Sequence record: NZ_CP040051.1 | Origin: a plasmid | Reading direction: 5' to 3' (one strand) | Length of the DNA: 64,000 nt | Part shown: positions 1 to 64,000 of the stretch, in pieces | Numbering within the stretch: position 1 is the first letter of the stretch | How the letters are laid out: every line of letters starts with the position of its first letter | Made by a program: the position numbers and the translations under genes | The notes under the pieces: generated by a model | Told to the model about the DNA's origin: nothing | What the model saw: only the letters and a program-made list of their open reading frames with translations | Database searches by the model: none

Positions 1-869
1 TTTGTGTGGGGATTGGACGCACGAAAACAGAGGCTAAGTGCATGAATCATATAGCGAAAACCTATCCACATTTGAACGGTATTTGTAATATTTTTGATAT
101 TGCTGAAGTAAAAGATTCTATTTATCGTAATACGGATGTTGGAGAGGTTTGGGGGGTGGGCCGGCAACAAAAAAAGAAACTTCAGCTTATGAATATTAAT
201 ACGATCTATGACCTAATGATGGCTCCACCATCGCATATACAAAGTGTTTTTTCAGTGGTATTAAAGCGTACTGTTCTGGAGTTAAATGGCATATCATGTA
301 TTGATATAGAGCATACGCCTCCAACAAAAAAACAAATTGTCTCATCACGAACGTTTGGCCAGAGAATAACAAAAATTCATGATTTGAAAGAAGCAATTAT
401 TAAAAGAACACAAGAAGCGTTTACACGTGCGAGAAATGAACAAGTTCTTGTGGGGTGCCTTATTGTGTTTGGGTATTCAAATCCTTTTGATAAAACAAAG
501 CCTTTTTATAAAAAGGAACAAAGCGCATCTTTTGCTGTACCTACGGATGATTTAAGGTTACTGGTTCAAACAGCAACAAGATTAATGGATCAAGTCTATA
601 AGGCCGGAATTGAATTTAAAAAAGCCGGAGTGATTTTGACTTGTCTCGAACCAAAACATACTTACACCTATGATCTGTTAACTGACCATCAGGATCTGGA
701 GAAAACAGAGCAACTTATGAAGGCTATTGAGGATGTACAACAGATCTTTGGTAAAAACAAAATTGGATTTGGGGGAAGTATGTTTAAAAACCGGATTTGG
801 AACCTTACAGCAAATCATCAAACTAGAAATTATTTTAGTTTTGATGGAATGATAAAAATTATGAATTAA
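1..869 (+). CDS. umuC: Y-family DNA polymerase V catalytic subunit UmuC-like, C-terminal part. The 5' end lies outside the window.
   Basis: The ORF is open to the window edge. The translation has UmuC/DinB-like little-finger region motifs (EVWGVGRQQKKKL...NINTIYDL). It is convergent with parB. Confidence 0.7.
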   Translation, partial: CVGIGRTKTEAKCMNHIAKTYPHLNGICNIFDIAEVKDSIYRNTDVGEVWGVGRQQKKKLQLMNINTIYDLMMAPPSHIQSVFSVVLKRTVLELNGISCIDIEHTPPTKKQIVSSRTFGQRITKIHDLKEAIIKRTQEAFTRARNEQVLVGCLIVFGYSNPFDKTKPFYKKEQSASFAVPTDDLRLLVQTATRLMDQVYKAGIEFKKAGVILTCLEPKHTYTYDLLTDHQDLEKTEQLMKAIEDVQQIFGKNKIGFGGSMFKNRIWNLTANHQTRNYFSFDGMIKIMN

Positions 870-901
870 AAAAAGATAAAAAAACAAAGCCATAGATAGA
901 G

Positions 902-926
902 AAAAACCACCTTTCGGTGGTTTTTC
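902..926. terminator. Bidirectional rho-independent terminator hairpin between convergent umuC and parB.
   Basis: aaaaCCACCtttcGGTGGtttt stem-loop flanked by A and T runs. Confidence 0.5.
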
Positions 927-936
927 CAATTAACGC

Positions 937-1815
937 TTATTTATATTGCTTTAAAATTAAAGTCAGATCCTTAATCAGTTCACCTAAAGAATTTACAACT
1001 TCTTCACGTTCTTCAGGATCTTTGATTTCGCCCTTATGTAGTTTCGATACTAACGGTAAGCTTTCTTTAGCTTTCGATAGAATATCCTCAATTACAGTTT
1101 CATTGAGTGAAACTTCTTTTGATTTAGGTTTATCTTTTTCAAGATCTGTTTCAAAAGTCTTTTTGAATTTTTGTACTTCAGCAATACCAATTTTTTTAGC
1201 TGTTGCAGATTGTTTTTCAACCCAAGCACGTACATCTACTTTATGATCACGATATAAAACTGCAATCTCATACATTGCTGAGAAGTCATTTAATAGATTG
1301 CGATTACACATATCTTCCAGAGTTTCGAGAATTTCTTCATCCAACCCATCGGTGATAGCTACAATCTTTGAAACTTTTGCATCACCATAAGCCAGCGTTT
1401 TACCGATTTGACGTTGGCTGTATCCTTTAGCCTTTAAGCGAACAATAGCACGACTAATATCATAAATAGTCATGTCTTCATTCATTGTGTTAGCTGTTAA
1501 CTGGTCCAACTCTGTAAAGCTTTCTACAACAACGGCTGGGATCTTATCAATTCCAGCACGAAGGCTGTTTTTAACTCGTCTATTGCCATCTTTAACAATA
1601 AAACGGTTGCTATCATGAGGATGCTTTATAAGAATAACGGGTATACGAACACCGCTTTCACGAATACTTTCTTCAAGATCTTTTTCTTTAGCTTCAATGA
1701 ATGTCTTACGTGGGTTTTCCGGATCGAGATCGATTAGATGGAGTTCAATTTCTTTTTGTTCGGCATTAGCTTCTGTTTCATCATCCTTAAGGATTGAATC
1801 TAATAACATACTCAT
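937..1815 (-). CDS. parB: ParB/KorB-family partition protein.
   Basis: ParB-box-like segments (IPVILIK...KDGNRRV...IDKIPAVVV) plus an HTH region (GYSQRQIGKTLAYGDAKVSKI). Sits immediately downstream of parA. Confidence 0.75.
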   Translation of the reverse strand: MSMLLDSILKDDETEANAEQKEIELHLIDLDPENPRKTFIEAKEKDLEESIRESGVRIPVILIKHPHDSNRFIVKDGNRRVKNSLRAGIDKIPAVVVESFTELDQLTANTMNEDMTIYDISRAIVRLKAKGYSQRQIGKTLAYGDAKVSKIVAITDGLDEEILETLEDMCNRNLLNDFSAMYEIAVLYRDHKVDVRAWVEKQSATAKKIGIAEVQKFKKTFETDLEKDKPKSKEVSLNETVIEDILSKAKESLPLVSKLHKGEIKDPEEREEVVNSLGELIKDLTLILKQYK

Positions 1816-1818
1816 GAT

Positions 1819-2703
1819 TTATTCTCCTTTACCAGATGTATTGAACACAGATAATTTAAGTTGAGTGCCAACTTGTTTGAATATATTGGTAAATGTTCGT
1901 TTGACATCACGTGATGATGTTTTATTAATATGCCAACAAGCAGTGCCATAAGTGACTGCTTCTTCTATAACATTCTTATCCGTTATATATGCCATATTAG
2001 ATTTATCTTGGTAGAACAAATTGGTTTGCTCAGCCACTTCCAACAACTTAGATAGTTCATTCTTTTGAATATTTGATTTTAAATTAACCATATTGGGAAC
2101 AATACCGCCAATTAATAACTTGGGGTTGTTCGTTTTTTTAATTTTATTAGCAAAAGACAAATAATCTCGAATACCATCCGATGCGTATTGTTTAAGCATT
2201 GTCGGAATTAAAACTACATTTGATACTGATAAAGGTAGAAGCATTAAATTACTTAGAGTAGGGGGTGTGTCGAATATAATAACTGTTTTATATTTCAATA
2301 ACTTACTAATATTATCTTTAAAAATAGTAACTAGATCAACATCGCTACTCGTGTTTATATTAGCGAGTGCTTTAGTTGGTCGAAAAACGCCAATTGAGCC
2401 ATTTTGTAAGTCGCACTTAAGATTATGATTATCTTTAAGAAAAAGAGAAATTGCGTCCCCTAAGTTATGTACAGGTGAGGTTGGTCGCGTCACATATTCT
2501 GGTAATACTGTATTTGAATTGAGCATTAATAAATGACCAGAGCTGTTGCCTTGATTATCAAGGTCCACGACAATTACCTTGTAGCCATGTTGAGAAAAAA
2601 AGTACGCAGAATGTACGGTAAATGTACTTTTACCGACGCCACCTTTTCCATTACCAATAGTTAAGATACCGGCATCTTTAATTTGTGAAGTCTTGTCGTT
2701 CAT
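1819..2703 (-). CDS. parA: ParA/Soj-family Walker-type partition ATPase.
   Basis: Deviant Walker A motif GNGKGGVGKST, followed by DLDNQGNSS. Confidence 0.85.
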   Translation of the reverse strand: MNDKTSQIKDAGILTIGNGKGGVGKSTFTVHSAYFFSQHGYKVIVVDLDNQGNSSGHLLMLNSNTVLPEYVTRPTSPVHNLGDAISLFLKDNHNLKCDLQNGSIGVFRPTKALANINTSSDVDLVTIFKDNISKLLKYKTVIIFDTPPTLSNLMLLPLSVSNVVLIPTMLKQYASDGIRDYLSFANKIKKTNNPKLLIGGIVPNMVNLKSNIQKNELSKLLEVAEQTNLFYQDKSNMAYITDKNVIEEAVTYGTACWHINKTSSRDVKRTFTNIFKQVGTQLKLSVFNTSGKGE

Positions 2704-2836
2704 GTGCTTATCCTATTTATAAAAATCAGGGCGAACTCTTGTAGAAATCACTACCCGTCCACCGCATGATTAATAGAATAGCAGAATATTAAATTTATGA
2801 AAGTATTTTTCCAAAAAAATTTTCATTTATGAAAAC

Positions 2837-3484
2837 TTAATTAGACATTTGATTCGAACTAACAAACATATCCATAATTTCTAGATCAATGTTTTTGATA
2901 TTTATAGAATACATTTTTAATGTTTCTATCGCATCTGGAAAAAAATCCAATGGGTTACTTAACTGATCTTCAATAGAAGAGAGGGCAATATTTGGCATTG
3001 CTCTTGAGGTTAAGTTGTTGATATAAAACACATTACACCAAGATGGGAAAATAAATTCTTGCTTGAGGTGAAGCTCAAAAATATTTAGTAAAACACCTTT
3101 TAGTTTTAAAGCAGACTCAGGACCAAAAACATTTGGTGCATTTAGCGTACCTAAGCAGTAGGAGAACTTTACAGTAAGAGAGTTTTCAGGAATTAAGTGG
3201 AAAACGTATACATAAAATTTATTTGGATCGTCATCAGATCTTAAAGTGAAGATTTGATCCTTACTCTCATATTCCTTTTTTTCTTTAAAAATATGTGATT
3301 GCTTTTGACCATTCGACATCAAATCATGTATCAGCAAGTTAGCTTTCTGCAACATTTCTGAGGCTGCCACAACATCTAAAACATGTTTCGGATTAGGTGA
3401 TTGCTTGAGTCTACTCATAAATTTATTAGGATCATTCTGATTTGAACGGAATACTCGTTCAAGTAATTCTAGAGAAAGCTGCAT
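2837..3484 (-). CDS. Hypothetical protein.
   Basis: Long ORF in an operon with the next two genes. No recognisable motif. Confidence 0.4.
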   Translation of the reverse strand: MQLSLELLERVFRSNQNDPNKFMSRLKQSPNPKHVLDVVAASEMLQKANLLIHDLMSNGQKQSHIFKEKKEYESKDQIFTLRSDDDPNKFYVYVFHLIPENSLTVKFSYCLGTLNAPNVFGPESALKLKGVLLNIFELHLKQEFIFPSWCNVFYINNLTSRAMPNIALSSIEDQLSNPLDFFPDAIETLKMYSINIKNIDLEIMDMFVSSNQMSN

Positions 3485-3500
3485 TCGGCACCTTTTTATC

Positions 3501-4109
3501 TTAAAGGAATGAAGTTTTGTTGGATAAAGCGTGTTGACGATTAATTGGAGTCAATTGTGGTCGAACAGGTATAGGAAGATTACTGAACTCAGAAATATTC
3601 CATTTATTAATACCAGCCGGAGAAGGTCCAATCTTACCGATATATGCATTTTTGAATGCTGGAATATATTGCTGAAGATGATCATAGTACATGTCGCTTA
3701 ACGGAATACTAATAGTTAAGCTTGGAATCCGGATCTTATTCTCACTGGATAAATTTAAATTGACATAATTTAGCGGTAAAAACTTGATAATCAAGTATTT
3801 TTCAATAAATGTAAAATACTCAATACCAATTTCACTTAACCACCAAAAGTCATTTTCTTGAGCGAATAACAAGAAATTTTCAGGATTCTTGTCATCTATT
3901 CCAAATGCAAACAAACTTGCTTGGTGATGTGTAAATTGAATACTAGAGTAAGGGTTTTTAGTTTCATAGTTTGTTTGAAAAGAACTTAAGAATCGGATGA
4001 AATACAACCATGCTCTTAATCGAAGTGCATTTAAAGATGCACTTTCAATTTCATTCTCTTCTAACGCTTCAAGAGCGTCAACGATATGTGGGGGTAGCTT
4101 TTTAGCCAT
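3501..4109 (-). CDS. Hypothetical protein.
   Basis: Long ORF whose stop overlaps the upstream gene (ATGGCTAA). Confidence 0.4.
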   Translation of the reverse strand: MAKKLPPHIVDALEALEENEIESASLNALRLRAWLYFIRFLSSFQTNYETKNPYSSIQFTHHQASLFAFGIDDKNPENFLLFAQENDFWWLSEIGIEYFTFIEKYLIIKFLPLNYVNLNLSSENKIRIPSLTISIPLSDMYYDHLQQYIPAFKNAYIGKIGPSPAGINKWNISEFSNLPIPVRPQLTPINRQHALSNKTSFL

Positions 4110-4896
4110 TTACTTCACCAGTGTTTTCAATCTCATCTTCATCTGAAGAATCTAGATTCGATTTCAAAGTGAACTTTTTATGTTCTTTAATAATCTTCTT
4201 AAGAGCTTGGTGTTCACTGATCCCGTGCATCTGTGATTGCTCTAAAACCCAACTATATGATGGAGTATCAAGGATCTTCTCAATATCAGTTTTAAGTGCA
4301 CGACTTCTTGCTGAACGATTATCTGTATTCAATAGCCCTTCAATATTAGACATCTTTCGGATGCGCTTTACATCACATTTACGAATATCAAGAGTTTTAC
4401 CGATCGAAAAATCACTATTGCCGTCTTGAACCATGTTCGCATACGGCTTTACTTTGCTGTAAAGCTGAAGACTATTAATAATGTGGTCATGGCCAGTTAC
4501 AACCATTCGTTCAATATATGGCGCAGTATCCAAGTCATCGATACGCTTATTACATTGAGCAACGATATCCTGAAGAACTTTTGGATCATTGATATCGCAA
4601 ATCAACCGTGAAAGTTGGCGCGTTTTATCAATAAGATGAGAAGTACCATCAATATGGAACTGACTTTGAATTTTAGAGAATTCGAGATTGTTTAGTATTG
4701 ATAAAGCAATCACAAATTCAGCTTTTAGGTCAACAATAAGGTCAAAGTTCTGTGAAATCGCTCGACAATAACTCTGTACTGGTAAACGACGTTCAACAGT
4801 CCAAATAGCAGTATCAAAGAAATTAATGAGATCGGCTAATTGATTGTCATTGAAAAGGGGATATTGCTTATTTGAAGATGAAAGAGGGTTATGCAA
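4102..4896 (-). CDS. Hypothetical protein, probably the 3' part of a frameshifted longer gene (see findings).
   Basis: The ORF begins with TTG. An upstream 37-codon ORF (start 5072, good RBS) joins it in frame if the T8 run at 4987–4994 gains one base. Confidence 0.45.
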   Translation of the reverse strand: MHNPLSSSNKQYPLFNDNQLADLINFFDTAIWTVERRLPVQSYCRAISQNFDLIVDLKAEFVIALSILNNLEFSKIQSQFHIDGTSHLIDKTRQLSRLICDINDPKVLQDIVAQCNKRIDDLDTAPYIERMVVTGHDHIINSLQLYSKVKPYANMVQDGNSDFSIGKTLDIRKCDVKRIRKMSNIEGLLNTDNRSARSRALKTDIEKILDTPSYSWVLEQSQMHGISEHQALKKIIKEHKKFTLKSNLDSSDEDEIENTGEVNG

Positions 4897-5081
4897 GTTC
4901 GACTTTTCACCACGAGTTATTTTTAAACTCAGTTCTTTGTCATCAGTAAAAAAACCGTTTTCTAAGATGGAAAAGTCCGAAGCCTCTTTTTTTTAGGTTT
5001 AGAGGCGATCAGATGTGTAATAGCCGAATAGTACTCATCTAGTGAGAAATTTAAACGTTGTTTACTTTCCATAATAACCTT

Positions 5082-5939
5082 TTAATTTAAACTATCTTGT
5101 AAGCAACCTAGATCATTGCTTTTGGCGGTAGCTGGAACCCCTAGCTTGCCCTGAACACGCGAAACAACATCTTCTGCAATTTGAACTTGTTGATCAATTG
5201 AAGATGAAGAATACGGGTTTTGTGAAGAATTTGCATAGCCATTTTTTGAATTAACATAATGGCCCCATAAAGATAGTGAGATAAATGCAAGTAGAAGTAA
5301 AACGATAGCGGCTAGGAAGAGCTGTAAAAGTGAAAACTCATAGCCAAATATTGAAAAGGTTCTTGGCTGTCTTACAGTTGATACAGATGCATGACCTGAA
5401 GTTGTGATAGGGGTATATCCACCACCGTTATTCTGGTTGCCAAAAGTTCTATTATTTAAGTTATAAGTTGAGATGATACTATTAAATGCATCCTCCCATT
5501 GGCCATTTAAATACTCTTTAATTTCATCAGGGGTGTTAAAGAAATATTTATCTGCTTTAGAATCATAATCGTTTGGATATACTTTGAAGTCGATATCAGC
5601 AATTTCATATGTCTTAGTTTCATCAGTTTCATTCTTAAAGGAAGGTGATATTTCTAAAACTGCTTTGAATTTGACAATTTTATAAGGTACTTCCTCTGAA
5701 GTATGCACCGGATCTGCATTCAATGTACTTTGGTCAAAGTCTAAAGCGTAATTAAATGATGGTAGTTCTGGAAGTTGAATTGATACTAATTTGGGAGCAC
5801 GATTGTGAATTGTGCAATTATCATCAGTATATACCTGAATTGTCAGAAAACTTTTATCTTCCTTTTCGTGAACATTGCTAGTCACTGAAGGTAAATGAGT
5901 CGTATCAGGTAATGACACTTTTTTATTAAACAGTTTCAT
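5082..5939 (-). CDS. Hypothetical membrane-anchored protein.
   Basis: One internal TM segment (LLQLFLAAIVLLLLAFISLSLW). Part of the tightly packed minus-strand operon. Confidence 0.45.
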   Translation of the reverse strand: MKLFNKKVSLPDTTHLPSVTSNVHEKEDKSFLTIQVYTDDNCTIHNRAPKLVSIQLPELPSFNYALDFDQSTLNADPVHTSEEVPYKIVKFKAVLEISPSFKNETDETKTYEIADIDFKVYPNDYDSKADKYFFNTPDEIKEYLNGQWEDAFNSIISTYNLNNRTFGNQNNGGGYTPITTSGHASVSTVRQPRTFSIFGYEFSLLQLFLAAIVLLLLAFISLSLWGHYVNSKNGYANSSQNPYSSSSIDQQVQIAEDVVSRVQGKLGVPATAKSNDLGCLQDSLN

Positions 5940-5960
5940 AGGTTATGCCTTCGCCAATTC

Positions 5961-6914
5961 TTAGATTTTTCCGAAAATCATTTCTAAAATGCTTTCATCT
6001 GATAAGCCAGTAGTCATTTTTGGCTCACCTGTTTTTTTGTTTAAGTAAAATGCTGTAGGAACAGCGATTGTTTGACTACCTGTACTTTGTACGGTTGCTT
6101 CAGTAAGGAATTGCACGTTTTCTTCAAGGGCCTTCTTCTCTTCAGGAGTAGGATTGACCACTATATTTGGATCTTTTGAGAACGCTCTTTCGAGTTGCTT
6201 TGGATCCCGAAGAACAGCAGCCGCCAATTTAGCGCCTTCTTCATGTTTACCAAGTAGCGTTGTTGGAATCCATTTGATCGAAAAGCCTTTTTCTACATAT
6301 TTACGTGTTGCGCGGTAGGCATCATGACAATTTGAACAACGAGGATCAAAAACGATATACAGTGTATCAACTGCTGAAGCATTACCTTCTTTTGCACCTT
6401 TTAATTTATCTAGTAAAGAGATAGATGGAGGAACTTCTTTATCCCATTTCCCTACGATTTCGGCAAAATCAACAGCTACGTTACCGCCAGTCGGTGCAGC
6501 AACTCCGGTTGAATTTGCTGGAGCACCACCTTGTTGTGCTTTTTGCAAAATAGGAAGGCTTACACTATCCATTGTTGCTGTATCAAAAGCATTTCCAGTA
6601 ATGACCACTTTTTCATCTTTAGTTGTAAAAACAACTTGTGGCTGGCCATTAATTAGCATGGTCCAAGCAAGTAGTTCGCCAGCCATAGGTTGAACGTTAG
6701 AAACTTGTCCCAGCTTACTCATTTGAGCAAAAAGATTTTCACTATAAAGGTTTGTGCTGTTTGAAGTTACAACTGTAGGAACATTATGTGATTCGTAATA
6801 AAACCATCCTCCAGCCGCACCAAAGCCAAGTAGAGCTGCCAAAGCAACATGGGGAAATTTAAAGCTTGATTTTTTATTGCTGTTACCAAGTGATTTGGTT
6901 TTCATAAAATTCAC
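5961..6914 (-). CDS. Thioredoxin-fold disulfide isomerase (DsbC/TrbB-like) of the transfer system.
   Basis: N-terminal signal/TM segment and a CxxC motif (FDPRCSNCHDAY) in a DsbC-like context. Confidence 0.55.
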   Translation of the reverse strand: MNFMKTKSLGNSNKKSSFKFPHVALAALLGFGAAGGWFYYESHNVPTVVTSNSTNLYSENLFAQMSKLGQVSNVQPMAGELLAWTMLINGQPQVVFTTKDEKVVITGNAFDTATMDSVSLPILQKAQQGGAPANSTGVAAPTGGNVAVDFAEIVGKWDKEVPPSISLLDKLKGAKEGNASAVDTLYIVFDPRCSNCHDAYRATRKYVEKGFSIKWIPTTLLGKHEEGAKLAAAVLRDPKQLERAFSKDPNIVVNPTPEEKKALEENVQFLTEATVQSTGSQTIAVPTAFYLNKKTGEPKMTTGLSDESILEMIFGKI

Positions 6915-6986
6915 CTTGAAGGAATTATTTTATAGAATAATACCTGATTTTAAAAAAAACATATATGCAAAAAATAAATATTTTTG

Positions 6987-8357
6987 CTAGTTGACGGTGA
7001 TCTCATTAGCTTTCGGAGGCGCTGGTAAATAAACATGAGGATCGGCGTAGCGATATTGTTTAAGGCTTTCTAAAAGCCCATTCCATCCATAGCTGAAATC
7101 TGGAGAAATCTTTCTCCGGTGGTAATAAGCTTCTGAGGTGTAGTGTGAAAATGCCGCAAGTTGTTCTACATAAACACTAGGTCTACCAACATTCTGAACA
7201 AGAGCCCAAAGCGTGCGGTCATAATTTCTCAACCAGCGAAGCTCACATGGAGCAAGTACCCCTAACGTTCTGGTTTTATAGATCAGTGCAATAAGGGCAG
7301 TACGTACATATGCATGCTTTGAAAAGACTTCTTTAGCTACAGGGTGATTCCAGTATCTCTCGACAATTTTCTGTAATCTTTTTCTTTCAAAATACTTAAA
7401 TTCACGTGGCTCATAATTTTTAGGATTAATAAAAGCTTTTTCTGAAGTTAAGTGCTCAATGGCTTTGTCCCAAAAGTAGTGAAGTAACATATCTTTTTGA
7501 GCTTTAATTTTTTTGAACTCTTTATCAGACATGCGTTCATCTGTAGCACAAGCCATTGGTAAAAAAAGTGCATAAAGAATAATTTCGCCATCGCTTAGAT
7601 TGGATGGTTTATCTAGCATTTGACCAAGTTGATGCATCATCAATTTTTCAAATTTGCTTTGGTCTAGCAGTGGATAAGCATCATCTTTTGGAGAATTTGA
7701 GCCTTTGAAATCATCAAAATCTTCGGCATTTTCAATTTCGTATTTTCTGAATCCATAAACAAGATTATGTATTTTGATAAATTCTCTTGGCGATAAAAGA
7801 AGTCTATAAAACCCTTTGTCGGTCGCATAGTTGGATTGAATAAAACGTTGTATATAGCGTAAATGTGGCTGATAAGATCCCAGCTCTCCAATTAATGATT
7901 CAAGATCATGTTCTTGAACATAGCGTGTGTCCGGTAAGTATTTCAAATTAATTGCATGTTTATACCAGATCCAGCCGACTAAGAGAGCTCCAATAAGAAT
8001 CGTTGGGAAAATGCAGTTTTCAGAGTAAAAGGAAAAAGGAACTACTTTTAAATTCGCTGTACAATGCATTAACGGATTCATTGCGTGATTTGGATCCGGA
8101 TAACATAGCTTTGTAATAGCATTAGTTGTGAAATCCAGATAACCAGCGTTAGAACCAGTTATCTTTTGAATAAATAATTGAAGGTAATAAAATGGAAGTT
8201 CAATTAACCCGTACACGTTTCGAGTAATTGTGATAATTGCCACTTTACCAATTTTCCATCCCCCAAAAACTAATAGAGGGATGCCTACACATAAAACACC
8301 AATCAAAATGAGTGTGTCATCAGTTGATCCATGACTTGTATTATGATTATTTGACAT
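6987..8357 (-). CDS. Polytopic membrane protein, possibly a type IVB secretion component.
   Basis: Several hydrophobic segments at the N-terminus. Lies in the operon with the DotB-like gene. Confidence 0.45.
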   Translation of the reverse strand: MSNNHNTSHGSTDDTLILIGVLCVGIPLLVFGGWKIGKVAIITITRNVYGLIELPFYYLQLFIQKITGSNAGYLDFTTNAITKLCYPDPNHAMNPLMHCTANLKVVPFSFYSENCIFPTILIGALLVGWIWYKHAINLKYLPDTRYVQEHDLESLIGELGSYQPHLRYIQRFIQSNYATDKGFYRLLLSPREFIKIHNLVYGFRKYEIENAEDFDDFKGSNSPKDDAYPLLDQSKFEKLMMHQLGQMLDKPSNLSDGEIILYALFLPMACATDERMSDKEFKKIKAQKDMLLHYFWDKAIEHLTSEKAFINPKNYEPREFKYFERKRLQKIVERYWNHPVAKEVFSKHAYVRTALIALIYKTRTLGVLAPCELRWLRNYDRTLWALVQNVGRPSVYVEQLAAFSHYTSEAYYHRRKISPDFSYGWNGLLESLKQYRYADPHVYLPAPPKANEITVN

Positions 8358-8375
8358 ATACGGCCTATATTAAGC

Positions 8376-9125
8376 TTATCCGACCTGAATCTGACTCCAG
8401 TCTTCAATAGTTGAACTTGATTGTTCATCGAAAGACTCTTGATCAACGGGATTTTGGATTTGATCAATCGTTTCTTGTTTTGGTGAAGCTAAAGTGTATT
8501 CAGGGGTGGGTGAAAGAGCATTGGTATTTAGATCGTCTAAGATAGGTTTCTGTAGAGGATCTGGATGACTAGTTGCTGTAATCATAGTTTCGCTATGAAC
8601 ATAACTTTCTAAAAGTGCAAAGGCTCTGGTGCTTTCAGTATTGAAGCTGGATGCCATGATTTGAATATTCTGGAAAAACTTCGTTTCATTCGTAAGCTCA
8701 ATAAAATCATCAAGGAATGCAGAGATTCCCAATTCAAAAAATTGATTCTCAAGAGCTGCCAGTTCGTTGAAATTCCTATTAGTAACATACGTGTAATACA
8801 TAAAAAGTTTGTATGCCAACATATTGGACATTTCATATAAAGCGGTTAGGCAATAAAGCTCTCTTTGATATTGAGTTTTACCAGTAAGTGTTTTAACAAT
8901 CGCCTCATGATGAAAGTTAAGGGCAATTTTGCTCTCATTTTTTCCAACGGCTCCAATTAACTGAAGTGATTTAGTAGGATGAAAAAAGAAATATGAAATG
9001 AGATGTGCATAGAAGCTATGCACATCAATCTCTTTTATATTCTTAAACTTGTCCAAAAAATCACGTTGGCGCTTAGGTAGCTTGGCTAAACTAACAGAGA
9101 TTCTTAACCGGTGTTTTTGAGGCAT
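8376..9125 (-). CDS. Hypothetical protein with an RHH-like N-terminus, possibly a ParR-like partner of the upstream actin-like ATPase.
   Basis: N-terminus KHRLRISVSLAKLPKRQRDFLDKF resembles a ribbon-helix-helix strand and helix. Positioned directly downstream of the ParM-like gene. Confidence 0.35.
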   Translation of the reverse strand: MPQKHRLRISVSLAKLPKRQRDFLDKFKNIKEIDVHSFYAHLISYFFFHPTKSLQLIGAVGKNESKIALNFHHEAIVKTLTGKTQYQRELYCLTALYEMSNMLAYKLFMYYTYVTNRNFNELAALENQFFELGISAFLDDFIELTNETKFFQNIQIMASSFNTESTRAFALLESYVHSETMITATSHPDPLQKPILDDLNTNALSPTPEYTLASPKQETIDQIQNPVDQESFDEQSSSTIEDWSQIQVG

Positions 9126-9138
9126 AAGTCACCTCAAA

Positions 9139-10197
9139 TCAAAGCTTCGAAATATACTTTGCACATTTATACATGCCACGTGCATTCGCAAATTCAGGCT
9201 GTTTTACAAGGTGCCAGTTATCATAGTTGAATCGTTTAAGTAGCTCGTCACCAAGCGTGATTGAACCTCCACCAACGAGCAACACTGCTCCTAGATCTTG
9301 ACCGTCTTGCACATTCACTTTGATAGAGTTTTCAATCTGATCAGTTATTTCAACCTTTGCAGCATTTAAGATTTTTGAAATATCGTGATCTTTCCCGCCA
9401 TGATTATAAATGCCGGTCTTCAAGGCTTTAGAGAGTCGCCAATCTGTAATATTTGAAGAAAGCCCGAAAAACTCCTTAAGATTTTGACTTACCTTATTTT
9501 TTAAAGTAATTATCCCTACATCTAGAGTGTCGCAGCGAGAAGCTTGCATGGTGCCGCCACGGGGATTAATCATTGCAATATCGGTAGTGCGACCACCAAT
9601 ATCGATAATTGCACAACCACCTTCCCATAAATCTTCATACATACTTGAGCGTTTGCCATTATCATCCATGAGAGCATCAAAATAAGCACATTGACCCTCA
9701 GAAAGAACGATATGGTTTAAAATTTGCAAAGGATCATTTTTTTTGTCGTGCTCATAAAGATTGTAAACAGTAGGGTTGTTAAAATCCTTATTAATCAATA
9801 GATTTTGAGTTTTGTCAGCAATCAACTTCTCATTTTTAGCTTTGTCTTTACCACCGTAGTACTGATTTAATGGTAAGCCAGTTGCAATTTTAAATTTACG
9901 GTATTGGCCATCAAAAGCTTGGTGAAGAGCATGGTGCACAAGTGCGACATTCGCATCACTTAGCGGATAATCTTCAGTACGTGTATCAATATGCTCTTTT
10001 GTAAATTCATCGACAGTAAAATACTTGCCATTAACGTGAATGATTTGTTTGTTTACTTCATCGGTATCACCAATAATGGTGCGTCCATTGGCGACTCGAC
10101 TTGGTAGACGAAAAGATTTACCCACTTCACCACAATAAATCTTGATTCCGTCATGGCCATCATCGACGCCAACTGTCAATGTTTTATAACCTTTCAT
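9139..10197 (-). CDS. ParM/StbA-family actin-like ATPase.
   Basis: Phosphate-1 motif VGVDDGHDGIK, the ParM-like stretch NVALVHHAL, and a C-terminal VLLVGGGSITLGDELL motif. Confidence 0.55.
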   Translation of the reverse strand: MKGYKTLTVGVDDGHDGIKIYCGEVGKSFRLPSRVANGRTIIGDTDEVNKQIIHVNGKYFTVDEFTKEHIDTRTEDYPLSDANVALVHHALHQAFDGQYRKFKIATGLPLNQYYGGKDKAKNEKLIADKTQNLLINKDFNNPTVYNLYEHDKKNDPLQILNHIVLSEGQCAYFDALMDDNGKRSSMYEDLWEGGCAIIDIGGRTTDIAMINPRGGTMQASRCDTLDVGIITLKNKVSQNLKEFFGLSSNITDWRLSKALKTGIYNHGGKDHDISKILNAAKVEITDQIENSIKVNVQDGQDLGAVLLVGGGSITLGDELLKRFNYDNWHLVKQPEFANARGMYKCAKYISKL

Positions 10198-10212
10198 ATC
10201 TATTTCCTTTAA

Positions 10213-10479
10213 TTATTTGGGAGATTTAATTTTTCCGAAGAAAAAGCCGATAATGAGCTGGAAAAAATACTTGTATGGCATTTTTAAATAGTTCTCGATT
10301 AGCCAGCATATCGGGACAGCAAAGATGCCGACGATTATCGGAATTTTTGAAATATTCCAAAACAAACATCCGAAAGCGATAAGAAATAGGGCTATAGGGT
10401 TAATGCCTTTTAAACTAGGGTTATTTGAAGCTTTACCCCAATCAATGAAATTGTTGTTGTCTTCCATATCTAACTCCAA
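10213..10479 (-). CDS. Small membrane protein.
   Basis: 88 aa with two hydrophobic helices. Sits between the DotB-like and ParM-like genes. Confidence 0.4.
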   Translation of the reverse strand: MELDMEDNNNFIDWGKASNNPSLKGINPIALFLIAFGCLFWNISKIPIIVGIFAVPICWLIENYLKMPYKYFFQLIIGFFFGKIKSPK

Positions 10480-10481
10480 AA

Positions 10482-11771
10482 CTAGGCTATAAGGGCATCA
10501 AAGCCTTTTTTGCTGATGAGTCCCTTATTCAATAAATCTTTAGCCTGATTTTCAAAATTTGGTGATGAGTTTTCTGTACCTTGTGGATTGTCATTCATCA
10601 TCTTTCGAATGTATTGGATAACAAGTCCATACCCACCAGCCTGAATAGCCAGATCCAAAAGGTCATTACGAATGGATTTAGAGAAAAAGAGGTGTTCTCG
10701 TACACCTATTAATTTTCCCTCTGGCGTCTCAACGAGGCGCTGAGCAATAAATGCATGTGCTGTAGAGATAGTTTCGGTTAATTTACGATGTTGTTGGTCT
10801 GGTGGAACCAAATCCATGATACGAGGTAGTACGTTTGCAACATCGTTACTATGGATTGTTGACATAACGGGGTGTCCCGTCTTTGAGAGCTCAATTGCAG
10901 CAGAGAAAGATTCTTGGTCACGTAATTCAGCAACTAGTAGTAGTGCTGGTTTACGTCTCATTGCTTCTCTTACAGCTAGGCCAAAAGTCATGAAATGTTC
11001 AGGTATCTGACTTTGAACAATGATTGAATGCTTACTTTTAATACCGTCGTATCTGAATTCGATAGGTTCTTCAAGAGTAATAATATTGCCCTGAATATGT
11101 GTATCTTCTTCATATACGTAACGAACCATTGAAGCTAATGTTGTTGATTTTCCGTGACCAGTTTCACCAACAACATAAGTGATGCCTAGTCTCGGAATGG
11201 CTTTTAGAACGAACTCTTCAGTTAGGCCGATTTGATCATAGGTAGGTGGATCAGATGGAATAATACGTTGAACAATTTGAAAGGAAGAGTTGCCAGTTCT
11301 ATCATTACAGGCACTCACATTACAGCGGAAAATGATTTTCTCTTTTTCCACTGCATTCACATGTAACCAGCTTTCATCATTCTGTGTAGTTATATACCCT
11401 TTACCACTTTTCGAATTGCGATCTTGAAATGCGCTACAGTTATACGCGAAATTTAAACCTTTCCCTTTTTTAATTGAGCTTAGTGCTTCATTACCATTAA
11501 TAATGGTTAAAAACATATTAAGCTCAACATCTTTAAGGTTCTTCAGAGTTAATGCATAAAGCTTATTGTAACGACGAATGAGTATTGGTCTACCGGAGTT
11601 GATCAATACGTCACTCGCGTTAAAAGCATTAGCAACAGTTAAGATTTTACGCACATCTTCTTCAGAATTTATGCTGATGTTATCCAAATCAATTGTTTCA
11701 TGTCGCAACATTTGATAGGGGTGTTCAGCTTTGGGCTCTTCAGCGACGGTATCTCTAGCATAAACATTCAT
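10482..11771 (-). CDS. dotB: DotB/TraJ-like secretion ATPase (PilT/VirB11 superfamily).
   Basis: Walker A VVGETGHGKSTT, plus Asp-box/His-box style motifs (LLLVAELRD, MSTIHSN). Confidence 0.8.
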   Translation of the reverse strand: MNVYARDTVAEEPKAEHPYQMLRHETIDLDNISINSEEDVRKILTVANAFNASDVLINSGRPILIRRYNKLYALTLKNLKDVELNMFLTIINGNEALSSIKKGKGLNFAYNCSAFQDRNSKSGKGYITTQNDESWLHVNAVEKEKIIFRCNVSACNDRTGNSSFQIVQRIIPSDPPTYDQIGLTEEFVLKAIPRLGITYVVGETGHGKSTTLASMVRYVYEEDTHIQGNIITLEEPIEFRYDGIKSKHSIIVQSQIPEHFMTFGLAVREAMRRKPALLLVAELRDQESFSAAIELSKTGHPVMSTIHSNDVANVLPRIMDLVPPDQQHRKLTETISTAHAFIAQRLVETPEGKLIGVREHLFFSKSIRNDLLDLAIQAGGYGLVIQYIRKMMNDNPQGTENSSPNFENQAKDLLNKGLISKKGFDALIA

Positions 11772-11783
11772 AAGCTGTTTCTT

Positions 11784-12602
11784 TTATTGTTGAGTTTCAA
11801 TCGCAACAGGTGTTTCAACCGGATCCTTAACGACTGAACGTTCTTTGATGCTTAAAATTCGGCTATTCCACAATTTAGTGTTGTTCACAAATTGAGGTAA
11901 AGAAGTAATCTCAAAGTTGGTCTGGTTCAACATAAGTGTATTGCCGTTACCAGTAAGGGCGATATCACGACGAGCAATTGCTGGCATCGTAATTTTCCCG
12001 TCCATGACAAAACGATGGAATGCAATCATTCCTTTATATGTTTGGTTGAGACGGTTTAATTGATGCTTGAAAATAGCGTCTGCTTCACGAACACCATCTT
12101 CAATTCCTTTATTCATTGCTTCTTTAAAAGCACGTTCTTCGGCACTATTTTTGGGTTTTAACTCGTTAGGTAAGGCGTCCACACCGATTTCATAGCTCTT
12201 CACATTAAACTGTAAAAAGTCACGCCAGTTTGGTGGGGTATGTGAGAAACGAGCATTTTCTTTAATTTCATAGCGGACGCCAAGCACTGAAAGTGTACGA
12301 GGGTTTTGAACATCACTAATATTGTTTGCCTGAACAATGACAGGGGGAACAACAACAGTATTAATCATTAAACGCTGAAAGTCGTAAATAGAATCAAGCT
12401 TTCGTACATTGTTTGGGTTGTAAACGACTTTATCAATTTCAGTCAGACGAGCACGTAATGCATTTCGTGTAGCTGCTTCATGTACTAGTGTTTTGATTGA
12501 TTCAAGTCGAGCTGAGCTTTCAGCTTGTTTTGCAGAGTCATCTTGAGAAATGATGATTGGTGATTGCTGCAAGTAATATTGGTAATTAGGTAAATCTGCC
12601 AT
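11784..12602 (-). CDS. Type IVB secretion component, DotC/TraI-like by position (tentative).
   Basis: Lies between the DotD-like lipoprotein gene and the DotB-like gene, matching dotDCB order. No signal peptide is visible. Confidence 0.35.
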   Translation of the reverse strand: MADLPNYQYYLQQSPIIISQDDSAKQAESSARLESIKTLVHEAATRNALRARLTEIDKVVYNPNNVRKLDSIYDFQRLMINTVVVPPVIVQANNISDVQNPRTLSVLGVRYEIKENARFSHTPPNWRDFLQFNVKSYEIGVDALPNELKPKNSAEERAFKEAMNKGIEDGVREADAIFKHQLNRLNQTYKGMIAFHRFVMDGKITMPAIARRDIALTGNGNTLMLNQTNFEITSLPQFVNNTKLWNSRILSIKERSVVKDPVETPVAIETQQ

Positions 12603-12643
12603 AGTCTTAATCCTTATCTTTATTTAAATGACGGTTCATTTGA

Positions 12644-13114
12644 TTAACGATGGATCAATGTGATTGTTTTATCATTTTCATCTACAGCAACAGTTGCAGA
12701 GTTACCAAGTTGTAAGCCAACATCTTTAATGAGATCAAATCCCGTTAATTTGCGTTTGCTAAAGTTTACGATTGGGAGCTGATGAATGTTACCAGCTTCA
12801 ATAAAGCGATATCCGAAGTGATAAGCTGCACTTTGAAGGAGGGTCTGAGGTTCCCCGACATAGTCAACACGAATAACGTCAGTTCTAAAGCTACGTTGAC
12901 GTAAAGCTAAATCTTCGTTAAAGGCTTTTTTATCTAACGCATAAGTTTGTTGTTCAGCTACAGCATCTTGAGCCGCTTGACTCAAAATACCTAAAGGCGA
13001 TTCAACATCAAATTTAGGGCTTGGAACGTAGTAGTAGCTTTGGCATCCAGTCAAAGTGGCAACAGAGATACAAAGGACAGTGAGTGAACGACGAATTGAA
13101 GGTACTATTTTCAT
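12644..13114 (-). CDS. DotD/TraH-like lipoprotein.
   Basis: Lipobox LTGCQ after a signal peptide. First gene of the dotDCB-like operon. Confidence 0.5.
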   Translation of the reverse strand: MKIVPSIRRSLTVLCISVATLTGCQSYYYVPSPKFDVESPLGILSQAAQDAVAEQQTYALDKKAFNEDLALRQRSFRTDVIRVDYVGEPQTLLQSAAYHFGYRFIEAGNIHQLPIVNFSKRKLTGFDLIKDVGLQLGNSATVAVDENDKTITLIHR

Positions 13115-14050
13115 AATTACACCTAGTGTTTGCTATTGTTAGTAGAAGTGCTCAAGGCAGCTTCGGCTTGTAGCAACAAGTATAAATTCTAAATTTTAAA
13201 AAATATATAGTATTAAAAAATAAAAACGCAGAATAAGCGGTCTTGAGTTCATATAAGTTGCGAACTAAAAACGTCATATCAAAAGTTATTGCTAGTTGAG
13301 CTAGTAAGGTTAATTTGTGAACAGTTTCTAATACGAGAAAAGACGAAAATTCTTTAAAAAATCAAAAAAACGATTAATTTGATCTTAAAAGTATGAAATG
13401 TAATGAATAAAAAGAATTTATTTCCAAATAATCTTGAAAACTTGTAGTTAAATTTAAATAAATCTACAAATAAGAAAAACAGATTAAATATTTGGACAAA
13501 AGTCGACAAGTCTAACGTCTAATTAAAATCAAAATAGAAATTTTTATAATGTAAAGCGTAGTATATAACATGGAGAAATTTATAGAATTATTTGATTTTA
13601 TTAATATTATTTTATTATTTTAATGAAAATAACTGATATAAGATATAATTTTTATTCCAATAATATAAGTATGAATAATATTCTATATATTTTATAGAAA
13701 TGAATATTGTTAAAAAATAAAATTTCTTATTTTTTCAATTAAGAAAATAAAGACCATTTAACTTTTTCTATTTATGTAAATAAGATTTAAAAAAATAATT
13801 AACATGTAGCATCACGTGAATGGTTGAAAGTTATATCAAGTTAAATGCTAATGAATGTACTTAGTATCTGCTTAAAAGTGGAATTTAATAAAGTTAAGGA
13901 TGGGTAACGAGCAAGGAGTGTTGCAAACGGTAAGTTTTTAAGCAAAACTGCAATCTGATGAGACATGATCTAGATCGAAGTGAAAGCAGTTGAGCAACAC
14001 TCCGTATCTGATAGGTGTAATAAATTTAAAATTATCGTGGTGTTTGAATT
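13115..14050. promoter_or_regulatory. About 0.9-kb AT-rich non-coding region carrying divergent promoters and an inverted repeat (GAGTGTTGC … GCAACACTC around 13916–14007). Possibly an origin-like region.
   Basis: No ORFs, extreme AT content, and flanked by divergent operons. Confidence 0.35.
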
Positions 14051-15955
14051 ATGAAGGCTGGCTCGGAATTAGAATTCAATGCAAAAAAATATCCAAAAAG
14101 TATTAAAGGCTTGGAGACACGTGTATTTGATTATTCTGAGAAAACAATAATCAGATATACCAATGTTTGGAAAAAACTTTTAAAACAATATGGGTTAGAA
14201 GATCAAGTTTTGGTAAATCCAGAATATACGCTGGAAACAGTAGTAAATAATCTTATTTCTGAATATGGAAATAATGAATTGCGAAACTCCACTTTTAGAC
14301 ACTATCGATCTGCACTTATTCATCGTATGGGGGTGATCTTGAGTGAACAAAAGAGGGATGGTGAGAAGCTTGTAGCATTGCCTAAGCTGGCAAGACTTTT
14401 TGAAAGTTTGAAAGCAGTTGAGGCGACTGATGATAAAAAACAGCCGAACCGATCTAGCAGTTCGAAGCTCAAGTACTTTCCAAAAGATCTTTATGAATTT
14501 GTGTTAGGCAGCAGTTTTAATTTGAACAGGTCTAATTTGGGGTTGATGTTAAAGCTGTTTATAGAAGCAAATACTATGATTGGATTGAGGCCAGTGGAGT
14601 GGCAAAGCTTAAGGTTGGCATGTGATGTTGAAGAGAGATGCTTATCTCTTGTGGTCGATAATGCAAAAAATACTCAGGGTAGAGCGAACGGCGACATAAG
14701 GATTCTTAATATGATTGAGCCTGATCCAATCAAGCTTAAGAATCAATTAAGGGCAATACTTGGGTTTAAGAGATTGCTCGATTTAGAACTGGAGGCAAGA
14801 GCTAGAAAGTTCTTAACTGAAAGAAGTAGAGAGACTAATGAAACTTATAAAATTTACATCGCAAGTAAAGAGCCAGACAGTTTTGAATTTGAGTTCATTC
14901 ATTGGAAAGGTTCCCAAACCGTTAACTGTATAGAAGCCGTAAACTGTATAAAACCTGAGAATGGAACTGGAGAAACCGTAAACTGGATTTCTACTGAAAA
15001 CGAACTTGAGCAAAATATTGAAGATAGAACAAACGGCGCATTACCTTCCATAAACGGACCAGATACCGTAAACAGAATATCGTCCGGACATGGCCAGAAT
15101 ACGACTGACGGCAATAAAGCTGGCGGTAGTGAATTTAACTATGAGCGAGTGATTGAAGACGGCGCTCATTCTTCCGTAAACGGAATAAATACCGTAGACA
15201 GAATATGGGCCGTAGACGGAATAAATAAAGTTGATGGGAGTGATCACGGCGCATTACCTTCCGCGAACGGACCAGATACCGTAAACGGAATAAAGGCCAT
15301 AGACGGAAATAATACAGTTGATGGAATTAACGCCGTTGCCGGAATAAAGGGGGGTGGGACAAATCAAGCCATTTCTACTGCTTCTACTGCGCCAGCTCCA
15401 GAGTTGACCGACTTCGGATTTAATTCAGTTGCCGGAGAAATACAGCAAACTGGTAGAAATACCGATCACGGAAAAATGGCTGCCTTATTGGGTGCTTATA
15501 ACGCCGTGGTAATTGAAAGTTATGTTGATCGTTATGGCACGATTCAATATGCACTATGTCAAAGTGTGATGGATTCATTGCAACGTAAATTAAAAGATAT
15601 GAGCAATGAATTTTATGAAAAGAAAAAGTTTGGTTTACCTGAAGAGTTAGCTTCAAATAAAGCAAATGCTACGATTTACAGTACACGCCATCAAGCGGTA
15701 GCTAATCGAAAAAAATATAAGTGGAAAGAAGAAGAGGTCGCAGGTTGGTTTGGGCATGCAAGTGTTCAAACGGCGTCAAGACACTATGGTGTGGCTGGTA
15801 AAGGTTGGGGGGATAAACCTATGTTTAGAACTTCGAAATTTAGTCTTGAAAAAGTCAGAATGAGAGAGCAGCAAGTTAATCAAACCAAACAGCTCACGGA
15901 AGAAGATGTATTAAATTCGGTTTTATCTGATAAAGATTTAGATGATCTATTGTAA
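14051..15955 (+). CDS. Tyrosine-recombinase-like protein (634 aa) with a ~150-aa in-frame repeat insertion.
   Basis: Box I-like IGLRPVEWQSLRL. The C-terminal segment YSTRHQAVAN...GWFGHASVQTASRHYG matches the box II R-H…GH…Y pattern. A hexapeptide/18-nt tandem array lies between them. Confidence 0.55.
   Translation: MKAGSELEFNAKKYPKSIKGLETRVFDYSEKTIIRYTNVWKKLLKQYGLEDQVLVNPEYTLETVVNNLISEYGNNELRNSTFRHYRSALIHRMGVILSEQKRDGEKLVALPKLARLFESLKAVEATDDKKQPNRSSSSKLKYFPKDLYEFVLGSSFNLNRSNLGLMLKLFIEANTMIGLRPVEWQSLRLACDVEERCLSLVVDNAKNTQGRANGDIRILNMIEPDPIKLKNQLRAILGFKRLLDLELEARARKFLTERSRETNETYKIYIASKEPDSFEFEFIHWKGSQTVNCIEAVNCIKPENGTGETVNWISTENELEQNIEDRTNGALPSINGPDTVNRISSGHGQNTTDGNKAGGSEFNYERVIEDGAHSSVNGINTVDRIWAVDGINKVDGSDHGALPSANGPDTVNGIKAIDGNNTVDGINAVAGIKGGGTNQAISTASTAPAPELTDFGFNSVAGEIQQTGRNTDHGKMAALLGAYNAVVIESYVDRYGTIQYALCQSVMDSLQRKLKDMSNEFYEKKKFGLPEELASNKANATIYSTRHQAVANRKKYKWKEEEVAGWFGHASVQTASRHYGVAGKGWGDKPMFRTSKFSLEKVRMREQQVNQTKQLTEEDVLNSVLSDKDLDDLL
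14909..15362. repeat. Tandem array of 18-nt units (cores CCGTAAACGG, CCGTAGACGG, CCATAGACGG) lying in frame inside the recombinase-like gene.
   Basis: Read directly: cores at 15174, 15192, 15210, 15268 and others, spaced 18 nt apart. A higher-order ~225-nt duplication is visible (GALPS[IA]NGPDTVN repeated). Confidence 0.7.
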
Positions 15956-16038
15956 ATAAAATTGCATTCAGGTATTTTTAAAAATAGATATATCTTTTTT
16001 TAAAAATACGGTGGCTGGTATGCTGTTCGATACAAAAA

Positions 16039-16221
16039 TTGCTTTATTTTGTGGTTTGCTTGGTGGCATTTACAGTGCTATTGCCTACTTTGAATACCTA
16101 TTTTGAAATCCCTAATGTTGAACTATATGAGAGTATGAAAGCGAGACTTTTGCTGGCGGCTATCATCATTGCTGTGATTAGTGGGCCACTCTCATTTTTT
16201 TATTATTTATACGGCGGTTGA
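16039..16221 (+). CDS. Small membrane protein (60 aa).
   Basis: Two hydrophobic helices. Weak call. Confidence 0.3.
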   Translation: MLYFVVCLVAFTVLLPTLNTYFEIPNVELYESMKARLLLAAIIIAVISGPLSFFYYLYGG

Positions 16222-16227
16222 GCAGCA

Positions 16228-16560
16228 ATGAAGATACCTCTAATCATAATTGTGGTTTTATGCACTTTATATTTTTTAAATCTTTCATTGAAATCAAATA
16301 TGAAAGACATTCACAAAAACGAGATCAGCGATAAAGCGTATTTTCGTTTGAGTAGTGAATATAACTACATCAAGGAAAGTCCTGCTGGTGATGAAATGAG
16401 AGCTAAGATCATCAATGGCTTAGTGGATGGGATGATAGATGGTAACGAATATAAATCTATTATTGGAGAAGAGCCTGACTATGATCTTAGTACTGATGCT
16501 GAAAAAGCAACATACAAAGAGGCAAAACAAAAATTTATTGATGAATTTAAACCTTCATAA
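16228..16560 (+). CDS. Small N-terminally anchored protein, paralogue of the next gene.
   Basis: N-terminal TM segment. Shares AGDE…, Y(K/T)EAK…(I/L)(D/K)EFK blocks with the 16576 ORF. Confidence 0.5.
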   Translation: MKIPLIIIVVLCTLYFLNLSLKSNMKDIHKNEISDKAYFRLSSEYNYIKESPAGDEMRAKIINGLVDGMIDGNEYKSIIGEEPDYDLSTDAEKATYKEAKQKFIDEFKPS

Positions 16561-16575
16561 ATAGAGGCCATATTA

Positions 16576-16902
16576 ATGAAAAAGCTTTTTATAGGGCTTG
16601 TAATAATAGTAATTGCGCTGATCATCGTTACACAATACTTCAAAGCTAGAAGTTACAAAGTTGAAGTTGATGATAAGGGTTACTACATACTCAATGAAAT
16701 GTATGAGCATGTTAAAAATAGTAAGGCTGGAGATGAGCTTGAAATACGGCTTCACACGGCGTTGGATGATGGGATTATCACTCAGGCTGAATATACATAC
16801 CTCACGGACTCTGAATTGCCATCGATGGCAGTTCAAGCCAGTGATAAAGAATATAAAGAAGCCAAGCTAAAAATTTTGAAAGAGTTCAAAAAAGTTTCAT
16901 AA
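16576..16902 (+). CDS. Small N-terminally anchored protein, paralogue of the 16228 gene.
   Basis: Same architecture, with RBS and ATG 15 nt after the previous stop. Confidence 0.5.
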   Translation: MKKLFIGLVIIVIALIIVTQYFKARSYKVEVDDKGYYILNEMYEHVKNSKAGDELEIRLHTALDDGIITQAEYTYLTDSELPSMAVQASDKEYKEAKLKILKEFKKVS

Positions 16903-16952
16903 ATGAAAGTTTGTATCTATAGAACAGCTTAGATCCGTTCTCGGACTAACAT

Positions 16953-16987
16953 ACAGTAAACGGTATTAGTGACGGTAACGGATAAAG
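16953..16987. repeat. Intergenic repeat unit R1 (ACAGTAAACGG…GACGGTAACGGATAAAG).
   Basis: Member of a motif family shared with the array inside the recombinase-like gene. Confidence 0.6.
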
Positions 16988-17040
16988 TGACTAAGACAAA
17001 TTAATCTTAGACATAACATGATATTTATTGGAGACTTTAA

Positions 17041-17487
17041 ATGATAGAAAACTCACCTATCCCACTAATTGATAAATTAGTAAAAGAAAAAAATTTTGTT
17101 CTTCTAACTTGGGATGCTCGCTATTCCAGTGGGGCATGGGCATGTTGTTTGCCTTATCTTAATCAATGTGAAGTTGTTTATGAGGCTTCTGAAGATGGTG
17201 ATACTCTGATGATCCCTAAAATGGAATATTTACTTAATACTAATTGGCTTCCCATTATGGATGGCTCAAGCGCTATGGATGCCTTAGAAAAGTTAGAGAC
17301 TCGTTTAGCAACATTGCCAACTGATTTTCTTGCTGACAATGATTGGATTAATGCAACTGATGAAGCCATAAATTATTTAAGTAGAATTTCAAAAAAGTAT
17401 GAAGATGATGATGGTGGAATGGATGGAAAACTAAAACCTCTACCTATTGACTACAGAGAGATTAAGTTTCCTCAAGGCTTGTCCTAA
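17041..17487 (+). CDS. Hypothetical acidic cytoplasmic protein (148 aa).
   Basis: Clean ORF with an RBS. Confidence 0.5.
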   Translation: MIENSPIPLIDKLVKEKNFVLLTWDARYSSGAWACCLPYLNQCEVVYEASEDGDTLMIPKMEYLLNTNWLPIMDGSSAMDALEKLETRLATLPTDFLADNDWINATDEAINYLSRISKKYEDDDGGMDGKLKPLPIDYREIKFPQGLS

Positions 17488-17489
17488 AT

Positions 17490-17525
17490 CAGTAAACGGT
17501 ATAAACGCCGTGGACGGATAAAGGC
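17490..17525. repeat. Intergenic repeat unit R2 (CAGTAAACGG-N8-CCGTGGACGGATAAAG).
   Basis: Starts 2 nt after the stop codon. Two 10-bp palindromic cores 18 nt apart. Confidence 0.6.
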
Positions 17526-17561
17526 TCTCCCCAATAGACTTAACTTATATAGGTGGCTTAA

Positions 17562-17864
17562 ATGAAAACAGATGATGTTATTGAACACATCGAAAATCAA
17601 AATGTGACAGCAGTAGAATTACTCGATGAGTTTGATCCGAACTTGCAATTCAAATTCGCAAAAGCAATGACGGCGTTAAAACAGATTATTGATGATGTTC
17701 GGATTCTTTATCCAGATGCCTCTTACTACATTCAAGATGATGCTTTTTATCTAATGCTAGGAGATAGCCATTCTGGTGATCATAAACAGAATGCAAATAC
17801 AAATTTAATTGCATTGACTGATAATCATAAATTGGCAGGGTGTATCTCTGGTGGAGGATTCTAA
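17562..17864 (+). CDS. Hypothetical protein (100 aa).
   Basis: Clean ORF. Its stop overlaps the next start (TAAATGA). Confidence 0.45.
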   Translation: MKTDDVIEHIENQNVTAVELLDEFDPNLQFKFAKAMTALKQIIDDVRILYPDASYYIQDDAFYLMLGDSHSGDHKQNANTNLIALTDNHKLAGCISGGGF

Positions 17865-18191
17865 ATGAATATGTCAAACGAATATAAACCAATGCTTATC
17901 AAGCACAATAAGTCACAGCCACGTATTAAAAGTATCGAGGACAGGGTATTTCAAGTCTTTGGCATTTTTGCGCTAATTGCTTTTGGGTTAACAACGTGGG
18001 ACCTCTTTGCCGCTGGGGAGCTCTCAGTTCTAAGTTTTAATATGACTTCTGAGGAAATACATCAGTTATCTGAAGCGTTTATGGAAGCGCTCTTTTCCCG
18101 TGTATTTATGTTGGTCATTTTTATTTTCTTCGGTGGTTTTGCTCTACTTAATTTAATCAAACTTATTCAATTGTTTGATTCTGGCAAATAA
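17865..18191 (+). CDS. Small membrane protein (108 aa).
   Basis: Two TM helices. Confidence 0.45.
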   Translation: MNMSNEYKPMLIKHNKSQPRIKSIEDRVFQVFGIFALIAFGLTTWDLFAAGELSVLSFNMTSEEIHQLSEAFMEALFSRVFMLVIFIFFGGFALLNLIKLIQLFDSGK

Positions 18192-18203
18192 ATTACGGCG
18201 GCG

Positions 18204-18263
18204 AATTCCGGCCACGTAAAAGTACAGTAATCGGCGTACCAATTTCGACTACGAAAATATTAA
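18204..18263. repeat. Intergenic repeat unit R3 (AATTCCGG…ACAGTAATCGG…AATATTAAG).
   Basis: Shares the AATTCCGG and AATATTAAG ends with unit R4a. Confidence 0.55.
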
Positions 18264-18269
18264 GAGGAT

Positions 18270-18641
18270 TTGAAAATGTTTAAAAGTGAACATGTGGTGA
18301 AAGAGCAAGATTTAGATAAGCTAATTAAAGAAAATCCCTATACTCAAAAAATAGTCCAGCATTTGAAAGATTTTGAAAACATTGAAATAGGGATTGTCTT
18401 ATTTATGGGTTTACCAGTTGCTGACCACGATTCCATAAATAAGCTACATCTTAAGTTGCATGGATATATTGAATGTTTATTGGAAAATGAGATGTGTACG
18501 CAATCACAGTGCAATCTATTGAAAGCGTCATTAGATGAAATTCATTTTAACAAGGTAAAGCCACGTTCATCTTCAACACATTCAAACGACGTGTATATTA
18601 CGGATGAAGATGTGCGCCGTTCAGGTGAACTTGGTTTTTAA
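18270..18641 (+). CDS. Hypothetical protein (123 aa).
   Basis: Clean ORF with an RBS. Confidence 0.5.
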   Translation: MKMFKSEHVVKEQDLDKLIKENPYTQKIVQHLKDFENIEIGIVLFMGLPVADHDSINKLHLKLHGYIECLLENEMCTQSQCNLLKASLDEIHFNKVKPRSSSTHSNDVYITDEDVRRSGELGF

Positions 18642-18661
18642 AGACATCATACAGCGTAACC

Positions 18662-18721
18662 AATTCCGGCTACGGAAAAATACAGTAAACGGGCTTGGGT
18701 CCGGACACGGCGAATATTAAG
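18662..18721. repeat. Intergenic repeat unit R4a (AATTCCGG-CTACGG-…-ACAGTAAACGG-N9-CCGGACACGG-…AATATTAAG).
   Basis: Read directly from the sequence. Confidence 0.65.
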
Positions 18722-18748
18722 TTTTCAGTTATGACAGATGAAAGGACT

Positions 18749-18800
18749 AATTCCGGAAGCGGAGGAATACAGTAAACGGAAATAGGTCCGTACACGGAAA
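18749..18800. repeat. Intergenic repeat unit R4b (AATTCCGG-AAGCGG-…-ACAGTAAACGG-N9-CCGTACACGG).
   Basis: Near-duplicate of R4a in the same orientation. Confidence 0.65.
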
Positions 18801-18833
18801 CACAGCTTCAAACGCCGTGATAATTTAAAAATA

Positions 18834-18860
18834 GACCAGCTTTAAAGCTGGTTTTTTTGT
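18834..18860 (+). terminator. Rho-independent terminator ending the small-ORF array.
   Basis: gACCAGCtttaaaGCTGGT stem followed by T7. Confidence 0.6.
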
Positions 18861-19010
18861 GCAAGCTATTTATAATTAGAAACTATAAATTTTTTAAAAC
18901 TAAAAAGTTTTCTGAAATATTTTTATTTTCTTAGGTAATTTTAAAAAAAAGATATTGCATATTTTTAAAAATACTAAGACAATAGCCACTATAAGCAACT
19001 GACACTAGAT

Positions 19011-19352
19011 GTGCAGTTTAATTCAAGCTCGTGCCTTAATAATGACGAGATGAGAACTATGAAAGAGTCACAACAACAAGACATTGAACTGTCTTCTTCT
19101 TCAGATGAATACAGTACGTGGGGGAATCCTCGCAATTCTCTGAATGTAGATGTTAGAACTAAAGAGTTCTATTCAAATCTGCTTACGCGCATTATCAACT
19201 TCAAGATTATTGTTCTTGTTGCTTTGACATTAGTTGTACTTGCACAAGTTGCCTATATCGCTGTTAAAAGAAATTTTGAACAGCTTGTTTTTGATGATGG
19301 TTCAAGTACTCCTTGTATTTATAACCCTCTAACTAAAACCTTTCGGCAATAA
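19011..19352 (+). CDS. Small inner-membrane protein, first gene of the plus-strand transfer operon (DotJ/IcmM-like by position).
   Basis: Single TM helix (IIVLVALTLVVLAQVAYIAV). The true start is probably an internal Met. Confidence 0.4.
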   Translation: MQFNSSSCLNNDEMRTMKESQQQDIELSSSSDEYSTWGNPRNSLNVDVRTKEFYSNLLTRIINFKIIVLVALTLVVLAQVAYIAVKRNFEQLVFDDGSSTPCIYNPLTKTFRQ

Positions 19353-19369
19353 TAAGCAAGGAATAGGTA

Positions 19370-20086
19370 ATGTCTGAACAAAAGCAGAATCAGAACCCGA
19401 AAACTAAACCTCGTTTTCCAACTACACCAGAACAGGTTAATAGTGGGTTGGTCGAAATGGCCAAAAAGAATGATGAACTTGAAGACAAGATTAAAAGTCA
19501 ACGTCGTCAATTATTAGGCTGCATTATCGGTATTGGTGTGTTGGGTACAGCAGTTGCAGTACTTGGTGGCATTATTGGATTGATGCCAAAAGTCGAATAC
19601 TTTCAGACCGTCAATAATGAAGTAATTTGTAAAATCAATCCGAATGACAATCCTGCATTTACTGACGTAAATGTTGCTGAATTTGCTTCGGAAGGTTTGC
19701 TAAATGCCTATTCACTTGATTATCAAAATGCTGACGCTGATATCAATAACACTTTACGCCGTTACTTCACAGATCGTGGGCGTGAAAGCTTCATTACTAC
19801 ACTACGTCAATCAGGTTTGATTGACCAAATCCGTAACAATTTCTTAGTCCTTAGAACTTCTAAGCTGCAAACACCTGAAGTCGCTAAAAATAATGGCATT
19901 GATAGTCGTGGCAATCGATTCTGGATTGTTATGCAACCAGTTCGCATGGACTACTTCAACGGTAAATCTCAACCGGCTGATACTCGACAATATATGGCTG
20001 AAATTCGTGTTGAAGTTACGCCACGTGATGTCTATAACCCGAAAGGTTTAGGTATCGCCAGTATCGTTTTACGTGCAAAAAATTAA
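19370..20086 (+). CDS. DotI/IcmL-like (TraM-like) membrane-anchored type IVB secretion protein.
   Basis: Position and size in icmL-K-E-G-C-D-J-B synteny. One N-terminal TM helix. Confidence 0.45.
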   Translation: MSEQKQNQNPKTKPRFPTTPEQVNSGLVEMAKKNDELEDKIKSQRRQLLGCIIGIGVLGTAVAVLGGIIGLMPKVEYFQTVNNEVICKINPNDNPAFTDVNVAEFASEGLLNAYSLDYQNADADINNTLRRYFTDRGRESFITTLRQSGLIDQIRNNFLVLRTSKLQTPEVAKNNGIDSRGNRFWIVMQPVRMDYFNGKSQPADTRQYMAEIRVEVTPRDVYNPKGLGIASIVLRAKN

Positions 20087-20103
20087 TTTAGGGAAGTCTC
20101 AAG

Positions 20104-21234
20104 ATGCAGCTAAAGTTTAAAAATCTTGCACTGAGTATGGCGCTAGTCGTTGCTGGTAGTTCTTATGCTGAACCAAGCCAACAACAATCAGGCCAGCAAC
20201 AGCAAGCTACGGCGCAGCAAACTGTGCCTTCTTCTCAACCACAGGGTAATAACCAATCTCAAGGGAATAACCAGCAACAAGGTCAACAGCAAGCCAATAA
20301 TCAACAGGCTCAAGCTGAAGCGCCTTCGTATATTGGAACACCTCCACCAAATACGATTAATTTAGGTAATGTTCAAACTTTTGGTAATTCGTTCCCACCA
20401 CCAGTACGTGTAGCGAAAACTAAAGATGAGATTGTTGCTGAAATTTTAAGTATGGAACTTACCCCGCAACAGGTTAAAAACATCAAGGATCTGCTCTTAC
20501 GTCAAGAGCGGGATGCTTCTACACCATATACGACAACGGCGCGACCAATTGTACGCTCTGTTCCAATTGATTTGAGCCCAGCAGCTCAACCGCCAGTCTT
20601 ACGGCTTTCTATGGGCATGTTAACCAGTATTGTTTTTAGCGATCTGAGTGGTAATCCGTGGGAAATTGAAAAAGTTACGTTCAACAAAGAACTGTTTGCA
20701 GACGACAGACCAGAACAAGGGCAGGGTCAAGGTGAAAAATCTGATATTTCATCTAAAAACACGAACATATTTTCAATTGAACCTCTTACCGCTACCGCTT
20801 ACGGAAACGTGACAGTACGTTTAAAAGGTTTATCAACACCAGTAATTTTCATTTTAGCCACTGGTCAAAATGAAGTGGATATGCGTATTGATGCGCGACT
20901 AGCTGGGCGTAGTCCAACATCTGTCAACTCTTCGTTACGCGCAAATATGAATGCCACTGGCGTTATGTCGAGTATTGATAGCCAGACACTACTATTTCTA
21001 GATGGTACGCCTCCAGTAGAAGCAGAACGCATTAGAACTTCAGATACAAGTGTTGAAGCTTGGAATTTTAACGGTCAATACATTGTTCGTAGTAACGATA
21101 CAGTGCTTTACCCAAGTTATAAATCAACAGCACGTTCAACAGGCGGCACAAGTATTTATGTCTATCCGGATCCTATTAATCAGGTAACGATTAGTAGAAA
21201 CGGACAACCGACTACAGTGTATTTTAATAATTAA
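20104..21234 (+). CDS. DotH/IcmK-like (TraN-like) outer-membrane core protein with a Q-rich low-complexity N-terminal region.
   Basis: Signal peptide MQLKFKNLALSMALVVAGSSYA. Position in the synteny. A Gln-rich repeat tract. Confidence 0.45.
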   Translation: MQLKFKNLALSMALVVAGSSYAEPSQQQSGQQQQATAQQTVPSSQPQGNNQSQGNNQQQGQQQANNQQAQAEAPSYIGTPPPNTINLGNVQTFGNSFPPPVRVAKTKDEIVAEILSMELTPQQVKNIKDLLLRQERDASTPYTTTARPIVRSVPIDLSPAAQPPVLRLSMGMLTSIVFSDLSGNPWEIEKVTFNKELFADDRPEQGQGQGEKSDISSKNTNIFSIEPLTATAYGNVTVRLKGLSTPVIFILATGQNEVDMRIDARLAGRSPTSVNSSLRANMNATGVMSSIDSQTLLFLDGTPPVEAERIRTSDTSVEAWNFNGQYIVRSNDTVLYPSYKSTARSTGGTSIYVYPDPINQVTISRNGQPTTVYFNN

Positions 21235-21242
21235 GGTGTGCT

Positions 21243-22874
21243 ATGAGTGCTGAAAATAATACAAATAAACCAGATGACATCCAGTCTTCGCAAGAGCAAT
21301 TCACTGGTCAAAATGAAGCGACTCACTCGACTCATAATTCCGATCCTGAACGCAGGGATCCATTGACGCCTGAATATGAGACGTTTGAAGAAAATCAGAC
21401 AGCAACTTGGATACCAAGAAATGATGCAGATAATCGCATCAATATGAAATTTGGTGATAAGTTCAAGCTCTACTGGCGTGAAAACGGTGTGTTCCGTTTT
21501 ATCATCATAACTGTTGGTGCAGTAATTCTTCTTATCCTATTTTTCCTCATGAAGTTCATCTTCAGACAGGATGCGCCGGAACAAATTAATCCGGCAAATA
21601 TTAAGATGGATGCTCCGCAAAGCAATACTAAGCAAGCGGAATATGTATCACAAGAGCAATATACAGCTATACGTAAACAAGAAGAAATTCTTGCAAGACA
21701 GGCGGCGGCTAAAGGCGAAAGCTATACACCACGTAATCTTGTTATTGCTCCAACAGATGCTCAAGGTCAAGTGGTATTACCTTCAACATCTAATGCTCAA
21801 TACGGCGCTATGAACCCGCAACAAGCTGGTTTAATGAATAGTACTGGCCAATTAACTTATGCAAATCCAGCAGTGGCAGGACAACAAGGTCAGATGCAAC
21901 AGCAGGGAATGCAGCAAGGCCAACCGCAACCTCAATACATACCAGTTCAAACACAAGATTACGTAAGTGATGTTGCTGCGAATTATGAGCAAAATAACAA
22001 TCAATTTGCGAACTGGTTTGATGAAGAAAGTCAACGCCAAATCACTGCAAATAAAGAGCAAGAACAAACAATTAACAGTTTTGTTCTTAAACAGATTGGT
22101 CAGATCACGGGTGCTGAGTTTGACGCTAACGGAAATATGATTCCGAAGAGCAAAGACAAAAAAACTAAAGCCGGTTCATACGCACAAAAAACCTATTACA
22201 CGGCGCCAGCAAGCGCAGACAATTCCGGAAACGGAAGTAATACAGGTAACAGTGCAAACAATGCTCAGGATGCTTCGCCGTTTTCCGCTAACGGAAATAA
22301 TCCAGTAAACGGTAAAAAGTCCGGAACCGGAAAAGTGTTGATTCCAGCCGGAACTCGTTCAATTGCTCGTTTATTGGGTGAAGTGAATACAGATGACGGC
22401 AACCAAGTCTTTGCACAAGTTACCAATGGCCCATTAAAAGGCCGCAAAGTGTTTGGAACAGTTTCTAAGTCAAATGACAATATTCAATTCAAAATTGATC
22501 GTGTCTTGAGTGATGGTAAGAACAAAGAATTTTCTATCGACGCCGTGGGTCAAACGTTGCAAGGCTCATATGGAATGGCGACATATATCAAACGCCATAC
22601 TTTACAGCGTTATGGTGCATTAATCGCAAGTGGTATTGCACAAGGTTACGGTCAGGCATATAGCCAAGCTTATGGCCAACAAACTTATACAAGTGGTGCA
22701 ACAGTGATTGAGACTAAGGATCCATCTGGTGAGCGTATTGCCGGAAACATCATTGGTCAAGTTGGCCAAAATGCAAGTCAGGAAATTCAGCAAATCGGGC
22801 GTAAACAAGTGACATATATCACTCCAGTCGGCACCGTTTTCTACATTTTCTTTAACCAAGATGTGACTGAATAA
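21243..22874 (+). CDS. DotG/IcmE-like (TraO/VirB10-like) core-complex protein.
   Basis: N-terminal TM helix, a Q/N-rich middle region, and position after the DotH-like gene. Confidence 0.45.
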   Translation: MSAENNTNKPDDIQSSQEQFTGQNEATHSTHNSDPERRDPLTPEYETFEENQTATWIPRNDADNRINMKFGDKFKLYWRENGVFRFIIITVGAVILLILFFLMKFIFRQDAPEQINPANIKMDAPQSNTKQAEYVSQEQYTAIRKQEEILARQAAAKGESYTPRNLVIAPTDAQGQVVLPSTSNAQYGAMNPQQAGLMNSTGQLTYANPAVAGQQGQMQQQGMQQGQPQPQYIPVQTQDYVSDVAANYEQNNNQFANWFDEESQRQITANKEQEQTINSFVLKQIGQITGAEFDANGNMIPKSKDKKTKAGSYAQKTYYTAPASADNSGNGSNTGNSANNAQDASPFSANGNNPVNGKKSGTGKVLIPAGTRSIARLLGEVNTDDGNQVFAQVTNGPLKGRKVFGTVSKSNDNIQFKIDRVLSDGKNKEFSIDAVGQTLQGSYGMATYIKRHTLQRYGALIASGIAQGYGQAYSQAYGQQTYTSGATVIETKDPSGERIAGNIIGQVGQNASQEIQQIGRKQVTYITPVGTVFYIFFNQDVTE

Positions 22875-22883
22875 CAATCGAAT

Positions 22884-23753
22884 TTGGAGAAATTAAAAAT
22901 GTCAAACGAACCACAACAACCTAATTATGATGACGATTTTGACTATCAGACACAGGCACAACAACCAGTTGATTCGACTGATAGACGTAATAAGTTCATT
23001 TTAATTGGCGCAGTTATCTTCGCTATTTGTGTTCTTACGTTCATGTTTATTTCAACAAAAATGAAAAAAGCACCACCGAAAGATCAAACTATTGAAGCTC
23101 CAGCTCCAGATCAAACGGCATATCAACCACCGCCACAACCAGTGCAAATGCAGCCACAACAACCGGTTGGATATTCGCAAAATTCAATGGTGGCCGTGCC
23201 AGAAACGATGCCAAAGTCTACTGATCCAGTGAACGGTACAGTGATGGTTAAAGATATGACTGGTAAAGACGTTGATGCTTATTCCGTGGACGGACAAAAC
23301 GCCATTATTCAATTCAACAATGCTAATGGTTTACAGCCGATCCCATTGAATATGCCAGCTCCAGTAGCGCCAAATATCAATAATCAGGCGAATAATTTTA
23401 ATGAGCAACGTGTGATTACGTTAGAGCAAGAAAATTCACAGCTCAAGGCTCAAAACAATTCACTACGTACATTGGCCCAAGATCAGCAACTTAAAATTGG
23501 ACAGTATCAAGCATTGATTAAAAATGCACGCGCAAACAACGGCGCAAATATTGTGCAATTACGTGAAACTAAAAAAGGTGTTGCTTTGAATAAAGCATTA
23601 CCACGTGGACAAGAAGTAGTAGCGACTGTAGGCAATCGTGTTTGGTTATCTGACGGTAAGCAATATAACTCATATGGAGTAGGCCAACGTCTACCAACGG
23701 GTTATCGCGTTCTTGATGTAAATGAAATGGCTGGCGAAGCTTCATTTAAGTAA
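22884..23753 (+). CDS. DotF/IcmG-like (TraP-like) bitopic protein.
   Basis: One TM helix, a proline/glutamine-rich region and a coiled-coil segment, in the expected position. Confidence 0.4.
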   Translation: MEKLKMSNEPQQPNYDDDFDYQTQAQQPVDSTDRRNKFILIGAVIFAICVLTFMFISTKMKKAPPKDQTIEAPAPDQTAYQPPPQPVQMQPQQPVGYSQNSMVAVPETMPKSTDPVNGTVMVKDMTGKDVDAYSVDGQNAIIQFNNANGLQPIPLNMPAPVAPNINNQANNFNEQRVITLEQENSQLKAQNNSLRTLAQDQQLKIGQYQALIKNARANNGANIVQLRETKKGVALNKALPRGQEVVATVGNRVWLSDGKQYNSYGVGQRLPTGYRVLDVNEMAGEASFK

Positions 23754-23791
23754 CAAAGCTACAAACTAGACCAAGATTATAGGGGGCGCGC

Positions 23792-24370
23792 ATGGAAACT
23801 ATAGATATTTTGCAAAATATGGGTTTCTTCTTCGTAGCAGCTACCGAATTGCTTCGATACTTCTTTGTAGTGTCTGGTTTTTACATATTTCTTCATGCGC
23901 TGGTTGATTTTGTTCAAATTTCACAACCAGCTTTAGCAGGACGATTTATGACTCAAATACGCCGACCAAGCGCATTTGGGGCATCGATGAAACTTATTAT
24001 CGCAGCGTTTCTTTGTACGTTGGGTTTAAGACTTCAGTTGCTAGACATCGTTGGGTCACTCATTAGTGACACAACACCAGCAGGGGTAACTTATTACGAT
24101 TACACACAGTACACAGGCAGCTCTTATACAGACGAGCTCAACTTAGCAGTATTGGTAATCATCGGGGTTTTACAATTTTTTGGATTATTAGCCATTGGTC
24201 GTGGTCTATGGATCTGGCGCGATAATGCTGACGGCATTGCCAAATTATCTGTAGGTCAAGGAACAATGTTCATGATAGGAGGAATGTTAGCTTATAAAGT
24301 TGAAGTTGTGCACGCATTTTTAGCGTCGTGGTTTGGCTTAGACTTTTTCAAAATCATAGGCTTAACCTAG
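23792..24370 (+). CDS. DotE/IcmC-like (TraQ-like) polytopic membrane protein.
   Basis: Four hydrophobic helices, in the expected position. Confidence 0.4.
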   Translation: METIDILQNMGFFFVAATELLRYFFVVSGFYIFLHALVDFVQISQPALAGRFMTQIRRPSAFGASMKLIIAAFLCTLGLRLQLLDIVGSLISDTTPAGVTYYDYTQYTGSSYTDELNLAVLVIIGVLQFFGLLAIGRGLWIWRDNADGIAKLSVGQGTMFMIGGMLAYKVEVVHAFLASWFGLDFFKIIGLT

Positions 24371-24474
24371 AAATGAATATTAATTTTTTTAACATCTGAG
24401 CTGGTAGATCCACTCAGTCCAAAACCAACTCCTAGCCAATTTCGGCGGAAAAAGGAAAGAAGGAAAAATTTTTT

Positions 24475-24894
24475 ATGAGCAAAATCAATAACTTACAGAA
24501 AGTAAAAAACGTTGGTCAAGATATCTATGCACAACTTGGCGTTGCTTTCACTATGGGTTCATTAGGTATTACTAATGCGATTGCGGCTCCAGATACTACC
24601 AATCTAACTGGTGGTAATCGTCAGGGACAAGCAACAGGTGGTGACTCTGTGGGTGACATCCGTGATCGTGGTATTAACGCAATGGATGCATTCATGTCAT
24701 TCCTTCAATATGCGGGAATGTTAGTTGGTTTCATCGTTTTCGTAATGGGTGTTATCGACTTCTTAAATATCGGTAAGCCGGGTAAAGATGCCACTGCTGG
24801 TAAAGCTGGATTGAAGCTCTTGATTGGTGCTGTTTTAGCGGGTGCTGGTTACTTCTACTGGTCTGCTGCGAACTCTGCCTCTGGCAACGTCTAA
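24475..24894 (+). CDS. DotP/IcmD-like (TraR-like) small membrane protein.
   Basis: Gly-rich membrane helices, in the expected position. Confidence 0.4.
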   Translation: MSKINNLQKVKNVGQDIYAQLGVAFTMGSLGITNAIAAPDTTNLTGGNRQGQATGGDSVGDIRDRGINAMDAFMSFLQYAGMLVGFIVFVMGVIDFLNIGKPGKDATAGKAGLKLLIGAVLAGAGYFYWSAANSASGNV

Positions 24895-24972
24895 GCGCGT
24901 TTAAGAGGTATTGTAGGGAGAGCTCCGGCTTTCCCTACAGCTTAATTTAAATATGCGATTAAGGGGATTATC

Positions 24973-25731
24973 ATGATAAACAAAAGCATTCAACTCGATA
25001 CCATAGGTGATACTGAGAAGTTTTTACATGCTTTAAAAATTGATTCTTCTTCCTTTTTCAAAAAGCATGACCATCGTTGCTATTTTTGTGATTTTCGGGA
25101 TCTTCGTTTTCTTGAGGTCCACCATCTAGATGGAAATCACAACAATAATAATGAGTCGAATCTTGTGCCGGCTTGTACTTTATGTCATCGAGCGCATCAT
25201 TTAGCTTGGGTGCTAACAGATCGTTCGGGGTTGTTAGGTATATGTCATGAGTTGGACCAGATCAGAATTAATCATCTACAACGTTTTGTTCTCGTTTTAG
25301 CTAACCATCCGGATCCTAAGCTGAAGGCATTTTTTATCAAGGGTGGGATGTTCCAGACCGTACTTGATAATATTGCAATGGAGTATTACCGTCCGGATGT
25401 TGATGAGAAGACGATTCGTGAAAGTATCGATTCTGAATTCCCTCAAGCAACGATTGATTTAAAAGAATCACTCTTTACTGACCGTATTAATGCAATTTAT
25501 GTGAGACAGTCTCTATCATCAAATGATGGGTTAGAACGCCTCATTTATGCAATTAATGAGGTTAAGCAGAGTAATAAGACGATAGCGCCGAATGCGTTTT
25601 TCCCGTTTGTTCTGTTATATAACCAAAATATCTTTTCTAAAGAGCAAATTGATTATTACCTTTCATTAGATGAGTTTAATCCGGAGAAGTGGACTCAGCT
25701 TTTTGAAGAACAACTTCTTAAAGCCGGTTAA
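24973..25731 (+). CDS. Cys/His-rich HNH-like zinc-finger protein. By position it is the DotN/IcmJ-like component.
   Basis: CYFCDF…EVHHLDGNHNNN…LVPACTLCHRAHH motif. Sits immediately upstream of the DotO/IcmB-like gene region, as icmJ does in Legionella. Confidence 0.35.
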   Translation: MINKSIQLDTIGDTEKFLHALKIDSSSFFKKHDHRCYFCDFRDLRFLEVHHLDGNHNNNNESNLVPACTLCHRAHHLAWVLTDRSGLLGICHELDQIRINHLQRFVLVLANHPDPKLKAFFIKGGMFQTVLDNIAMEYYRPDVDEKTIRESIDSEFPQATIDLKESLFTDRINAIYVRQSLSSNDGLERLIYAINEVKQSNKTIAPNAFFPFVLLYNQNIFSKEQIDYYLSLDEFNPEKWTQLFEEQLLKAG

Positions 25732-26750
25732 TGGAGGTCATTATGATTGAAAGTAACCTAAATCCATTTCTGTTTAGAGCTCTGCCAAATATAGAGCATG
25801 CTTGTATTGGTAACGCTTACGATTTAATGGCCAATCAATTCGAACAAGCGCCTATAAATGTTCAAGAATGGTTTCACTTGCATACCGGCTTTATAGATAC
25901 CGGATTAGAGCTTACTGACGATGTTGAGACGGCTTTTGTAACGATACTATCGAACCAAGTAGTACGTTTACTGGAGCAAACACGATTGCCTTTATTCAGT
26001 ACTCCGGATCCTGAATTAGAACCATTTATTGCCGATAGTATGGATGATGAGCTCTGTCTGGTATCTATTTCACTAGAAAATTTGACGGCGCAACAAATCA
26101 AGATTCGTACTTTATTAGGTTTTGGTCCTCAACTAGTTATATTGAAGTCAAATAGTGATTTTTTTGACATGCATGGGTTCGAGTTGGTAGTAACTGATTC
26201 TTTCCCTTGTACTTCATTTCGATTGTTTATTGAGTCAAGTAAGCGGAATTTACTATCTACATTCAACAAAACTTTTATGCTTCAGCAAAACACTATTGCA
26301 AATGAACTTTTAAATGGTCCAGCAATCTATAGTGATTTATTTAAGCAAGCATTACGTCAACAAATCTGTTCAAAGCTATGTGCTGAAGATGATTTGGAAA
26401 TATCAGTACATGACAAGGAACTTTGTGATGATGCTGGAAATTTATATTTTCATATTGGCTTTAATCAGACATTTAAGCATCAGTTTTTTCATTTAGTTTC
26501 TAAAAATATTCTTATTTCTCCTTTTCATATCGAACGTCTAATTGGCGAAGGAAACGAACTTCTTGAAACACCGGCTGCTGCTCAATCGAATTTAGAAAGT
26601 TTAGTTACATTCATGTTGGTGTACATGGCCATATATGAAAAAGAGGCTCTAGATTCAATCAATTCAACAAATATTAATGATGATGATGTTCTAAATATGA
26701 TTATGTCTAAATTGGAACAACATTCTAATAATTACCCAAGTTTTAGTTAA
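25731..26750 (+). CDS. Hypothetical acidic protein of the transfer operon.
   Basis: Long ORF whose start is coupled to the preceding stop. Confidence 0.35.
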   Translation: MEVIMIESNLNPFLFRALPNIEHACIGNAYDLMANQFEQAPINVQEWFHLHTGFIDTGLELTDDVETAFVTILSNQVVRLLEQTRLPLFSTPDPELEPFIADSMDDELCLVSISLENLTAQQIKIRTLLGFGPQLVILKSNSDFFDMHGFELVVTDSFPCTSFRLFIESSKRNLLSTFNKTFMLQQNTIANELLNGPAIYSDLFKQALRQQICSKLCAEDDLEISVHDKELCDDAGNLYFHIGFNQTFKHQFFHLVSKNILISPFHIERLIGEGNELLETPAAAQSNLESLVTFMLVYMAIYEKEALDSINSTNINDDDVLNMIMSKLEQHSNNYPSFS

Positions 26751-26754
26751 AAAG

Positions 26755-29700
26755 GTGAGATCAGCTATGGTAAGCACTGCGACTCCAAAAAGAGCAGATA
26801 CTAGAAGTACTGCGAATAATTCTAAAGCGAACACCAAGCCAACTAAAGTGAAAAGACGCTCTTCTTTAGTGTCTTCACTTGAGCTGATACTCGTATCGCT
26901 TGCGAAAATGTTTAAAGCTTCAGCAAATGACTATTGTGAAATAGAAACGGTTGATGGTCGTTTCAATTTGGTCATGCAAGACGGTACGATGGTTACGATC
27001 TTGAAGTATGAAGGTATTCGTTCAACAATTGATTATCACCAAACATTTATGGGTGAAATTGACCGCTTAAATAACTATCTGAAGAATAATTTAAATGCAG
27101 TAAACAGCCATAAGATTATGGTGTTATTTAGACGTGATGATGCAGTAAATTCAGAATTAAATCGTATTGTTGATATCCAGAAAAATACAGCACGTAAAGT
27201 CAATATTCGTCTGGATTCTTTCATTGATGAAATGCGTGATGTTTATGCACCGTATATTTACGATGAAGAGATCTATTTTGCTTTAATGACCAATCCGAAA
27301 ATTTTGGATAAATCCGAAATTGCCGGTGATTATAGACGAACTGCTGATATTGTTAAGAAATACAATATTCCACCGATGTCAGATGCACAGAACCTTTTAC
27401 ATGGCTTGTCTTCGTTAAAATCAATTCATGATACATTCGTATCTGGTGTGATTAGTGAACTTGAACATCAAGACTTTAAAGGGGTTGTAGATAAGCTAGA
27501 TGTAAGTGCTGCTATTACGGCAACTGGCCGTATGATGAATCCACGCTACTTTGATCCAAACTTTAAAGCATTTTTGCCGAATAGTGGAATGCCTATTCCT
27601 TTACGTTGGAAAAACCGTACTGATCCTCAAGATCTGTCTCACGTTTTATATCCTCGTATTTCTGATCAATTAATGACTCAGACGATTACTCCATTAAACA
27701 GTAAAGATAAAGCCGGAGACATCACTGTTCCAAAAAGTGCTGTTCAATGCGGTGATATGGTCTATGTTCCAATTCCTTTAAAAACACCTCCATCACCAAG
27801 TTTTTCAGGCACATCTTCTGTAATGCCTACATTTATTGATTTCTTCGACCGAATGAATCAACAAACAACTGAAACATCAGATGGTTCAAGTCGTGCAATT
27901 CCTTATGCCGTCTCATTTATGTTATCTGGCGATGGGATGGCATCTATCGGTATCAAACGAGCCGTAACGGCGGTAGTAGGCTGGCAAGGAGCTGCAAACC
28001 AGCAAATTAAGGCCGCTGGTGATTCATTGCAGCGTTATAAAGATTATGGTGGTTGTGTAGTCGGTTTACAGGTTTCGCTCATGACTTGGGATGAAGCTAC
28101 TCCAAGAGGTATTGAGCGTTTACAGATTCGCCGATCTAAACTTTGGCGTGCTGCACAAAACTGGGGACATGCCGTTCCACTAGAGCGTACAGGAGATGCT
28201 GTTAAAGCTTATTTAACTCATTTTCCTTTATCTACTATGCATCATGCGCCACTTTGCCCAGCACCTTTACCTGATGCATTGCATTTACTTCCTCTTGACC
28301 GGCCAGCTTCCCCATTTAAAAAGGGTACAATGGTACAACGTACACCTTGCGGAAAATTAATTCGTATCGAGCACTTCTCTGAAGAGCTGGCATATAACTA
28401 CACCATTATTTCCGGTACGATGGGTTCCGGTAAATCGATGCGTATGAACGATGAGCTGTTTGAAGCTTGTTTGGCGGCCGGTCTAGAACGCTTACCTTAT
28501 ATCTTTATTTCAGACGTTGGTGTGTCATCTTCAGGTCTGGTTTATGGCATCCAGAATGCTTTAGATCCTTCACGCAAACATTGGTGCGTGTATAAGCGAA
28601 TCTCGAAGAGTGCTAAGGACGCAATTAACCCGATGGAAACTGCGGTTGGTCTTCAGTATCCATTATCAAACGAGTTTGATCAGATCCGCGCATTCCTTGT
28701 AACGCTTGTTACTCCAGCGGAAAACGAACATCCTGAACCTGAGATGAGCGCGGTAATCTCTTTGATTATTCGTGAAGCATTTAAATTCTTTGCTACTGAT
28801 AATGATCAAAGTCAGCCAAAGATCTATCAAACAGGTCAGTCACATGAATTAGATCTACTTTTACGTGAATTAAGAATTTCATTATCTGAAACACTTCCGT
28901 TGCATGATCTGGCTTTATTGTGTCATCAACTTGCTGAACAAATTGTTTCTAATGAAGAAATACAACAAGTTAGAAAGAATAAGCTTTTACGTGCACGTAA
29001 TTTGGCACACCGTTATGCAATGCCAATTTTGAGTGACTTAATTACGGTTGCCAAGAAAGAAGAAATTCAGCGTATTTATGGTGATTATAAAACCTCACAC
29101 GGCGAAAATATTCTTGATGCAGTAACCCGTTCTCTTTCTCAAGCAGCAAACGATTACCCTAACTTTAGTACGTTTACTCAATTTGATATTTCTGACGCGC
29201 GTATTGCTTCTGTGGATCTGCAAGACGTAATTGTTAAAAACAACCGTAAAAATAACTCATTGTTCTTCCAGATCGTGCGTATGTTCTATAAAAAACGTAT
29301 CGCATACAGTGAGGAAGACTTAACCCGTGGTGAGATACCTAAAGATTATCTTGACTATTACAGCAATTTAGTTGCAGAGCTGAAAATCGATAAAAAATAT
29401 ATGGTTTTCGATGAGATGCACAACATTAAATCTGACAACTTTATGATTGCTGAACTTGAGCGTGACAGTCGTGAGATCCGTAAATGGGGTATTGCTTACT
29501 ACTTAAGTTCACAATATATCAGTGACTTTGGCATTCTTACCAAAGCTGCCAGTCGTTTTGTTGTATGTTCTCAAGGTTCACCTGAAGAACGTAAAGACAT
29601 TGTGAAATACTTACAACTTACTCCAGCTCAAGAAAAACGTTTAACTTCCATTGTGGGTTTACGTTCATCTGGTATGACGTACCTTTCTAAAGTGATTAAC

Positions 29701-30039
29701 GAGCGTAATGATCAATATGTTCAATTCTTCACCTCTATGATTGGGCCTAAACGCCTTTGGTTATTAACGACGAATCCGGAAGATCAGGCAGTTCGAAGCA
29801 TCATGCGTAAAAAACATGATCTGGAGACATGTATTGATATCTTGGCTACAGTGCATCCCCGTGGTGTGAAAACCATTGTAAATACCCTGAAAGAGCAACG
29901 TGCTCTTGAAATCACTTCTTCAGCAGCTTTAAGTCTGGAAGAGGAAGAGAATATTAAGCTGGGTATTTATACCGAACTGGTGGATGAGGCGATTAAAACT
30001 TATAACTTCATTCAAAGCCAAAAACTCAGAGTTGCATAA
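26755..30039 (+). CDS. DotO/IcmB-like (TraU-like) VirB4-family secretion ATPase.
   Basis: 1094 aa with Walker A TIISGTMGSGKSM, and matching size and position. Confidence 0.65.
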   Translation: MRSAMVSTATPKRADTRSTANNSKANTKPTKVKRRSSLVSSLELILVSLAKMFKASANDYCEIETVDGRFNLVMQDGTMVTILKYEGIRSTIDYHQTFMGEIDRLNNYLKNNLNAVNSHKIMVLFRRDDAVNSELNRIVDIQKNTARKVNIRLDSFIDEMRDVYAPYIYDEEIYFALMTNPKILDKSEIAGDYRRTADIVKKYNIPPMSDAQNLLHGLSSLKSIHDTFVSGVISELEHQDFKGVVDKLDVSAAITATGRMMNPRYFDPNFKAFLPNSGMPIPLRWKNRTDPQDLSHVLYPRISDQLMTQTITPLNSKDKAGDITVPKSAVQCGDMVYVPIPLKTPPSPSFSGTSSVMPTFIDFFDRMNQQTTETSDGSSRAIPYAVSFMLSGDGMASIGIKRAVTAVVGWQGAANQQIKAAGDSLQRYKDYGGCVVGLQVSLMTWDEATPRGIERLQIRRSKLWRAAQNWGHAVPLERTGDAVKAYLTHFPLSTMHHAPLCPAPLPDALHLLPLDRPASPFKKGTMVQRTPCGKLIRIEHFSEELAYNYTIISGTMGSGKSMRMNDELFEACLAAGLERLPYIFISDVGVSSSGLVYGIQNALDPSRKHWCVYKRISKSAKDAINPMETAVGLQYPLSNEFDQIRAFLVTLVTPAENEHPEPEMSAVISLIIREAFKFFATDNDQSQPKIYQTGQSHELDLLLRELRISLSETLPLHDLALLCHQLAEQIVSNEEIQQVRKNKLLRARNLAHRYAMPILSDLITVAKKEEIQRIYGDYKTSHGENILDAVTRSLSQAANDYPNFSTFTQFDISDARIASVDLQDVIVKNNRKNNSLFFQIVRMFYKKRIAYSEEDLTRGEIPKDYLDYYSNLVAELKIDKKYMVFDEMHNIKSDNFMIAELERDSREIRKWGIAYYLSSQYISDFGILTKAASRFVVCSQGSPEERKDIVKYLQLTPAQEKRLTSIVGLRSSGMTYLSKVINERNDQYVQFFTSMIGPKRLWLLTTNPEDQAVRSIMRKKHDLETCIDILATVHPRGVKTIVNTLKEQRALEITSSAALSLEEEENIKLGIYTELVDEAIKTYNFIQSQKLRVA

Positions 30040-30048
30040 TTAAGGTTA

Positions 30049-30084
30049 AGGAAAAAGCTTTCATTTATGAAACCTTTTTCCTTT
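30049..30084 (+). terminator. Hairpin terminator after the large ATPase gene.
   Basis: AAGGAAAAAG…CTTTTTCCTT inverted repeat followed by a T-rich run. Confidence 0.45.
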
Positions 30085-30102
30085 ATTTCAGAAATTTGAG
30101 TC

Positions 30103-30513
30103 ATGAATTTTCACGGTAATTCACTAAGTCAGATTCAAGATAAGATCCAGATCTTAATTTTTGAAAGTGATAAAGAAGAGTCATTTTTAGGTGAAACGAT
30201 TCATTTTTATCAGTTCTGGATTGAACTCTTGTTTTTTCTAAATCAAAAGAAAGAGGTTGAGATTGATATGAGCAAAATACAATCATCAGAAGACCTTCAG
30301 GATTTGGCAGAATTGGCCTACGGTCACTTATATACAAGCTTCATGGAAAAGTATGGCAATGATTACTACCAGACAGTAAAGCCGCTGCGTGAATATCTTG
30401 ATTCGCTGCCAGCTTTTAATCCGGAGGATCCTAATTCTTATGAATCTACTGCCACTAAAGAACAACATGCAAAGATCATTTGTAAATTTTCAAATACCGG
30501 TTTAAAGCAATAG
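30103..30513 (+). CDS. Small acidic protein, possibly a coupling-protein adaptor (IcmS/IcmW-like by position).
   Basis: 136 aa, acidic, immediately upstream of the coupling-protein-like gene. Confidence 0.35.
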   Translation: MNFHGNSLSQIQDKIQILIFESDKEESFLGETIHFYQFWIELLFFLNQKKEVEIDMSKIQSSEDLQDLAELAYGHLYTSFMEKYGNDYYQTVKPLREYLDSLPAFNPEDPNSYESTATKEQHAKIICKFSNTGLKQ

Positions 30514-30519
30514 GGATAA

Positions 30520-33258
30520 ATGATGGCTACACCACGTTTTAAAGGTGCATCGGATAGATTTAAACCGAAGGACCAGCGTGTTGATACACGGGATATCATC
30601 ACTAAAATACACGTAGCTCTTCAAACGTCAGAAGGGTCGATGTATTTTGCCATAACGATCACAATTGTAGTTTTTGTAAGTTTCTTTTTTCCTTTATTAC
30701 TCATAATTGCAACGCCAATTGCAATATTGATCACACGTAAATATTTAATACCCCAGCTTCGCTATATCAATATGCCTTATCGGGTGCCGAAGCATGCAAA
30801 TATGCCAGATGGATCATTCGATGGTGTAGCGCGGAAAGTAAATTTAAGGAAAAACCCTGAAAAAGCTTATGGGCAGGGGGTTTATTATTACGGTATTGAC
30901 CGTCAAAATCATCAGCAAATCTGGAAAAGTGATAGTGATGAACGTGTACATGACTTGCTAATTGGTACGACTGGTGCTGGTAAAACTGAAACCATTAAGA
31001 TGGTCTTGACGAATCCATTACTTCAGAATTCTGGTTTTATCTTATCGGATGCGAAAGGTACGACTGAACTTGTAGCCGAACTTATGTATTTACTGACGCG
31101 ATTCATGCGTCAAGACGATTATCTAGTCACAAACTTCATTACTGCTGGCCGTGATTTGCTGGTACGCCAAGAAGATAAAATGACAAACACATTTAATCTT
31201 ATGTCGTACACTTCTGCTGCAATGTTGAGTGAACAACTCGTCTACCTTCTCGCGGACTCTGAGGGTTCTGGCGGTGACATGTGGAAGGATCGTACCATTA
31301 CCTATTTAACGGCCACAACACACTTATTAACTTTTTTAAGGGATAGAGGATTATTATTACTTGAGCCAAAAACATATGTTGAATACCAAGAGCTCAATCA
31401 ATTAATACGAGCAGCTTACGGGGAAGATTTTGATGATAATTATAAAAATTTTGGTGAGATTTATATTACGGCCGTTTCACCTCTGCGTGCCTACCTTAAA
31501 TCATTAGCAGGGTTTGATGAAGGTAAACTTTACAAACAACCGGAAAAATGTGTTGAGCAGCATGGTTATGTAATCATGCAATTTACTCGTGCTATTTCAG
31601 ATCTTAGTTTTAACTTCGGTCATATCTATGGAACCAAATCTGGCGAAATTGATATGTTCGACGTAGTTCTAAACCGTCGTTGCTTGATCAATGTTTTACC
31701 GGCATTGCAGAATGCGCCCCCAACAATCCGGATGCTTGGTAAACTTTTTGTAGGCTCTATTAAGCAGATGATGGCAGGAGCGCTGGGGAACCGTATCGAT
31801 GGCATGGTACGTAATGTCATTGAAGCGAAAATTACGGCTTCAGCGACATGTTTTAAGATTGTTCTAGATGAGCTGGCATATCAAATCGTAAAAGGCCTGT
31901 CTGTGATCCCAGCTCAAGCACGTGGTTTGACATTCAGCTTAACGTTTTCAGCGCAAGAGCTTAAAGATATCTTCGTTGCCGATGAAGCTGAAGGTGAAGC
32001 GATTGTAGCTAACACCGGTACTAAAACTTTTGGACGTATCAACTCCGGTACGGAAGGTTTATCGATGCAGCGTTTACGTAGTCTGGTGGACCAAGTGACA
32101 CAGTCAGTAGTAAACGGCTACAACATTGCTTCTTCAGCAATGGGAATAAATTATCAATCTTCTACAAACGTTAATATCGAAAAGCAGGACCGGATTAGTT
32201 ATCAGGATATTGCATCTCAACAAGAAGGTCAGTTCACGATCGTAGTTGCTAAAAAGATCGATGGTGGTAAAGAGGGTGGTGTATTCGCTATTCATGCTCA
32301 AACTATGTTTGTACAACCACCGAAACTAGCAAAGATCCGGTTAAATGATTTTGTTTCGATTGAAAAAGAGCTGACCTATTTTGATAGTAAGAAATATGAT
32401 AATGAGCTTAAAAACTTTGCTTATCAGTTAGCAGAGAACAAGATCCTCCAAAGTTGTCCAAATTATAAAAAACATGCCATTGGCGTTCTAAATCAGGTCG
32501 ATACTCACCTTGAAAGTATCAGTAAAATGGCGAAATTATACGAGACTGATGTTAAGTCCGGTTTCTTCGCAATTATGCGTACAATGCAAAATATGCTGGA
32601 TTCAGTTCAAATATCAGGCTTTAGTGCTCCTTTTTATGAAGTTGTTGATTCAACTTTTGCAAATGAGATCGATGGAGCTCTAGATTCAATATTTACTGAA
32701 ATTAAACTTGATACTGAAGAAGTCGATGTTGTTTTAAATAAAACAATTGATCACATTCAGGATGAACGTTCTCAGGATCTATTAACAAAAACTAGCGAAA
32801 CAATTATCGATGAGATCGTCGATCAATACCTAAATTTAGATTCAAGCGAAATAGAGACAATAGAAGCTGTTAATGCATATATCGAAGCACTTCCAAACGT
32901 TTACGATGACCAACTTTATAGTGAAGAGTTTGCAACAACGGTTAGAGAGCATTTAAAGCAGCATGATATCTATATTCAATCGTTAGATATTCCATCATTC
33001 GAAGACTTATTAGAACTTGATCAATGTGCGGCCGAAGCTCAAAAGAGTATCTTCAGTGATGATTTTGAAGAAGATGATTTATTTTCAGATGCTCAAGAGC
33101 GATACAACTATGTAACCGACTTCATTAAATGCAAAAACTTAGTTTTTGAAGAAAAGGAAAAGGAAATCGAATCTGAAGATCAGGAGATCTTGAGCAAGCT
33201 GGAAAAGTATCACGAAATTGTATATCGCATGATCAGTGCGAAGCTCAAAGATAAGTAA
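30520..33258 (+). CDS. Type IV coupling protein, DotL/IcmO-like (TrbC-like).
   Basis: N-terminal TM helices followed by Walker A LIGTTGAGKTET. Long acidic C-terminal tail. Confidence 0.55.
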   Translation: MMATPRFKGASDRFKPKDQRVDTRDIITKIHVALQTSEGSMYFAITITIVVFVSFFFPLLLIIATPIAILITRKYLIPQLRYINMPYRVPKHANMPDGSFDGVARKVNLRKNPEKAYGQGVYYYGIDRQNHQQIWKSDSDERVHDLLIGTTGAGKTETIKMVLTNPLLQNSGFILSDAKGTTELVAELMYLLTRFMRQDDYLVTNFITAGRDLLVRQEDKMTNTFNLMSYTSAAMLSEQLVYLLADSEGSGGDMWKDRTITYLTATTHLLTFLRDRGLLLLEPKTYVEYQELNQLIRAAYGEDFDDNYKNFGEIYITAVSPLRAYLKSLAGFDEGKLYKQPEKCVEQHGYVIMQFTRAISDLSFNFGHIYGTKSGEIDMFDVVLNRRCLINVLPALQNAPPTIRMLGKLFVGSIKQMMAGALGNRIDGMVRNVIEAKITASATCFKIVLDELAYQIVKGLSVIPAQARGLTFSLTFSAQELKDIFVADEAEGEAIVANTGTKTFGRINSGTEGLSMQRLRSLVDQVTQSVVNGYNIASSAMGINYQSSTNVNIEKQDRISYQDIASQQEGQFTIVVAKKIDGGKEGGVFAIHAQTMFVQPPKLAKIRLNDFVSIEKELTYFDSKKYDNELKNFAYQLAENKILQSCPNYKKHAIGVLNQVDTHLESISKMAKLYETDVKSGFFAIMRTMQNMLDSVQISGFSAPFYEVVDSTFANEIDGALDSIFTEIKLDTEEVDVVLNKTIDHIQDERSQDLLTKTSETIIDEIVDQYLNLDSSEIETIEAVNAYIEALPNVYDDQLYSEEFATTVREHLKQHDIYIQSLDIPSFEDLLELDQCAAEAQKSIFSDDFEEDDLFSDAQERYNYVTDFIKCKNLVFEEKEKEIESEDQEILSKLEKYHEIVYRMISAKLKDK

Positions 33259-33667
33259 ACTGGAGAACAACATGTTAAATGAGGTTACTATGAGTGCGTA
33301 CCAAATTAAGCATAATTATGATATTGGTGATCGAGGGATTTTTATTAAATTTCTTGATCAACCTAAAAGTGATGAAGTTAAAAACTTAGCTATTTATTTG
33401 CAATTTAAAGCAGAACTAATACTTGATGAAAGTATCACACTGGACAATATGACAATTGCTCAATTTCTTTGGCTTCAAGGTGCAAAAATATTAGATAATA
33501 AGCCAGATACATATTGTGTAATTGATATGTATTTTGACCGATATGAAAGATGTGGTGAATGGTATCGGCATAGTTTTAGCGCGTATGATGAAAAATATGG
33601 TGAACAAGCATCAAAATTTTTAATTAATAAAGCAAGAGGTAAAATTCTTGAAGGCAATGTAATTTAG
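33236..33667 (+). CDS. Hypothetical protein (143 aa).
   Basis: ORF overlapping the end of the coupling-protein gene. Confidence 0.4.
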   Translation: MRSSKISKLENNMLNEVTMSAYQIKHNYDIGDRGIFIKFLDQPKSDEVKNLAIYLQFKAELILDESITLDNMTIAQFLWLQGAKILDNKPDTYCVIDMYFDRYERCGEWYRHSFSAYDEKYGEQASKFLINKARGKILEGNVI

Positions 33668-33811
33668 TATGAGTTTGATACTACTTGATATGTATCTTTT
33701 TAGATGGAACTCTTTTGTATGCCTATACCAGTGTATGAAGAAGTGTGAGTTCTAATTAACTATGCGACATTCCAAACAACCATGCGATAAGGCTTGCTCA
33801 AGGGAATTTAG

Positions 33812-34120
33812 ATGAAAAAAACAAATGTCCATATCTTCATTTGGAAATTTGTAATTGGATTATTCTTTTTTAGTTTTCTTATGACTTATGTTCACTCAAA
33901 TGCTGAAATTACAAATTTATCAATGTTGTTTTATGGGTTTAAGGTAGGTCTGTGGTTTGCAACTATTGCTACCACTTTGATTTGTGTATTGCTCGGTTTA
34001 GCAAAGCTCTTAAACAATAAACCTGAGAAAAATGAGCTTATTTACTCATGGTTTTATACATCGACAAAATATACGCTAGTGTTTGTTTGCACATTAGCTG
34101 TTGCTATTTTTGTCGCATAG
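33812..34120 (+). CDS. Small membrane protein (102 aa).
   Basis: Three TM helices. Confidence 0.4.
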   Translation: MKKTNVHIFIWKFVIGLFFFSFLMTYVHSNAEITNLSMLFYGFKVGLWFATIATTLICVLLGLAKLLNNKPEKNELIYSWFYTSTKYTLVFVCTLAVAIFVA

Positions 34121-34247
34121 TTAAGTGTAATTTTTTTGGTCTTATCGCAACATTGATTAGTAAATTTGTCGCACAGTTCTTTAGAATATTGAATGTATTT
34201 TATTGATATTTTATAAAACTGTCGCTTAGTAAATTGGAACTGACAAG

Positions 34248-34280
34248 AAGGCTCTAAAATCAATTTAGAGCCTTTTTTAT
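34248..34280 (+). terminator. Rho-independent terminator in the convergent intergenic region.
   Basis: AAGGCTCTAAA-atcaa-TTTAGAGCCTT stem followed by T6. Confidence 0.55.
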
Positions 34281-34374
34281 AAATTATGCTTTTAGGTACG
34301 TAGTTTTCAAAAAAGAAGCTTAGATGTGAAATGAACGCAAAATAGAGCGTGAAAAATAAATTAGAGTAAGTGGG

Positions 34375-34605
34375 TTAAGGTTTTTTAGTTCTTATTACGT
34401 CAAGCACACAATAACTGAGAATAACCATTCCGCTGAAAAGACCACCAGCAAATGTAGATATAACAATAATAGACGCATTTACACTTCTGACTAAGGGAGA
34501 GAATATAGCCAAATTTATAAGTATGGCTATTGAAAAAAGTAGAATTAAAGATATACGAAATACCTTTCTAATGTATTTATCAAGGTTATCATTATCATTG
34601 TTCAT
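34375..34605 (-). CDS. Tiny two-TM membrane protein (76 aa).
   Basis: One of three tandem, translationally coupled ~75-aa membrane ORFs. Confidence 0.35.
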   Translation of the reverse strand: MNNDNDNLDKYIRKVFRISLILLFSIAILINLAIFSPLVRSVNASIIVISTFAGGLFSGMVILSYCVLDVIRTKKP

Positions 34606-34838
34606 AAATTTACCCTTTTTTTAATTACAAATATATAAATACTAAAGATGATATATAAACAAAATGAAAATGGAAGAACTAAGACAAATATAACCAAAAT
34701 TTTAGGAAGTAGATTGAAACTAGGATTCTCTAGAATTACATGCATTTTATAGACAATAAATGTAATACCCATAAGGGGTAAGATTGATACAAATGATGCA
34801 AAATATAGAGGGAGATTTTTTATATTCATATTGTTCAA
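34602..34838 (-). CDS. Tiny two-TM membrane protein (78 aa).
   Basis: As for the previous gene. Confidence 0.35.
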   Translation of the reverse strand: MNNMNIKNLPLYFASFVSILPLMGITFIVYKMHVILENPSFNLLPKILVIFVLVLPFSFCLYIIFSIYIFVIKKRVNL

Positions 34839-34842
34839 CTCC

Positions 34843-35067
34843 TTAATCCTTTTTATTCCATAAAACCTTAAAAAACTTCAGAGATATTCTTACTGCTAGT
34901 AAAAAAAGGATTGAGAGAAATACTAATACGACGTATTTAATTACAAAATGACGTGAGTCATCCATTGCAACAAGATAAAATTTATATCCCATGTAGGGAA
35001 AACTCGAAATTAATGAAAGTAAAACAACGCTTGCGGCAATCTTATTTGTTATTTCTTCAAAAGTCAT
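34843..35067 (-). CDS. Tiny two-TM membrane protein (74 aa).
   Basis: As for the previous gene. Confidence 0.35.
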   Translation of the reverse strand: MTFEEITNKIAASVVLLSLISSFPYMGYKFYLVAMDDSRHFVIKYVVLVFLSILFLLAVRISLKFFKVLWNKKD

Positions 35068-35100
35068 ATAAATACCTTTAATAAGTATCTAAGTATGGAA

Positions 35101-35502
35101 TTAATAATCCCATCTACTATTTACAACTCTAAAGTATATGCTTTTCTTGAAACCCATCTTTCTTTCTACGGCTGATATCCATAGTTGTACTGAAGATTTA
35201 TCGATACCAGAATAAAGTAAAGGTTTAAAGTTTGGTACTTTAAAGTACTTTCTTGATTTTGCTTTAGGTACACAGTCTAATATTTCATCTGCAATTTTTT
35301 CATCATCACACTCAAGAATAAAATCAAAACCTTTAATTTTTTCTTTTGTTTTAATGAGTGTTCCTATTGAATTTACAGCAATATAAAACCTGTATATTTG
35401 AGAAATATCGACAGTATATTTCCCCTTGTAATTTGCATAACTTTCTTCTTTTTTTACTTCGTATTCCGGAAGATCTAAACTCAGTTGATTACTTCTATTC
35501 AT
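35101..35502 (-). CDS. Hypothetical protein (133 aa).
   Basis: Clean ORF. Confidence 0.4.
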   Translation of the reverse strand: MNRSNQLSLDLPEYEVKKEESYANYKGKYTVDISQIYRFYIAVNSIGTLIKTKEKIKGFDFILECDDEKIADEILDCVPKAKSRKYFKVPNFKPLLYSGIDKSSVQLWISAVERKMGFKKSIYFRVVNSRWDY

Positions 35503-35537
35503 GGTCTAGTGCCTCTAAAATAACAAAACAAAATTTG

Positions 35538-35831
35538 TTAGATCTTTGGTGTGGTTGGTTGATAAGCTTTAACACCATAAACCTTAAAACTTCCGTCAAA
35601 AATTTCATGAAACTCTAGATCTGAAGTTTTACCAGATAAATAACGATAAGCTTTATTACTTACAATTGGTTGAGCCTGATATTCATGTGATCGACGATTC
35701 ATTTCATCAATCCAGTTAGTTCGGTGTATAGGGCATTTAAAAGCAAATATAGATGCTTCACCTTTTACTGTGGAATTAAGATCTTTGCTTGTTAAAAGAG
35801 CGTAGAAATATCGTGTTGGCTTTTTAGTCAT
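35538..35831 (-). CDS. Hypothetical protein (97 aa).
   Basis: Overlaps the upstream gene (ATGA). Confidence 0.4.
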   Translation of the reverse strand: MTKKPTRYFYALLTSKDLNSTVKGEASIFAFKCPIHRTNWIDEMNRRSHEYQAQPIVSNKAYRYLSGKTSDLEFHEIFDGSFKVYGVKAYQPTTPKI

Positions 35832-36457
35832 TTAATTATTTCCTTTTTAAATTCGTCTATTTCTGCTTGTTCTTTAGAACGGTTGTTTTCTTTCTCAGAT
35901 ATACTTAGAAGTCGTTTGCAGTTAAGTACCCGATAGTCGTAAATTGTAAAAACTCCGTTTCTAAACTTCATAATTTCTTTAAGCTTTATATTGAATTCTG
36001 GACTAATTTCAGCCAGTGATTTTATAATTTTATATTCATCTAAAGTAACCTCTGTTGAAAGCAGATATTTTAATGACTCTTCATCCAGCAAATCATGATG
36101 TCCGTAAACATTAAAATAGTTCGGAAAATTCTTCTTAATTAATAGATCCGATTCTTTATCTGCTTTTGATGCGCTATACATCCATAAAGCAGTAACAATA
36201 AGGCAATAGAGAAGAAGAAAATAAATTAATGATGTAGAGAAGAATACTAATTCTGCTTTAGAAAAACAAAAAGCTGCTAAACCAACTAATACGCAAAAAA
36301 TAAAAGGGGGCCAGCCGATAAGGTTTAGTAAGGAAACCACCTTAAAACATTTGTTATAGAAGCTATATTTTAATTTTTCGATAGCAATGAATTCTTTAAC
36401 CTGTTCAAAAGATTTGATTTCATAACTGTTAACTATGTCAGCAACGATATTATTCAT
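35828..36457 (-). CDS. Membrane protein (209 aa) with a cytoplasmic C-terminal domain.
   Basis: Two to three TM helices, then a charged domain. Confidence 0.45.
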   Translation of the reverse strand: MNNIVADIVNSYEIKSFEQVKEFIAIEKLKYSFYNKCFKVVSLLNLIGWPPFIFCVLVGLAAFCFSKAELVFFSTSLIYFLLLYCLIVTALWMYSASKADKESDLLIKKNFPNYFNVYGHHDLLDEESLKYLLSTEVTLDEYKIIKSLAEISPEFNIKLKEIMKFRNGVFTIYDYRVLNCKRLLSISEKENNRSKEQAEIDEFKKEIIK

Positions 36458-36544
36458 GTGTTATTCCTTTTTAAAAAAATAAGTAAACTTTTGAAGTCTA
36501 CTTAGATCTTCTCCAATTGCTAGGATATATAGGATTGTTGTCTT

Positions 36545-37364
36545 GGCACTGTTGCAAATAGAGATTTGAGTCGATGAAGTTCCTTTTTAAAAGTGCTTAG
36601 AGACCGAAAACCCTGTTGATTAGACACACTTCACCTTGAGGCTGACCATAATAAAATGACGATGCTTGTCCTTTACGTAGTGCACGCATGACTTCAATAC
36701 CTTTAATTATGGCATAAGCCGTCTTCATAGATTTGAATCCTAATGTGGCCCTGATGATCCGCTTTAACTTACCATGATCACATTCAATGACATTATTTTT
36801 ATACTTAATCTGCCTGTGCTCAATATCTACTGGACATTTTCCTTCTCGCTTTAACCGTGATAAAGCATGGCCATAGGTCGCTGCTTTATCTGTATTGATG
36901 ACCCGTGGAATTTGCCATTTTTTCACCGTATTGAAGATCTTTCCTAAAAAACAATAGGCTGATTTACTGTTCCGTCTAGCGGAAAGGTAAAAGTCAATCG
37001 TATGACCACGTTGATCAACTGCACGATACAGGTAAGTCCATCGCCCCTTCACTTTGATATAAGTCTCATCCATATGCCATGAATGTAAATCTGTAGGATT
37101 ACGCCAATACCAGCGTAAGCGTTTTTCCATTTCTGGAGCATAACGCTGAACCCAACGATAAATTGTGGTGTGGTCAACATTCACACCTCGTTCAGCGAGC
37201 ATTTCTTGAAGTTCACGATAGCTGATGCCATATTTACAATACCAACGAACAGCCCAAAGAATGATTTCACCTTGAAAGTGCCGACCATGGAAGGGATTCA
37301 TCTGCTGTATCTCGAAATAAATAAGATATTTAGCTTATCATGTCAGCCTATTTGCAACAGTGCC
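36545..37364. mobile_element. IS6-family insertion sequence (820 bp, IS26-like 14-bp terminal inverted repeats GGCACTGTTGCAAA).
   Basis: Terminal inverted repeats read at 36545–36558 and 37351–37364 flank the transposase gene. Confidence 0.85.
36597..37301 (-). CDS. tnpA: IS6-family (IS26/IS1006-like) DDE transposase.
   Basis: 234 aa with strong similarity to IS26 Tnp (MNPF.GRHFQ..IILWAVRWYCKYGISYRELQEMLAERGVNVDH.TIYRWVQRYAPEMEKRLRWYWR…). Confidence 0.9.
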   Translation of the reverse strand: MNPFHGRHFQGEIILWAVRWYCKYGISYRELQEMLAERGVNVDHTTIYRWVQRYAPEMEKRLRWYWRNPTDLHSWHMDETYIKVKGRWTYLYRAVDQRGHTIDFYLSARRNSKSAYCFLGKIFNTVKKWQIPRVINTDKAATYGHALSRLKREGKCPVDIEHRQIKYKNNVIECDHGKLKRIIRATLGFKSMKTAYAIIKGIEVMRALRKGQASSFYYGQPQGEVCLINRVFGL

Positions 37365-37677
37365 AGCCCGTAATGCATTAGCGCGCGCCGTTTTCTTTTA
37401 TCGATTGGGTGAGATTCGAGATCGAAGCTTTGAGCAACAGCGTTATCGAGCCAGTGGCTTGAATCTAGTGACCGCCGCCATTGTATTGTGGAACACGGTT
37501 TATTTAGAGAGAGCGACTAACGCCCTACGAGGGCATGGTCGCACAGTCGATGATACCTTGCTGCAATATCTGTCACCGCTGGGGTGGGAGCACATCAATT
37601 TAACTGGGGATTATCTATGGCGAAGCAAAGCCAAGATAGGTGGTGGAAAATTTAGGCCATTGCGCGCAATTGAAAAA
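37365..37677 (+). pseudogene. 3' fragment of a Tn3-family tnpA, truncated by the IS6 element.
   Basis: The translation is identical to the last ~100 aa of the intact tnpA at 47703–50669 and ends at a 38-bp inverted repeat. Confidence 0.85.
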
Positions 37678-37716
37678 CCTTAGCGTGCTATATTTTCCGT
37701 TTCCTGAGACGACCCC
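37678..37716. repeat. 38-bp Tn3-family terminal inverted repeat (CCTTAGCGTGCTATATTTTCCGTTTCCTGAGACGACCCC).
   Basis: Same sequence at 38386–38424 and 51368–51406. Reverse complement at 47672–47710. Confidence 0.85.
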
Positions 37717-38020
37717 TATCATTACGACGAACTTGAGCTTCTCGGAATGGAGCAATGTATTTGGTGATGCTAAGTTGACGACTGCACTGCTGGATCGACT
37801 GACTCATCATTGCCATATCATCGAAACGGGTAATGAATCCTATCGTTTTAAGCAAAGCACGGAGGAAGCCAAGCAGCGTATAAAGAAACGAGAAGCAGAG
37901 AAAGGAGAGTTATTTTAACCGTCGATCAGTGAAGAAAAAGCAACAGCAATTGATCGATTTATCCACAGCAGTGTAGTACGCTACATTGCTTAAATGCCTG
38001 GTCAATATTCAACGAGCATC
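37717..38020 (+). pseudogene. Right-end remnant of an IS21-family element: istB 3' fragment plus terminal direct repeats.
   Basis: IstB C-terminal-like translation ([43 protein letters not shown]). Tandem GCTGGTCAATATT repeats at 37990–38035, typical of IS21 ends. Confidence 0.55.
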
Positions 38021-38389
38021 GCTGGTCAATATTAAGTGAGCGTCAACAATCTTGGGCATTTCGGGGTATCTCTGGTGGCACAAACAGGTTTGCAGTTTGA
38101 CCTTTCCACATCTCAGGGAAAGCTCATGGCTTCTGTGATGTCTGCATTAGCAGAGTTTGAGGGAGATTTACTACGTGAACGTGTGCGCTCTGGTGTAGCA
38201 GCGGCACAAGCGCGGGGCGTTGTGTTTGGTCGTCGTCCTGGTCAACGTACCAAGTCAGATCGTCTGGCACCTAAAGTGTTGGAGTTGGTGTCTGCTGGAC
38301 ACTCTTATCGACAAGTCGGTCGGCTGGTCAATCTAAGCAAAAATACCGTGTTGGATATCGTTAAAAGAAGTCGGAGTGAAAATCCTTAG
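38021..38389 (+). pseudogene. 3' fragment of a Tn3-family resolvase gene.
   Basis: Identical to the C-terminal 112 aa of tnpR at 50764–51372. Ends in the 38-bp inverted repeat at 38386–38424. Confidence 0.8.
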
Positions 38390-38424
38390 CGTGCTATATT
38401 TTCCGTTTCCTGAGACGACCCCTA
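38386..38424. repeat. 38-bp Tn3-family terminal inverted repeat (IRR-type copy).
   Basis: Read directly. Confidence 0.85.
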
Positions 38425-38629
38425 ACTGAAGACATTGACGGTGGATGGGCTGCAATGGGAATTAAAACCTCTACAGAGTTCACAGCGGGTTGCAAGCGTT
38501 GGGTTGAGTTGAGGTTATCGGATTGGAAGTGGAGGGCTGCCATATGATTGCCATCTCTGACATAGCGTTTTAAGGTATTTTTCTAGGGCGTATTGATGTT
38601 TCAACGTATTAACAATCATACGAACAACC

Positions 38630-39691
38630 TCATTCTCTCAGGTCATTTTCTTCTTGCCGATGGGTGATTTTTCGCCGATAAGCACTTGGTGATACACCAA
38701 ACCAGCGTTTAAACGCGCGCCGAAAATTAGCAGAGTCGTGGTAATTCAGTAAGCTGGCAATTGCCTCGACCGATATTTGAGGGTCATGTAAATAACTACT
38801 GGCTTTCTCAGATAAAATCCGATCTCGAATCAGCCGGTAACTCGTGTTCTCTTTGACCAGACGTCTGGCCAGCGTACGCTTATTCATAAACAAGGCTGCA
38901 GCCAGATCCTCTTCACTCAGTTGCCCGAGCGGATAGGACAGCATGGCTTTTTGCACTTGGTAGGTGGTGCTGTGTTGTTGGGTCTTGAGCCGGTTGAGGA
39001 TCATTTCGCATTGTTGCATCGCCAGCAGATAGCTATCGTGCTGCGCGGATGCATTGGCAATCAAGCACAACTCGGTCGGCACTCGGATCGACAGTTGTGG
39101 CTGATCAAACTGATAGGTACCGGCAAGATAATCCGCGTAACAGGCATGATGATCGGGGGCGGGATGGCTAAACTGAATCACCGCCTCGGTCAGCGGTCGT
39201 CCAACAATAAATTCGGCACATTCCGAAAAAATCACCGCAACAGTTTCGGACAGTAGCCGATGTACTGCATGACTCAAGGTCTGCTCAAAGAAAATCAAGC
39301 AGGTCGTCCACTCAGCATTGGTGTGTGTTTCGAGCCTAATCAAACTCATACGGGTCGGCAAAAAAGTTTGAAACGCATGTAACACGGCTAGCAAGTTCGG
39401 GCTACTATTAATTAAAAAGCCCATCGCACCATGCGTTGAGGGAGTTAGGCGCTGACCCAAGCGCAAACCGAACTGTTCAGATGTTGATAGATCTATGCTG
39501 TTTTGCAGGATCTGAGCTTGTTGGCTGGCCGTGATCATGGTGTCATCACGCATCAGTTGCTCAGTGGTCAGCGCAGTGAATTTTAATAATTTCGGCAGAT
39601 CGCGCGCTTGTAAGTCCAGTTCTCGACCGATCAAACGGGTATAGCTACACGGAATGATCGCGGGTTCTTTGCCTGAGTGAGTCTGATACAT
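38630..39691 (-). CDS. AraC/XylS-family transcriptional regulator, divergent from the P450 operon.
   Basis: C-terminal AraC HTH signature (…ASLLNYHDSANFRRAFKRWFGVSPSAYRRK). Confidence 0.8.
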   Translation of the reverse strand: MYQTHSGKEPAIIPCSYTRLIGRELDLQARDLPKLLKFTALTTEQLMRDDTMITASQQAQILQNSIDLSTSEQFGLRLGQRLTPSTHGAMGFLINSSPNLLAVLHAFQTFLPTRMSLIRLETHTNAEWTTCLIFFEQTLSHAVHRLLSETVAVIFSECAEFIVGRPLTEAVIQFSHPAPDHHACYADYLAGTYQFDQPQLSIRVPTELCLIANASAQHDSYLLAMQQCEMILNRLKTQQHSTTYQVQKAMLSYPLGQLSEEDLAAALFMNKRTLARRLVKENTSYRLIRDRILSEKASSYLHDPQISVEAIASLLNYHDSANFRRAFKRWFGVSPSAYRRKITHRQEENDLRE

Positions 39692-39830
39692 GGAATATGC
39701 TTTATTGGCTGACGAGGTAATATTGTCTTTTTATGACCTCTATTTGTCAAATAATAACCTCTACAGAACCGCAGAGAGTGCGTAATCTTGAGCTTGAACA
39801 GTGAAATTAAGCCAAATCGGAGTCGTAGCC

Positions 39831-40151
39831 ATGAGCCAAATTACATTTATTGCCCACGATGGTGCACAAACCAGCGTTGCAATCGAAGCGGGTAAGTCAC
39901 TAATGCAGTTGGCGGTTGAAAACGGTGTTGCCGGAATTGATGGGGATTGCGGTGGCGAATGCGCCTGTGGTACCTGCCACGTGATTGTCAGTGCTGAGTG
40001 GTCGGATGTTGCGGGTACGGCACAAGCGAATGAGCAGCAGATGTTGGAAATGACCCCAGAGCGTGCTGCCACCTCACGTTTGGCGTGTTGTATCCAAGTG
40101 ACCGATGCAATGGATGGCATGACGGTACATCTGCCTGAGTTTCAGATGTAA
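39831..40151 (+). CDS. [2Fe-2S] ferredoxin (putidaredoxin-type).
   Basis: CGGECACGTCHV…C cluster-binding motif. 106 aa from the RBS-supported ATG. Confidence 0.8.
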   Translation: MSQITFIAHDGAQTSVAIEAGKSLMQLAVENGVAGIDGDCGGECACGTCHVIVSAEWSDVAGTAQANEQQMLEMTPERAATSRLACCIQVTDAMDGMTVHLPEFQM

Positions 40152-40227
40152 CACGTCAGCTGTAACCCAGCGGATCAACCGCCTTAACAAACACACCTCG
40201 TCAACGATGCTCAGTCAGGAGACCATC

Positions 40228-41721
40228 ATGAACTCAGTCGCAGAAATTTTTGAGAAAATAACCCAAACTGTCACCAGCACCGCTGCAGACGTAGCAACCA
40301 CGGTTACGGATAAAGTCAAGTCTAATGAGCAGTTTCAAACGGGCAAGCAGTTTTTGCATGGTCAAGTGACCCGTTTTGTCCCATTGCACACGCAGGTTCG
40401 CGGCATTCAGTGGATGCAAAAAGCCAAATTCCGTGTGTTTAACGTGCAAGAATTTCCTGCATTTATCGAGCAACCGATTCCAGAAGTTGCAACACTGGCA
40501 CTTGCTGAGATTGATGTTAGCAACCCATTTTTATACAAGCAAAAAAAATGGCAGTCTTACTTTAAGCGGCTGCGTGATGAAGCACCGGTACATTATCAAG
40601 CCAACAGTCCGTTTGGGGCATTTTGGTCGGTCACGCGTTACGATGATATTGTCTATGTCGATAAAAATCATGAGATTTTTTCAGCTGAACCTGTGATCGC
40701 GATTGGCAACACCCCTCCTGGGTTAGATGCTGAAATGTTTATTGCAATGGACCCACCCAAGCACGATGTGCAGCGGCAGGCCGTACAGGATGTAGTCGCA
40801 CCAAAAAATCTCAAAGAGCTAGAGGGTTTGATTCGGCTACGCGTGCAAGAGGTTTTGGATCAGTTGCCAACGGATCAGCCGTTTGATTGGGTGCAGAATG
40901 TTTCGATTGAGCTGACAGCCCGTATGTTGGCAACATTATTTGATTTCCCATACGAAAAGCGGCACAAATTGGTTGAATGGTCAGACTTGATGGCTGGCAC
41001 TGCGGAGGCCACAGGTGGGACAGTGACAAATTTGGATGAGATTTTTGATGCAGCAGTCGATGCAGCAAAGCATTTTGCGGAGTTATGGCATAGAAAAGCC
41101 GCACAAAAATCTGCAGGCGCTGAAATGGGCTATGATTTGATCAGCTTGATGCAGTCAAACGAAGCGACTAAAGACCTGATTTATCGGCCGATGGAGTTTA
41201 TGGGCAATTTGGTCTTGCTAATTGTCGGCGGCAACGATACCACACGCAACTCGATGACGGGTGGGGTATACGCACTTAACCTGTTTCCAAATGAGTTCGT
41301 CAAACTCAAAAACAATCCGAGCTTGATCCCGAACATGGTATCCGAAATTATTCGCTGGCAAACCCCGCTGGCCTATATGCGTCGGATTGCCAAGCAAGAT
41401 GTAGAGCTTAACGGTCAGACCATCAAAAAAGGCGACAAGGTGGTGATGTGGTACGTTTCTGGCAACCGCGATGAGCGAGTGATTGAGCGACCTGATGAAT
41501 TGATCATTGATCGTAAAGGTGCGCGTAATCATCTGTCATTTGGTTTTGGTGTGCATCGCTGTATGGGTAATCGCTTGGCCGAGATGCAGTTGCGAATCTT
41601 ATGGGAAGAGCTGCTTCAGCGTTTTGAAAATATTGAGGTTTTGGGTGAGCCAGAAATTGTGCAATCTAACTTTGTGCGCGGCTATGCCAAGATGATGGTC
41701 AAACTGACTGCCAAAGCGTAG
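40228..41721 (+). CDS. Cytochrome P450, CYP153-family alkane/aliphatic terminal hydroxylase.
   Basis: Haem-binding loop FGFGVHRCMGNRLAEMQLRI, the I-helix GGNDTTRNS, and the EIIRW K-helix motif. Operon context with ferredoxin and ferredoxin reductase. Confidence 0.8.
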   Translation: MNSVAEIFEKITQTVTSTAADVATTVTDKVKSNEQFQTGKQFLHGQVTRFVPLHTQVRGIQWMQKAKFRVFNVQEFPAFIEQPIPEVATLALAEIDVSNPFLYKQKKWQSYFKRLRDEAPVHYQANSPFGAFWSVTRYDDIVYVDKNHEIFSAEPVIAIGNTPPGLDAEMFIAMDPPKHDVQRQAVQDVVAPKNLKELEGLIRLRVQEVLDQLPTDQPFDWVQNVSIELTARMLATLFDFPYEKRHKLVEWSDLMAGTAEATGGTVTNLDEIFDAAVDAAKHFAELWHRKAAQKSAGAEMGYDLISLMQSNEATKDLIYRPMEFMGNLVLLIVGGNDTTRNSMTGGVYALNLFPNEFVKLKNNPSLIPNMVSEIIRWQTPLAYMRRIAKQDVELNGQTIKKGDKVVMWYVSGNRDERVIERPDELIIDRKGARNHLSFGFGVHRCMGNRLAEMQLRILWEELLQRFENIEVLGEPEIVQSNFVRGYAKMMVKLTAKA

Positions 41722-41807
41722 GTATCAAAATAGGCGACAGAGGCATTTTGCAACTGTCGTCGGCAACAATTGATGCTGTGCATCAACCATGAACTGAGTG
41801 AATTCAT

Positions 41808-43022
41808 ATGCAAACAATCGTCATCATTGGCGCAAGTCATGCTGCGGCGCAGTTGGCGGCAAGTCTGCGGCCAGATGGCTGGCAGGGCGAGATTGTGGTG
41901 ATCGGCGATGAGCCGTATTTGCCGTATCATCGACCGCCGTTGTCCAAGACCTTTTTATGCGGTGCACAACTGGTCGATGAGTTATTGATTCGGCCAGCCG
42001 CTTTTTATCAAAAAAATCAGATCGAATTTCGGCACGGGCGGGTGGTTGCGATTGATCGGGCAGCGCGCAGCGTGACACTACAAGATGGCAGTACGCTTGC
42101 GTATGACCAGTTGGCGCTGTGTACCGGTGCACGAGTCAGGACGGTGTCGCTGGCTGGGTCTGATTTGGCAGGTGTGCATTATCTTAGAAATATCAGCGAT
42201 GTACAGGCTATCCAGCCATTTGTACAACCCAACGGCAAAGCAGTGGTGATCGGTGGTGGCTATATCGGTCTTGAAACAGCCGCCGCATTGACCGAGCAGG
42301 GCATGCAGGTGGTGGTCTTGGAAGCCGCCGAGCGGATTTTGCAGCGGGTAACTGCACCGGAAGTGTCGGACTTTTATACGCGGATTCATCGCGAACAGGG
42401 TGTGACGATTCATACCGGTGTGTCGGTCACGGCGATCACGGGTGAGGGGCGGGCGCAAGCGGTGCTGTGTGCCGATGGTTCGATGTTCGATGCAGATCTG
42501 GTGATCATCGGGGTCGGGGTTGTACCGAATATCGAGTTGGCGCTGGACGCGGGCTTGCAGGTGGACAATGGTATTGTGATTGATGAGTATTGCCGTACCA
42601 GTGCGCCAGAGATTGTGGCCATCGGGGATTGTGCCAATGCGTTTAATCCGATTTATCAGCGGCGGATGCGCTTGGAGTCGGTACCAAACGCCAATGAACA
42701 GGCCAAAATTGCCTCGGCGACCTTGTGTGGCTTACAGCGGACCTCGAAGAGTTTGCCTTGGTTTTGGTCAGATCAGTATGATCTAAAGTTGCAGATTGCG
42801 GGACTCAGTCAGGGGTATGATCAGATCGTGATTCGGGGTGATGTGCAGCAAAGGCGTAGCTTTGCAGCGTTTTATTTGCAGGCGGGTCGCCTGATTGCGG
42901 CGGATTGTGTGAATCGTCCGCAGGAGTTTATGCTAAGCAAAAAGCTGATCACGGCTGGTACGGCGGTCGATCCACTGCGGTTGGCGGATGAGTCGATTGC
43001 GGTACAGGCGTTGATGGGGTAG
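41808..43022 (+). CDS. FAD-dependent ferredoxin–NAD(P)H reductase (putidaredoxin reductase-like).
   Basis: Two Rossmann dinucleotide motifs (VIIGASHAAAQ; VVIGGGYIGLETAAAL). Confidence 0.8.
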   Translation: MQTIVIIGASHAAAQLAASLRPDGWQGEIVVIGDEPYLPYHRPPLSKTFLCGAQLVDELLIRPAAFYQKNQIEFRHGRVVAIDRAARSVTLQDGSTLAYDQLALCTGARVRTVSLAGSDLAGVHYLRNISDVQAIQPFVQPNGKAVVIGGGYIGLETAAALTEQGMQVVVLEAAERILQRVTAPEVSDFYTRIHREQGVTIHTGVSVTAITGEGRAQAVLCADGSMFDADLVIIGVGVVPNIELALDAGLQVDNGIVIDEYCRTSAPEIVAIGDCANAFNPIYQRRMRLESVPNANEQAKIASATLCGLQRTSKSLPWFWSDQYDLKLQIAGLSQGYDQIVIRGDVQQRRSFAAFYLQAGRLIAADCVNRPQEFMLSKKLITAGTAVDPLRLADESIAVQALMG

Positions 43023-43060
43023 CTTAAAACTACATCAGGCTAGATTTGCATTACGCTGAT

Positions 43061-43291
43061 TCAGATGTTAATCAGAATGGCATCGATAGATACCTGTGAG
43101 AGCAAGTCAGGTGCAGCTTTGGCTTTGTGTAATTCACCACCCGTGATCGCAAACACGATGGGTAATCCATACCCATCTACGGCAAGATGGATCTTACTTG
43201 TCTTGCTACCTCGACTTAAGCCAATCGCCTCCTGATCGTGAGTTGCAGCACGTGCATTATGTTGATGTGCCTTGACGTAATTGCTATCCAT
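43061..43291 (-). pseudogene. Short remnant of an IS5/IS4-superfamily DDE transposase.
   Basis: Translation KIHLAVDGYGLPIVFAITGGELHD… is typical of IS5-family catalytic-core fragments. No inverted repeats or full ORF. Confidence 0.5.
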
Positions 43292-43776
43292 AACCCCTAC
43301 TCTATATCAGAGTCAGTAGATAAAACCCTGAGTATGCTTTGGAAAAAACCTTTTGCTGACCAGTCGTTGTATCTTTTGTAGAGATTAGGCTGCTGACCAA
43401 ACTCAGTCAGGAGGTAGGTCTAGCCATGGACATTTCACCCACATTCTGTAGAGCATGGCTTCTACGGTGAGCCGTAAATTTGGTTTGTGATCAATGTCCT
43501 GTTGCTTGAGCATAGGAGAAATCTTTGCTCAATGTTGGTCGTTCAGCATAAAGCGTGGCATGGTGGACTCGGATGGGGAGAGCTTTAATTCTCTGAGTCT
43601 GCCTCCAATTTGCAATCAATATTTTCAAACGTCAACACACTCTAATGTAAAAAAACTAACATTAAAAAAACACCTCTGCCAAAAGGTCTGGTAGCTATAT
43701 TCGATGTCAAAGATGATCTGGCTCACCTGCTGCGTTGTTAACTCATTCTATCAAATTTTGAGGACAGGCTTGACAT

Positions 43777-43828
43777 TTGGTCAATCGACCAATATATATT
43801 CAAAATATGCATTTGGTCATTTGACCAA
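43777..43828. promoter_or_regulatory. Two palindromic operator-like sites (TTGGTCAATCGACCAA and TTGGTCATTTGACCAA) 36 bp apart, upstream of the hydrolase gene.
   Basis: Read directly. Near-perfect 16-bp palindromes in a promoter region adjacent to a TetR-family gene. Confidence 0.45.
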
Positions 43829-43947
43829 TACCCGTTGAATTCTTGTGTGATATTTGCTGTGCCTGACCAAGGTGAAAAATATTGCTCAAGGTCAAATGTG
43901 ATAGCAGGTTTACAGACATTCGATGCCTTTACAAGGAAACTCTCGCC

Positions 43948-44817
43948 ATGACTCATATGATCAATATCCAGCCACGTAAGCCGCGGTTTGATTTAAGTGA
44001 TGTTCCAGTTTTTTGGAACGACGGTGACCCGGTGTTAACACGCTTCTTTGATGCACTTTCTATTCACTTCCCCGATGGAGAGCGTTTTTTTATTCAGTCG
44101 GTGCGTAACTATCAGGATCTGGTCACAGATCCTAAACTGAGAGAAGATATCAAAAACTTTTTTCGCCAAGAAGCGCAACATGGCATTGTGCATGACCAGT
44201 ATAATGCGGTGATGCAGTCGCAAGGCATTCATGTCGAAAAGGTCATCGCAAGATTCAAATTATTTATTCGGCTCTCCCAAAAACACCTGCCCGCCAAGTA
44301 TCTGTTGGCCATGACAGCTGCCTTTGAACATATTACTGCTGTACTAGGCGAGGGTGCTATGGAGGGTGAGGGTGAGATGTTCAAGAATGCTCATCCCGCA
44401 ATGCGTGCCATGTTCATGTGGCATGGGGTAGAAGAAGTCGAACACAAAACAGTAGCCTTTGATGTTTACGAAACAGCGGCAGGTGGGGGGTATTTCACCC
44501 GCGCATCTGCTTTGATTATCGGAACGCTACTGGTACATGCGGTGGTTGGCTCAGTTCTTTGGCATATGTTGAAAATTGACAAACTACAAGGTCAGCCATT
44601 GGTGCTTGCTAAGGGATTTTATCGCCTCTATGGACCACGTGGCCTGATTACCAGACTTATTCCACGCTATCTGGACTGGTTTAAGCCAGGTTTCCATCCT
44701 AGCGACACCGAAATCCCAGAAAAGGTTAATTCTTGGCTGGCTGAATATGATAAGCATCAAGACCCTATGGAAGCGTCACGAATTGTTTTTAATGTCCCCA
44801 TTGCAAAAGCTGTATAG
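43948..44817 (+). CDS. Predicted metal-dependent hydrolase / ferritin-like di-iron protein (COG3687-like).
   Basis: Paired E…EAQH and EEVEH motifs. The start is taken at the RBS-supported ATG 43948; the ORF is open from 43882. Confidence 0.5.
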   Translation: MTHMINIQPRKPRFDLSDVPVFWNDGDPVLTRFFDALSIHFPDGERFFIQSVRNYQDLVTDPKLREDIKNFFRQEAQHGIVHDQYNAVMQSQGIHVEKVIARFKLFIRLSQKHLPAKYLLAMTAAFEHITAVLGEGAMEGEGEMFKNAHPAMRAMFMWHGVEEVEHKTVAFDVYETAAGGGYFTRASALIIGTLLVHAVVGSVLWHMLKIDKLQGQPLVLAKGFYRLYGPRGLITRLIPRYLDWFKPGFHPSDTEIPEKVNSWLAEYDKHQDPMEASRIVFNVPIAKAV

Positions 44818-44888
44818 ATCAGGAGAGACCGTGAAAGACTCGACTCGACTTGACCAAGTCGAGTAACCTGTCTTATTGATATAATGTT

Positions 44889-45527
44889 ATGAGTCAAACT
44901 ATGTTGAGTAGTGAATCTACGCGAGTCGAAGTTGCTGACCGCGAGAGAGTATTAGCCGCTTCTGCCAAGCTGTTTCGAGAAAAGGGTTTTGAGCGTACCA
45001 GTGTGCGAGAAATTGCCAGTGCTTGTGGTATTCTTCCAGGCAGTCTGCATTACCGCTATCGTAGTAAAGACGATATTTTGGTTGATATGATGCGGCTTGC
45101 TATTGAGAGAACTATTTACAGGATTGTTGAGGCGACTTCCGCGATTCAAGATCCACTCAAAAAAATGCAATCGGCACTGCAGACACATGTCGATATCCTT
45201 ATGTCGGGTGACGATATGGTTTATGTGTTGTTGTTTGAGTGGCGCTCGGTACATGGAGTCGCACGTGAGCAGATTATTGCTGAGAGAGACAGATACGAGC
45301 GATATTGGCAGACAATTCTTGATGATCTGCAGTCTTATGGTTGTATCCGAAACGATGTGGATGCAGATCTGTTAAGACTGATTGGGCTAGGAGCAATAAA
45401 CTGGGCTGCCACTTGGTATAAAGAAAATGGTAAGTACAATCTTGAACAGATCGCGGATGCGATATGGCAGATGATGACAAGAGGCATCCTTAATCCAGAT
45501 TTTCACGAAGAGGCAAAAAACCTGTGA
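44889..45527 (+). CDS. TetR/AcrR-family transcriptional regulator.
   Basis: N-terminal HTH (RTSVREIASACGILPGSLHYRYRSKDDIL). Confidence 0.8.
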   Translation: MSQTMLSSESTRVEVADRERVLAASAKLFREKGFERTSVREIASACGILPGSLHYRYRSKDDILVDMMRLAIERTIYRIVEATSAIQDPLKKMQSALQTHVDILMSGDDMVYVLLFEWRSVHGVAREQIIAERDRYERYWQTILDDLQSYGCIRNDVDADLLRLIGLGAINWAATWYKENGKYNLEQIADAIWQMMTRGILNPDFHEEAKNL

Positions 45528-46495
45528 CCAACTATAAGACTCCATCCCGTATCACGCACGCCATCGGGAGGCATTGTGGCAGCTCCGCAATTCGTGATTT
45601 GCTCGAGTTTAATGGGCTGAATATTTCCGAGGCCATGTGCTTTGGATTAGGCTCAGGGCTTGGCGTGACCTATTTGGAAATGGCTGACGCCCCTGTGCCA
45701 TTTTTAGTGCATGTGCGGTCTTTGGGGTTTGAAGCGCGCGTATTTGAAAGTATCGGTATACCCTTTGAGTGGCAAACCTTCGAGTCACCCGAATCGGCAG
45801 CCACCGCGCTGGAGAAATGTTTGGATGCGGGTCACCCCACCCTGTTGCTGACGGATATTTTTTATTTACCTTACTTCAACAGCAGCACGCACTTTCCCGG
45901 TCACGCCATAGCCGCTTGGTCGAGAAATCCAGAGACAGGTGCGGTATTTGTCACCGATACCGAGCGTCCGAGTGTTTTGTCGGTGACGCGAGAGGCACTG
46001 ACCCGCGCACGTTTTTCTACACAGCCCCCATTTATTCACTATGGCAATATGTTCACGCCCACCGCGTTTCAAGGCGAAATTACCCCCGAGATGATTACCG
46101 GTGTCATCCATGACAACGCCAAGTCATTAGCTGTGAGTGGCATATCGGCACTGGAAACATGGCTGGCCGAACTGAGTCGTTGGGGAGCCACAGGCGATTG
46201 GCACTGGACGACCCGATTTGCCTACCAAATTATTGAAAAGCGTGGCACAGGTGGCGGCGGCTTCCGCAAAATGTACGCTGAATTCCTTGATGAAGCGGTT
46301 CACTATGACGCAAGTGTACAGCAATATCGACTGTCCCTGTTAATGAGGGCTTGCGAAAAAGCATGGACGGCATTAGCCATGTGTTTGAAGTCTGCCTCGG
46401 AAAGCACAAACTTTCCATATGCCGCCATTGAAGAGGCCATTGTGGCGGTGATGCAGGCCGAACGTAATTATACAGATGCCGCCCTTGCACTTTGA
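45524..46495 (+). CDS. BtrH-N-like / DUF4872-family protein (papain-like fold predicted).
   Basis: N-terminus HCGSSAIRDLLEFNG…EAMCFGLGSGLG is characteristic of BtrH N-terminal domains. GTG start overlaps the tetR stop. Confidence 0.45.
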   Translation: MTNYKTPSRITHAIGRHCGSSAIRDLLEFNGLNISEAMCFGLGSGLGVTYLEMADAPVPFLVHVRSLGFEARVFESIGIPFEWQTFESPESAATALEKCLDAGHPTLLLTDIFYLPYFNSSTHFPGHAIAAWSRNPETGAVFVTDTERPSVLSVTREALTRARFSTQPPFIHYGNMFTPTAFQGEITPEMITGVIHDNAKSLAVSGISALETWLAELSRWGATGDWHWTTRFAYQIIEKRGTGGGGFRKMYAEFLDEAVHYDASVQQYRLSLLMRACEKAWTALAMCLKSASESTNFPYAAIEEAIVAVMQAERNYTDAALAL

Positions 46496-46551
46496 GACGT
46501 GCCGCTAATTTTTTCGCAATAAAATCAGCCAGCAATGGCGGGAGTTCAAAA

Positions 46552-47016
46552 ATGGACAGTAATAACACGGCACACCTGACCATGGCTAAGGCGTTTTTTG
46601 GTACTAATCACCCTTTATTCAATATGTTCAATATTAGTGTTGGTGCAGTGAGCGATGGTCATGCCGAGATGACGATGCCCTTCTCTGAGCAACTCTCTGA
46701 CCGTAAAGGCTCACTGCATCGAGGGGCTTTGGTGACGCTGCTGGATACGACTTGCGGCTTATCTATTTTTTCGTCATTGCGGTCGTTAGAGCCGATTGCC
46801 ACTATTGATTTGCGTGTCGATTTTTTGCGACGTATTCCCTCTGCGGTAGGTTTAAAGGCGATAGTGGATTGCATTGGTAGAACCGATACGGTGGCCTTTA
46901 TCACGGGCCGAGCGGTTGCAGAAGACAGTGGTGAGCTACTGGCTACTGTCACTGGTTCTTTCGCAATCGGCACGATGGGACCCTCTTTTGACAGCAATGA
47001 AGCGCGAGGCGAGTGA
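46552..47016 (+). CDS. PaaI/4HBT-family hotdog thioesterase.
   Basis: Hotdog motifs (GSLHRGALVTLLDTTCG). The start is taken at the RBS-supported ATG; the ORF is open from 46492. Confidence 0.6.
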   Translation: MDSNNTAHLTMAKAFFGTNHPLFNMFNISVGAVSDGHAEMTMPFSEQLSDRKGSLHRGALVTLLDTTCGLSIFSSLRSLEPIATIDLRVDFLRRIPSAVGLKAIVDCIGRTDTVAFITGRAVAEDSGELLATVTGSFAIGTMGPSFDSNEARGE

Positions 47017-47017
47017 T

Positions 47018-47437
47018 ATGAGTATAGTAAATCAGATGAGCGCGGAAACACCCCCACTAAAATTGTGTGACGAGCCTTTTGTCGATTTTCTAGGTTTTCG
47101 TGAGGAAATGCAACATGGAGAAATACAGTACTTTATGGACTTTCGTGATTCGCATATCGGCAACCCGATGATTGGCACGTTTCATGGCGGCATTCTCGCG
47201 AGTTTTGGTGAAGTGGCCGCCGCCGCCTATCTTGCCCGTCAGCGTGGTGATAATGAGCTGCCCTTATGCTCCACGATGACCTTTGATTACCTGCGGCCAG
47301 CATTTATAGGTACGTTACAGGCAGTCCCCAGTATTGTTCGTGCGGGTCGGCGCATTACGACAGTATCGGTTCAGTTACTACTTGATGGCAAGTTGGTTTG
47401 TATCGGTCGATTCCTGTTTACGGTTAGCAGCAAATAA
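47018..47437 (+). CDS. Second PaaI/4HBT-family hotdog thioesterase.
   Basis: HGGILASFGEVAAAAY motif. Its ATG overlaps the previous stop (TGATATG). Confidence 0.6.
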   Translation: MSIVNQMSAETPPLKLCDEPFVDFLGFREEMQHGEIQYFMDFRDSHIGNPMIGTFHGGILASFGEVAAAAYLARQRGDNELPLCSTMTFDYLRPAFIGTLQAVPSIVRAGRRITTVSVQLLLDGKLVCIGRFLFTVSSK

Positions 47438-47702
47438 AATTGGAGCAAGCTCAGTTCAGGATGCCGACCCTGTTTTACTCAGAAAAATTTTCAATAGATA
47501 GACAAATAATATCAAATAGCTGGAACTACTACTGATACCGATACAGCGTTGGCGCAGAAATCCCAAACTCCTTCGCCAATGCTCGCTTGGTTTTGTAGTC
47601 GCCAGATTCAAGACGTTGATGCAGCAGAGCCACTTGTTCAGGAGTCAGTGACGGCTTACGGCCCTTGTAGGGGTCGTCTCAGGAAACGGAAAATATAGCA
47701 CG

Positions 47703-50669
47703 CTAAGGTTTTTCAATTGCGCGCAATGGCCTAAATTTTCCACCACCTATCTTGGCTTTGCTTCGCCATAGATAATCCCCAGTTAAATTGATGTGCTCCC
47801 ACCCCAGCGGTGACAGATATTGCAGCAAGGTATCATCGACTGTGCGACCATGCCCTCGTAGGGCGTTAGTCGCTCTCTCTAAATAAACCGTGTTCCACAA
47901 TACAATGGCGGCGGTCACTAGATTCAAGCCACTGGCTCGATAACGCTGTTGCTCAAAGCTTCGATCTCGAATCTCACCCAATCGATAAAAGAAAACGGCG
48001 CGCGCTAATGCATTACGGGCTTCACCTTTATTTAATCCAGCTTGAACCCGACGGCGTAGTTCTACGCTTTGCAACCAATCCAAGATAAACAGTGTGCGCT
48101 CAATACGCCCCAGCTCTCGTAATGCCAATGCCAAACCATTCTGTCGTGGATAACTACCGAGTTTACGTAGCATTAGCGACGCTGTGACAGTCCCTTGCTT
48201 GATTGATGCGGCCAGACGCAAAATATCGTCCCAATGAGTACGAATCTGTTTGATATTCAGTGTGCCGCCAATCATGGGTTTAAGTGCGGCATAGTCTATG
48301 TCTGACTTTGGAATATAGAGTTTCGTATCGCCCAGATCACGAATTCGTGGTGCAAATCGAAACCCTAGCATGTGCATGAGTGCAAAAACATGGTCGGTGA
48401 ATCCAGCCGTATCGGTGTAGTGTTCCTCGATGCGTAAATCAGACTCGTGATACAGCAGCCCATCAAGAACATAGGTTGAATCACGAACGCCCACATTGAT
48501 CAGCTTACTGCTAAATGGTGCGTATTGATCAGAAATGTGTGTATAAAATAACCTTCCAGGCTCTGCGCCATATTTTGGATTGATATGTCCTGTACTTTCA
48601 GCTCTGCCACCTGCGCGGAAGCGTTGGCCATCTGATGAGGAGGTAGTGCCATCTCCCCAGTTTTCAGCGAAAGGTTGTTTCAATTGAGCATTCACCAATT
48701 CGGCCAATGCCGTTGAATAAGTTTCATCACGGATATGCCAAGCCTGTAGCCATGAGAGTTTGGCATAAGTTGTACCAGGACATGATTCGGCCATTTTCGT
48801 CAGCCCTAAATTAATTGCATCAGCCAGTATGGTCGTGAGCAATAACGCTTTATCCTTCGCAGTGTCATCCGTTTTCAAATGAGTGAAGTGTCGAGTAAAG
48901 CCTGTCCATTCATCGACCTCCATTAATAATTCGGTGATCTTGATATGTGGTAACAGCATTGCTGTTTGGTCAATTAAAGTTTGGGCTGTATCAGGAGCCA
49001 CGGCATCGAGAGGTGTTATTTTTAGACCAGATTGATTGATCATCGCATCAGGCAAATCGTTGGTCGCTGCCATGCGATTAATGATTGCTAATTTCTGCTC
49101 CAATAGTGAAAGGCGACTTTGCAAATATAGATCACAATCAGTAGTAATGGTTAGAGGTAACTCATTGGACTGTTTTAGCTGATTAAATTTATCAGCAGTC
49201 ACTAAATACTCATCGAAGTCTTTGAATTGGCGAGAGCCTTGTACCCAGAGATCCCCAGCCCGTAGCGAGTTTTTAAGTTCAGATAACACACATATTTCGT
49301 AATAGCGGCGATCAATACCATCATCGGTAAAGACTAGTCTTGCCCACCGTTTTTTGATAAACGCTATTGGAGCATTAGAGGGGATTTTTCGTGTATTATC
49401 AACATTCATGCTGCGGAGCAACTCTACAGCGGCAAGCATATCTTTTGCTGCTGGGGCAGCACGCAATTTAAGTATGGCAAGAAGTTCTGGCGCGTAACGG
49501 CGTAAAGTTGCATAGCTCTCGCCAATTCGTGGTAAAAAATCAAAGTCTTCGGGTTGCGCCAGTTTTTCTGCCTCAGTAATACTTGCTGCAAAAGCATCCC
49601 ATGAAATAACAGTTTCGATGGCGGCAAACGGATCACTGCCATTTTGCTTGGCATCTAGCAAGGCTTTCCCGATAAGCCCATACAAACGCACTTTGTCGTT
49701 GATCGCTTTACCTGATGATTGAAATTGTTGCTGGTGTTTATTTTTTGCGATAGCAAATAGCTTTCCAATAATGCGATCATGCAGGTCAATAATTTCGTCG
49801 GTGATCGTGGCCATACTCTCCACAACGATTGCTACCAAAGTGGCATATCGACGTTGAGATTCAAATCTGGCCAAATCAGCAGGAGTCATTTGCCCACCTT
49901 CGCGAGCAATTTTCAGTAAGCGATTTTGATGAACGTGTTTTCCAATGTCTTCAGGTAGATCGATGGCTTGTAAGCACTTCAGCCGCTCAATGTGCTCAAG
50001 CATGTACTTTGAGTTTGGTTTAGCTGGTGACTGTCTAAGCCACCCCAATATTGTCAGTTTGCTGCCCTCTTTACGGTTCAGCAAAGCATCTATATTTTGA
50101 CGATGAGTTTCTGAAAGTGAGCTCGTCAAAGCAGTATAAATTATGCGGTTGGCAGATGTGATTGCTTCTGCGCAAATACTATCAATTGCATTTATAGCTG
50201 GCAAAAGGACTGATTTTTGTCGTAAATTTTCAACGAGAGTTGTGGCTAAAATAAGACCTTTATCTGTCTGAAGGGACAAATCCACCATCATATTGACCGA
50301 TTGCCGATAGTCACTCAAGGTGAATAGTTTGAACCCAAAAACTTTTTTCAATTCGGCAATATGTTCTCGTCTTGTTTGCTCGCGCTGACCATAATCATTC
50401 CAGCAGTCCACTGATATACTAAGTTGAGCAGCCATCATGAAAAGTAAGGGTTTGAATGGTTCGTCGTTAATACCCAATATCACTCCAGGGTAACGCATGT
50501 AGCAAAGTTGAATTGCAAAGCCTAGCTTGTTGGATGCCCCTCGATGTTGATGGACTATGGATTTATCAGAATCACTCAGAGTGTAATGCTGAAGCATAAA
50601 AGCTCTATCATCTGGAATTTCGAACAGGCTTCCCAATTCCGTGGACGACAAAATAGAATGGCGCGGCAT
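47703..50669 (-). CDS. tnpA: Tn3-family DDE transposase.
   Basis: 988 aa with a typical Tn3 TnpA N-terminus (MPRHSILS…[11 protein letters not shown]) and C-terminal catalytic domain. Confidence 0.9.
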
Positions 50670-50763
50670 GGCTCATTAGTCCCAAATAAACTAAACTATT
50701 AAAGGTACATTATTTTGTACCGCCACGCTTAGCTTTGCGCTGCAATTTCGCAAGGAGGTTCAA
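50670..50763. promoter_or_regulatory. Putative res site and divergent promoters between tnpA and tnpR.
   Basis: Its position between divergently transcribed tnpA and tnpR is typical of Tn3-family res sites; no individual subsites were resolved. Confidence 0.45.
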
Positions 50764-51372
50764 TTGGGACAGAATGCGGCCATTTATTGCCGAGTATCAA
50801 CGAACGATCAGTCCTGCGAACGACAGGAATATGACCTACGTGCCTACGCCAATCGTTGCGGCTACGATGTTGTCGGTGTTTGGAAAGAAACTGCATCAGG
50901 CAGTAAGGATGAGAGATTGCAAAGAAAATACTTGATGACCATGGCGCAATCTCGTGAAATCGATGCCATCTTGGTGACGGAATTGACACGCTGGGGCAGA
51001 AGCACCGTGGATCTCGTACAGTCATTACAAGATCTTGGGCATTTCGGGGTATCTCTGGTGGCACAAACAGGTTTGCAGTTTGACCTTTCCACATCTCAGG
51101 GAAAGCTCATGGCTTCTGTGATGTCTGCATTAGCAGAGTTTGAGGGAGATTTACTACGTGAACGTGTGCGCTCTGGTGTAGCAGCGGCACAAGCGCGGGG
51201 CGTTGTGTTTGGTCGTCGTCCTGGTCAACGTACCAAGTCAGATCGTCTGGCACCTAAAGTGTTGGAGTTGGTGTCTGCTGGACACTCTTATCGACAAGTC
51301 GGTCGGCTGGTCAATCTAAGCAAAAATACCGTGTTGGATATCGTTAAAAGAAGTCGGAGTGAAAATCCTTAG
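50764..51372 (+). CDS. tnpR: Serine-recombinase resolvase.
   Basis: Catalytic Ser motif IYCRVSTNDQS and a C-terminal HTH. The stop codon lies inside the IRR. Confidence 0.9.
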   Translation: MGQNAAIYCRVSTNDQSCERQEYDLRAYANRCGYDVVGVWKETASGSKDERLQRKYLMTMAQSREIDAILVTELTRWGRSTVDLVQSLQDLGHFGVSLVAQTGLQFDLSTSQGKLMASVMSALAEFEGDLLRERVRSGVAAAQARGVVFGRRPGQRTKSDRLAPKVLELVSAGHSYRQVGRLVNLSKNTVLDIVKRSRSENP

Positions 51373-51429
51373 CGTGCTATATTTTCCGTTTCCTGAGACG
51401 ACCCCTATAAAGCCTTTATTTGCTTAAGC

Positions 51430-51873
51430 TTGGAAATGGATGTTGATTTTGATGATGAGGAATGCCTGAATACCTTTATTCTGTCCATGTCTAAGGCCTT
51501 CAAGTACATAAACTTTAACGAGTTTTATGTCGAAAGATTTTTGGGTGGTTATGATGATGCAGTCGTCAAGCATGTGGTGGGATATGTGGAGTCGATTAGT
51601 CCAATTTCTCGGTCAAAGCCCAAGGCTTTTTCGGCATTAACCAAGAGTCTGCTTAAGCACAATTTTCTGGTGGGTAATCATAACTTTTGCCTCATTTGTG
51701 ATGGATTGATCTATCTTGATTCTACTGAATCGGATCATCGGATTGCCAAAGCCGTAGGTGGGCAAGGTGTTCTAGAGAATGGTCTGCTGGTTCATCCCAT
51801 CTGTAATAGAATGAAATCAGATCTGAGTCTGGAAGAGATTAGAGCGGATTTGTTTGGTGAATTACTGTATTAA
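51430..51873 (+). CDS. HNH-nuclease-motif protein (147 aa).
   Basis: CLICDG…SDHRIAKAVGG…LLVHPICNRMK, an HNH-like Cys/His arrangement. Confidence 0.45.
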   Translation: MEMDVDFDDEECLNTFILSMSKAFKYINFNEFYVERFLGGYDDAVVKHVVGYVESISPISRSKPKAFSALTKSLLKHNFLVGNHNFCLICDGLIYLDSTESDHRIAKAVGGQGVLENGLLVHPICNRMKSDLSLEEIRADLFGELLY

Positions 51874-52423
51874 TCAACAGAGCGATGAGCTCATTTTTGC
51901 AGATGTATCAATGATTAATCACATGATTTAACTTTTGATACATTCAGCCAATGTGGTTATTTTTAATTCAGTCCAGAATCACAACCAGAAACTAGCTGTA
52001 GTTTCTGAATGACCGTCAAGGTCCTTAGTTTCGCCCATAGATTCCCTCTGTGGGCTTTTTTTGATCAAAAATTGTATAGATGCTCTAAAATAAACCTTTT
52101 AGCATTTCATAAGCAATTAGGATTAAGGCTGAGACCATCAGCACAACAAAAATGAGTTCCACTCTAGTTAACATCTTAGTTCCATTTACTTTTCACTTAA
52201 TTTATATAGCAGTTAACTCGTAGCATCAATGAAATAACATGACATGGAAAATAATCAAAAAGACAGAATTTGGATTTTGATCAGATCTGCATGTTTACAT
52301 GCTTCTACAGCAGCTTTGAATGTTTCACTTAACCTTTAAACTTTTCTTAAAACTAAATATATTTACATATACATTCTAAAATTTGATAGAATTTATTAAA
52401 ACTTTAGATTCTAAGTGTAAATA

Positions 52424-53656
52424 ATGAGAAGCGCTAATATTCGACGTGATGGCTACTTAAAATTTCTGAATACATGGCAAGACCGTGATGTCATTAAAGT
52501 ACTTTCAGGTGTGCGTCGCTCTGGAAAATCCACCTTATTGGCGATGTTTCAACAAGACCTAAAAGCACAGGGTGTACAAGCCGAAAACATCATTGCCATC
52601 AACTTCGAATTTATGGAATTTGAAGAACTCACCGATTACCGTAAACTACATGATTATGTATTGTCCAAAGTTGATAAAAGTAAAAAAAACTATGTTTTTT
52701 TAGATGAAATACAACATGTTACAAATTTTGAGAAAGTAGTCGACTCTTTATATGTTCGGGATTATATCGATTTATATATTACAGGCTCAAATGCATTCTT
52801 TCTAAGTGGAGAACTTGCGACTTTACTTACAGGACGCTATATAGAGCAACATGTTTTACCCCTTTCATTCCAAGAATTTAAACAGTGGCATATTGAAAAT
52901 AATCCGATCATCCAACAATTATCCAATCGTGATTTGTATGCCATGTATACGCGCAGTAGTTTCCCTTATACGCTTGCCATGACTAGCCAGCAGGAAACCT
53001 ATGATTACTTGCAAGCGGTCTATGCCAGTGTAATGTTTAAAGATGTTATTCCCCGTTTGAATACTGCCGATATTAACTCTCTCGAGCGTGTCGCAAGATA
53101 TTTGGCAAGCGTGACAGGCTCACCTATTTCCATCAATAAAATTAAAAATACCTTTGTTTCAAGTGGGGTTAAGATTTCATTTGAAACAGTAAAACGCTAT
53201 ATTCAGGGCTTACAGGACAGTTTGCTATTTTATAGTGCCGCACAGTTTAAAGTACGCGGGCGTGAGTTATTACAATCCTCTGAAAAATACTATTTAGTTG
53301 ATGTCGGATTGCGCCGGATTATGTTGCCTGATGCTAATGCTGATCAAGGTCATATCCTAGAAAATGTGATTTATCTTGAGCTTGTCAGACGAGGTTATAC
53401 GGTCTATGTAGGGCGGGTTGATGAATATGAAATTGATTTTGTTGCTGTCGATACTTTACAGAATTTAACTTATTATCAGGTGGCATTAGAAACGCTCAAT
53501 GAGGAGACACTCAGCCGAGAGTTACGTCCATTACAGAAAATTTCTGATTCGTATCCCAAGTATTTGCTTACCTTAGACACGATAGGGACTGAAGCGAATT
53601 ATAATGGTATTGTAAAAATGAGTGCTCTCGATTGGTTGCTATCTGAAAATAAGTAA
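52424..53656 (+). CDS. AAA-superfamily ATPase (AAA_14/DUF4143 type, COG1373-like).
   Basis: Walker A GVRRSGKSTLL and Walker B VFLDEIQ. C-terminal DUF4143-like region. Confidence 0.6.
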   Translation: MRSANIRRDGYLKFLNTWQDRDVIKVLSGVRRSGKSTLLAMFQQDLKAQGVQAENIIAINFEFMEFEELTDYRKLHDYVLSKVDKSKKNYVFLDEIQHVTNFEKVVDSLYVRDYIDLYITGSNAFFLSGELATLLTGRYIEQHVLPLSFQEFKQWHIENNPIIQQLSNRDLYAMYTRSSFPYTLAMTSQQETYDYLQAVYASVMFKDVIPRLNTADINSLERVARYLASVTGSPISINKIKNTFVSSGVKISFETVKRYIQGLQDSLLFYSAAQFKVRGRELLQSSEKYYLVDVGLRRIMLPDANADQGHILENVIYLELVRRGYTVYVGRVDEYEIDFVAVDTLQNLTYYQVALETLNEETLSRELRPLQKISDSYPKYLLTLDTIGTEANYNGIVKMSALDWLLSENK

Positions 53657-53927
53657 AGTTGAGGGTAGACATGGATACTCTTATTTATTAATTAAAACTC
53701 AAAGACTTTTCAGCATCATTCAAGAATGTATTCAAGCATAATTTCTGCTCCAATTGTGATGGATCGATTTACCTCGATTCGATTGAGTCAGACTATCATG
53801 ATTGAGCCAGAGTCGCTTACTGAAAGTAGCGAGAATTGCGCTGGAGTTTCTGAAGGATATTAATTCCTTAGTTTGCCCATTCATCCATCTGGGCATTTTT
53901 TTTGATCAAAATACAGTGCTGTTCTTG

Positions 53928-54257
53928 CTAAAAAATGACGGCACCCACCATAAAACACAATATTCCAAAAATAATCCAAGGCCAGATCTTTGTCTTCGGT
54001 TGTTCTAAATTCTGAGGATTATATTCCGTGTGTTCTAGCGATGTCGGTTGTGGAACACGGGTCTTTTTAGAGTAAGGTTGGTGTTTAGAGTAAGATAGTC
54101 CCGTACCTGGAATGCCGACACTGGTTCGCGTACCTTTTTTCCCAATATTTAGAGAAGCACCAGGTTTGCCAATGCTGGCACTGCTGATGCCTTTATGGGT
54201 CAGATTAATTTTAAAACCCGGGAATAATTTAATACTTTTACGAAATCTAAAACCCAT
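53928..54257 (-). CDS. DUF4236-like small protein with a C-terminal TM helix.
   Basis: N-terminal GFRFRKSIKLFPGFKINLTHKGIS motif. Confidence 0.4.
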   Translation of the reverse strand: MGFRFRKSIKLFPGFKINLTHKGISSASIGKPGASLNIGKKGTRTSVGIPGTGLSYSKHQPYSKKTRVPQPTSLEHTEYNPQNLEQPKTKIWPWIIFGILCFMVGAVIF

Positions 54258-54450
54258 ATTTCTCTCATTCTAAAACTTAGCTCAATTCACGCGCTATACC
54301 AGGATCCATGATCTGCTAGAGATCGTACTTTGACGGCTATCATCAGGATACTAGTATATTTTTTATCTGATGATTGCAATACTACCTTTAAATACCGTCA
54401 AAAATGTTTACTGTATATTTGCTGTAGGGTAATCTTAAAGCTGCTATTTA

Positions 54451-55332
54451 TTGACTGATTGGTATATGACGACAGATAAGCATGAAGTCCTGCTACGAAT
54501 GCGAGCCATCGAGCTGCTTGCTTACTGGGAAGGTCGTTTGGTTACCAATCGTTTGATGAGCTGGTTTGGGCTGAGTCGACAGCAGGCTTCTGCGGATATC
54601 AAGCGTTACAATACGCTGTATAACCCCGATGCCTTGATTCATGACCCCTCCGTAAAAGGCTATGTGCCTAAAGCCACGTTTCAACCGGTGCTGACTACCG
54701 TACATATCAATGAATATCTCAATATGCTCTCGGGCTTGGTCAGTGAATCGCATGCGCTGATTGCGATGCCAGAACCGAATCTTGCAGCAGTTCAATTACC
54801 TGATCGCAGTGTACGTCCTGAAGTGATTCGGGAAGTTTTGCGTGCCTGCCGCAACCAAAGTACTTTAAAAATGATTTATGCCTCGATGCAGAATCCGCAG
54901 TGGCATGAACGCATGATTTCCCCACATACCCTGGTGTATACCGGTTTTCGCTGGCATGTCCGTGCCTATTGCCATCAGAGCAAGCAGTTTAAGGACTTTT
55001 TACTCTCCAGAATTGATCGCACACCTGTTGTGGTGGCGATTGAGTCAGTAGACCCTGCTCAGGATCAGCAATGGCATGAAGAAATTCTACTGACGCTGAT
55101 CCCTAATCCAAAATTGAATGAAGCTCAAAAAGTGCTGGTCGAAAAAGACTTCGGCATGCCTGATGGCAGATTACAGATTCCGGTCAAAAAAGCCCTGGCT
55201 CACTATACCTTGCAGCGATATCAGGCCGCGATCACGCTGGCTGAGGCGGATGATGCCTTGAAATATCCCTTGGTACTACAACGCTCAGATATCGAAAAGC
55301 TGTCGTCTTACCTGTTTGATCAGGCCTCATAG
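54451..55332 (+). CDS. brxR: BrxR-type WYL-domain transcriptional regulator (wHTH–WYL).
   Basis: N-terminal wHTH and a WYL-domain core (YTGFRWHVRAYCHQSKQFKDFLLSRI). Sits immediately upstream of brxA and overlaps it. Confidence 0.65.
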   Translation: MTDWYMTTDKHEVLLRMRAIELLAYWEGRLVTNRLMSWFGLSRQQASADIKRYNTLYNPDALIHDPSVKGYVPKATFQPVLTTVHINEYLNMLSGLVSESHALIAMPEPNLAAVQLPDRSVRPEVIREVLRACRNQSTLKMIYASMQNPQWHERMISPHTLVYTGFRWHVRAYCHQSKQFKDFLLSRIDRTPVVVAIESVDPAQDQQWHEEILLTLIPNPKLNEAQKVLVEKDFGMPDGRLQIPVKKALAHYTLQRYQAAITLAEADDALKYPLVLQRSDIEKLSSYLFDQAS

Positions 55333-55954
55333 GAGATTGACCATGTTAGAACAATTTCATTATGACAGTGACCTGATTGGTGGCTCCCTGATGGTGCGTG
55401 AAAGCCGGCTGATCGCGGATCTGTTATTACGAGAAGCGACTCCAGAACAATGGCATCAGGCAATTCAGATTGACAATATTCTGCAAAAAAGAACGCCTGC
55501 TTCAGCCCAACGTAACGCCACTGCCATTCGTAAGCGTCTTGAGCGCTTAGAGCCTGATTTCTGGAAAGCACTACGTGATGGGGATGATGAGCTGGCGACC
55601 CAGGTGGCTTTTTGTGGTGCACTGGAACGCAACCTGTTGCTGCTTGAGTTTATGGAAACGGTGATGAGGGATGCCTATATCTCTCAGGCGCAACACTTGG
55701 ACAGTTATATCTGGTCAGATTTTTTGGATGAACGCTCACAACGTGATCCGGATATCTGTGATTGGAAAGAGTCCAGCAAGAAAAAAATGGGGCAGGTGGT
55801 GTTTCGCATGCTGGCAGAAGCCGGTTACTTAAAAAGTACCCGTAAGCTGGAGTTGCAGCGCGTGATCGTCAGAGCAGAGCTGCGTAGCCTGTTGGAAGAA
55901 CATTATAAACAACGCATTAAAAGATCTATGGAAGTGTCGCTATGGACGCGGTAG
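55316..55954 (+). CDS. brxA: BREX protein BrxA (DUF1819).
   Basis: Position and size (first gene of brxABC-pglX) with a GGSLMVRESRLIADLLL-type N-terminus. The true start may be the internal Met at codon 10. Confidence 0.6.
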   Translation: MIRPHRRLTMLEQFHYDSDLIGGSLMVRESRLIADLLLREATPEQWHQAIQIDNILQKRTPASAQRNATAIRKRLERLEPDFWKALRDGDDELATQVAFCGALERNLLLLEFMETVMRDAYISQAQHLDSYIWSDFLDERSQRDPDICDWKESSKKKMGQVVFRMLAEAGYLKSTRKLELQRVIVRAELRSLLEEHYKQRIKRSMEVSLWTR

Positions 55955-55970
55955 TTGTAGAGGGGCAGCA

Positions 55971-56546
55971 ATGAGTCAAACAATACATGAGCGTCTGAAC
56001 CAGATTCCAGAGCGAATTCTTTCCACTGAGTTTCTCACTGGACAAGGATTGGGCAATGAAATTGGCTTCTGGATTTTTGATTATGCGCCTGAAGATGAGT
56101 TGAAAGTGCGCGAATATCTGCATTTTCTAGACGGGATGCTAGAGAAAAAACACAGTCAGCTGAAGGTGGTGAATATCAACCTGCTGCAAGCCGTGGTGGA
56201 CTATCTGGCTGAGCGTAACTTCATCGATAAAGCTATTCAAATGCAAAAAGCCAAAGGCGATGAGGTGCTGCTCAAAGCGCTGAAAGGCCCACTGCATATG
56301 GATAAGTTCGCGCCCTATCTGGTGAGTAAATATGCCACCAATGCGCAAGATATTGTGTTGATGACTGGGGTTGGGTCGGTTTGGCCACTGTTACGTGCCC
56401 ATCACTTATTGAACAGTTTGCATTCGTTACTGGGACATAAGCCAGTGGTGCTGTTTTACCCAGGTTATTACGACGGTCAAGCGATGAGTTTATTTGGAAA
56501 AATTCCAAGCAACAATTACTACAGAGCATTCAGATTAGTGCCTTAA
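55971..56546 (+). CDS. brxB: BREX protein BrxB (DUF1788).
   Basis: 191 aa between brxA and brxC. Confidence 0.6.
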   Translation: MSQTIHERLNQIPERILSTEFLTGQGLGNEIGFWIFDYAPEDELKVREYLHFLDGMLEKKHSQLKVVNINLLQAVVDYLAERNFIDKAIQMQKAKGDEVLLKALKGPLHMDKFAPYLVSKYATNAQDIVLMTGVGSVWPLLRAHHLLNSLHSLLGHKPVVLFYPGYYDGQAMSLFGKIPSNNYYRAFRLVP

Positions 56547-56587
56547 ACACGGCAAATAGAAATAAGAATTCGGGGGAATGGATTGAG

Positions 56588-59500
56588 ATGAACATTAAAG
56601 AACTTTTTTACAAGCCATTAGATCGTGCAATTAACGGGGTGGTGAAGGCAGATCAGGATGATAATGCCACGGTTTACCAGGAGCTGGATGAGTACGTGGT
56701 CACCAATGAGCTGGAAAAGCATTTTCGTGACTTTTTCCAGTCCTATGGTACAGACCTCAGCGACCCTTCGATTGCCAATCGTGTCGGCGTGTGGATTTCT
56801 GGCTTCTTTGGTTCAGGTAAATCACATTTCCTGAAAACCTTGTCGTATATTCTGGCCAATAAAGTGGCACGTGACGCGGAAGGTAACGAACGCAGTGCTG
56901 CAGAATTCTTTGATGAAAGCAAAATCCGGGATGCGTTTATCCGTGCGGATATTGGTAAAGCGGTTAGTCATCATGCCGATGTCATCCTATTTAATATCGA
57001 CAGTAAAGCCAGCTCCAATGATGATGGTAATCCGATTCTGAATGTGTTTTTACGCGTGTTTAACGAATATCAGGGTTTTAGTGCCGATCATCCACATATT
57101 GCACATATGGAACGTCACCTGAGCCAGAAAGGGGTGTATGAGCGCTTTAAACAGGCTTTTGAAGAATCTAGCGGCATGTCTTGGCTAGAAGAACGTGACG
57201 GCTATCAGTTCTATCAGGATGATGTCGAAACCGCAATTTCCCAAGCCCTCAACTTATCAGCAGAAGCGGCACACAAGTGGTTTGAGGATTCTGAGCAGAC
57301 TTTTAGTGTTTCGGTCGAAAACTTCTGTCAGTGGGTGAAAGAATACCTAGACAGCAAAGGACCCCAGCAACGCATATTGTTTCTGGTGGATGAGGTGGGG
57401 CAGTTTATTGGCAGTGATACCCGCTTGATGCTGACACTGCAAACCATTACTGAAAACTTGGGTACGATCTGTAAAGGCCGCGCTTGGATTATCGTCACCT
57501 CACAGGCAGACATCGATGCTGTTTTAGGTGAGATGTCTTCTTCCAAAGCCAATGACTTCTCCAAGATTGCTGGACGTTTTAAAACCCGTTTATCGCTGTC
57601 CAGTTCAAATACCGATGAAGTCATCCAGAAACGTTTATTACGTAAAACCCCAGAAGCTGAAGCATTGCTCAGATCGGTGTTTGAGCAAAAGGGCGATATC
57701 TTAAAAAATCAGATTACCTTTGACCGTTCAGGCCCAACCCTCAAGAACTATGAGGGGCCAGACAGTTTTATTCATAACTATCCTTTTGCGCCGTACCATT
57801 TCCAGCTGGTGCAAAAAGTATTTGAAGAAATCCGTAAAGTCGGTGCGACTGGTGCACATCTGGCCTATGGTGAACGGTCCATGCTGGATGCGTTCCAGAT
57901 GGCCGCGAATGCGATTGCCACCGATGAAGTCGGTGCCCTGGTTCCTTTCCACCGCTTCTATACTTCAGTCGAAGGCTTCCTGGATACTGCAGTGAAGCGT
58001 ACCATCGACCAGGCAGGGCAGAATAAGACCCTGGATGGTTTTGATGTGCAGATGCTGCGTACCCTGTTCATGATCCGCTATGTCGATATCATCAAAGGTA
58101 CGCTGGATAACCTGGTGACTTTATCGATTGAGAAAATTGATGAAGATAAGCTGGCATTGCGCAAGCGGATTGAAGAGAGCCTGCAGCGTCTAGAAAAAGA
58201 GAGCCTGATTACGAGGAATGGCGATGAGTTCCTGTTCCTGACCAATGAAGAGCGGGACATTACCCGCAAAATTAAAGCCACAGACTTAGCAGCTTCAGAA
58301 GAAAATAAAGAGTTAGCCAATCTGATCTTTAAAGATTTACTGCGCGATCAGAACAAATACCGCCATCAAGCCAACAAGATGGACTATCAGATTGGTCGTT
58401 TTCTGGATGGTCATAGCCTGGATGGCAAGTATGAGAGTGATTTGAAAGTTGAAATCATTTCTCCACTGGATACGGAATACAACCTCTACACAGAAGCTTT
58501 CTGTATTGGTAAGAGCGCCGAGGCCGAAGGGCAGATACTGTTTAAACTGGCAGACGATAAACAGTTCTTTAATGAACTGCGCACCTGGCTGAAAACCAAT
58601 AAATTTATTCGGTTAAATGATGATGGCACTCAGTCCGATATCACCCGTATCCTGGCAGACCGTGGCCGTGAGAATCAGGAGCGTAAAAAACGTCTGCGTG
58701 TCCGGGTCGAAGAAATGTTGCTGGAGGCGGAAAGTTATGCCTTGGGGCAACATCTACAACTTTCATCTTCAAGTCCAACCACCAAGCTGGATGAGGCTTG
58801 TCGTTATTTGCTGGAAAACACTTATACCAAACTGAGCTATTTGCAGGTCTATCAGCAGGATGTCTGGCGTGAACTGAACGCCGTCTTGACTGTGGATGAT
58901 ATGGCGCAGCTCGGATTGTCTCTGGATGGCGGGCAGAGCAATCCGAAAGCCCTACAGGATGTCGAACAGTACATCTCGCTGCGTGCAACCGGTACCGAAC
59001 GTATTCTGGTGTCAGATGTGGTGGATCGTTTTGCCAAACGTCCTTATGGCTGGCCAGATGCCGAGATTTTACTGTTGGTGGGTCAGCTGGCTGCGATGGG
59101 GCGGATTTCACTGCAGTTAAATGGCGGCAGCTTACAGTTAAAAGATGCCTTTGAGCCTTTACAAAACAGCCGCCGTCGCCGTGATGTTTCCATTATTAAA
59201 AAGCGCCAGACTGATGATCAGGTATTGAAACAGGCACGCCAACTCACCCAAGACCTATTCTCGGCCATGGGACCAGCGACTGAGAAAGAGCTATTTGAAT
59301 TCTATTTGAAGCATTTTAAGACTTGGTTAGCCAACTTTAAGTCGTACAAAAGCAAAACAGATGTCGGGCAGTTCCCGGGCAAGAAAGTGATTGAAAAGTC
59401 GATTCTGACTTTGGAACGTCTGCTGGCGAATAGCGATAGCTTCGATTTCTTTAAGGCCGTGGTCGAGAACAAGGACGACTATTTGGATCTGGAAGAAGAT

Positions 59501-60268
59501 TATCGTGACATTCATGAATTCTTTAGCAACCAGATGCCAAGCTGGCAGCAACTGCAACAGGCCTTACGTCATTTTGAGAAAAACAAACAGGCGCTGGGCA
59601 GTGATGAGCTGGCGAAAAAAGCCCTCTCCGAATTACATCGCATTTCGACCACTGAATCACCCTATGGCCTGTTAAATAAAGTCGCTGATTTGGTTCGTAC
59701 AGTGGAAAGCGTCAATCAACGCTTGCTGACTGAAAAGCGCAGTCAGGCGCTAGAGCAAATTGATGACAAGATCAAGCAGCTGGAAGCCGAGATTAAAAAC
59801 AGTGGTATTGCCACCGCTGAGCTGAGTAACAAGCTACTGCGTCCGCTGCAATTGCTCAAAGCGGATATCGAAGTGGAAAGCAGCCTGTCCACCATCTATA
59901 TGCTGCAAACCCAAACCGCCATTGAACGTTTTGATGAAGCCTTATATGAGCTGGAACGAGAAGTTCAGGCTGAAATTCAGCGTCAGGCCAAAGCGGCACA
60001 ACTGGCTCAGAGCAAAGCAGAGAGTGTAACCAACACTGCAACCACCTCCAGCCCAGCAACATCAGAACCTGCTGCGATTCTGGTACAGCCTGCGACAGCC
60101 GTAGTGCCACCGAAACCAGTGGTGGAAGTCGATGTCGCCAGCATTTACAGCAAAACCTCCAGCAGTGTCTATCTGGAAACGGAAGAGTCAGTGGATCAGT
60201 TTGTAGAAGCACTCAAAGCTGAATTGAAAAAAATTGTGAGTGATAAAAAGCGTGTGCGTATCCGCTAA
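56588..60268 (+). CDS. brxC: BREX ATPase BrxC.
   Basis: 1226 aa with P-loop GFFGSGKSHFLKTLSYIL and a BrxC-like N-terminus (IKELFYKPLDRAINGVVK). Confidence 0.85.
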   Translation: MNIKELFYKPLDRAINGVVKADQDDNATVYQELDEYVVTNELEKHFRDFFQSYGTDLSDPSIANRVGVWISGFFGSGKSHFLKTLSYILANKVARDAEGNERSAAEFFDESKIRDAFIRADIGKAVSHHADVILFNIDSKASSNDDGNPILNVFLRVFNEYQGFSADHPHIAHMERHLSQKGVYERFKQAFEESSGMSWLEERDGYQFYQDDVETAISQALNLSAEAAHKWFEDSEQTFSVSVENFCQWVKEYLDSKGPQQRILFLVDEVGQFIGSDTRLMLTLQTITENLGTICKGRAWIIVTSQADIDAVLGEMSSSKANDFSKIAGRFKTRLSLSSSNTDEVIQKRLLRKTPEAEALLRSVFEQKGDILKNQITFDRSGPTLKNYEGPDSFIHNYPFAPYHFQLVQKVFEEIRKVGATGAHLAYGERSMLDAFQMAANAIATDEVGALVPFHRFYTSVEGFLDTAVKRTIDQAGQNKTLDGFDVQMLRTLFMIRYVDIIKGTLDNLVTLSIEKIDEDKLALRKRIEESLQRLEKESLITRNGDEFLFLTNEERDITRKIKATDLAASEENKELANLIFKDLLRDQNKYRHQANKMDYQIGRFLDGHSLDGKYESDLKVEIISPLDTEYNLYTEAFCIGKSAEAEGQILFKLADDKQFFNELRTWLKTNKFIRLNDDGTQSDITRILADRGRENQERKKRLRVRVEEMLLEAESYALGQHLQLSSSSPTTKLDEACRYLLENTYTKLSYLQVYQQDVWRELNAVLTVDDMAQLGLSLDGGQSNPKALQDVEQYISLRATGTERILVSDVVDRFAKRPYGWPDAEILLLVGQLAAMGRISLQLNGGSLQLKDAFEPLQNSRRRRDVSIIKKRQTDDQVLKQARQLTQDLFSAMGPATEKELFEFYLKHFKTWLANFKSYKSKTDVGQFPGKKVIEKSILTLERLLANSDSFDFFKAVVENKDDYLDLEEDYRDIHEFFSNQMPSWQQLQQALRHFEKNKQALGSDELAKKALSELHRISTTESPYGLLNKVADLVRTVESVNQRLLTEKRSQALEQIDDKIKQLEAEIKNSGIATAELSNKLLRPLQLLKADIEVESSLSTIYMLQTQTAIERFDEALYELEREVQAEIQRQAKAAQLAQSKAESVTNTATTSSPATSEPAAILVQPATAVVPPKPVVEVDVASIYSKTSSSVYLETEESVDQFVEALKAELKKIVSDKKRVRIR

Positions 60269-60314
60269 CTCGGGTTAGGGATATCGGCATCAGTCATTAA
60301 TTAAAGGTTTAAAG

Positions 60315-63300
60315 ATGAATACCAGTAATATTAAAAAATACGCACCGCAAGCACGTAACGATTTTATCGCAGCGATGCGCAAGCAGGCCGCCAAATATGG
60401 CATCACCGCAGACAGCATTTTACGGCTGAACAGAAAGGCGACTTGCTGCTGATTGGCGATCAGGTTTTTCCGCTATCAGTCATGAAACCACGTGACAAGC
60501 TGATCAAACGCATTCAAACCAGCAGTTTTGAGCAGACGATTGATTATATCGCTTACAGTTGGTTTAACCGTCTCTGTGCGATTCGCTACATGGAATGTAA
60601 AGGCTTACTGGATCATGGTCGTCGTGTGCTGAGTAGTGCCGATGGCAGTGCAGGCTTGCCACAGATTCTGGAAGAATGTCTGGATATTGACCTACCAGGT
60701 TTAGATGCCAGCCGTGTGGCTGAGCTTAAGCTGGATGGCAATAAAGACGAAGAGCTATATCGGGAGATATTACTGGCGCAGTGTCATGCTTTAAATCAAG
60801 TCATGCCACTCTTGTTTGAACAGGTTTCTGATGAGTCAGAACTGTTACTACCTGACAATTTAACCAAAACCGATTCCTTGATCCGTGATTTAGTGAGCAG
60901 CATTCCGGAAGAAGACTGGTCGGATGTACAGATTATTGGCTGGCTGTATCAGTTCTATATTTCTGAAAAGAAAGACCAGGTGATTGGTAAAGTCGTCAAG
61001 AGTGAAGACATTCCTGCCGCGACACAGTTATTCACCCCAAACTGGATTGTGAAGTATTTGGTGCAAAACAGTGTCGGTCGTTTATGGATGATGGCACAGC
61101 CTGATAGTACGCTGGCCAATAATTGGGAATATTATATTCAACCCGCTGAACAAACGGATGAGGTCAATGCACAGTTAAAACAGCTGATTGATGTGCGGAT
61201 CAGTGAAGATGGCGATACTTTAAACCCTGAAAGCATTACGGTACTCGATCCGGCCTGTGGTTCGGGGCATATTCTGGTGGAAGCCTACGATTGCTTAAAA
61301 GCGATTTATTTGGAACGTGGTTACCGCAGTCGTGATATTCCACGTTTGATTCTGGAAAACAACCTGTACGGGATTGATATTGATACCCGTGCCGCGCAGT
61401 TAGCCAGTTTTGCGCTATTGATGAAAGCGCGTGAGGATGACCGCCGTTTATTTAGCAATCCACCAAAACTGAATATTGTTGCGTTGCAAGACAGCCAACC
61501 TGAGCGTTTGGAAGCATTCAGTCAGGACTTGGCAAGTACTGGTATTGCGCAGGCAGATTTACAAGAATTACTGGATTTATTTGAACACTCTTCAACCTTT
61601 GGTTCTTTGATTCAAATCCCTGCAGCATTCGCTCATAAGCTGCCTGATTTAGAAAGCAAGCTGAATACAGCAGCAGCATCAGGCGATATCTTTAGTCAGC
61701 AGTCAGCACAAGAACTGTTACCGTTCGTTCAGCAAGCCATGTTATTGGCCAAACAATATGATGCTGTGATTGCGAATCCGCCGTATATGGGCGGTAAAGG
61801 CATGAACACAGCACTGAAAGATTTTGCTAAAAAGAAATTCCCTGACAGCAAGTCAGACCTATTTGCCATGTTTATTGAGCGTGGTTTTGGATGGTGTAAG
61901 GACAGTGGTTTCAATAGCATGGTGACCATGCAAAGCTGGATGTTCCTGTCCTCTTATGAAGCGATGCGTGAAAAGCTACTTTCCAATAATTCTCTTGTAA
62001 GCCTAATTCAATTACCTTATGACGGCAAAGGTCCAACAGCTATGGGAATTAGCTTTGGTATTTCTGTTTCTATTCTTCAGAAAAATAAAATTAATGGATT
62101 AATTGGGGATTTTGATTGCTTTAGGTATTTTGAACTCACAGAAGATGGCATCCCAAAACAATTCCCTAGTCTAAATGAACGTAATGTAAAAACGAAACCA
62201 GATGACTTTAAGAAAATTCCAGGAAGTCCTGTTGCTTATTGGGTGAGTGATAAGGTACGAGAAATTTTTGAAACTAGCTCTTCTTTAAATGATGTAGCAG
62301 ATGCTCGACAAGGTCTAGCTACTACAGATAACAATCGCTTCTTACGTTTATGGCAAGAAATTAATTTTCAAAGAATTGGTTTTAATATAAAAAATCGGGA
62401 ATATGCCCAATTGTCGGAGAAAAAATGGTTTCCACATAATAAAGGGGGGGAGTTTCGTAAATGGTTTGGTAATCAAGAATATGTAGTGAATTGGGAAAAT
62501 GATGGACAGGAAATAAAAGATAATATACTTTCCAGATACTCTTATTTAAAAACTCCTGATTTTGTTGCGAAAAATCAACAATTTTATTTTAAGAGTTCTG
62601 TGAGTTGGACTGCGATTACATCTGCTAAATTTTCTGCTCGACGAGATTTTGGTGGCTTTATTCCCTCAAATGCTGGAATGAGTGTTTATGCTGATAATGA
62701 CACATTAAAATTTTTAAATTCTTTGATGAATAGCATACTTTGCGATGCGTTCTTAAAAATTATTAGCCCTACATTAAATTTCGGTGCTGGTGACATTAGT
62801 AAGATTCCTTTGAAAGTAAATGAAACAAACAAATCAAAGATAAGCTATTTACATGATGAAGCTATTAAATTCTCCAAAATTGATTGGGACTCGTATGAAA
62901 CTTCATGGGACTTTACTCGAAACCCAATTATTCGTACTCAACAACCAAATCTAGAACAAGCATTTAATACTTGGCAACAGCAAAATACTAACGCCGTGGC
63001 TGAAATGAAACGTCTGGAAGAAGAAAACAACAAGCTGTTTATTGAGGCTTATGGTTTACAGGATGAACTCACTCCTGACGTACCAGATGAGCAAATCACT
63101 TTAACCCGTGCCAACCGTGAAAAAGACAGCCAGCGTTTAGTGTCTTATGCACTTGGTTGCATGATGGGACGCTATAGTCTGGATGAATCGGGTCTGATCT
63201 ATGCCCATGCAGGCAACCAAGACTTTGATGCCAGCCGTTATCAAACATTCCCAGCCGATGCAGACGGTATTATTCCACTCACCGAAATGCACTGGTTTGA

Positions 63301-63862
63301 AGATGATGCCACCCATCGTATCCAAGAGTTCTTAACTGCGGTTTGGGGTAAAGACACACTAGACGCTAATATGCTGTGGTTGGCAGAAAGCTTGGACAAA
63401 AAAGCCAGTGAAACAGCTGAAGATACCATTCGCCGTTACTTAGCCAGCAAGTTCTATAAAGACCACATGCAAACCTATAAAAAGCGTCCGATCTACTGGT
63501 TATTTAGCAGTGGTAAACAGGGGGCTTTCCAAGCATTGGTGTACTTGCACCGCTATAACGAAAGTACCTTGGCGCGTATGCGTACTGAATACGTCATGCC
63601 ACTGATTTCCAAAATGGCTGCCTATGCTAATTCTCTAGAAACAGCAAAAGAAAGCAGTGACTCTGCGGCTGAAATCAAACGCATCGAGAAAAAACTGCAA
63701 GATTTACATAAGCAACAAGCTGAACTGAGTAGCTTTGAAGAAAAACTGCGTCACTATGCTGATCAGCGTATATCACTGGATCTAGATGATGGGGTGAAAG
63801 TGAACTACGGCAAGTTTGGGGACTTGTTGGCTGAAGTGAAAGCTGTGACGGGGGAGAAATAA
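60315..63862 (+). CDS. pglX: BREX N6-adenine DNA methyltransferase PglX. As sequenced it carries an apparent −1 frameshift near codon 37.
   Basis: NPPYMG catalytic motif and the SWFNRLCAIRYME motif. The conserved N-terminus (MNTSNIKKYAPQAR…) is in a different frame from the main ORF (open from 60359; TTG at 60443). Confidence 0.8.
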
Positions 63863-64000
63863 TGCAATTAAGAAGCCTAAATGAAATTTTTGAAAATCGA
63901 CTGATTCGGATCCCTGACTATCAAAGGGGATATGCATGGCGTAAACAACAACTTAAAGATTTCTGGGAAGACTTAACCTTACTTGAAGCAGATCGCGTTC
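63862..64000 (+). CDS. Start of a DUF262 (ParB-like nuclease domain) protein, BrxU/GmrSD-like by position. It runs off the window.
   Basis: IPDYQRGYAW motif (DUF262 signature) 17 codons in. The ATG overlaps the pglX stop. Confidence 0.5.
   Translation, partial: MQLRSLNEIFENRLIRIPDYQRGYAWRKQQLKDFWEDLTLLEADRV

Follow-up and report, generated by a model that had tools for sequence, protein, structure and literature searches.

Repeat boxes inside a divergent tyrosine recombinase gene of an Acinetobacter conjugative plasmid: a coding stretch that probably doubles as protein-binding DNA

Several described systems resemble the locus reported here. Rci, the tyrosine recombinase of the IncI1 shufflon, is encoded beside type IVB transfer genes, and the shufflon sites are short, lie inside coding sequence, carry one conserved and one variable arm, and are inverted, driving inversions of pilV segments. 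Ogata et al. in 2000 reportedly described the Rickettsia palindromic elements (RPEs) as in-frame repeats in protein genes; these are single insertions of 100-150 bp, found genome-wide. The KorB O_B sites of RK2 and intragenic parS sites are short palindromic boxes, present several times per replicon, some of them intragenic, and bound by ParB/KorB-type proteins. To our knowledge, neither KorB nor ParB sites are arranged in tandem at 18-nt phasing within an open reading frame. TcpM of pCW3 is a tyrosine-recombinase-like atypical relaxase, and MpsA of SGI1 is another (PMC6414798).

In the present study, a window of 64,000 nucleotides of plasmid DNA (NZ_CP040051.1) was analyzed, in which an earlier note had described an 18-nt repeat array inside a recombinase-like gene. 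The replicon is a conjugative Acinetobacter resistance plasmid of the pAB3/pA297-3 family. The reported open reading frame is present (Table 1), and its product is a divergent tyrosine recombinase, otherwise intact apart from a large insertion. The dotD|dotI junction of the type IVB (MPF_I) conjugation clusters is the fixed site of this gene in pAB3/pA297-3-family plasmids, and a type IVB cluster surrounded the family members in the six gene contexts examined. Like the Cre and lambda-Int-type enzymes (Pfam Phage_integrase clan), the protein has a two-domain architecture, with a catalytic-domain fold and an N-terminal core-binding helical domain, and the Arg-Lys-(x)-Arg-His-Tyr residues stand in the right order and spacing, with R180, K206, R546 and Y579 invariant in 82 homologues. 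It differs from them in that an equally invariant Tyr (Y543) replaces the first His of the HxxR box, in its 256-aa insertion in the catalytic domain, in its fixed place in a type IVB secretion cluster, and in that Pfam, NCBIfam and PDB sequence searches with the 634-aa protein gave no match. PF00589 did not match at its gathering score, and homologues without the insertion scored 16-27 bits against a cut-off of 27.1. The best structural matches were S. aureus integrase, Tn1549 Int, lambda Int, TelA/TelK and Cre. Of the 1,202 homologues, most have 300-450 aa and align to the window protein in two stretches, and a further profile search returned the same clade only.

Table 1. Coordinates of the features discussed, numbered from the first nucleotide of the window
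Feature	Position	Strand	Remark
ParM/StbA-like gene, dotB operon	9139-10197	-	4 kb away, opposite strand to array gene
ORF, 634 aa	14051..15955	+	divergent tyrosine recombinase between dotD (-) and dotI (+)
Arg-I, R180 in GLRPVEW	14588..14590	+	invariant across 82 homologues
beta-hairpin Lys, K206 in DNAKNTQGRANG	14666..14668	+	invariant across 82 homologues
Lineage-specific insertion, aa 218-473	14702..15469	+	~256 residues, catalytic-domain loop
Thirteen in-phase 18-nt units	14919..15348	+	starts 14919, 14937, 14976, 15048, 15066, 15174, 15192, 15210, 15261, 15279, 15297, 15315, 15333
Asn/Gly-rich segment, aa 298-485	14942..15505	+	predicted intrinsically disordered; pLDDT 23-40, 82-sequence AF2 model
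Higher-order repeat, copy 1 (GALPSINGPDTVN...)	15033..15120	+	
Higher-order repeat, copy 2	15246..15333	+	213 nt downstream of copy 1
Fourteenth 18-nt unit, outlier	start 15462	+	
Y543-S-T-R546-H547 ('HxxR' box, first His -> Tyr)	15677..15691	+	Y543, R546, H547 invariant (82 homologues); codons read from sequence
H569 ... Y579 (GHASVQTASRHY), His-III and nucleophile Tyr	15755..15787	+	Y579 invariant, H569 in at least 90% (82 homologues)
Non-coding 3-unit module CCGTTCTCGG-9-CAGTAAACGG-8-ACGGTAACGG	16935..16989	+	no covering ORF
Segment with 148-aa ORF, between two module copies of the window	16988..17483	+	absent from pAB3
Non-coding module CAGTAAACGG-8-CCGTGGACGG	17490..17525	+	
Segment with 123-aa ORF, bordered by module pieces	18197..18650	+	in pAB3 replaced by unrelated 251-nt segment
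Degenerate non-coding module copy	18198..18262	+	left edge of variable ORF123 segment
Non-coding 3-unit module CCGGCTACGG-7-CAGTAAACGG-8-CCGGACACGG	18666..18718	+	
Non-coding 3-unit module CCGGAAGCGG-7-CAGTAAACGG-8-CCGTACACGG	18753..18805	+	
Complete 3-unit module in frame within dotG/icmE	22285..22338	+	peptide SANGNNPVNGKKSGTG

The earlier note had also raised the possibility that repeat expansion had inactivated the recombinase, as a large insertion within the catalytic domain and the lack of a Pfam or NCBIfam match might suggest. This reading is hardly credible and was rejected, since selection, fold and catalytic residues are all contrary to it. The frame is open at the same length in 59 of 62 plasmids, and every catalytic residue is present. 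Compared with pAB3, the two flanking domains carry 27 synonymous and 2 non-synonymous changes, and from this strong purifying selection it follows that the gene is not a pseudogene. In the AF2 model built on an 82-sequence alignment (10 sequences gave an unusable model, pLDDT 43), both halves of the protein are confidently predicted to form one tyrosine-recombinase domain from which the insert is an excursion; the structure model that had been suggested as a check thus predicts that the catalytic fold survives the insertion. The residue set and the modeled fold are intact, so the gene is, on these grounds, not inactivated.

The insertion, for the most part predicted to be disordered, corresponds to ~9 aa in the homologue on the P. 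syringae plasmid and ~90 aa in the L022 homologue, and most of the homologues lack it. The Asn/Gly-rich segment (aa 298-485) is hypervariable in length and sequence in the homologue alignment, and in the middle region synonymous and non-synonymous changes from pAB3 are about equal in number (6:7). The peptide encoded by the repeats is shown by alignment and model as a predicted Asn/Gly-rich, disordered and fast-evolving surface loop.

The array itself lies between Arg-I (R180) and the C-terminal YSTRH...GH...HY motifs and hence inside the catalytic domain, as had been claimed. The claimed 18-nt periodicity was also recovered: identity at lag 18 was 0.43 over 14909-15362 and 0.53 over 15165-15352, compared with 0.27 +/- 0.025 at other multiple-of-3 lags, and the flanking parts of the gene gave no 18-nt signal. 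Fourteen units, matching CCGTARACGGAATAAA at 11 or more of 16 positions, share a single codon phase and read (T/A/S)(V/I)(N/D)(G/R/C/W)I(N/K/S), in agreement with the hexapeptide proposed earlier. The units are not consecutive, as they had been called; they occupy about 14 of the 25 hexamer frames over the ~450 bp and form four blocks (14919-14954; a single unit at 14976; 15048-15083; and 15174-15348, interrupted at 15228-15260), and Tandem Repeats Finder returned 3 copies only (15174-15227, 69% matches). Neither are the palindromes identical, perfect CCGT-NN-ACGG being limited to 15174, 15210 and 15279. Among the core positions listed in the earlier note, 15174 and 15210 hold, 15192 reads CCGTAGACAG, and nothing starts at 15268, the nearest cores being at 15261 (CCGCGAACGG) and 15279. 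Six copies of CCGTNNACGG were counted in the window, where 0.28 would be expected, and none of 100 shuffles contained it at least 6 times. The higher-order duplication is real: its copies agree at 76% of 88 nt and at 91.5% within a 47-nt core, and its period is 213 nt rather than the ~225 nt given before. An RNA reading of the repeats was dropped, as Rfam gave no match and folding z-scores were only -0.7 to -2.1, a level expected of palindromic units.

Comparison of related plasmids, proposed earlier as a check on copy number, revealed such variation. In the pNDM-AP_882 lineage array copy number is freely variable, the proteins ranging from 627 to 692 aa, and P0002, a natural variant of 563 aa, is missing precisely the 71 aa that separate the higher-order copies. 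Deletion and duplication variants that end within repeats show that the array expands and contracts through unequal recombination among units or unit blocks. The 42 differences from pAB3 spare all ten in-gene 10-mers, a sparing that is not significant because only ~2 hits were expected.

Boxes of the same kind were found outside the gene. In its looser form, (aTT)CCR-N4-CGG(AAt), this plasmid-specific box is common to the in-gene array and to non-coding plasmid DNA, and in the non-coding gaps that follow small downstream genes the boxes form 17-18-nt-phased modules. Five modules stand in gaps without open reading frames, and small ORFs spanning them were searched for with none convincing; the array and the dotG copies are in frame. 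The arm CAGTAAACGG occurs on the plus strand at 16954, 17490, 18683, 18770 and 22303, four of these five sites being in ORF-less gaps. Within the 64-kb window, runs of at least three NCGG at 17-19-nt spacing were confined to the array, the modules, dotG and a single further site that is probably due to chance. The complete 169-kb plasmid carries 30 CCG-N4-CGG boxes, 18 of them within 15174-23284 of the window and another 5 gathered in one 924-bp gap 113 kb distant, where three 21-bp direct repeats adjoin an AT-rich stretch. The exact 10-mers CCATAAACGG and CCATAGACGG are common to the array and this distant gap; for pNDM-AP_882 the 10-mer in common is CCATTAACGG. Between pAB04-1 and pAB3, the three 21-bp repeats of the distant gap are identical, and the differences in the gap are confined to the central N4 of the boxes, with the outer triplets never changed.

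Codon choice at synonymous sites is also biased. In the [N/D]-Gly dipeptides of the variable region in three lineages, the Asn/Asp codon ends in C in 37 of 46 cases, compared with 68 of 289 controls elsewhere on the plasmid (24%), and the Gly codon is GGA in 33 of 46 compared with 62 of 289 (21%). The box was present in 5/6, 5/8 and 4/7 of the [STAP][VI][ND]G tetrapeptides of the arrays and in 0/11 controls elsewhere; these codon statistics are not independent counts, because units within one array copy each other. The three lineages share this preference for C and GGA while the encoded residue changes from V to I or A, and the box is kept at synonymous codon positions between recombinases that are only ~50% identical. 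The earlier claim that protein coding alone does not explain the array DNA is thus supported, as far as codon usage and the same boxes in non-coding DNA can indicate. Conservation of the strict palindrome did not hold up, since the dominant unit in the other array-bearing lineages is CCATTAACGG or CCATCAACGG; by these comparisons, the conserved feature is the looser CCR-N4-CGG box. Array and non-coding boxes occur together in three lineages, and both are absent from the P. syringae plasmid and from Acinetobacter sp. Marseille-Q1618, whose protein has 518 aa. This sample comprised three array-bearing and two array-less lineages only; genome and metagenome scans added 7 further loci, all but one from lineages already sampled. 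A general rule of a recombinase plus a flanking repeat array was rejected, as L021, L022 and L023 are without such arrays and P. syringae has unrelated 11-bp repeats.

Herein, we tentatively propose, as an explanation with a good though less than even prospect, that the array is a disordered loop written in frame from plasmid boxes that act as putative protein-binding sites. Since the box motif is also used in the plasmid's non-coding repeats, the coding stretch in the gene probably doubles as protein-binding DNA. The boxes would be binding sites of a plasmid-encoded DNA-binding protein, a role that would make the array dual-use, with a row of such sites placed in frame in a loop where nearly every sequence is tolerated. 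The plasmid itself encodes the candidates for this binder, namely the recombinase (WP_000643577), ParB (WP_000062236) and the KorB-domain protein (WP_001207227). Repeated short palindromic boxes together with these proteins are reminiscent, by analogy, of the O_B and parS sites, from which the present boxes differ in that none was found near par or kor promoters. Several observations count against the box model: the array is interrupted and degenerate, its copy number varies freely and a 71-aa deletion variant exists, the middle region shows the 6:7 ratio, and a few plasmids carry the gene truncated or disrupted by an IS.

The same observations might be explained by a low-complexity linker, that is, a slippage-prone disordered loop without a cis role, whose likeness to non-coding DNA arose by ectopic gene conversion or by passive repeat spread, like in-frame selfish palindromic elements. 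As in the RPEs, a single short palindromic repeat family is found between genes and in frame within open reading frames, where it encodes a tolerated surface segment; the plasmid units differ in being 18 nt long, tandem, limited to ~8 kb and one distant gap, and conserved as a 10-16-bp box. Consistent with such a linker are the disorder and hypervariability, the relaxed constraint on the middle region, a length polymorphism whose end-points fall within repeats, the absence of the insertion from most family members, and the NG-rich linkers that the DotG proteins of these plasmids also have. We regard it as rather unlikely, since it does not account for the persistence of short boxes in the non-coding DNA of three lineages with diverged recombinases, for outer triplets left untouched by the substitutions in the distant gap, or for a synonymous C/GGA choice that stays identical while V gives way to I or A.

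Another function was considered for the modules immediately downstream of the recombinase gene, in which two boxes around a 7-8-bp spacer would form the core site of the recombinase, small genes between this gene and dotI would be gained and lost as cassettes in the manner of integrons or shufflons, and through the copies in its gene the enzyme could rearrange its own loop. Box-8 bp-box matches tyrosine-recombinase core-site geometry, and the CAGTAAACGG arm is invariant in five modules with the other arms variable. ORF148, whose homologues are found on plasmids of Shewanella, Pseudomonas and Bacillus, lies between two modules, in place of which pAB3 has one hybrid module with the switch within the spacer, and a second segment has been replaced beside module pieces. 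These two events, one clean gain or loss and one replacement, are the only ones seen, both explicable by deletion between 13-36-bp direct repeats. The remaining indels of the region are not module-bounded or are IS-mediated; structural variants C, D and E downstream are IS91 or IS1008 insertions with resistance genes and not cassette exchange. A palindromic 10-bp arm would be unusual for a monomer binding site, and a complete module sits harmlessly within dotG, so that we consider a crossover function for the modules improbable. The likeness to the integron (IntI, attI, attC) consists of a tyrosine recombinase with a series of small ORFs behind it, imperfect palindromic modules standing between some of these and one ORF being present or absent exactly between two modules; the differences are that the recombinase gene is co-directional with the ORFs, that only one clean gain or loss is seen, that modules stand behind some ORFs only, and that no attC architecture or R/L-type core sites were found in the modules. 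Rci and the shufflon share with this locus a tyrosine recombinase by type IVB genes and short in-coding sites with a conserved and a variable arm. In contrast to the shufflon, the modules of the window are all direct on the plus strand, no broken or inverted alignment was found among 59-62 related plasmids and no inversion or circular form in 62, and there is no pilV-like target.

A broader possibility is that the recombinase and the CCR-N4-CGG boxes are one undescribed system of these 'rep-less' resistance plasmids. The enzyme would capture and shed small accessory genes next to the transfer genes by box-spacer-box exchange, or else bind the origin or serve as an atypical relaxase at the distant cluster, and in both cases the in-gene array would be a bank of its own sites; we hold this to be doubtful. 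By analogy of fold and context, the protein may be likened to MpsA and TcpM, being of tyrosine-recombinase fold within a conjugation or mobilization module, and differs in that other members of the plasmid family are typed MOBP. MOB-suite assigned no relaxase to pAB04-1, pNDM-AP_882 or the P. syringae plasmid. In Pfam searches, no DNA-binding, Rep or relaxase family was assigned to the small ORFs, to the ORFs on either side of the distant cluster or to 10 large ORFs, the last of which also gave no canonical relaxase domain. A literature search for the 10-mers and the recombinase gene found nothing relevant.

Finally, the in-gene array might be, as the earlier note had suggested, the iteron set or centromere of the plasmid, with a role in replication control or partition. 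The family is without a recognized rep gene (PMC9927589), elsewhere the plasmid has a cluster of the same box in which 21-bp direct repeats adjoin an AT-rich stretch, and a ParM/StbA-like gene lies 4 kb from the array gene. This function is very unlikely for the array: no Rep or ParR was identified, neighboring small ORFs gave no RHH match, no AT-rich region or rep gene was found near the array, and the array is not upstream of a parM-parR operon as a parC-type centromere (ParMRC) would be. Moreover, a phasing of 18 nt does not match the helix, close relatives that share the backbone, e.g. the Marseille-Q1618 contig, have no array or a different one, and the gene is interrupted in some evidently maintained plasmids. 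The distant non-coding cluster looks iteron-like, to judge from its repeats, and more so than the in-gene array.

Plasmids of the pAB3/pA297-3 type are important in the spread of multidrug resistance and the control of type VI secretion in Acinetobacter. The replication initiator and origin of these plasmids are not known (PMC9927589), and a conserved box found in an iteron-like cluster, in accessory-gene gaps and in a recombinase gene provides concrete test sequences for binding, incompatibility, transfer and recombination. The recombinase family to which this gene belongs is sizeable (~1,200 representatives), uncharacterized and invisible to Pfam, and the array would offer a clean example of a DNA motif that constrains the synonymous sites of a coding sequence.

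The window corresponds to positions 22125-86124 of pAB04-1 (NZ_CP012007.1), and the recombinase gene at 14051-15955 (plus strand, 634 aa) is 100% identical to that of Acinetobacter plasmids including pAB04-1 and 97.8% identical to that of pAB3 and pA297-3; it was found on 62 PLSDB records and is full length in 59 of these. The protein had no match in Pfam, NCBIfam or PDB sequence searches. Searching 1.8 billion representatives with a profile revealed 1,202 relatives, some touching Pfam Phage_integrase at threshold or slightly under; most are 300-450 aa long and match as two stretches, indicating that the middle part is absent from them. In an 82-sequence alignment, G178, R180, P181, E183, K206, R211, R217, Y543, R546, H547, K554 and Y579 are invariant and H569 is close to invariant; judged from this alignment, these residues include the catalytic set of tyrosine recombinases, the first His being replaced by Tyr. 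An AF2 model built on the same alignment was confident for residues 9-297 and 486-634 (pLDDT >90) and disordered for residues 298-485 (pLDDT 23-40). Residues 218-473 shrink to about 9 residues in the homologue of a P. syringae plasmid and about 90 in a metagenomic type IVB cluster (L022), and the repeats therefore occupy a variable catalytic-domain loop, in the domain where the earlier note had placed them. Among 42 differences between this gene and that of pAB3, the two flanking domains contain 27 synonymous and 2 non-synonymous changes and the middle region 6 and 7, respectively; by this comparison, selection acts on the enzyme and not on the loop. The gene is not a pseudogene, and the suggestion that the recombinase had been inactivated by repeat expansion is rejected.

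The 18-nt periodicity of the array was confirmed, since identity at lag 18 reaches 0.43 across 14909-15362 and 0.53 across 15165-15352, compared with 0.27 +/- 0.025 at lags of other multiples of three, and the remainder of the gene gives no signal. Fourteen units match CCGTARACGGAATAAA at >= 11/16, all in a single codon phase, and encode (T/A/S)(V/I)(N/D)(G/R/C/W)I(N/K/S). Contrary to the earlier description, these units are not consecutive but form four blocks with non-repeat sequence between them, and Tandem Repeats Finder reported three copies only. The perfect palindrome CCGT-NN-ACGG occurs at 15174, 15210 and 15279 only; of the cores named earlier, those at 15174 and 15210 stand, that at 15192 is imperfect, and none starts at 15268. 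The pattern was still observed six times in the window against 0.28 expected, far above chance. The higher-order duplication is real (15033-15120 and 15246-15333), but its copies are offset by 213 nt rather than about 225 nt. Gene length is constant (1905 nt) in the pAB3/pA297-3 lineage; P0002, a 563-aa variant, lacks exactly the 71 residues separating the two higher-order repeats, and proteins of the pNDM-AP_882 lineage (48-49% identity) range from 627 to 692 aa, with indel end-points within repeats. A further 18-nt tandem repeat (SKTISQ / LETFSQ / SKTFSR), also in frame, occurs in this lineage, and its copy number differs among otherwise near-identical genes.

The array might be simply a low-complexity protein linker, as the earlier note allowed if the peptide repeats recurred in homologous recombinases of other replicons with synonymous-site divergence and the palindrome unconserved. 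Homologues on such replicons carry the peptide repeat as well (dominant units CCATTAACGG, CCATCAACGG, CCGCTAACGG and CAGTAGACGG), without conservation of the strict palindrome; a looser box, CCR-N4-CGG, often CGGAAT, is conserved, and the sites at which it is kept are synonymous. Within the variable regions, taken from three lineages, Asn/Asp codons preceding Gly end in C in 37 of 46 cases (68 of 289 in controls, long ORFs elsewhere on the plasmid) and GGA represents 33 of 46 Gly codons (62 of 289), counts that are non-independent because the units of one array are copies of each other. The bias is present in each lineage despite the residue change from V to I or A. Moreover, the box was observed at 5/6, 5/8 and 4/7 of the [STAP][VI][ND]G tetrapeptides in the arrays and at 0/11 control tetrapeptides elsewhere.

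Boxes were also observed beyond the gene. The window has five copies of CAGTAAACGG, all on the plus strand: at 16954, 17490, 18683 and 18770 in gaps without a credible ORF, and at 22303 in frame within dotG. These copies form part of five modules, each of two or three boxes spaced 17-18 nt apart. Across the whole window, runs of this kind are confined to the modules, the array and one probable chance site, and 18 of the 30 CCG-N4-CGG on the complete plasmid lie within 15174-23284; no box was found near par or kor genes. In pNDM-AP_882, boxes including its dominant CCATTAACGG are present in the gene, the downstream gaps and the homologous distant gap; the gaps of a third lineage (L027) contain 3-unit modules and CAGTAAACGG-8-CCGATGACGG, and two array-less relatives (Marseille-Q1618 contig, P. 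syringae plasmid) have no boxes. The distant gap, a non-coding stretch kept in 62 of 62 family plasmids, contains a 21-bp direct repeat in three copies (TCCGsWTACGG...) and an AT-rich stretch, followed by CCATAAACGG-8-CCATAGACGG, 18-nt-spaced 10-mers that also occur in the recombinase gene. Between pAB04-1 and pAB3, four of its boxes differ at the central N4 and never at the outer triplets, and the 21-bp repeats are the same. Given this persistence in non-coding DNA across distant lineages, with change tolerated only in the centre, the boxes appear from sequence comparison to behave like protein-binding sites. In the search for a protein that binds them, neither the small ORFs nor those adjoining the distant cluster showed an informative domain.

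Coordinates of box and repeat features (window positions unless a plasmid or record is named)
Feature	Plasmid or record	Position	Remark
Box modules	window	16935-16989, 17490-17525, 18666-18718, 18753-18805, 22285-22338	two or three boxes, 17-18-nt spacing
Distant gap, 924 bp	pAB04-1 (L015, part of its record)	149038-149961 (L015 13139-14062)	outside window; five CCG-N4-CGG
AAAATAGCCTAAGCAG arms	pAB04-1 (L015)	13617-13632 / 14031-14046	398 bp between
AAAATAGCCTAAGCAG arms	pNDM-AP_882 (L026)	about 20693-20708 / 20935-20950	about 230 bp between
nnCCACAAT arrays	P. syringae plasmid (L006)	2740-2924 and 5306-5453	upstream and downstream of recombinase gene
Second 18-nt tandem repeat	pNDM-AP_882 lineage (L004)	about 4400-4520	equivalents in L003, L005, L029-L031

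A sharper but weaker idea is that this recombinase could use the boxes as its recombination sites. Two modules border a 148-aa ORF (16988-17483) in the window, where pAB3 has one hybrid module with the switch point inside the 8-nt spacer after CAGTAAACGGTAT, and a neighbouring segment has been replaced beside module pieces; however, these are two events only, deletion between short direct repeats accounts for them equally well, and other rearrangements are IS-mediated or not module-bounded. The 148-aa ORF is acidic and may be an accessory gene of DNA-mimic or anti-defence type; it is present in the 8 window-type plasmids and missing from pAB3-type plasmids, and its homologues (29-46% identity) are carried by plasmids of Shewanella, Pseudomonas, sphingomonads, Paenibacillus and Bacillus thuringiensis. 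In place of the 123-aa ORF (18197-18650), which has degenerate module copies on either side of its segment, pAB3 carries a 63-aa ORF on an unrelated segment (L009 5017-5267). In both pAB04-1 and pNDM-AP_882, the distant box cluster lies between the arms of a perfect 16-bp inverted repeat, AAAATAGCCTAAGCAG. The geometry is inverton-like, but no inverted orientation was found among the 62 records.

The recombinase gene lies between dotD-dotC-dotB (minus strand) and small ORFs followed by dotI-dotH-dotG (plus strand), an order also observed in other Acinetobacter plasmids, the P. syringae plasmid and unrelated metagenomic contigs. DotH and DotG likewise have Gln/Asn/Gly-rich low-complexity linkers (20150-20365 / 20104-21234; 21243-22874), and P. 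syringae DotG is missing about 11 residues where the window DotG bears the in-frame module. The P. syringae recombinase gene, which has no insertion, is flanked on both sides by 11-bp direct repeat arrays (nnCCACAAT; 11- and 22-bp spacing), different from the boxes in motif and similar in position. The gap between dotD and the recombinase gene (13115-14050, 935 bp) is very AT-rich, has a 19-bp tandem pair at 13587-13624 and zero CCR-N4-CGG boxes; it is probably a divergent promoter region and possibly an oriT. Within the dotB operon, a ParM/StbA-family actin-like gene (9139-10197, minus strand) keeps its position in the unrelated cluster L022; no ParR or parC was recognised for it. None of 10 large ORFs scanned across the whole plasmid (30520-33258 and others) has a canonical relaxase Pfam domain, and MOB-suite typed pAB04-1, pNDM-AP_882 and the P. 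syringae plasmid as without relaxase despite complete MPF_I gene sets; precedents for tyrosine-recombinase-like relaxases have been reported (PMC6414798). The Tn3-family transposase (47703-50669) and the BREX-type pair (BrxC ATPase and Eco57I/MmeI-type methylase, 56588-63862) are accessory transposon and defence genes unconnected with the array.

A literature search revealed nothing on the recombinase gene or the box. Taken as a whole, the earlier observation is partly confirmed. The proposal that the array is both coding and cis-acting is supported through the looser box, the synonymous bias and the non-coding copies, not through the strict palindrome, and the labels iteron and centromere are unproven. 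On the best reading, the array lines up candidate protein-binding boxes, carried in frame within a tolerant loop. This plasmid family has no recognised rep gene (PMC9927589), and the distant gap is a candidate for its origin or a control region.

Follow-up and report, generated by a model that had tools for sequence, protein, structure and literature searches.

Repeat elements among small genes of an Acinetobacter Dot/Icm plasmid suggest a gene-shuffling module beside the conjugation machinery

RESULTS

A small-gene array between a recombinase-like gene and dotIHGF

Our analysis suggests that a family of short, conserved repeats on a large Acinetobacter resistance plasmid marks the points at which small genes are swapped near a recombinase gene, in a so far undescribed module for gene shuffling next to the conjugation machinery; no description of these repeats was found in the literature searched. 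The window, i.e. the whole stretch of 64,000 nt that was analysed (record NZ_CP040051.1), comes from an Acinetobacter Dot/Icm conjugative plasmid of the pAB3/pA297-3/pAB04-1 type. In this plasmid, an array of small ORFs is located between the tyrosine-recombinase-like gene ORF634 and dotIHGF. The small ORFs are all on the plus strand, as is ORF634, and the array is bounded by one promoter-like region and one terminator.

At the 5' side of the array lies an AT-rich palindrome (15972-16009, no strand assigned), which is putatively promoter- or operator-like, is kept in other lineages, and has a relative at 18936-18975, 5' of the ORF113-dotI operon. The genes of the array are two tandem paralogous ORFs of 110 and 108 amino acids (16228-16902), which belong to a family, F4, that is common to lineages, the variable module ORF148 (17041-17487), the pair of ORF100 and the membrane protein gene ORF108b (17562-18191), which has no repeat unit in between, and a further variable module, ORF123 (18270-18641). 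ORF148 is present in eight window-type plasmids and missing from the pAB3 type, and its homologues are found on Shewanella, Pseudomonas, and Bacillus plasmids. The terminator that had been predicted after the last unit is indeed there: an intrinsic terminator on the plus strand (18833-18860), formed by a stem (18833-18854) and a subsequent T run, closes the array. It is followed by a conserved plus-strand ORF of family F2 (19011-19352) that precedes dotI, and that in distant lineages is found directly 3' of the recombinase gene. Aside from ORF100, which matches phrog_27273 (function unassigned), none of the small ORFs gave an informative match in Pfam, NCBIfam, or PHROG.

The intergenic units are parts of a composite element

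The original prediction placed five repeat units in the spacers of this array, and all five were found on the plus strand at the coordinates it gave. They represent five of the six best copies of CAGTAAACGG in the window, where this sequence, with at most one mismatch, occurs 18 times versus 2.5 times expected, a number that was reached in none of 100 shuffles. The units also match the repeats inside the upstream gene (14051-15955) at a similar spacing, as had been proposed, since the layout of three cores with 17/18-nt spacing aligns with this gene, and it aligns as well with copies in dotG and with the units of two other plasmid lineages.

The five units turned out to be parts of a larger composite element, consisting of a 7-nt motif A (CACGGCG), two to five B repeats of 17-18 nt with a CCG-N4-CGG core, and often an inverted motif A (A', CGCCGTG). 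The B repeat is quasi-palindromic and frequently reads TTCCG-N4-CGGAA. Motif A had been missed earlier; CACGGCG/CGCCGTG occurs 12 times in the window versus 2.5 times expected, and 8 of these 12 copies are located between 15245 and 22547, as four convergent pairs. The elements are 90-350 nt long with terminal inverted repeats of 7-9 bp. The same grammar is common to the window, the pNDM-AP_882-like, and the L015 lineages, whose recombinases are ~50% identical, and motif A is the same 7-mer without exception in over 25 copies, in both orientations. That the motifs are invariant while the flanking proteins have diverged by ~50% argues for selection or ongoing homogenisation.

With this grammar, the description of the individual units could be refined. 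U1 (approximately 16931-16987) is positioned as described, but it has three B cores (16935, 16954, and 16972), of which the first had been overlooked, and its second core departs from the described form by starting with an A (ACGGTAACGG). The claim that units begin 2-20 nt past a stop codon does not apply to U1, where this distance is 29 nt, or 51 nt when counted from the start given earlier. U2 (17490-17525) has a B core at 17490 and an A' (CGCCGTG, 17506-17512) overlapping a B core at 17508. U3 (18197-18263) starts with the A-like ACGGCGGCG, has cores at 18208, 18225, and 18245, and ends in AATATTAAG; its cores deviate from what was described, in that the main core has one mismatch (CAGTAATCGG), the third is degenerate (TTTCGACTACG), and the first ends in CGT instead of CGG. 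U4 (18651-18721) has a degenerate A (CAGCGTAA, which is CACGGCGTA in pAB3), cores at 18666, 18683, and 18701, and, within the unit, the motif A of the next element (18706-18712). U5 (18749-18821), with cores at 18753, 18770, and 18788 and a closing A' at 18813-18819, lacks the AATATTAAG end that had been ascribed to it, and together with the A at 18706 it makes up a complete gene-less A-B3-A' element.

The term 'structured', used for these units in the original prediction, is true in a weak sense. Single units fold no better than shuffled sequences (z-scores from -1.6 to +1.0), and at this scale the notion was dropped, whereas the longer A...A' elements have a GC closing stem of 7-9 bp and z-scores from -1.6 to -5.0, with two out of five below -4.5. 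There was no covariation in A/A', both motifs are conserved in sequence and not in base pairing, and B variants frequently disrupt the small hairpin. In many of the B copies the sequence is ACGGA, with a spacing of 18 nt, and the base following GG in B carries only 0.15 bit. An Rfam scan of the whole window gave no match.

Copies within coding genes and at a distant locus

As shown by the positions of the remaining copies, the elements are also present in genes. Within ORF634, an array on the plus strand (14915-15510) contains three B copies (14915-14990) that are inverted relative to transcription, followed by three super-repeats of the A-like/B type (from 15033, 15159, and 15246), with a closing A' at 15502-15508. 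The array codes for HGA...xVNGIx peptides, and its length differs among homologues, one of which (P0002) lacks a 213-nt super-repeat. The DotG/IcmE-like gene (21243-22874) contains an in-frame A-B-A' element on the plus strand (22199-22547; A at 22199, B cores at 22225-22321, A' at 22541), and the DotF/IcmG-like gene (22884-23753) contains two in-frame B-like cores on the same strand (23227-23293; at 23227 and 23284). In all three of these unrelated proteins the copies are in frame and free of stop codons, and lie in poorly conserved regions of variable length. The equivalent copies in pNDM-like dotG carry the core variant of that lineage, and lineage-specific core variants are common to coding and non-coding copies. 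The coding copies are biased to xAC-GGA, with 26 out of 45 [ND]G codon pairs versus ~4% expected, and, judged from their sequence, they are under constraint at the nucleotide level beyond the need of the protein. A peptide-level explanation for the intergenic units was rejected, because similar DNA trivially yields similar translations; the units end in stops.

One more intergenic locus, distant from the array and referred to here as the third locus, has repeats with 21-nt spacing on either side of a promoter-like AT-rich region, and is bracketed by a 16-nt inverted repeat. An invertible promoter switch was rejected for this locus, as 62 out of 62 related plasmids are collinear there. The possibility of an oriV was not retained either, the cumulative GC skew being monotonic and uninformative.

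Copies are restricted to four loci per plasmid. In pAB04-1, 43 of the 53 strong B sites lie within 9.15 kb of 169 kb, and in pNDM-AP_882 this is 35 out of 49, within 6.5 kb of 147 kb. The genome-wide, REP-like spread that the original prediction had considered was not seen: among 185,579 species-representative genomes the strict three-core pattern is confined to this plasmid family, which, with the four loci per plasmid, argues against a REP/BIME repeat. Iterons or a centromere were likewise rejected, in view of the 17-18-nt spacing (21 nt at the third locus only) and a plasmid gene context in which the clusters are not beside parAB, parM-like, or rep genes. The small-gene array is missing from all four distant lineages, and L028, the sole distant relative scanned for motifs, contains neither a copy of A nor a cluster of B, its operon being otherwise syntenic. 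Among ~120 related plasmids, we found no new insertion site.

Array content differs between related plasmids

The test put forward with the original prediction, a search for the same unit beside different small genes in related plasmids, was positive, both for pAB3 and for the pNDM-AP_882-like lineage. In pAB3, ORF148 and one unit are missing, leaving a single U1/U2 hybrid at that place, and an unrelated ORF of 63 amino acids (ORF63) replaces U3 and ORF123. In the pNDM-AP_882-like lineage, alternative genes occupy two positions of the array, in at least five combinations: position 1 is occupied by F6 or, in some of these plasmids, by a homologue of F4, and position 3 by F8, F12, F25 with F12, an empty site, or a remnant. 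The arrays differ by gain, loss, and replacement of modules, with breakpoints within elements. Arrays that were disrupted by insertion sequences (L012, L013, and L002) were uninformative.

On the right, every variable segment extends exactly to the 5' border of CACGGCG. F6 and F4 terminate inside motif A, in two different reading frames; for F25, F8, F12, ORF63, ORF123, and the deletion in L027, the end point is the 5' edge of CACGG. In L036, the empty site has the form A'-7 nt-A. At the left junctions there is no one constant motif. It should be mentioned that the junction rule is inflated, since after any replaced gene similarity must resume at the conserved element. A homologue of F8 is present on an unrelated MOBF plasmid without any element, indicating that, unlike attC sites, the elements are not carried along with the genes. 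There was no target-site duplication at the junctions examined, and no inversion variants, excision products, or circular intermediates were seen, with 62 out of 62 related plasmids being collinear at the third locus.

A crossover between B repeats accounts for the F5 deletion, and at least this event is a plain repeat-to-repeat deletion. To swap alternatives between conserved flanks, homologous recombination is sufficient. Both observations run counter to a reading of the elements as recombination joints.

The adjacent gene codes for a probable divergent tyrosine recombinase

The suggestion that the upstream gene is recombinase-like is supported by catalytic residues and remote profile matches, which make ORF634 (14051-15955, plus strand) a probable divergent and remote member of the tyrosine recombinase superfamily. 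Its N-terminal (residues 1-280) and C-terminal (475-634) parts are conserved, and the centre in between is hypervariable and repeat-encoded. The gene is kept beside the array, and in an alignment of 10 homologues, R180, K206, R546, H569, and Y579 are invariant. A profile search matched more than 1,000 proteins of 300-460 amino acids in two stretches; 3 out of 10 of these that were sampled have a PF00589 match, one of them above the Pfam cut-off, and some records label ORF634 'integrase'. Compared with Pfam and NCBIfam at E-values up to 0.1, ORF634 itself matches neither an integrase nor an integron integrase; it has no PDB sequence match, and its AlphaFold model, with a mean pLDDT of 43, was too poor for a fold search.

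In distant lineages without the small-gene array, the recombinase gene is the first gene of the dotI operon, indicating that the recombinase is older than the array, and its native role may therefore be unrelated to the array. A conserved recombination site 5' of the recombinase gene was sought and rejected, as seven lineages share only AT-rich words in this region. A 24-nt inverted repeat around the recombinase gene and array (14025-14048 and 18807-18830) is not conserved in other lineages, and was therefore taken as chance.

DISCUSSION

We tentatively regard the elements as cassette-like recombination joints of a modular small-gene array, possibly used by the adjacent recombinase, although our confidence in this reading is somewhat below even. 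From the sequence comparisons we infer site-specific recombination at the elements. Dot/Icm-type plasmids of Acinetobacter would have had an ancestral recombinase-ORF100-dotI-dotH-dotG operon, into which the array was inserted, and site-specific strand exchange would occur at or beside motif A, with the adjacent tyrosine recombinase ORF634 as candidate enzyme and the B repeats as putative accessory binding sites. Gene-less elements, including the in-frame copies in ORF634, dotG, and the dotF-like gene, would be 'empty' insertions, which may persist in genes only where a flexible protein linker tolerates them. Of the originally proposed likeness to a cassette array, the variable content and the breakpoints in the units have stood, but simple cassettes do not predict the copies in coding genes and at the distant locus. 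A more far-reaching version, which we consider unlikely, would be a hitherto unrecognised, non-integron gene-capture system, in which the tyrosine recombinase of the type IVB operon inserts or exchanges small genes and gene-less elements directly 5' of CACGGCG with the help of B as accessory site, and in which in-frame insertion of the elements into the recombinase, DotG, and the DotF-like protein has remodelled their linkers.

The arrangement has several features in common with integrons. There is a probable tyrosine recombinase gene at one end of co-oriented, mostly promoterless small genes, an element whose length varies and whose ends are short inverted cores comes after each gene or gene pair, stop codons are sometimes located within the element (F6 and F4), gene-less elements are present, and close relatives differ in array content. 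However, the caveat in the original prediction that this is not a canonical integron was borne out, as the defining integrase, attC, and gene-orientation features fail. The integrase gene of integrons is normally divergent from the cassettes, with attI and Pc in between, and IntI has a specific extra domain, whereas ORF634 is not of the IntI type, having no integron-integrase match, and is co-oriented with the array, in which all genes are on the plus strand. The cores are CACGGCG/CGCCGTG here and RYYYAAC/GTTRRRY in attC, and while attC forms one long imperfect hairpin, the interior of our elements consists of direct 17-18-nt repeats and the closing stem is just 7-9 bp. Moreover, only the right junction is constant here, the elements are not travelling with the genes, and there are copies within coding genes.

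Other systems provided no better match. Acinetobacter plasmids are known to shuffle small modules by means of pdif modules, which are bounded by short XerC/XerD sites (PMC5790767, PMC9947245). The motifs, the spacing, and the partner recombinase of pdif modules are all unlike those found here. With up to three mismatches to the 28-nt XerC-spacer-XerD consensus, which we take to be ATTTCGTATAA-N6-TTATGTTAATT, no XerC/D site was found in the window, and a pdif module was rejected. The shufflon of IncI (MPF_I) plasmids uses the tyrosine recombinase Rci and short asymmetric sfx repeats in coding sequence (PMC11852207). It resembles our case in that a type IVB conjugative plasmid codes for a tyrosine recombinase and has short in-gene repeats, some of which are inverted, but here there is no pilV, the units are mostly direct repeats, and ORF634 has no Rci or Phage_integrase match of its own. 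The sfx repeat may resemble the AATTCCGG part of the unit. A shufflon was rejected because of the missing pilV context and because, among all related plasmids, both the array and the third locus are collinear and free of inversion variants. CUP repeats in the leading region of IncN plasmids punctuate small accessory genes and are linked to mosaic gene arrays. Like our elements, both these and KorB sites are conserved repeats that conjugative plasmids have among their small accessory genes; CUP elements sit 5' of genes and contain promoters, a KorB site is a single palindrome of 13 bp, and we know of no sequence similarity of either to the elements described here.

The copies in coding genes and at the third locus suit binding sites or a selfish repeat at least equally well. 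It is possible, although rather doubtful, that the elements are clustered double-stranded DNA sites bound by a single protein of the plasmid (for example a global repressor or silencer, a nucleoid-type protein, or a partition protein), in line with the alternative given in the original prediction, and that module exchange follows as a side effect of homologous recombination between the repeats. IncP-1 plasmids have KorB operators in promoters, between genes, and inside genes, and the plasmid studied here codes for ParB, KorB-domain, TetR, HTH, and H-NS proteins. The sequence conservation of both motifs, with A invariant both ways in the absence of covariation and B quasi-palindromic, the similarity of the lineage-specific core variants in coding and non-coding copies, and the repeats with 21-nt spacing that flank the promoter-like AT-rich region of the third locus are in line with such sites. 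Against this, the promoter regions of dotD, the recombinase gene, the array, and dotI are without copies and have a different AT-rich palindrome instead, the 17-18-nt spacing is out of helical phase, the clusters are away from par or rep genes, and the shared end point of non-homologous genes, precisely 5' of CACGGCG and in differing frames, does not follow from this reading by itself. A selfish repeat comparable to MITEs or Rickettsia palindromic elements (RPEs), which would spread locally, insert in frame, and promote rearrangements without having a function for the plasmid, seems quite unlikely. RPEs are found between genes and in frame in unrelated proteins, where they add a peptide in tolerant regions, and thus provide a precedent for in-frame insertion (PMC10969869). 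The size of the elements with their 7-9-bp inverted ends, the stop-free copies in tolerant regions of ORF634, dotG, and the dotF-like gene, the tandem gene-less copies (U4-U5), and the fact that L028 lacks the elements and four distant relatives lack the array would all fit. However, the repeats occupy four loci of one plasmid family, with the strict pattern absent elsewhere in the species-representative genomes, and are not genome-wide; no target duplication was seen, there is no evident transposase partner, and the motifs do not vary between lineages even though the flanking proteins have diverged by ~50%.

A function in the transcript, either as intercistronic stem-loops for stability or processing, or as sites for an RNA-binding regulator, is improbable. 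REP elements stabilise or process polycistronic RNA in operons, and the units lie between cistrons, just 3' of stop codons, with A...A' forming a GC closing stem that in two out of five elements is accompanied by z-scores below -4.5. CsrA was considered as the binder because dot operons respond to GacS/A. Indeed, GacA is required for dotDCB and dotIHGF (PMC10746170), and ACGGA occurs in many B copies at 18-nt spacing; however, the GGA following the core is not conserved (0.15 bit after GG), and a CsrA sponge was rejected on this ground. Furthermore, there is no Rfam match, single units are no more stable than shuffles, A/A' shows no covariation, B variants often break the small hairpin, and the first three in-gene copies are opposite to transcription. 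Finally, the intergenic units might be decaying relics of the repeat-coding parts of the recombinase gene and dotG, copied by illegitimate recombination and without a present role, which we regard as very improbable. In the matching frame the intergenic units do give TVNG-type peptides followed by a stop, and unequal crossing-over in the in-gene array does occur (P0002), but an invariant 7-mer and the three-core order are kept in three lineages that are ~50% diverged, and the coding copies show nucleotide constraint past what the protein needs.

Plasmids of the pAB3, pA297-3, pAB04-1, and pNDM-AP_882 type rank among the main vehicles of multidrug resistance in Acinetobacter, and they have control over host traits, type VI secretion among them. 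The interval between dotDCB and dotIHGF has so far been handled as 'hypothetical proteins'. Even in the modest readings, an invariant 7-mer and a repeat that are present both in intergenic DNA and in three genes point to a sequence-specific factor. If the elements are true recombination sites, conjugative plasmids would have a second, integron-independent route to gather small genes near their transfer machinery, with entry, exclusion, or anti-defence genes as candidate cargo, and the recombinase that is conserved in this type IVB family would gain a role.

Repeat elements of the small-gene array

The five intergenic units (U1-U5) that the original prediction described along the small-gene array (16931-18821, + strand) were borne out, with minor corrections. 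Allowing up to one mismatch, there are 18 copies of CAGTAAACGG where 2.5 are expected, and a repeat search clusters the units together and with the 18-nt array inside ORF634 (14051-15955, + strand), a divergent tyrosine-recombinase-like gene (families D1 and D3-D5). Alignment of the five units with three in-gene repeats, two copies from dotG and units from two other lineages gave a common three-core layout, AATTCCG-N5-GG, ATACAGTAAACGG and CCG-N3-ACGG. A second motif, A (CACGGCG(C/T)A), with its inverse A' (T(A/G)CGCCGTG), was found by means of related plasmids. A typical element consists of A, followed after ~10 nt by two to five B repeats and then by A', each B repeat being 17-18 nt long with a CCG-N4-CGG core, frequently TTCCG-N4-CGGAA. 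The window holds 12 copies of CACGGCG (2.5 expected), eight of which lie within 15245-22547 and form four convergent pairs.

Palindromes accompany the array as well. A small conserved one, CTTTCAT(A/T)AATGAAAG, coincides with or closely follows the stop codon that ends the first array gene or genes in all three lineages (window 16896-16913; related sequences L004, 9172-9190, and L015, 3857-3875). The array is preceded by an AT-rich palindrome, GTATTTTTAAAAATAGATATATCTTTTTTTAAAAATAC (15972-16009), and a related copy precedes ORF113-dotI (18936-18975); this type is kept in other lineages, and may be a common promoter/operator of GacA-dependent dot operons.

Location of the elements

The repeat region is flanked by the divergent dotDCB cluster (- strand), which ends at 13114, and by dotIHGF, which starts at 19370. 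In pAB3, the two together make up a Dot/Icm-like conjugation system under GacS/A control, and the study of that plasmid left the interval between them untreated (PMC10746170). Positions 14000-19000 are 99.9% identical to pAB04-1 (NZ_CP012007.1), and pAB3, pA297-3 and ~50 other large Acinetobacter plasmids typed MPF_I show 96-97% identity to the window in four blocks. The 241-kb linear record NZ_CP125670.1 (L005, L020 and L021) carries the recombinase and composite unit at two separate places, possibly owing to a cointegrate or an assembly duplication.

The unit profile and a B weight matrix were run across the complete sequences of pAB04-1 (169 kb) and pNDM-AP_882 (147 kb), and the elements occupy the same four locations in both: the middle of the recombinase gene, the small-gene array, dotG in its 5' part together with two cores in the following dotF-like gene, and a distant intergenic locus (~149.2-149.9 kb and ~120.7-120.9 kb, respectively). 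Strong B sites fall within ~5% of the plasmid in 43 of 53 cases in pAB04-1 and 35 of 49 in pNDM-AP_882. A genome-wide REP-like distribution, which the original prediction had regarded as fatal to a cassette array, was not found, since the strict three-core pattern, scanned in one genome per species over 185,579 species, matched this plasmid family only. In both lineages, a 16-nt inverted repeat (AAAATAGCCTAAGCAG / CTGCTTAGGCTATTTT) encloses the distant locus (L011 27392-27822, corresponding to pAB04-1 ~149.5-149.95 kb, and L024 20698-20955, corresponding to pNDM-AP_882), which also contains a GTATTTTTAAAAATAGATATATCTTTTTTTAAAAATAC-type palindrome (L011 ~27590-27620). In pAB04-1 its B copies point outward on either side of an AT-rich centre, and no inverted variant of the locus was present among 62 plasmids.

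Gene turnover in the array

Plasmid pAB3 lacks ORF148 (17041-17487) and has a single unit there, composed of the left part of U1 and the right part of U2, with the switch adjoining CGCCGTG. An unrelated 63-aa ORF replaces U3 and ORF123, after which similarity restarts at CACGGCGTA, corresponding to a degenerate CAGCGTAA in the window. For the pNDM-like lineage, we compared plasmids with Logan, MAG and metagenome contigs by clustering ORFs into families and mapping the motifs. These arrays have four positions with elements between them: F6 or F4, sometimes preceded by F13, at position 1; F3-F1 at position 2 in all arrays; F8, F12, F25+F12, a remnant or nothing at position 3; and F5 or nothing at position 4, giving at least five gene combinations. 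F4 is shared with the window (the tandem pair ORF110/ORF108), F1 with the third lineage (L015).

The mutually unrelated F6 and F4 both terminate in GCACGGCGCAAA, although their reading frames through motif A differ. The F25 insertion directly abuts the 5' side of CACGGCGCA, F8 is bounded by A' plus 7 nt and CACGGCGCA, and the corresponding empty site in L036 reads ACGCCGTTGGTATT|CACGGCGCA. F12 terminates at a variant of its own, CACGGTGTA. In L027, 257 nt are deleted up to CACGGCG, and L038 and L039 have lost F5 by crossing-over between two B repeats. Thus, right ends of the junctions are constant and left ends variable. The comparison of related plasmids suggested by the original prediction partly supports its cassette idea, in that the units flank differing small genes.

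The acidic 148-aa product of ORF148 has no family match; homologues with 43-46% identity occur on plasmids of Shewanella and Pseudomonas, others with 25-31% on many from Bacillus, and the gene appears to travel widely among plasmids. An F8 relative is located on a MOBF plasmid without any element, ORF100 has relatives in phages, and a distant ORF123 homologue lies elsewhere on pNDM-like plasmids, beside a T4SS-associated operon. The adjacent ORFs at 16228-16560 (110 aa) and 16576-16902 (108 aa) are paralogous, and homologous to a 126-aa lipoprotein-like ORF that some pNDM-like plasmids carry at array position 1. The array of L015 (Logan contig ERR10188141_4575) contains, at 4316-4525, four copies of a 28-nt repeat (reverse complement GTTCACTACCGTATAGGTAGCTTAGAAA), presumably of the type I-F CRISPR kind, separated by three ~32-nt spacers; it looks like an orphan mini-CRISPR array.

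Element copies inside coding genes

The in-gene arrays encode HGA...xVNGIx peptides, in ORF634 within a region of hypervariable length: homologues span 518-686 aa, and one of them, P0002, lacks exactly one 213-nt super-repeat. Of the 45 (N/D)-G codon pairs in the repeat region of ORF634 homologues from three lineages, 26 are xAC-GGA, for which ~4% is expected from background usage (AAC 35%, GAC 22%, GGA 14%); in their conserved flanks, these genes use AAT/GAT-GGT instead. The dotG copies bear the core variant of their own lineage, TTCCGG-N3-CGG in the window and TTCCGTAGATGG or TTCCGCAAACGG in pNDM-like plasmids. The coding copies are constrained at the DNA level.

The recombinase-like gene

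ORF634 itself had no match in Pfam, NCBIfam or a PDB sequence search, and its AlphaFold model was too poor for use. Residues R180, K206, R546, H569 and Y579 are invariant across ten homologues. A profile search retrieved >1000 proteins, mostly of 300-460 aa, with similarity in one N-terminal and one C-terminal segment; three of ten sampled proteins match Phage_integrase (PF00589), only one of them above the Pfam cut-off.

In four more distant lineages (L028, L029, L031 and L033), a homologue of 434-481 aa heads a compact recombinase-ORF100-dotI-dotH-dotG operon located opposite dotD. The small-gene array is absent from all four, and L028, the one scanned for motifs, has neither an A motif nor a B cluster. 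The recombinase is therefore an ancestral part of this type IVB system, and the array is an insertion that separates it from ORF100 in Acinetobacter. Array and elements have so far been observed only together. In several type IVB plasmid lineages, the tyrosine-recombinase-like gene is the conserved first gene of this operon.

Interpretation of the elements

The elements sit after genes and not in promoters, gene-less elements exist, and the constant right junction at the 7-mer holds even in different reading frames. We rank first, tentatively and at somewhat less than an even chance, that the A/B elements are recombination joints of a cassette-like array, because this alone covers element position, array association, the constant right junction and gene-less elements together. 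Exchange would be site-specific, would take place at A, and would be carried out by ORF634. Against this reading, the recombinase predates the elements, left junctions vary, some events are plain repeat-mediated deletions, the elements do not move with genes, and the edge of a replaced gene would coincide with any element that happened to be conserved. In the main rival reading, a DNA-binding protein of the plasmid recognises A and B, and recombination is a by-product; we consider this rather unlikely, and after it ranks the still less likely possibility of selfish repeats, for which Rickettsia palindromic elements (RPEs) provide a precedent (PMC10969869).

RNA structure of single units was not significant. 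In all five long elements tested, A/A' closes the minimum-energy fold (z -1.6 to -5.0); the pairing is just 7-9 bp and lacks covariation because the 7-mer never varies, and for these reasons A looks like a sequence-specific site in both orientations rather than an RNA helix. That the elements act at the RNA level is improbable. Translated intergenic units give peptides similar to the in-gene ones, but this simply reflects the resemblance of the DNA, and stop codons cut the translations short; decaying coding relics are the least credible explanation, with very little in their favour.

Among known systems, the integron attC array is nearest in how the element works, but integrase type, core sequences, hairpin architecture and gene orientation were tested and all failed. 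A pdif module and an iteron or centromere array were rejected, as was a shufflon (compared with the sfx description, PMC11852207), related plasmids showing no inversion variants. We found no description of these repeats in the literature searched, and the feature, which is real and conserved, is apparently undescribed so far. The data show that the small-gene region is modular, with fast turnover, and that the A/B elements are its joints.
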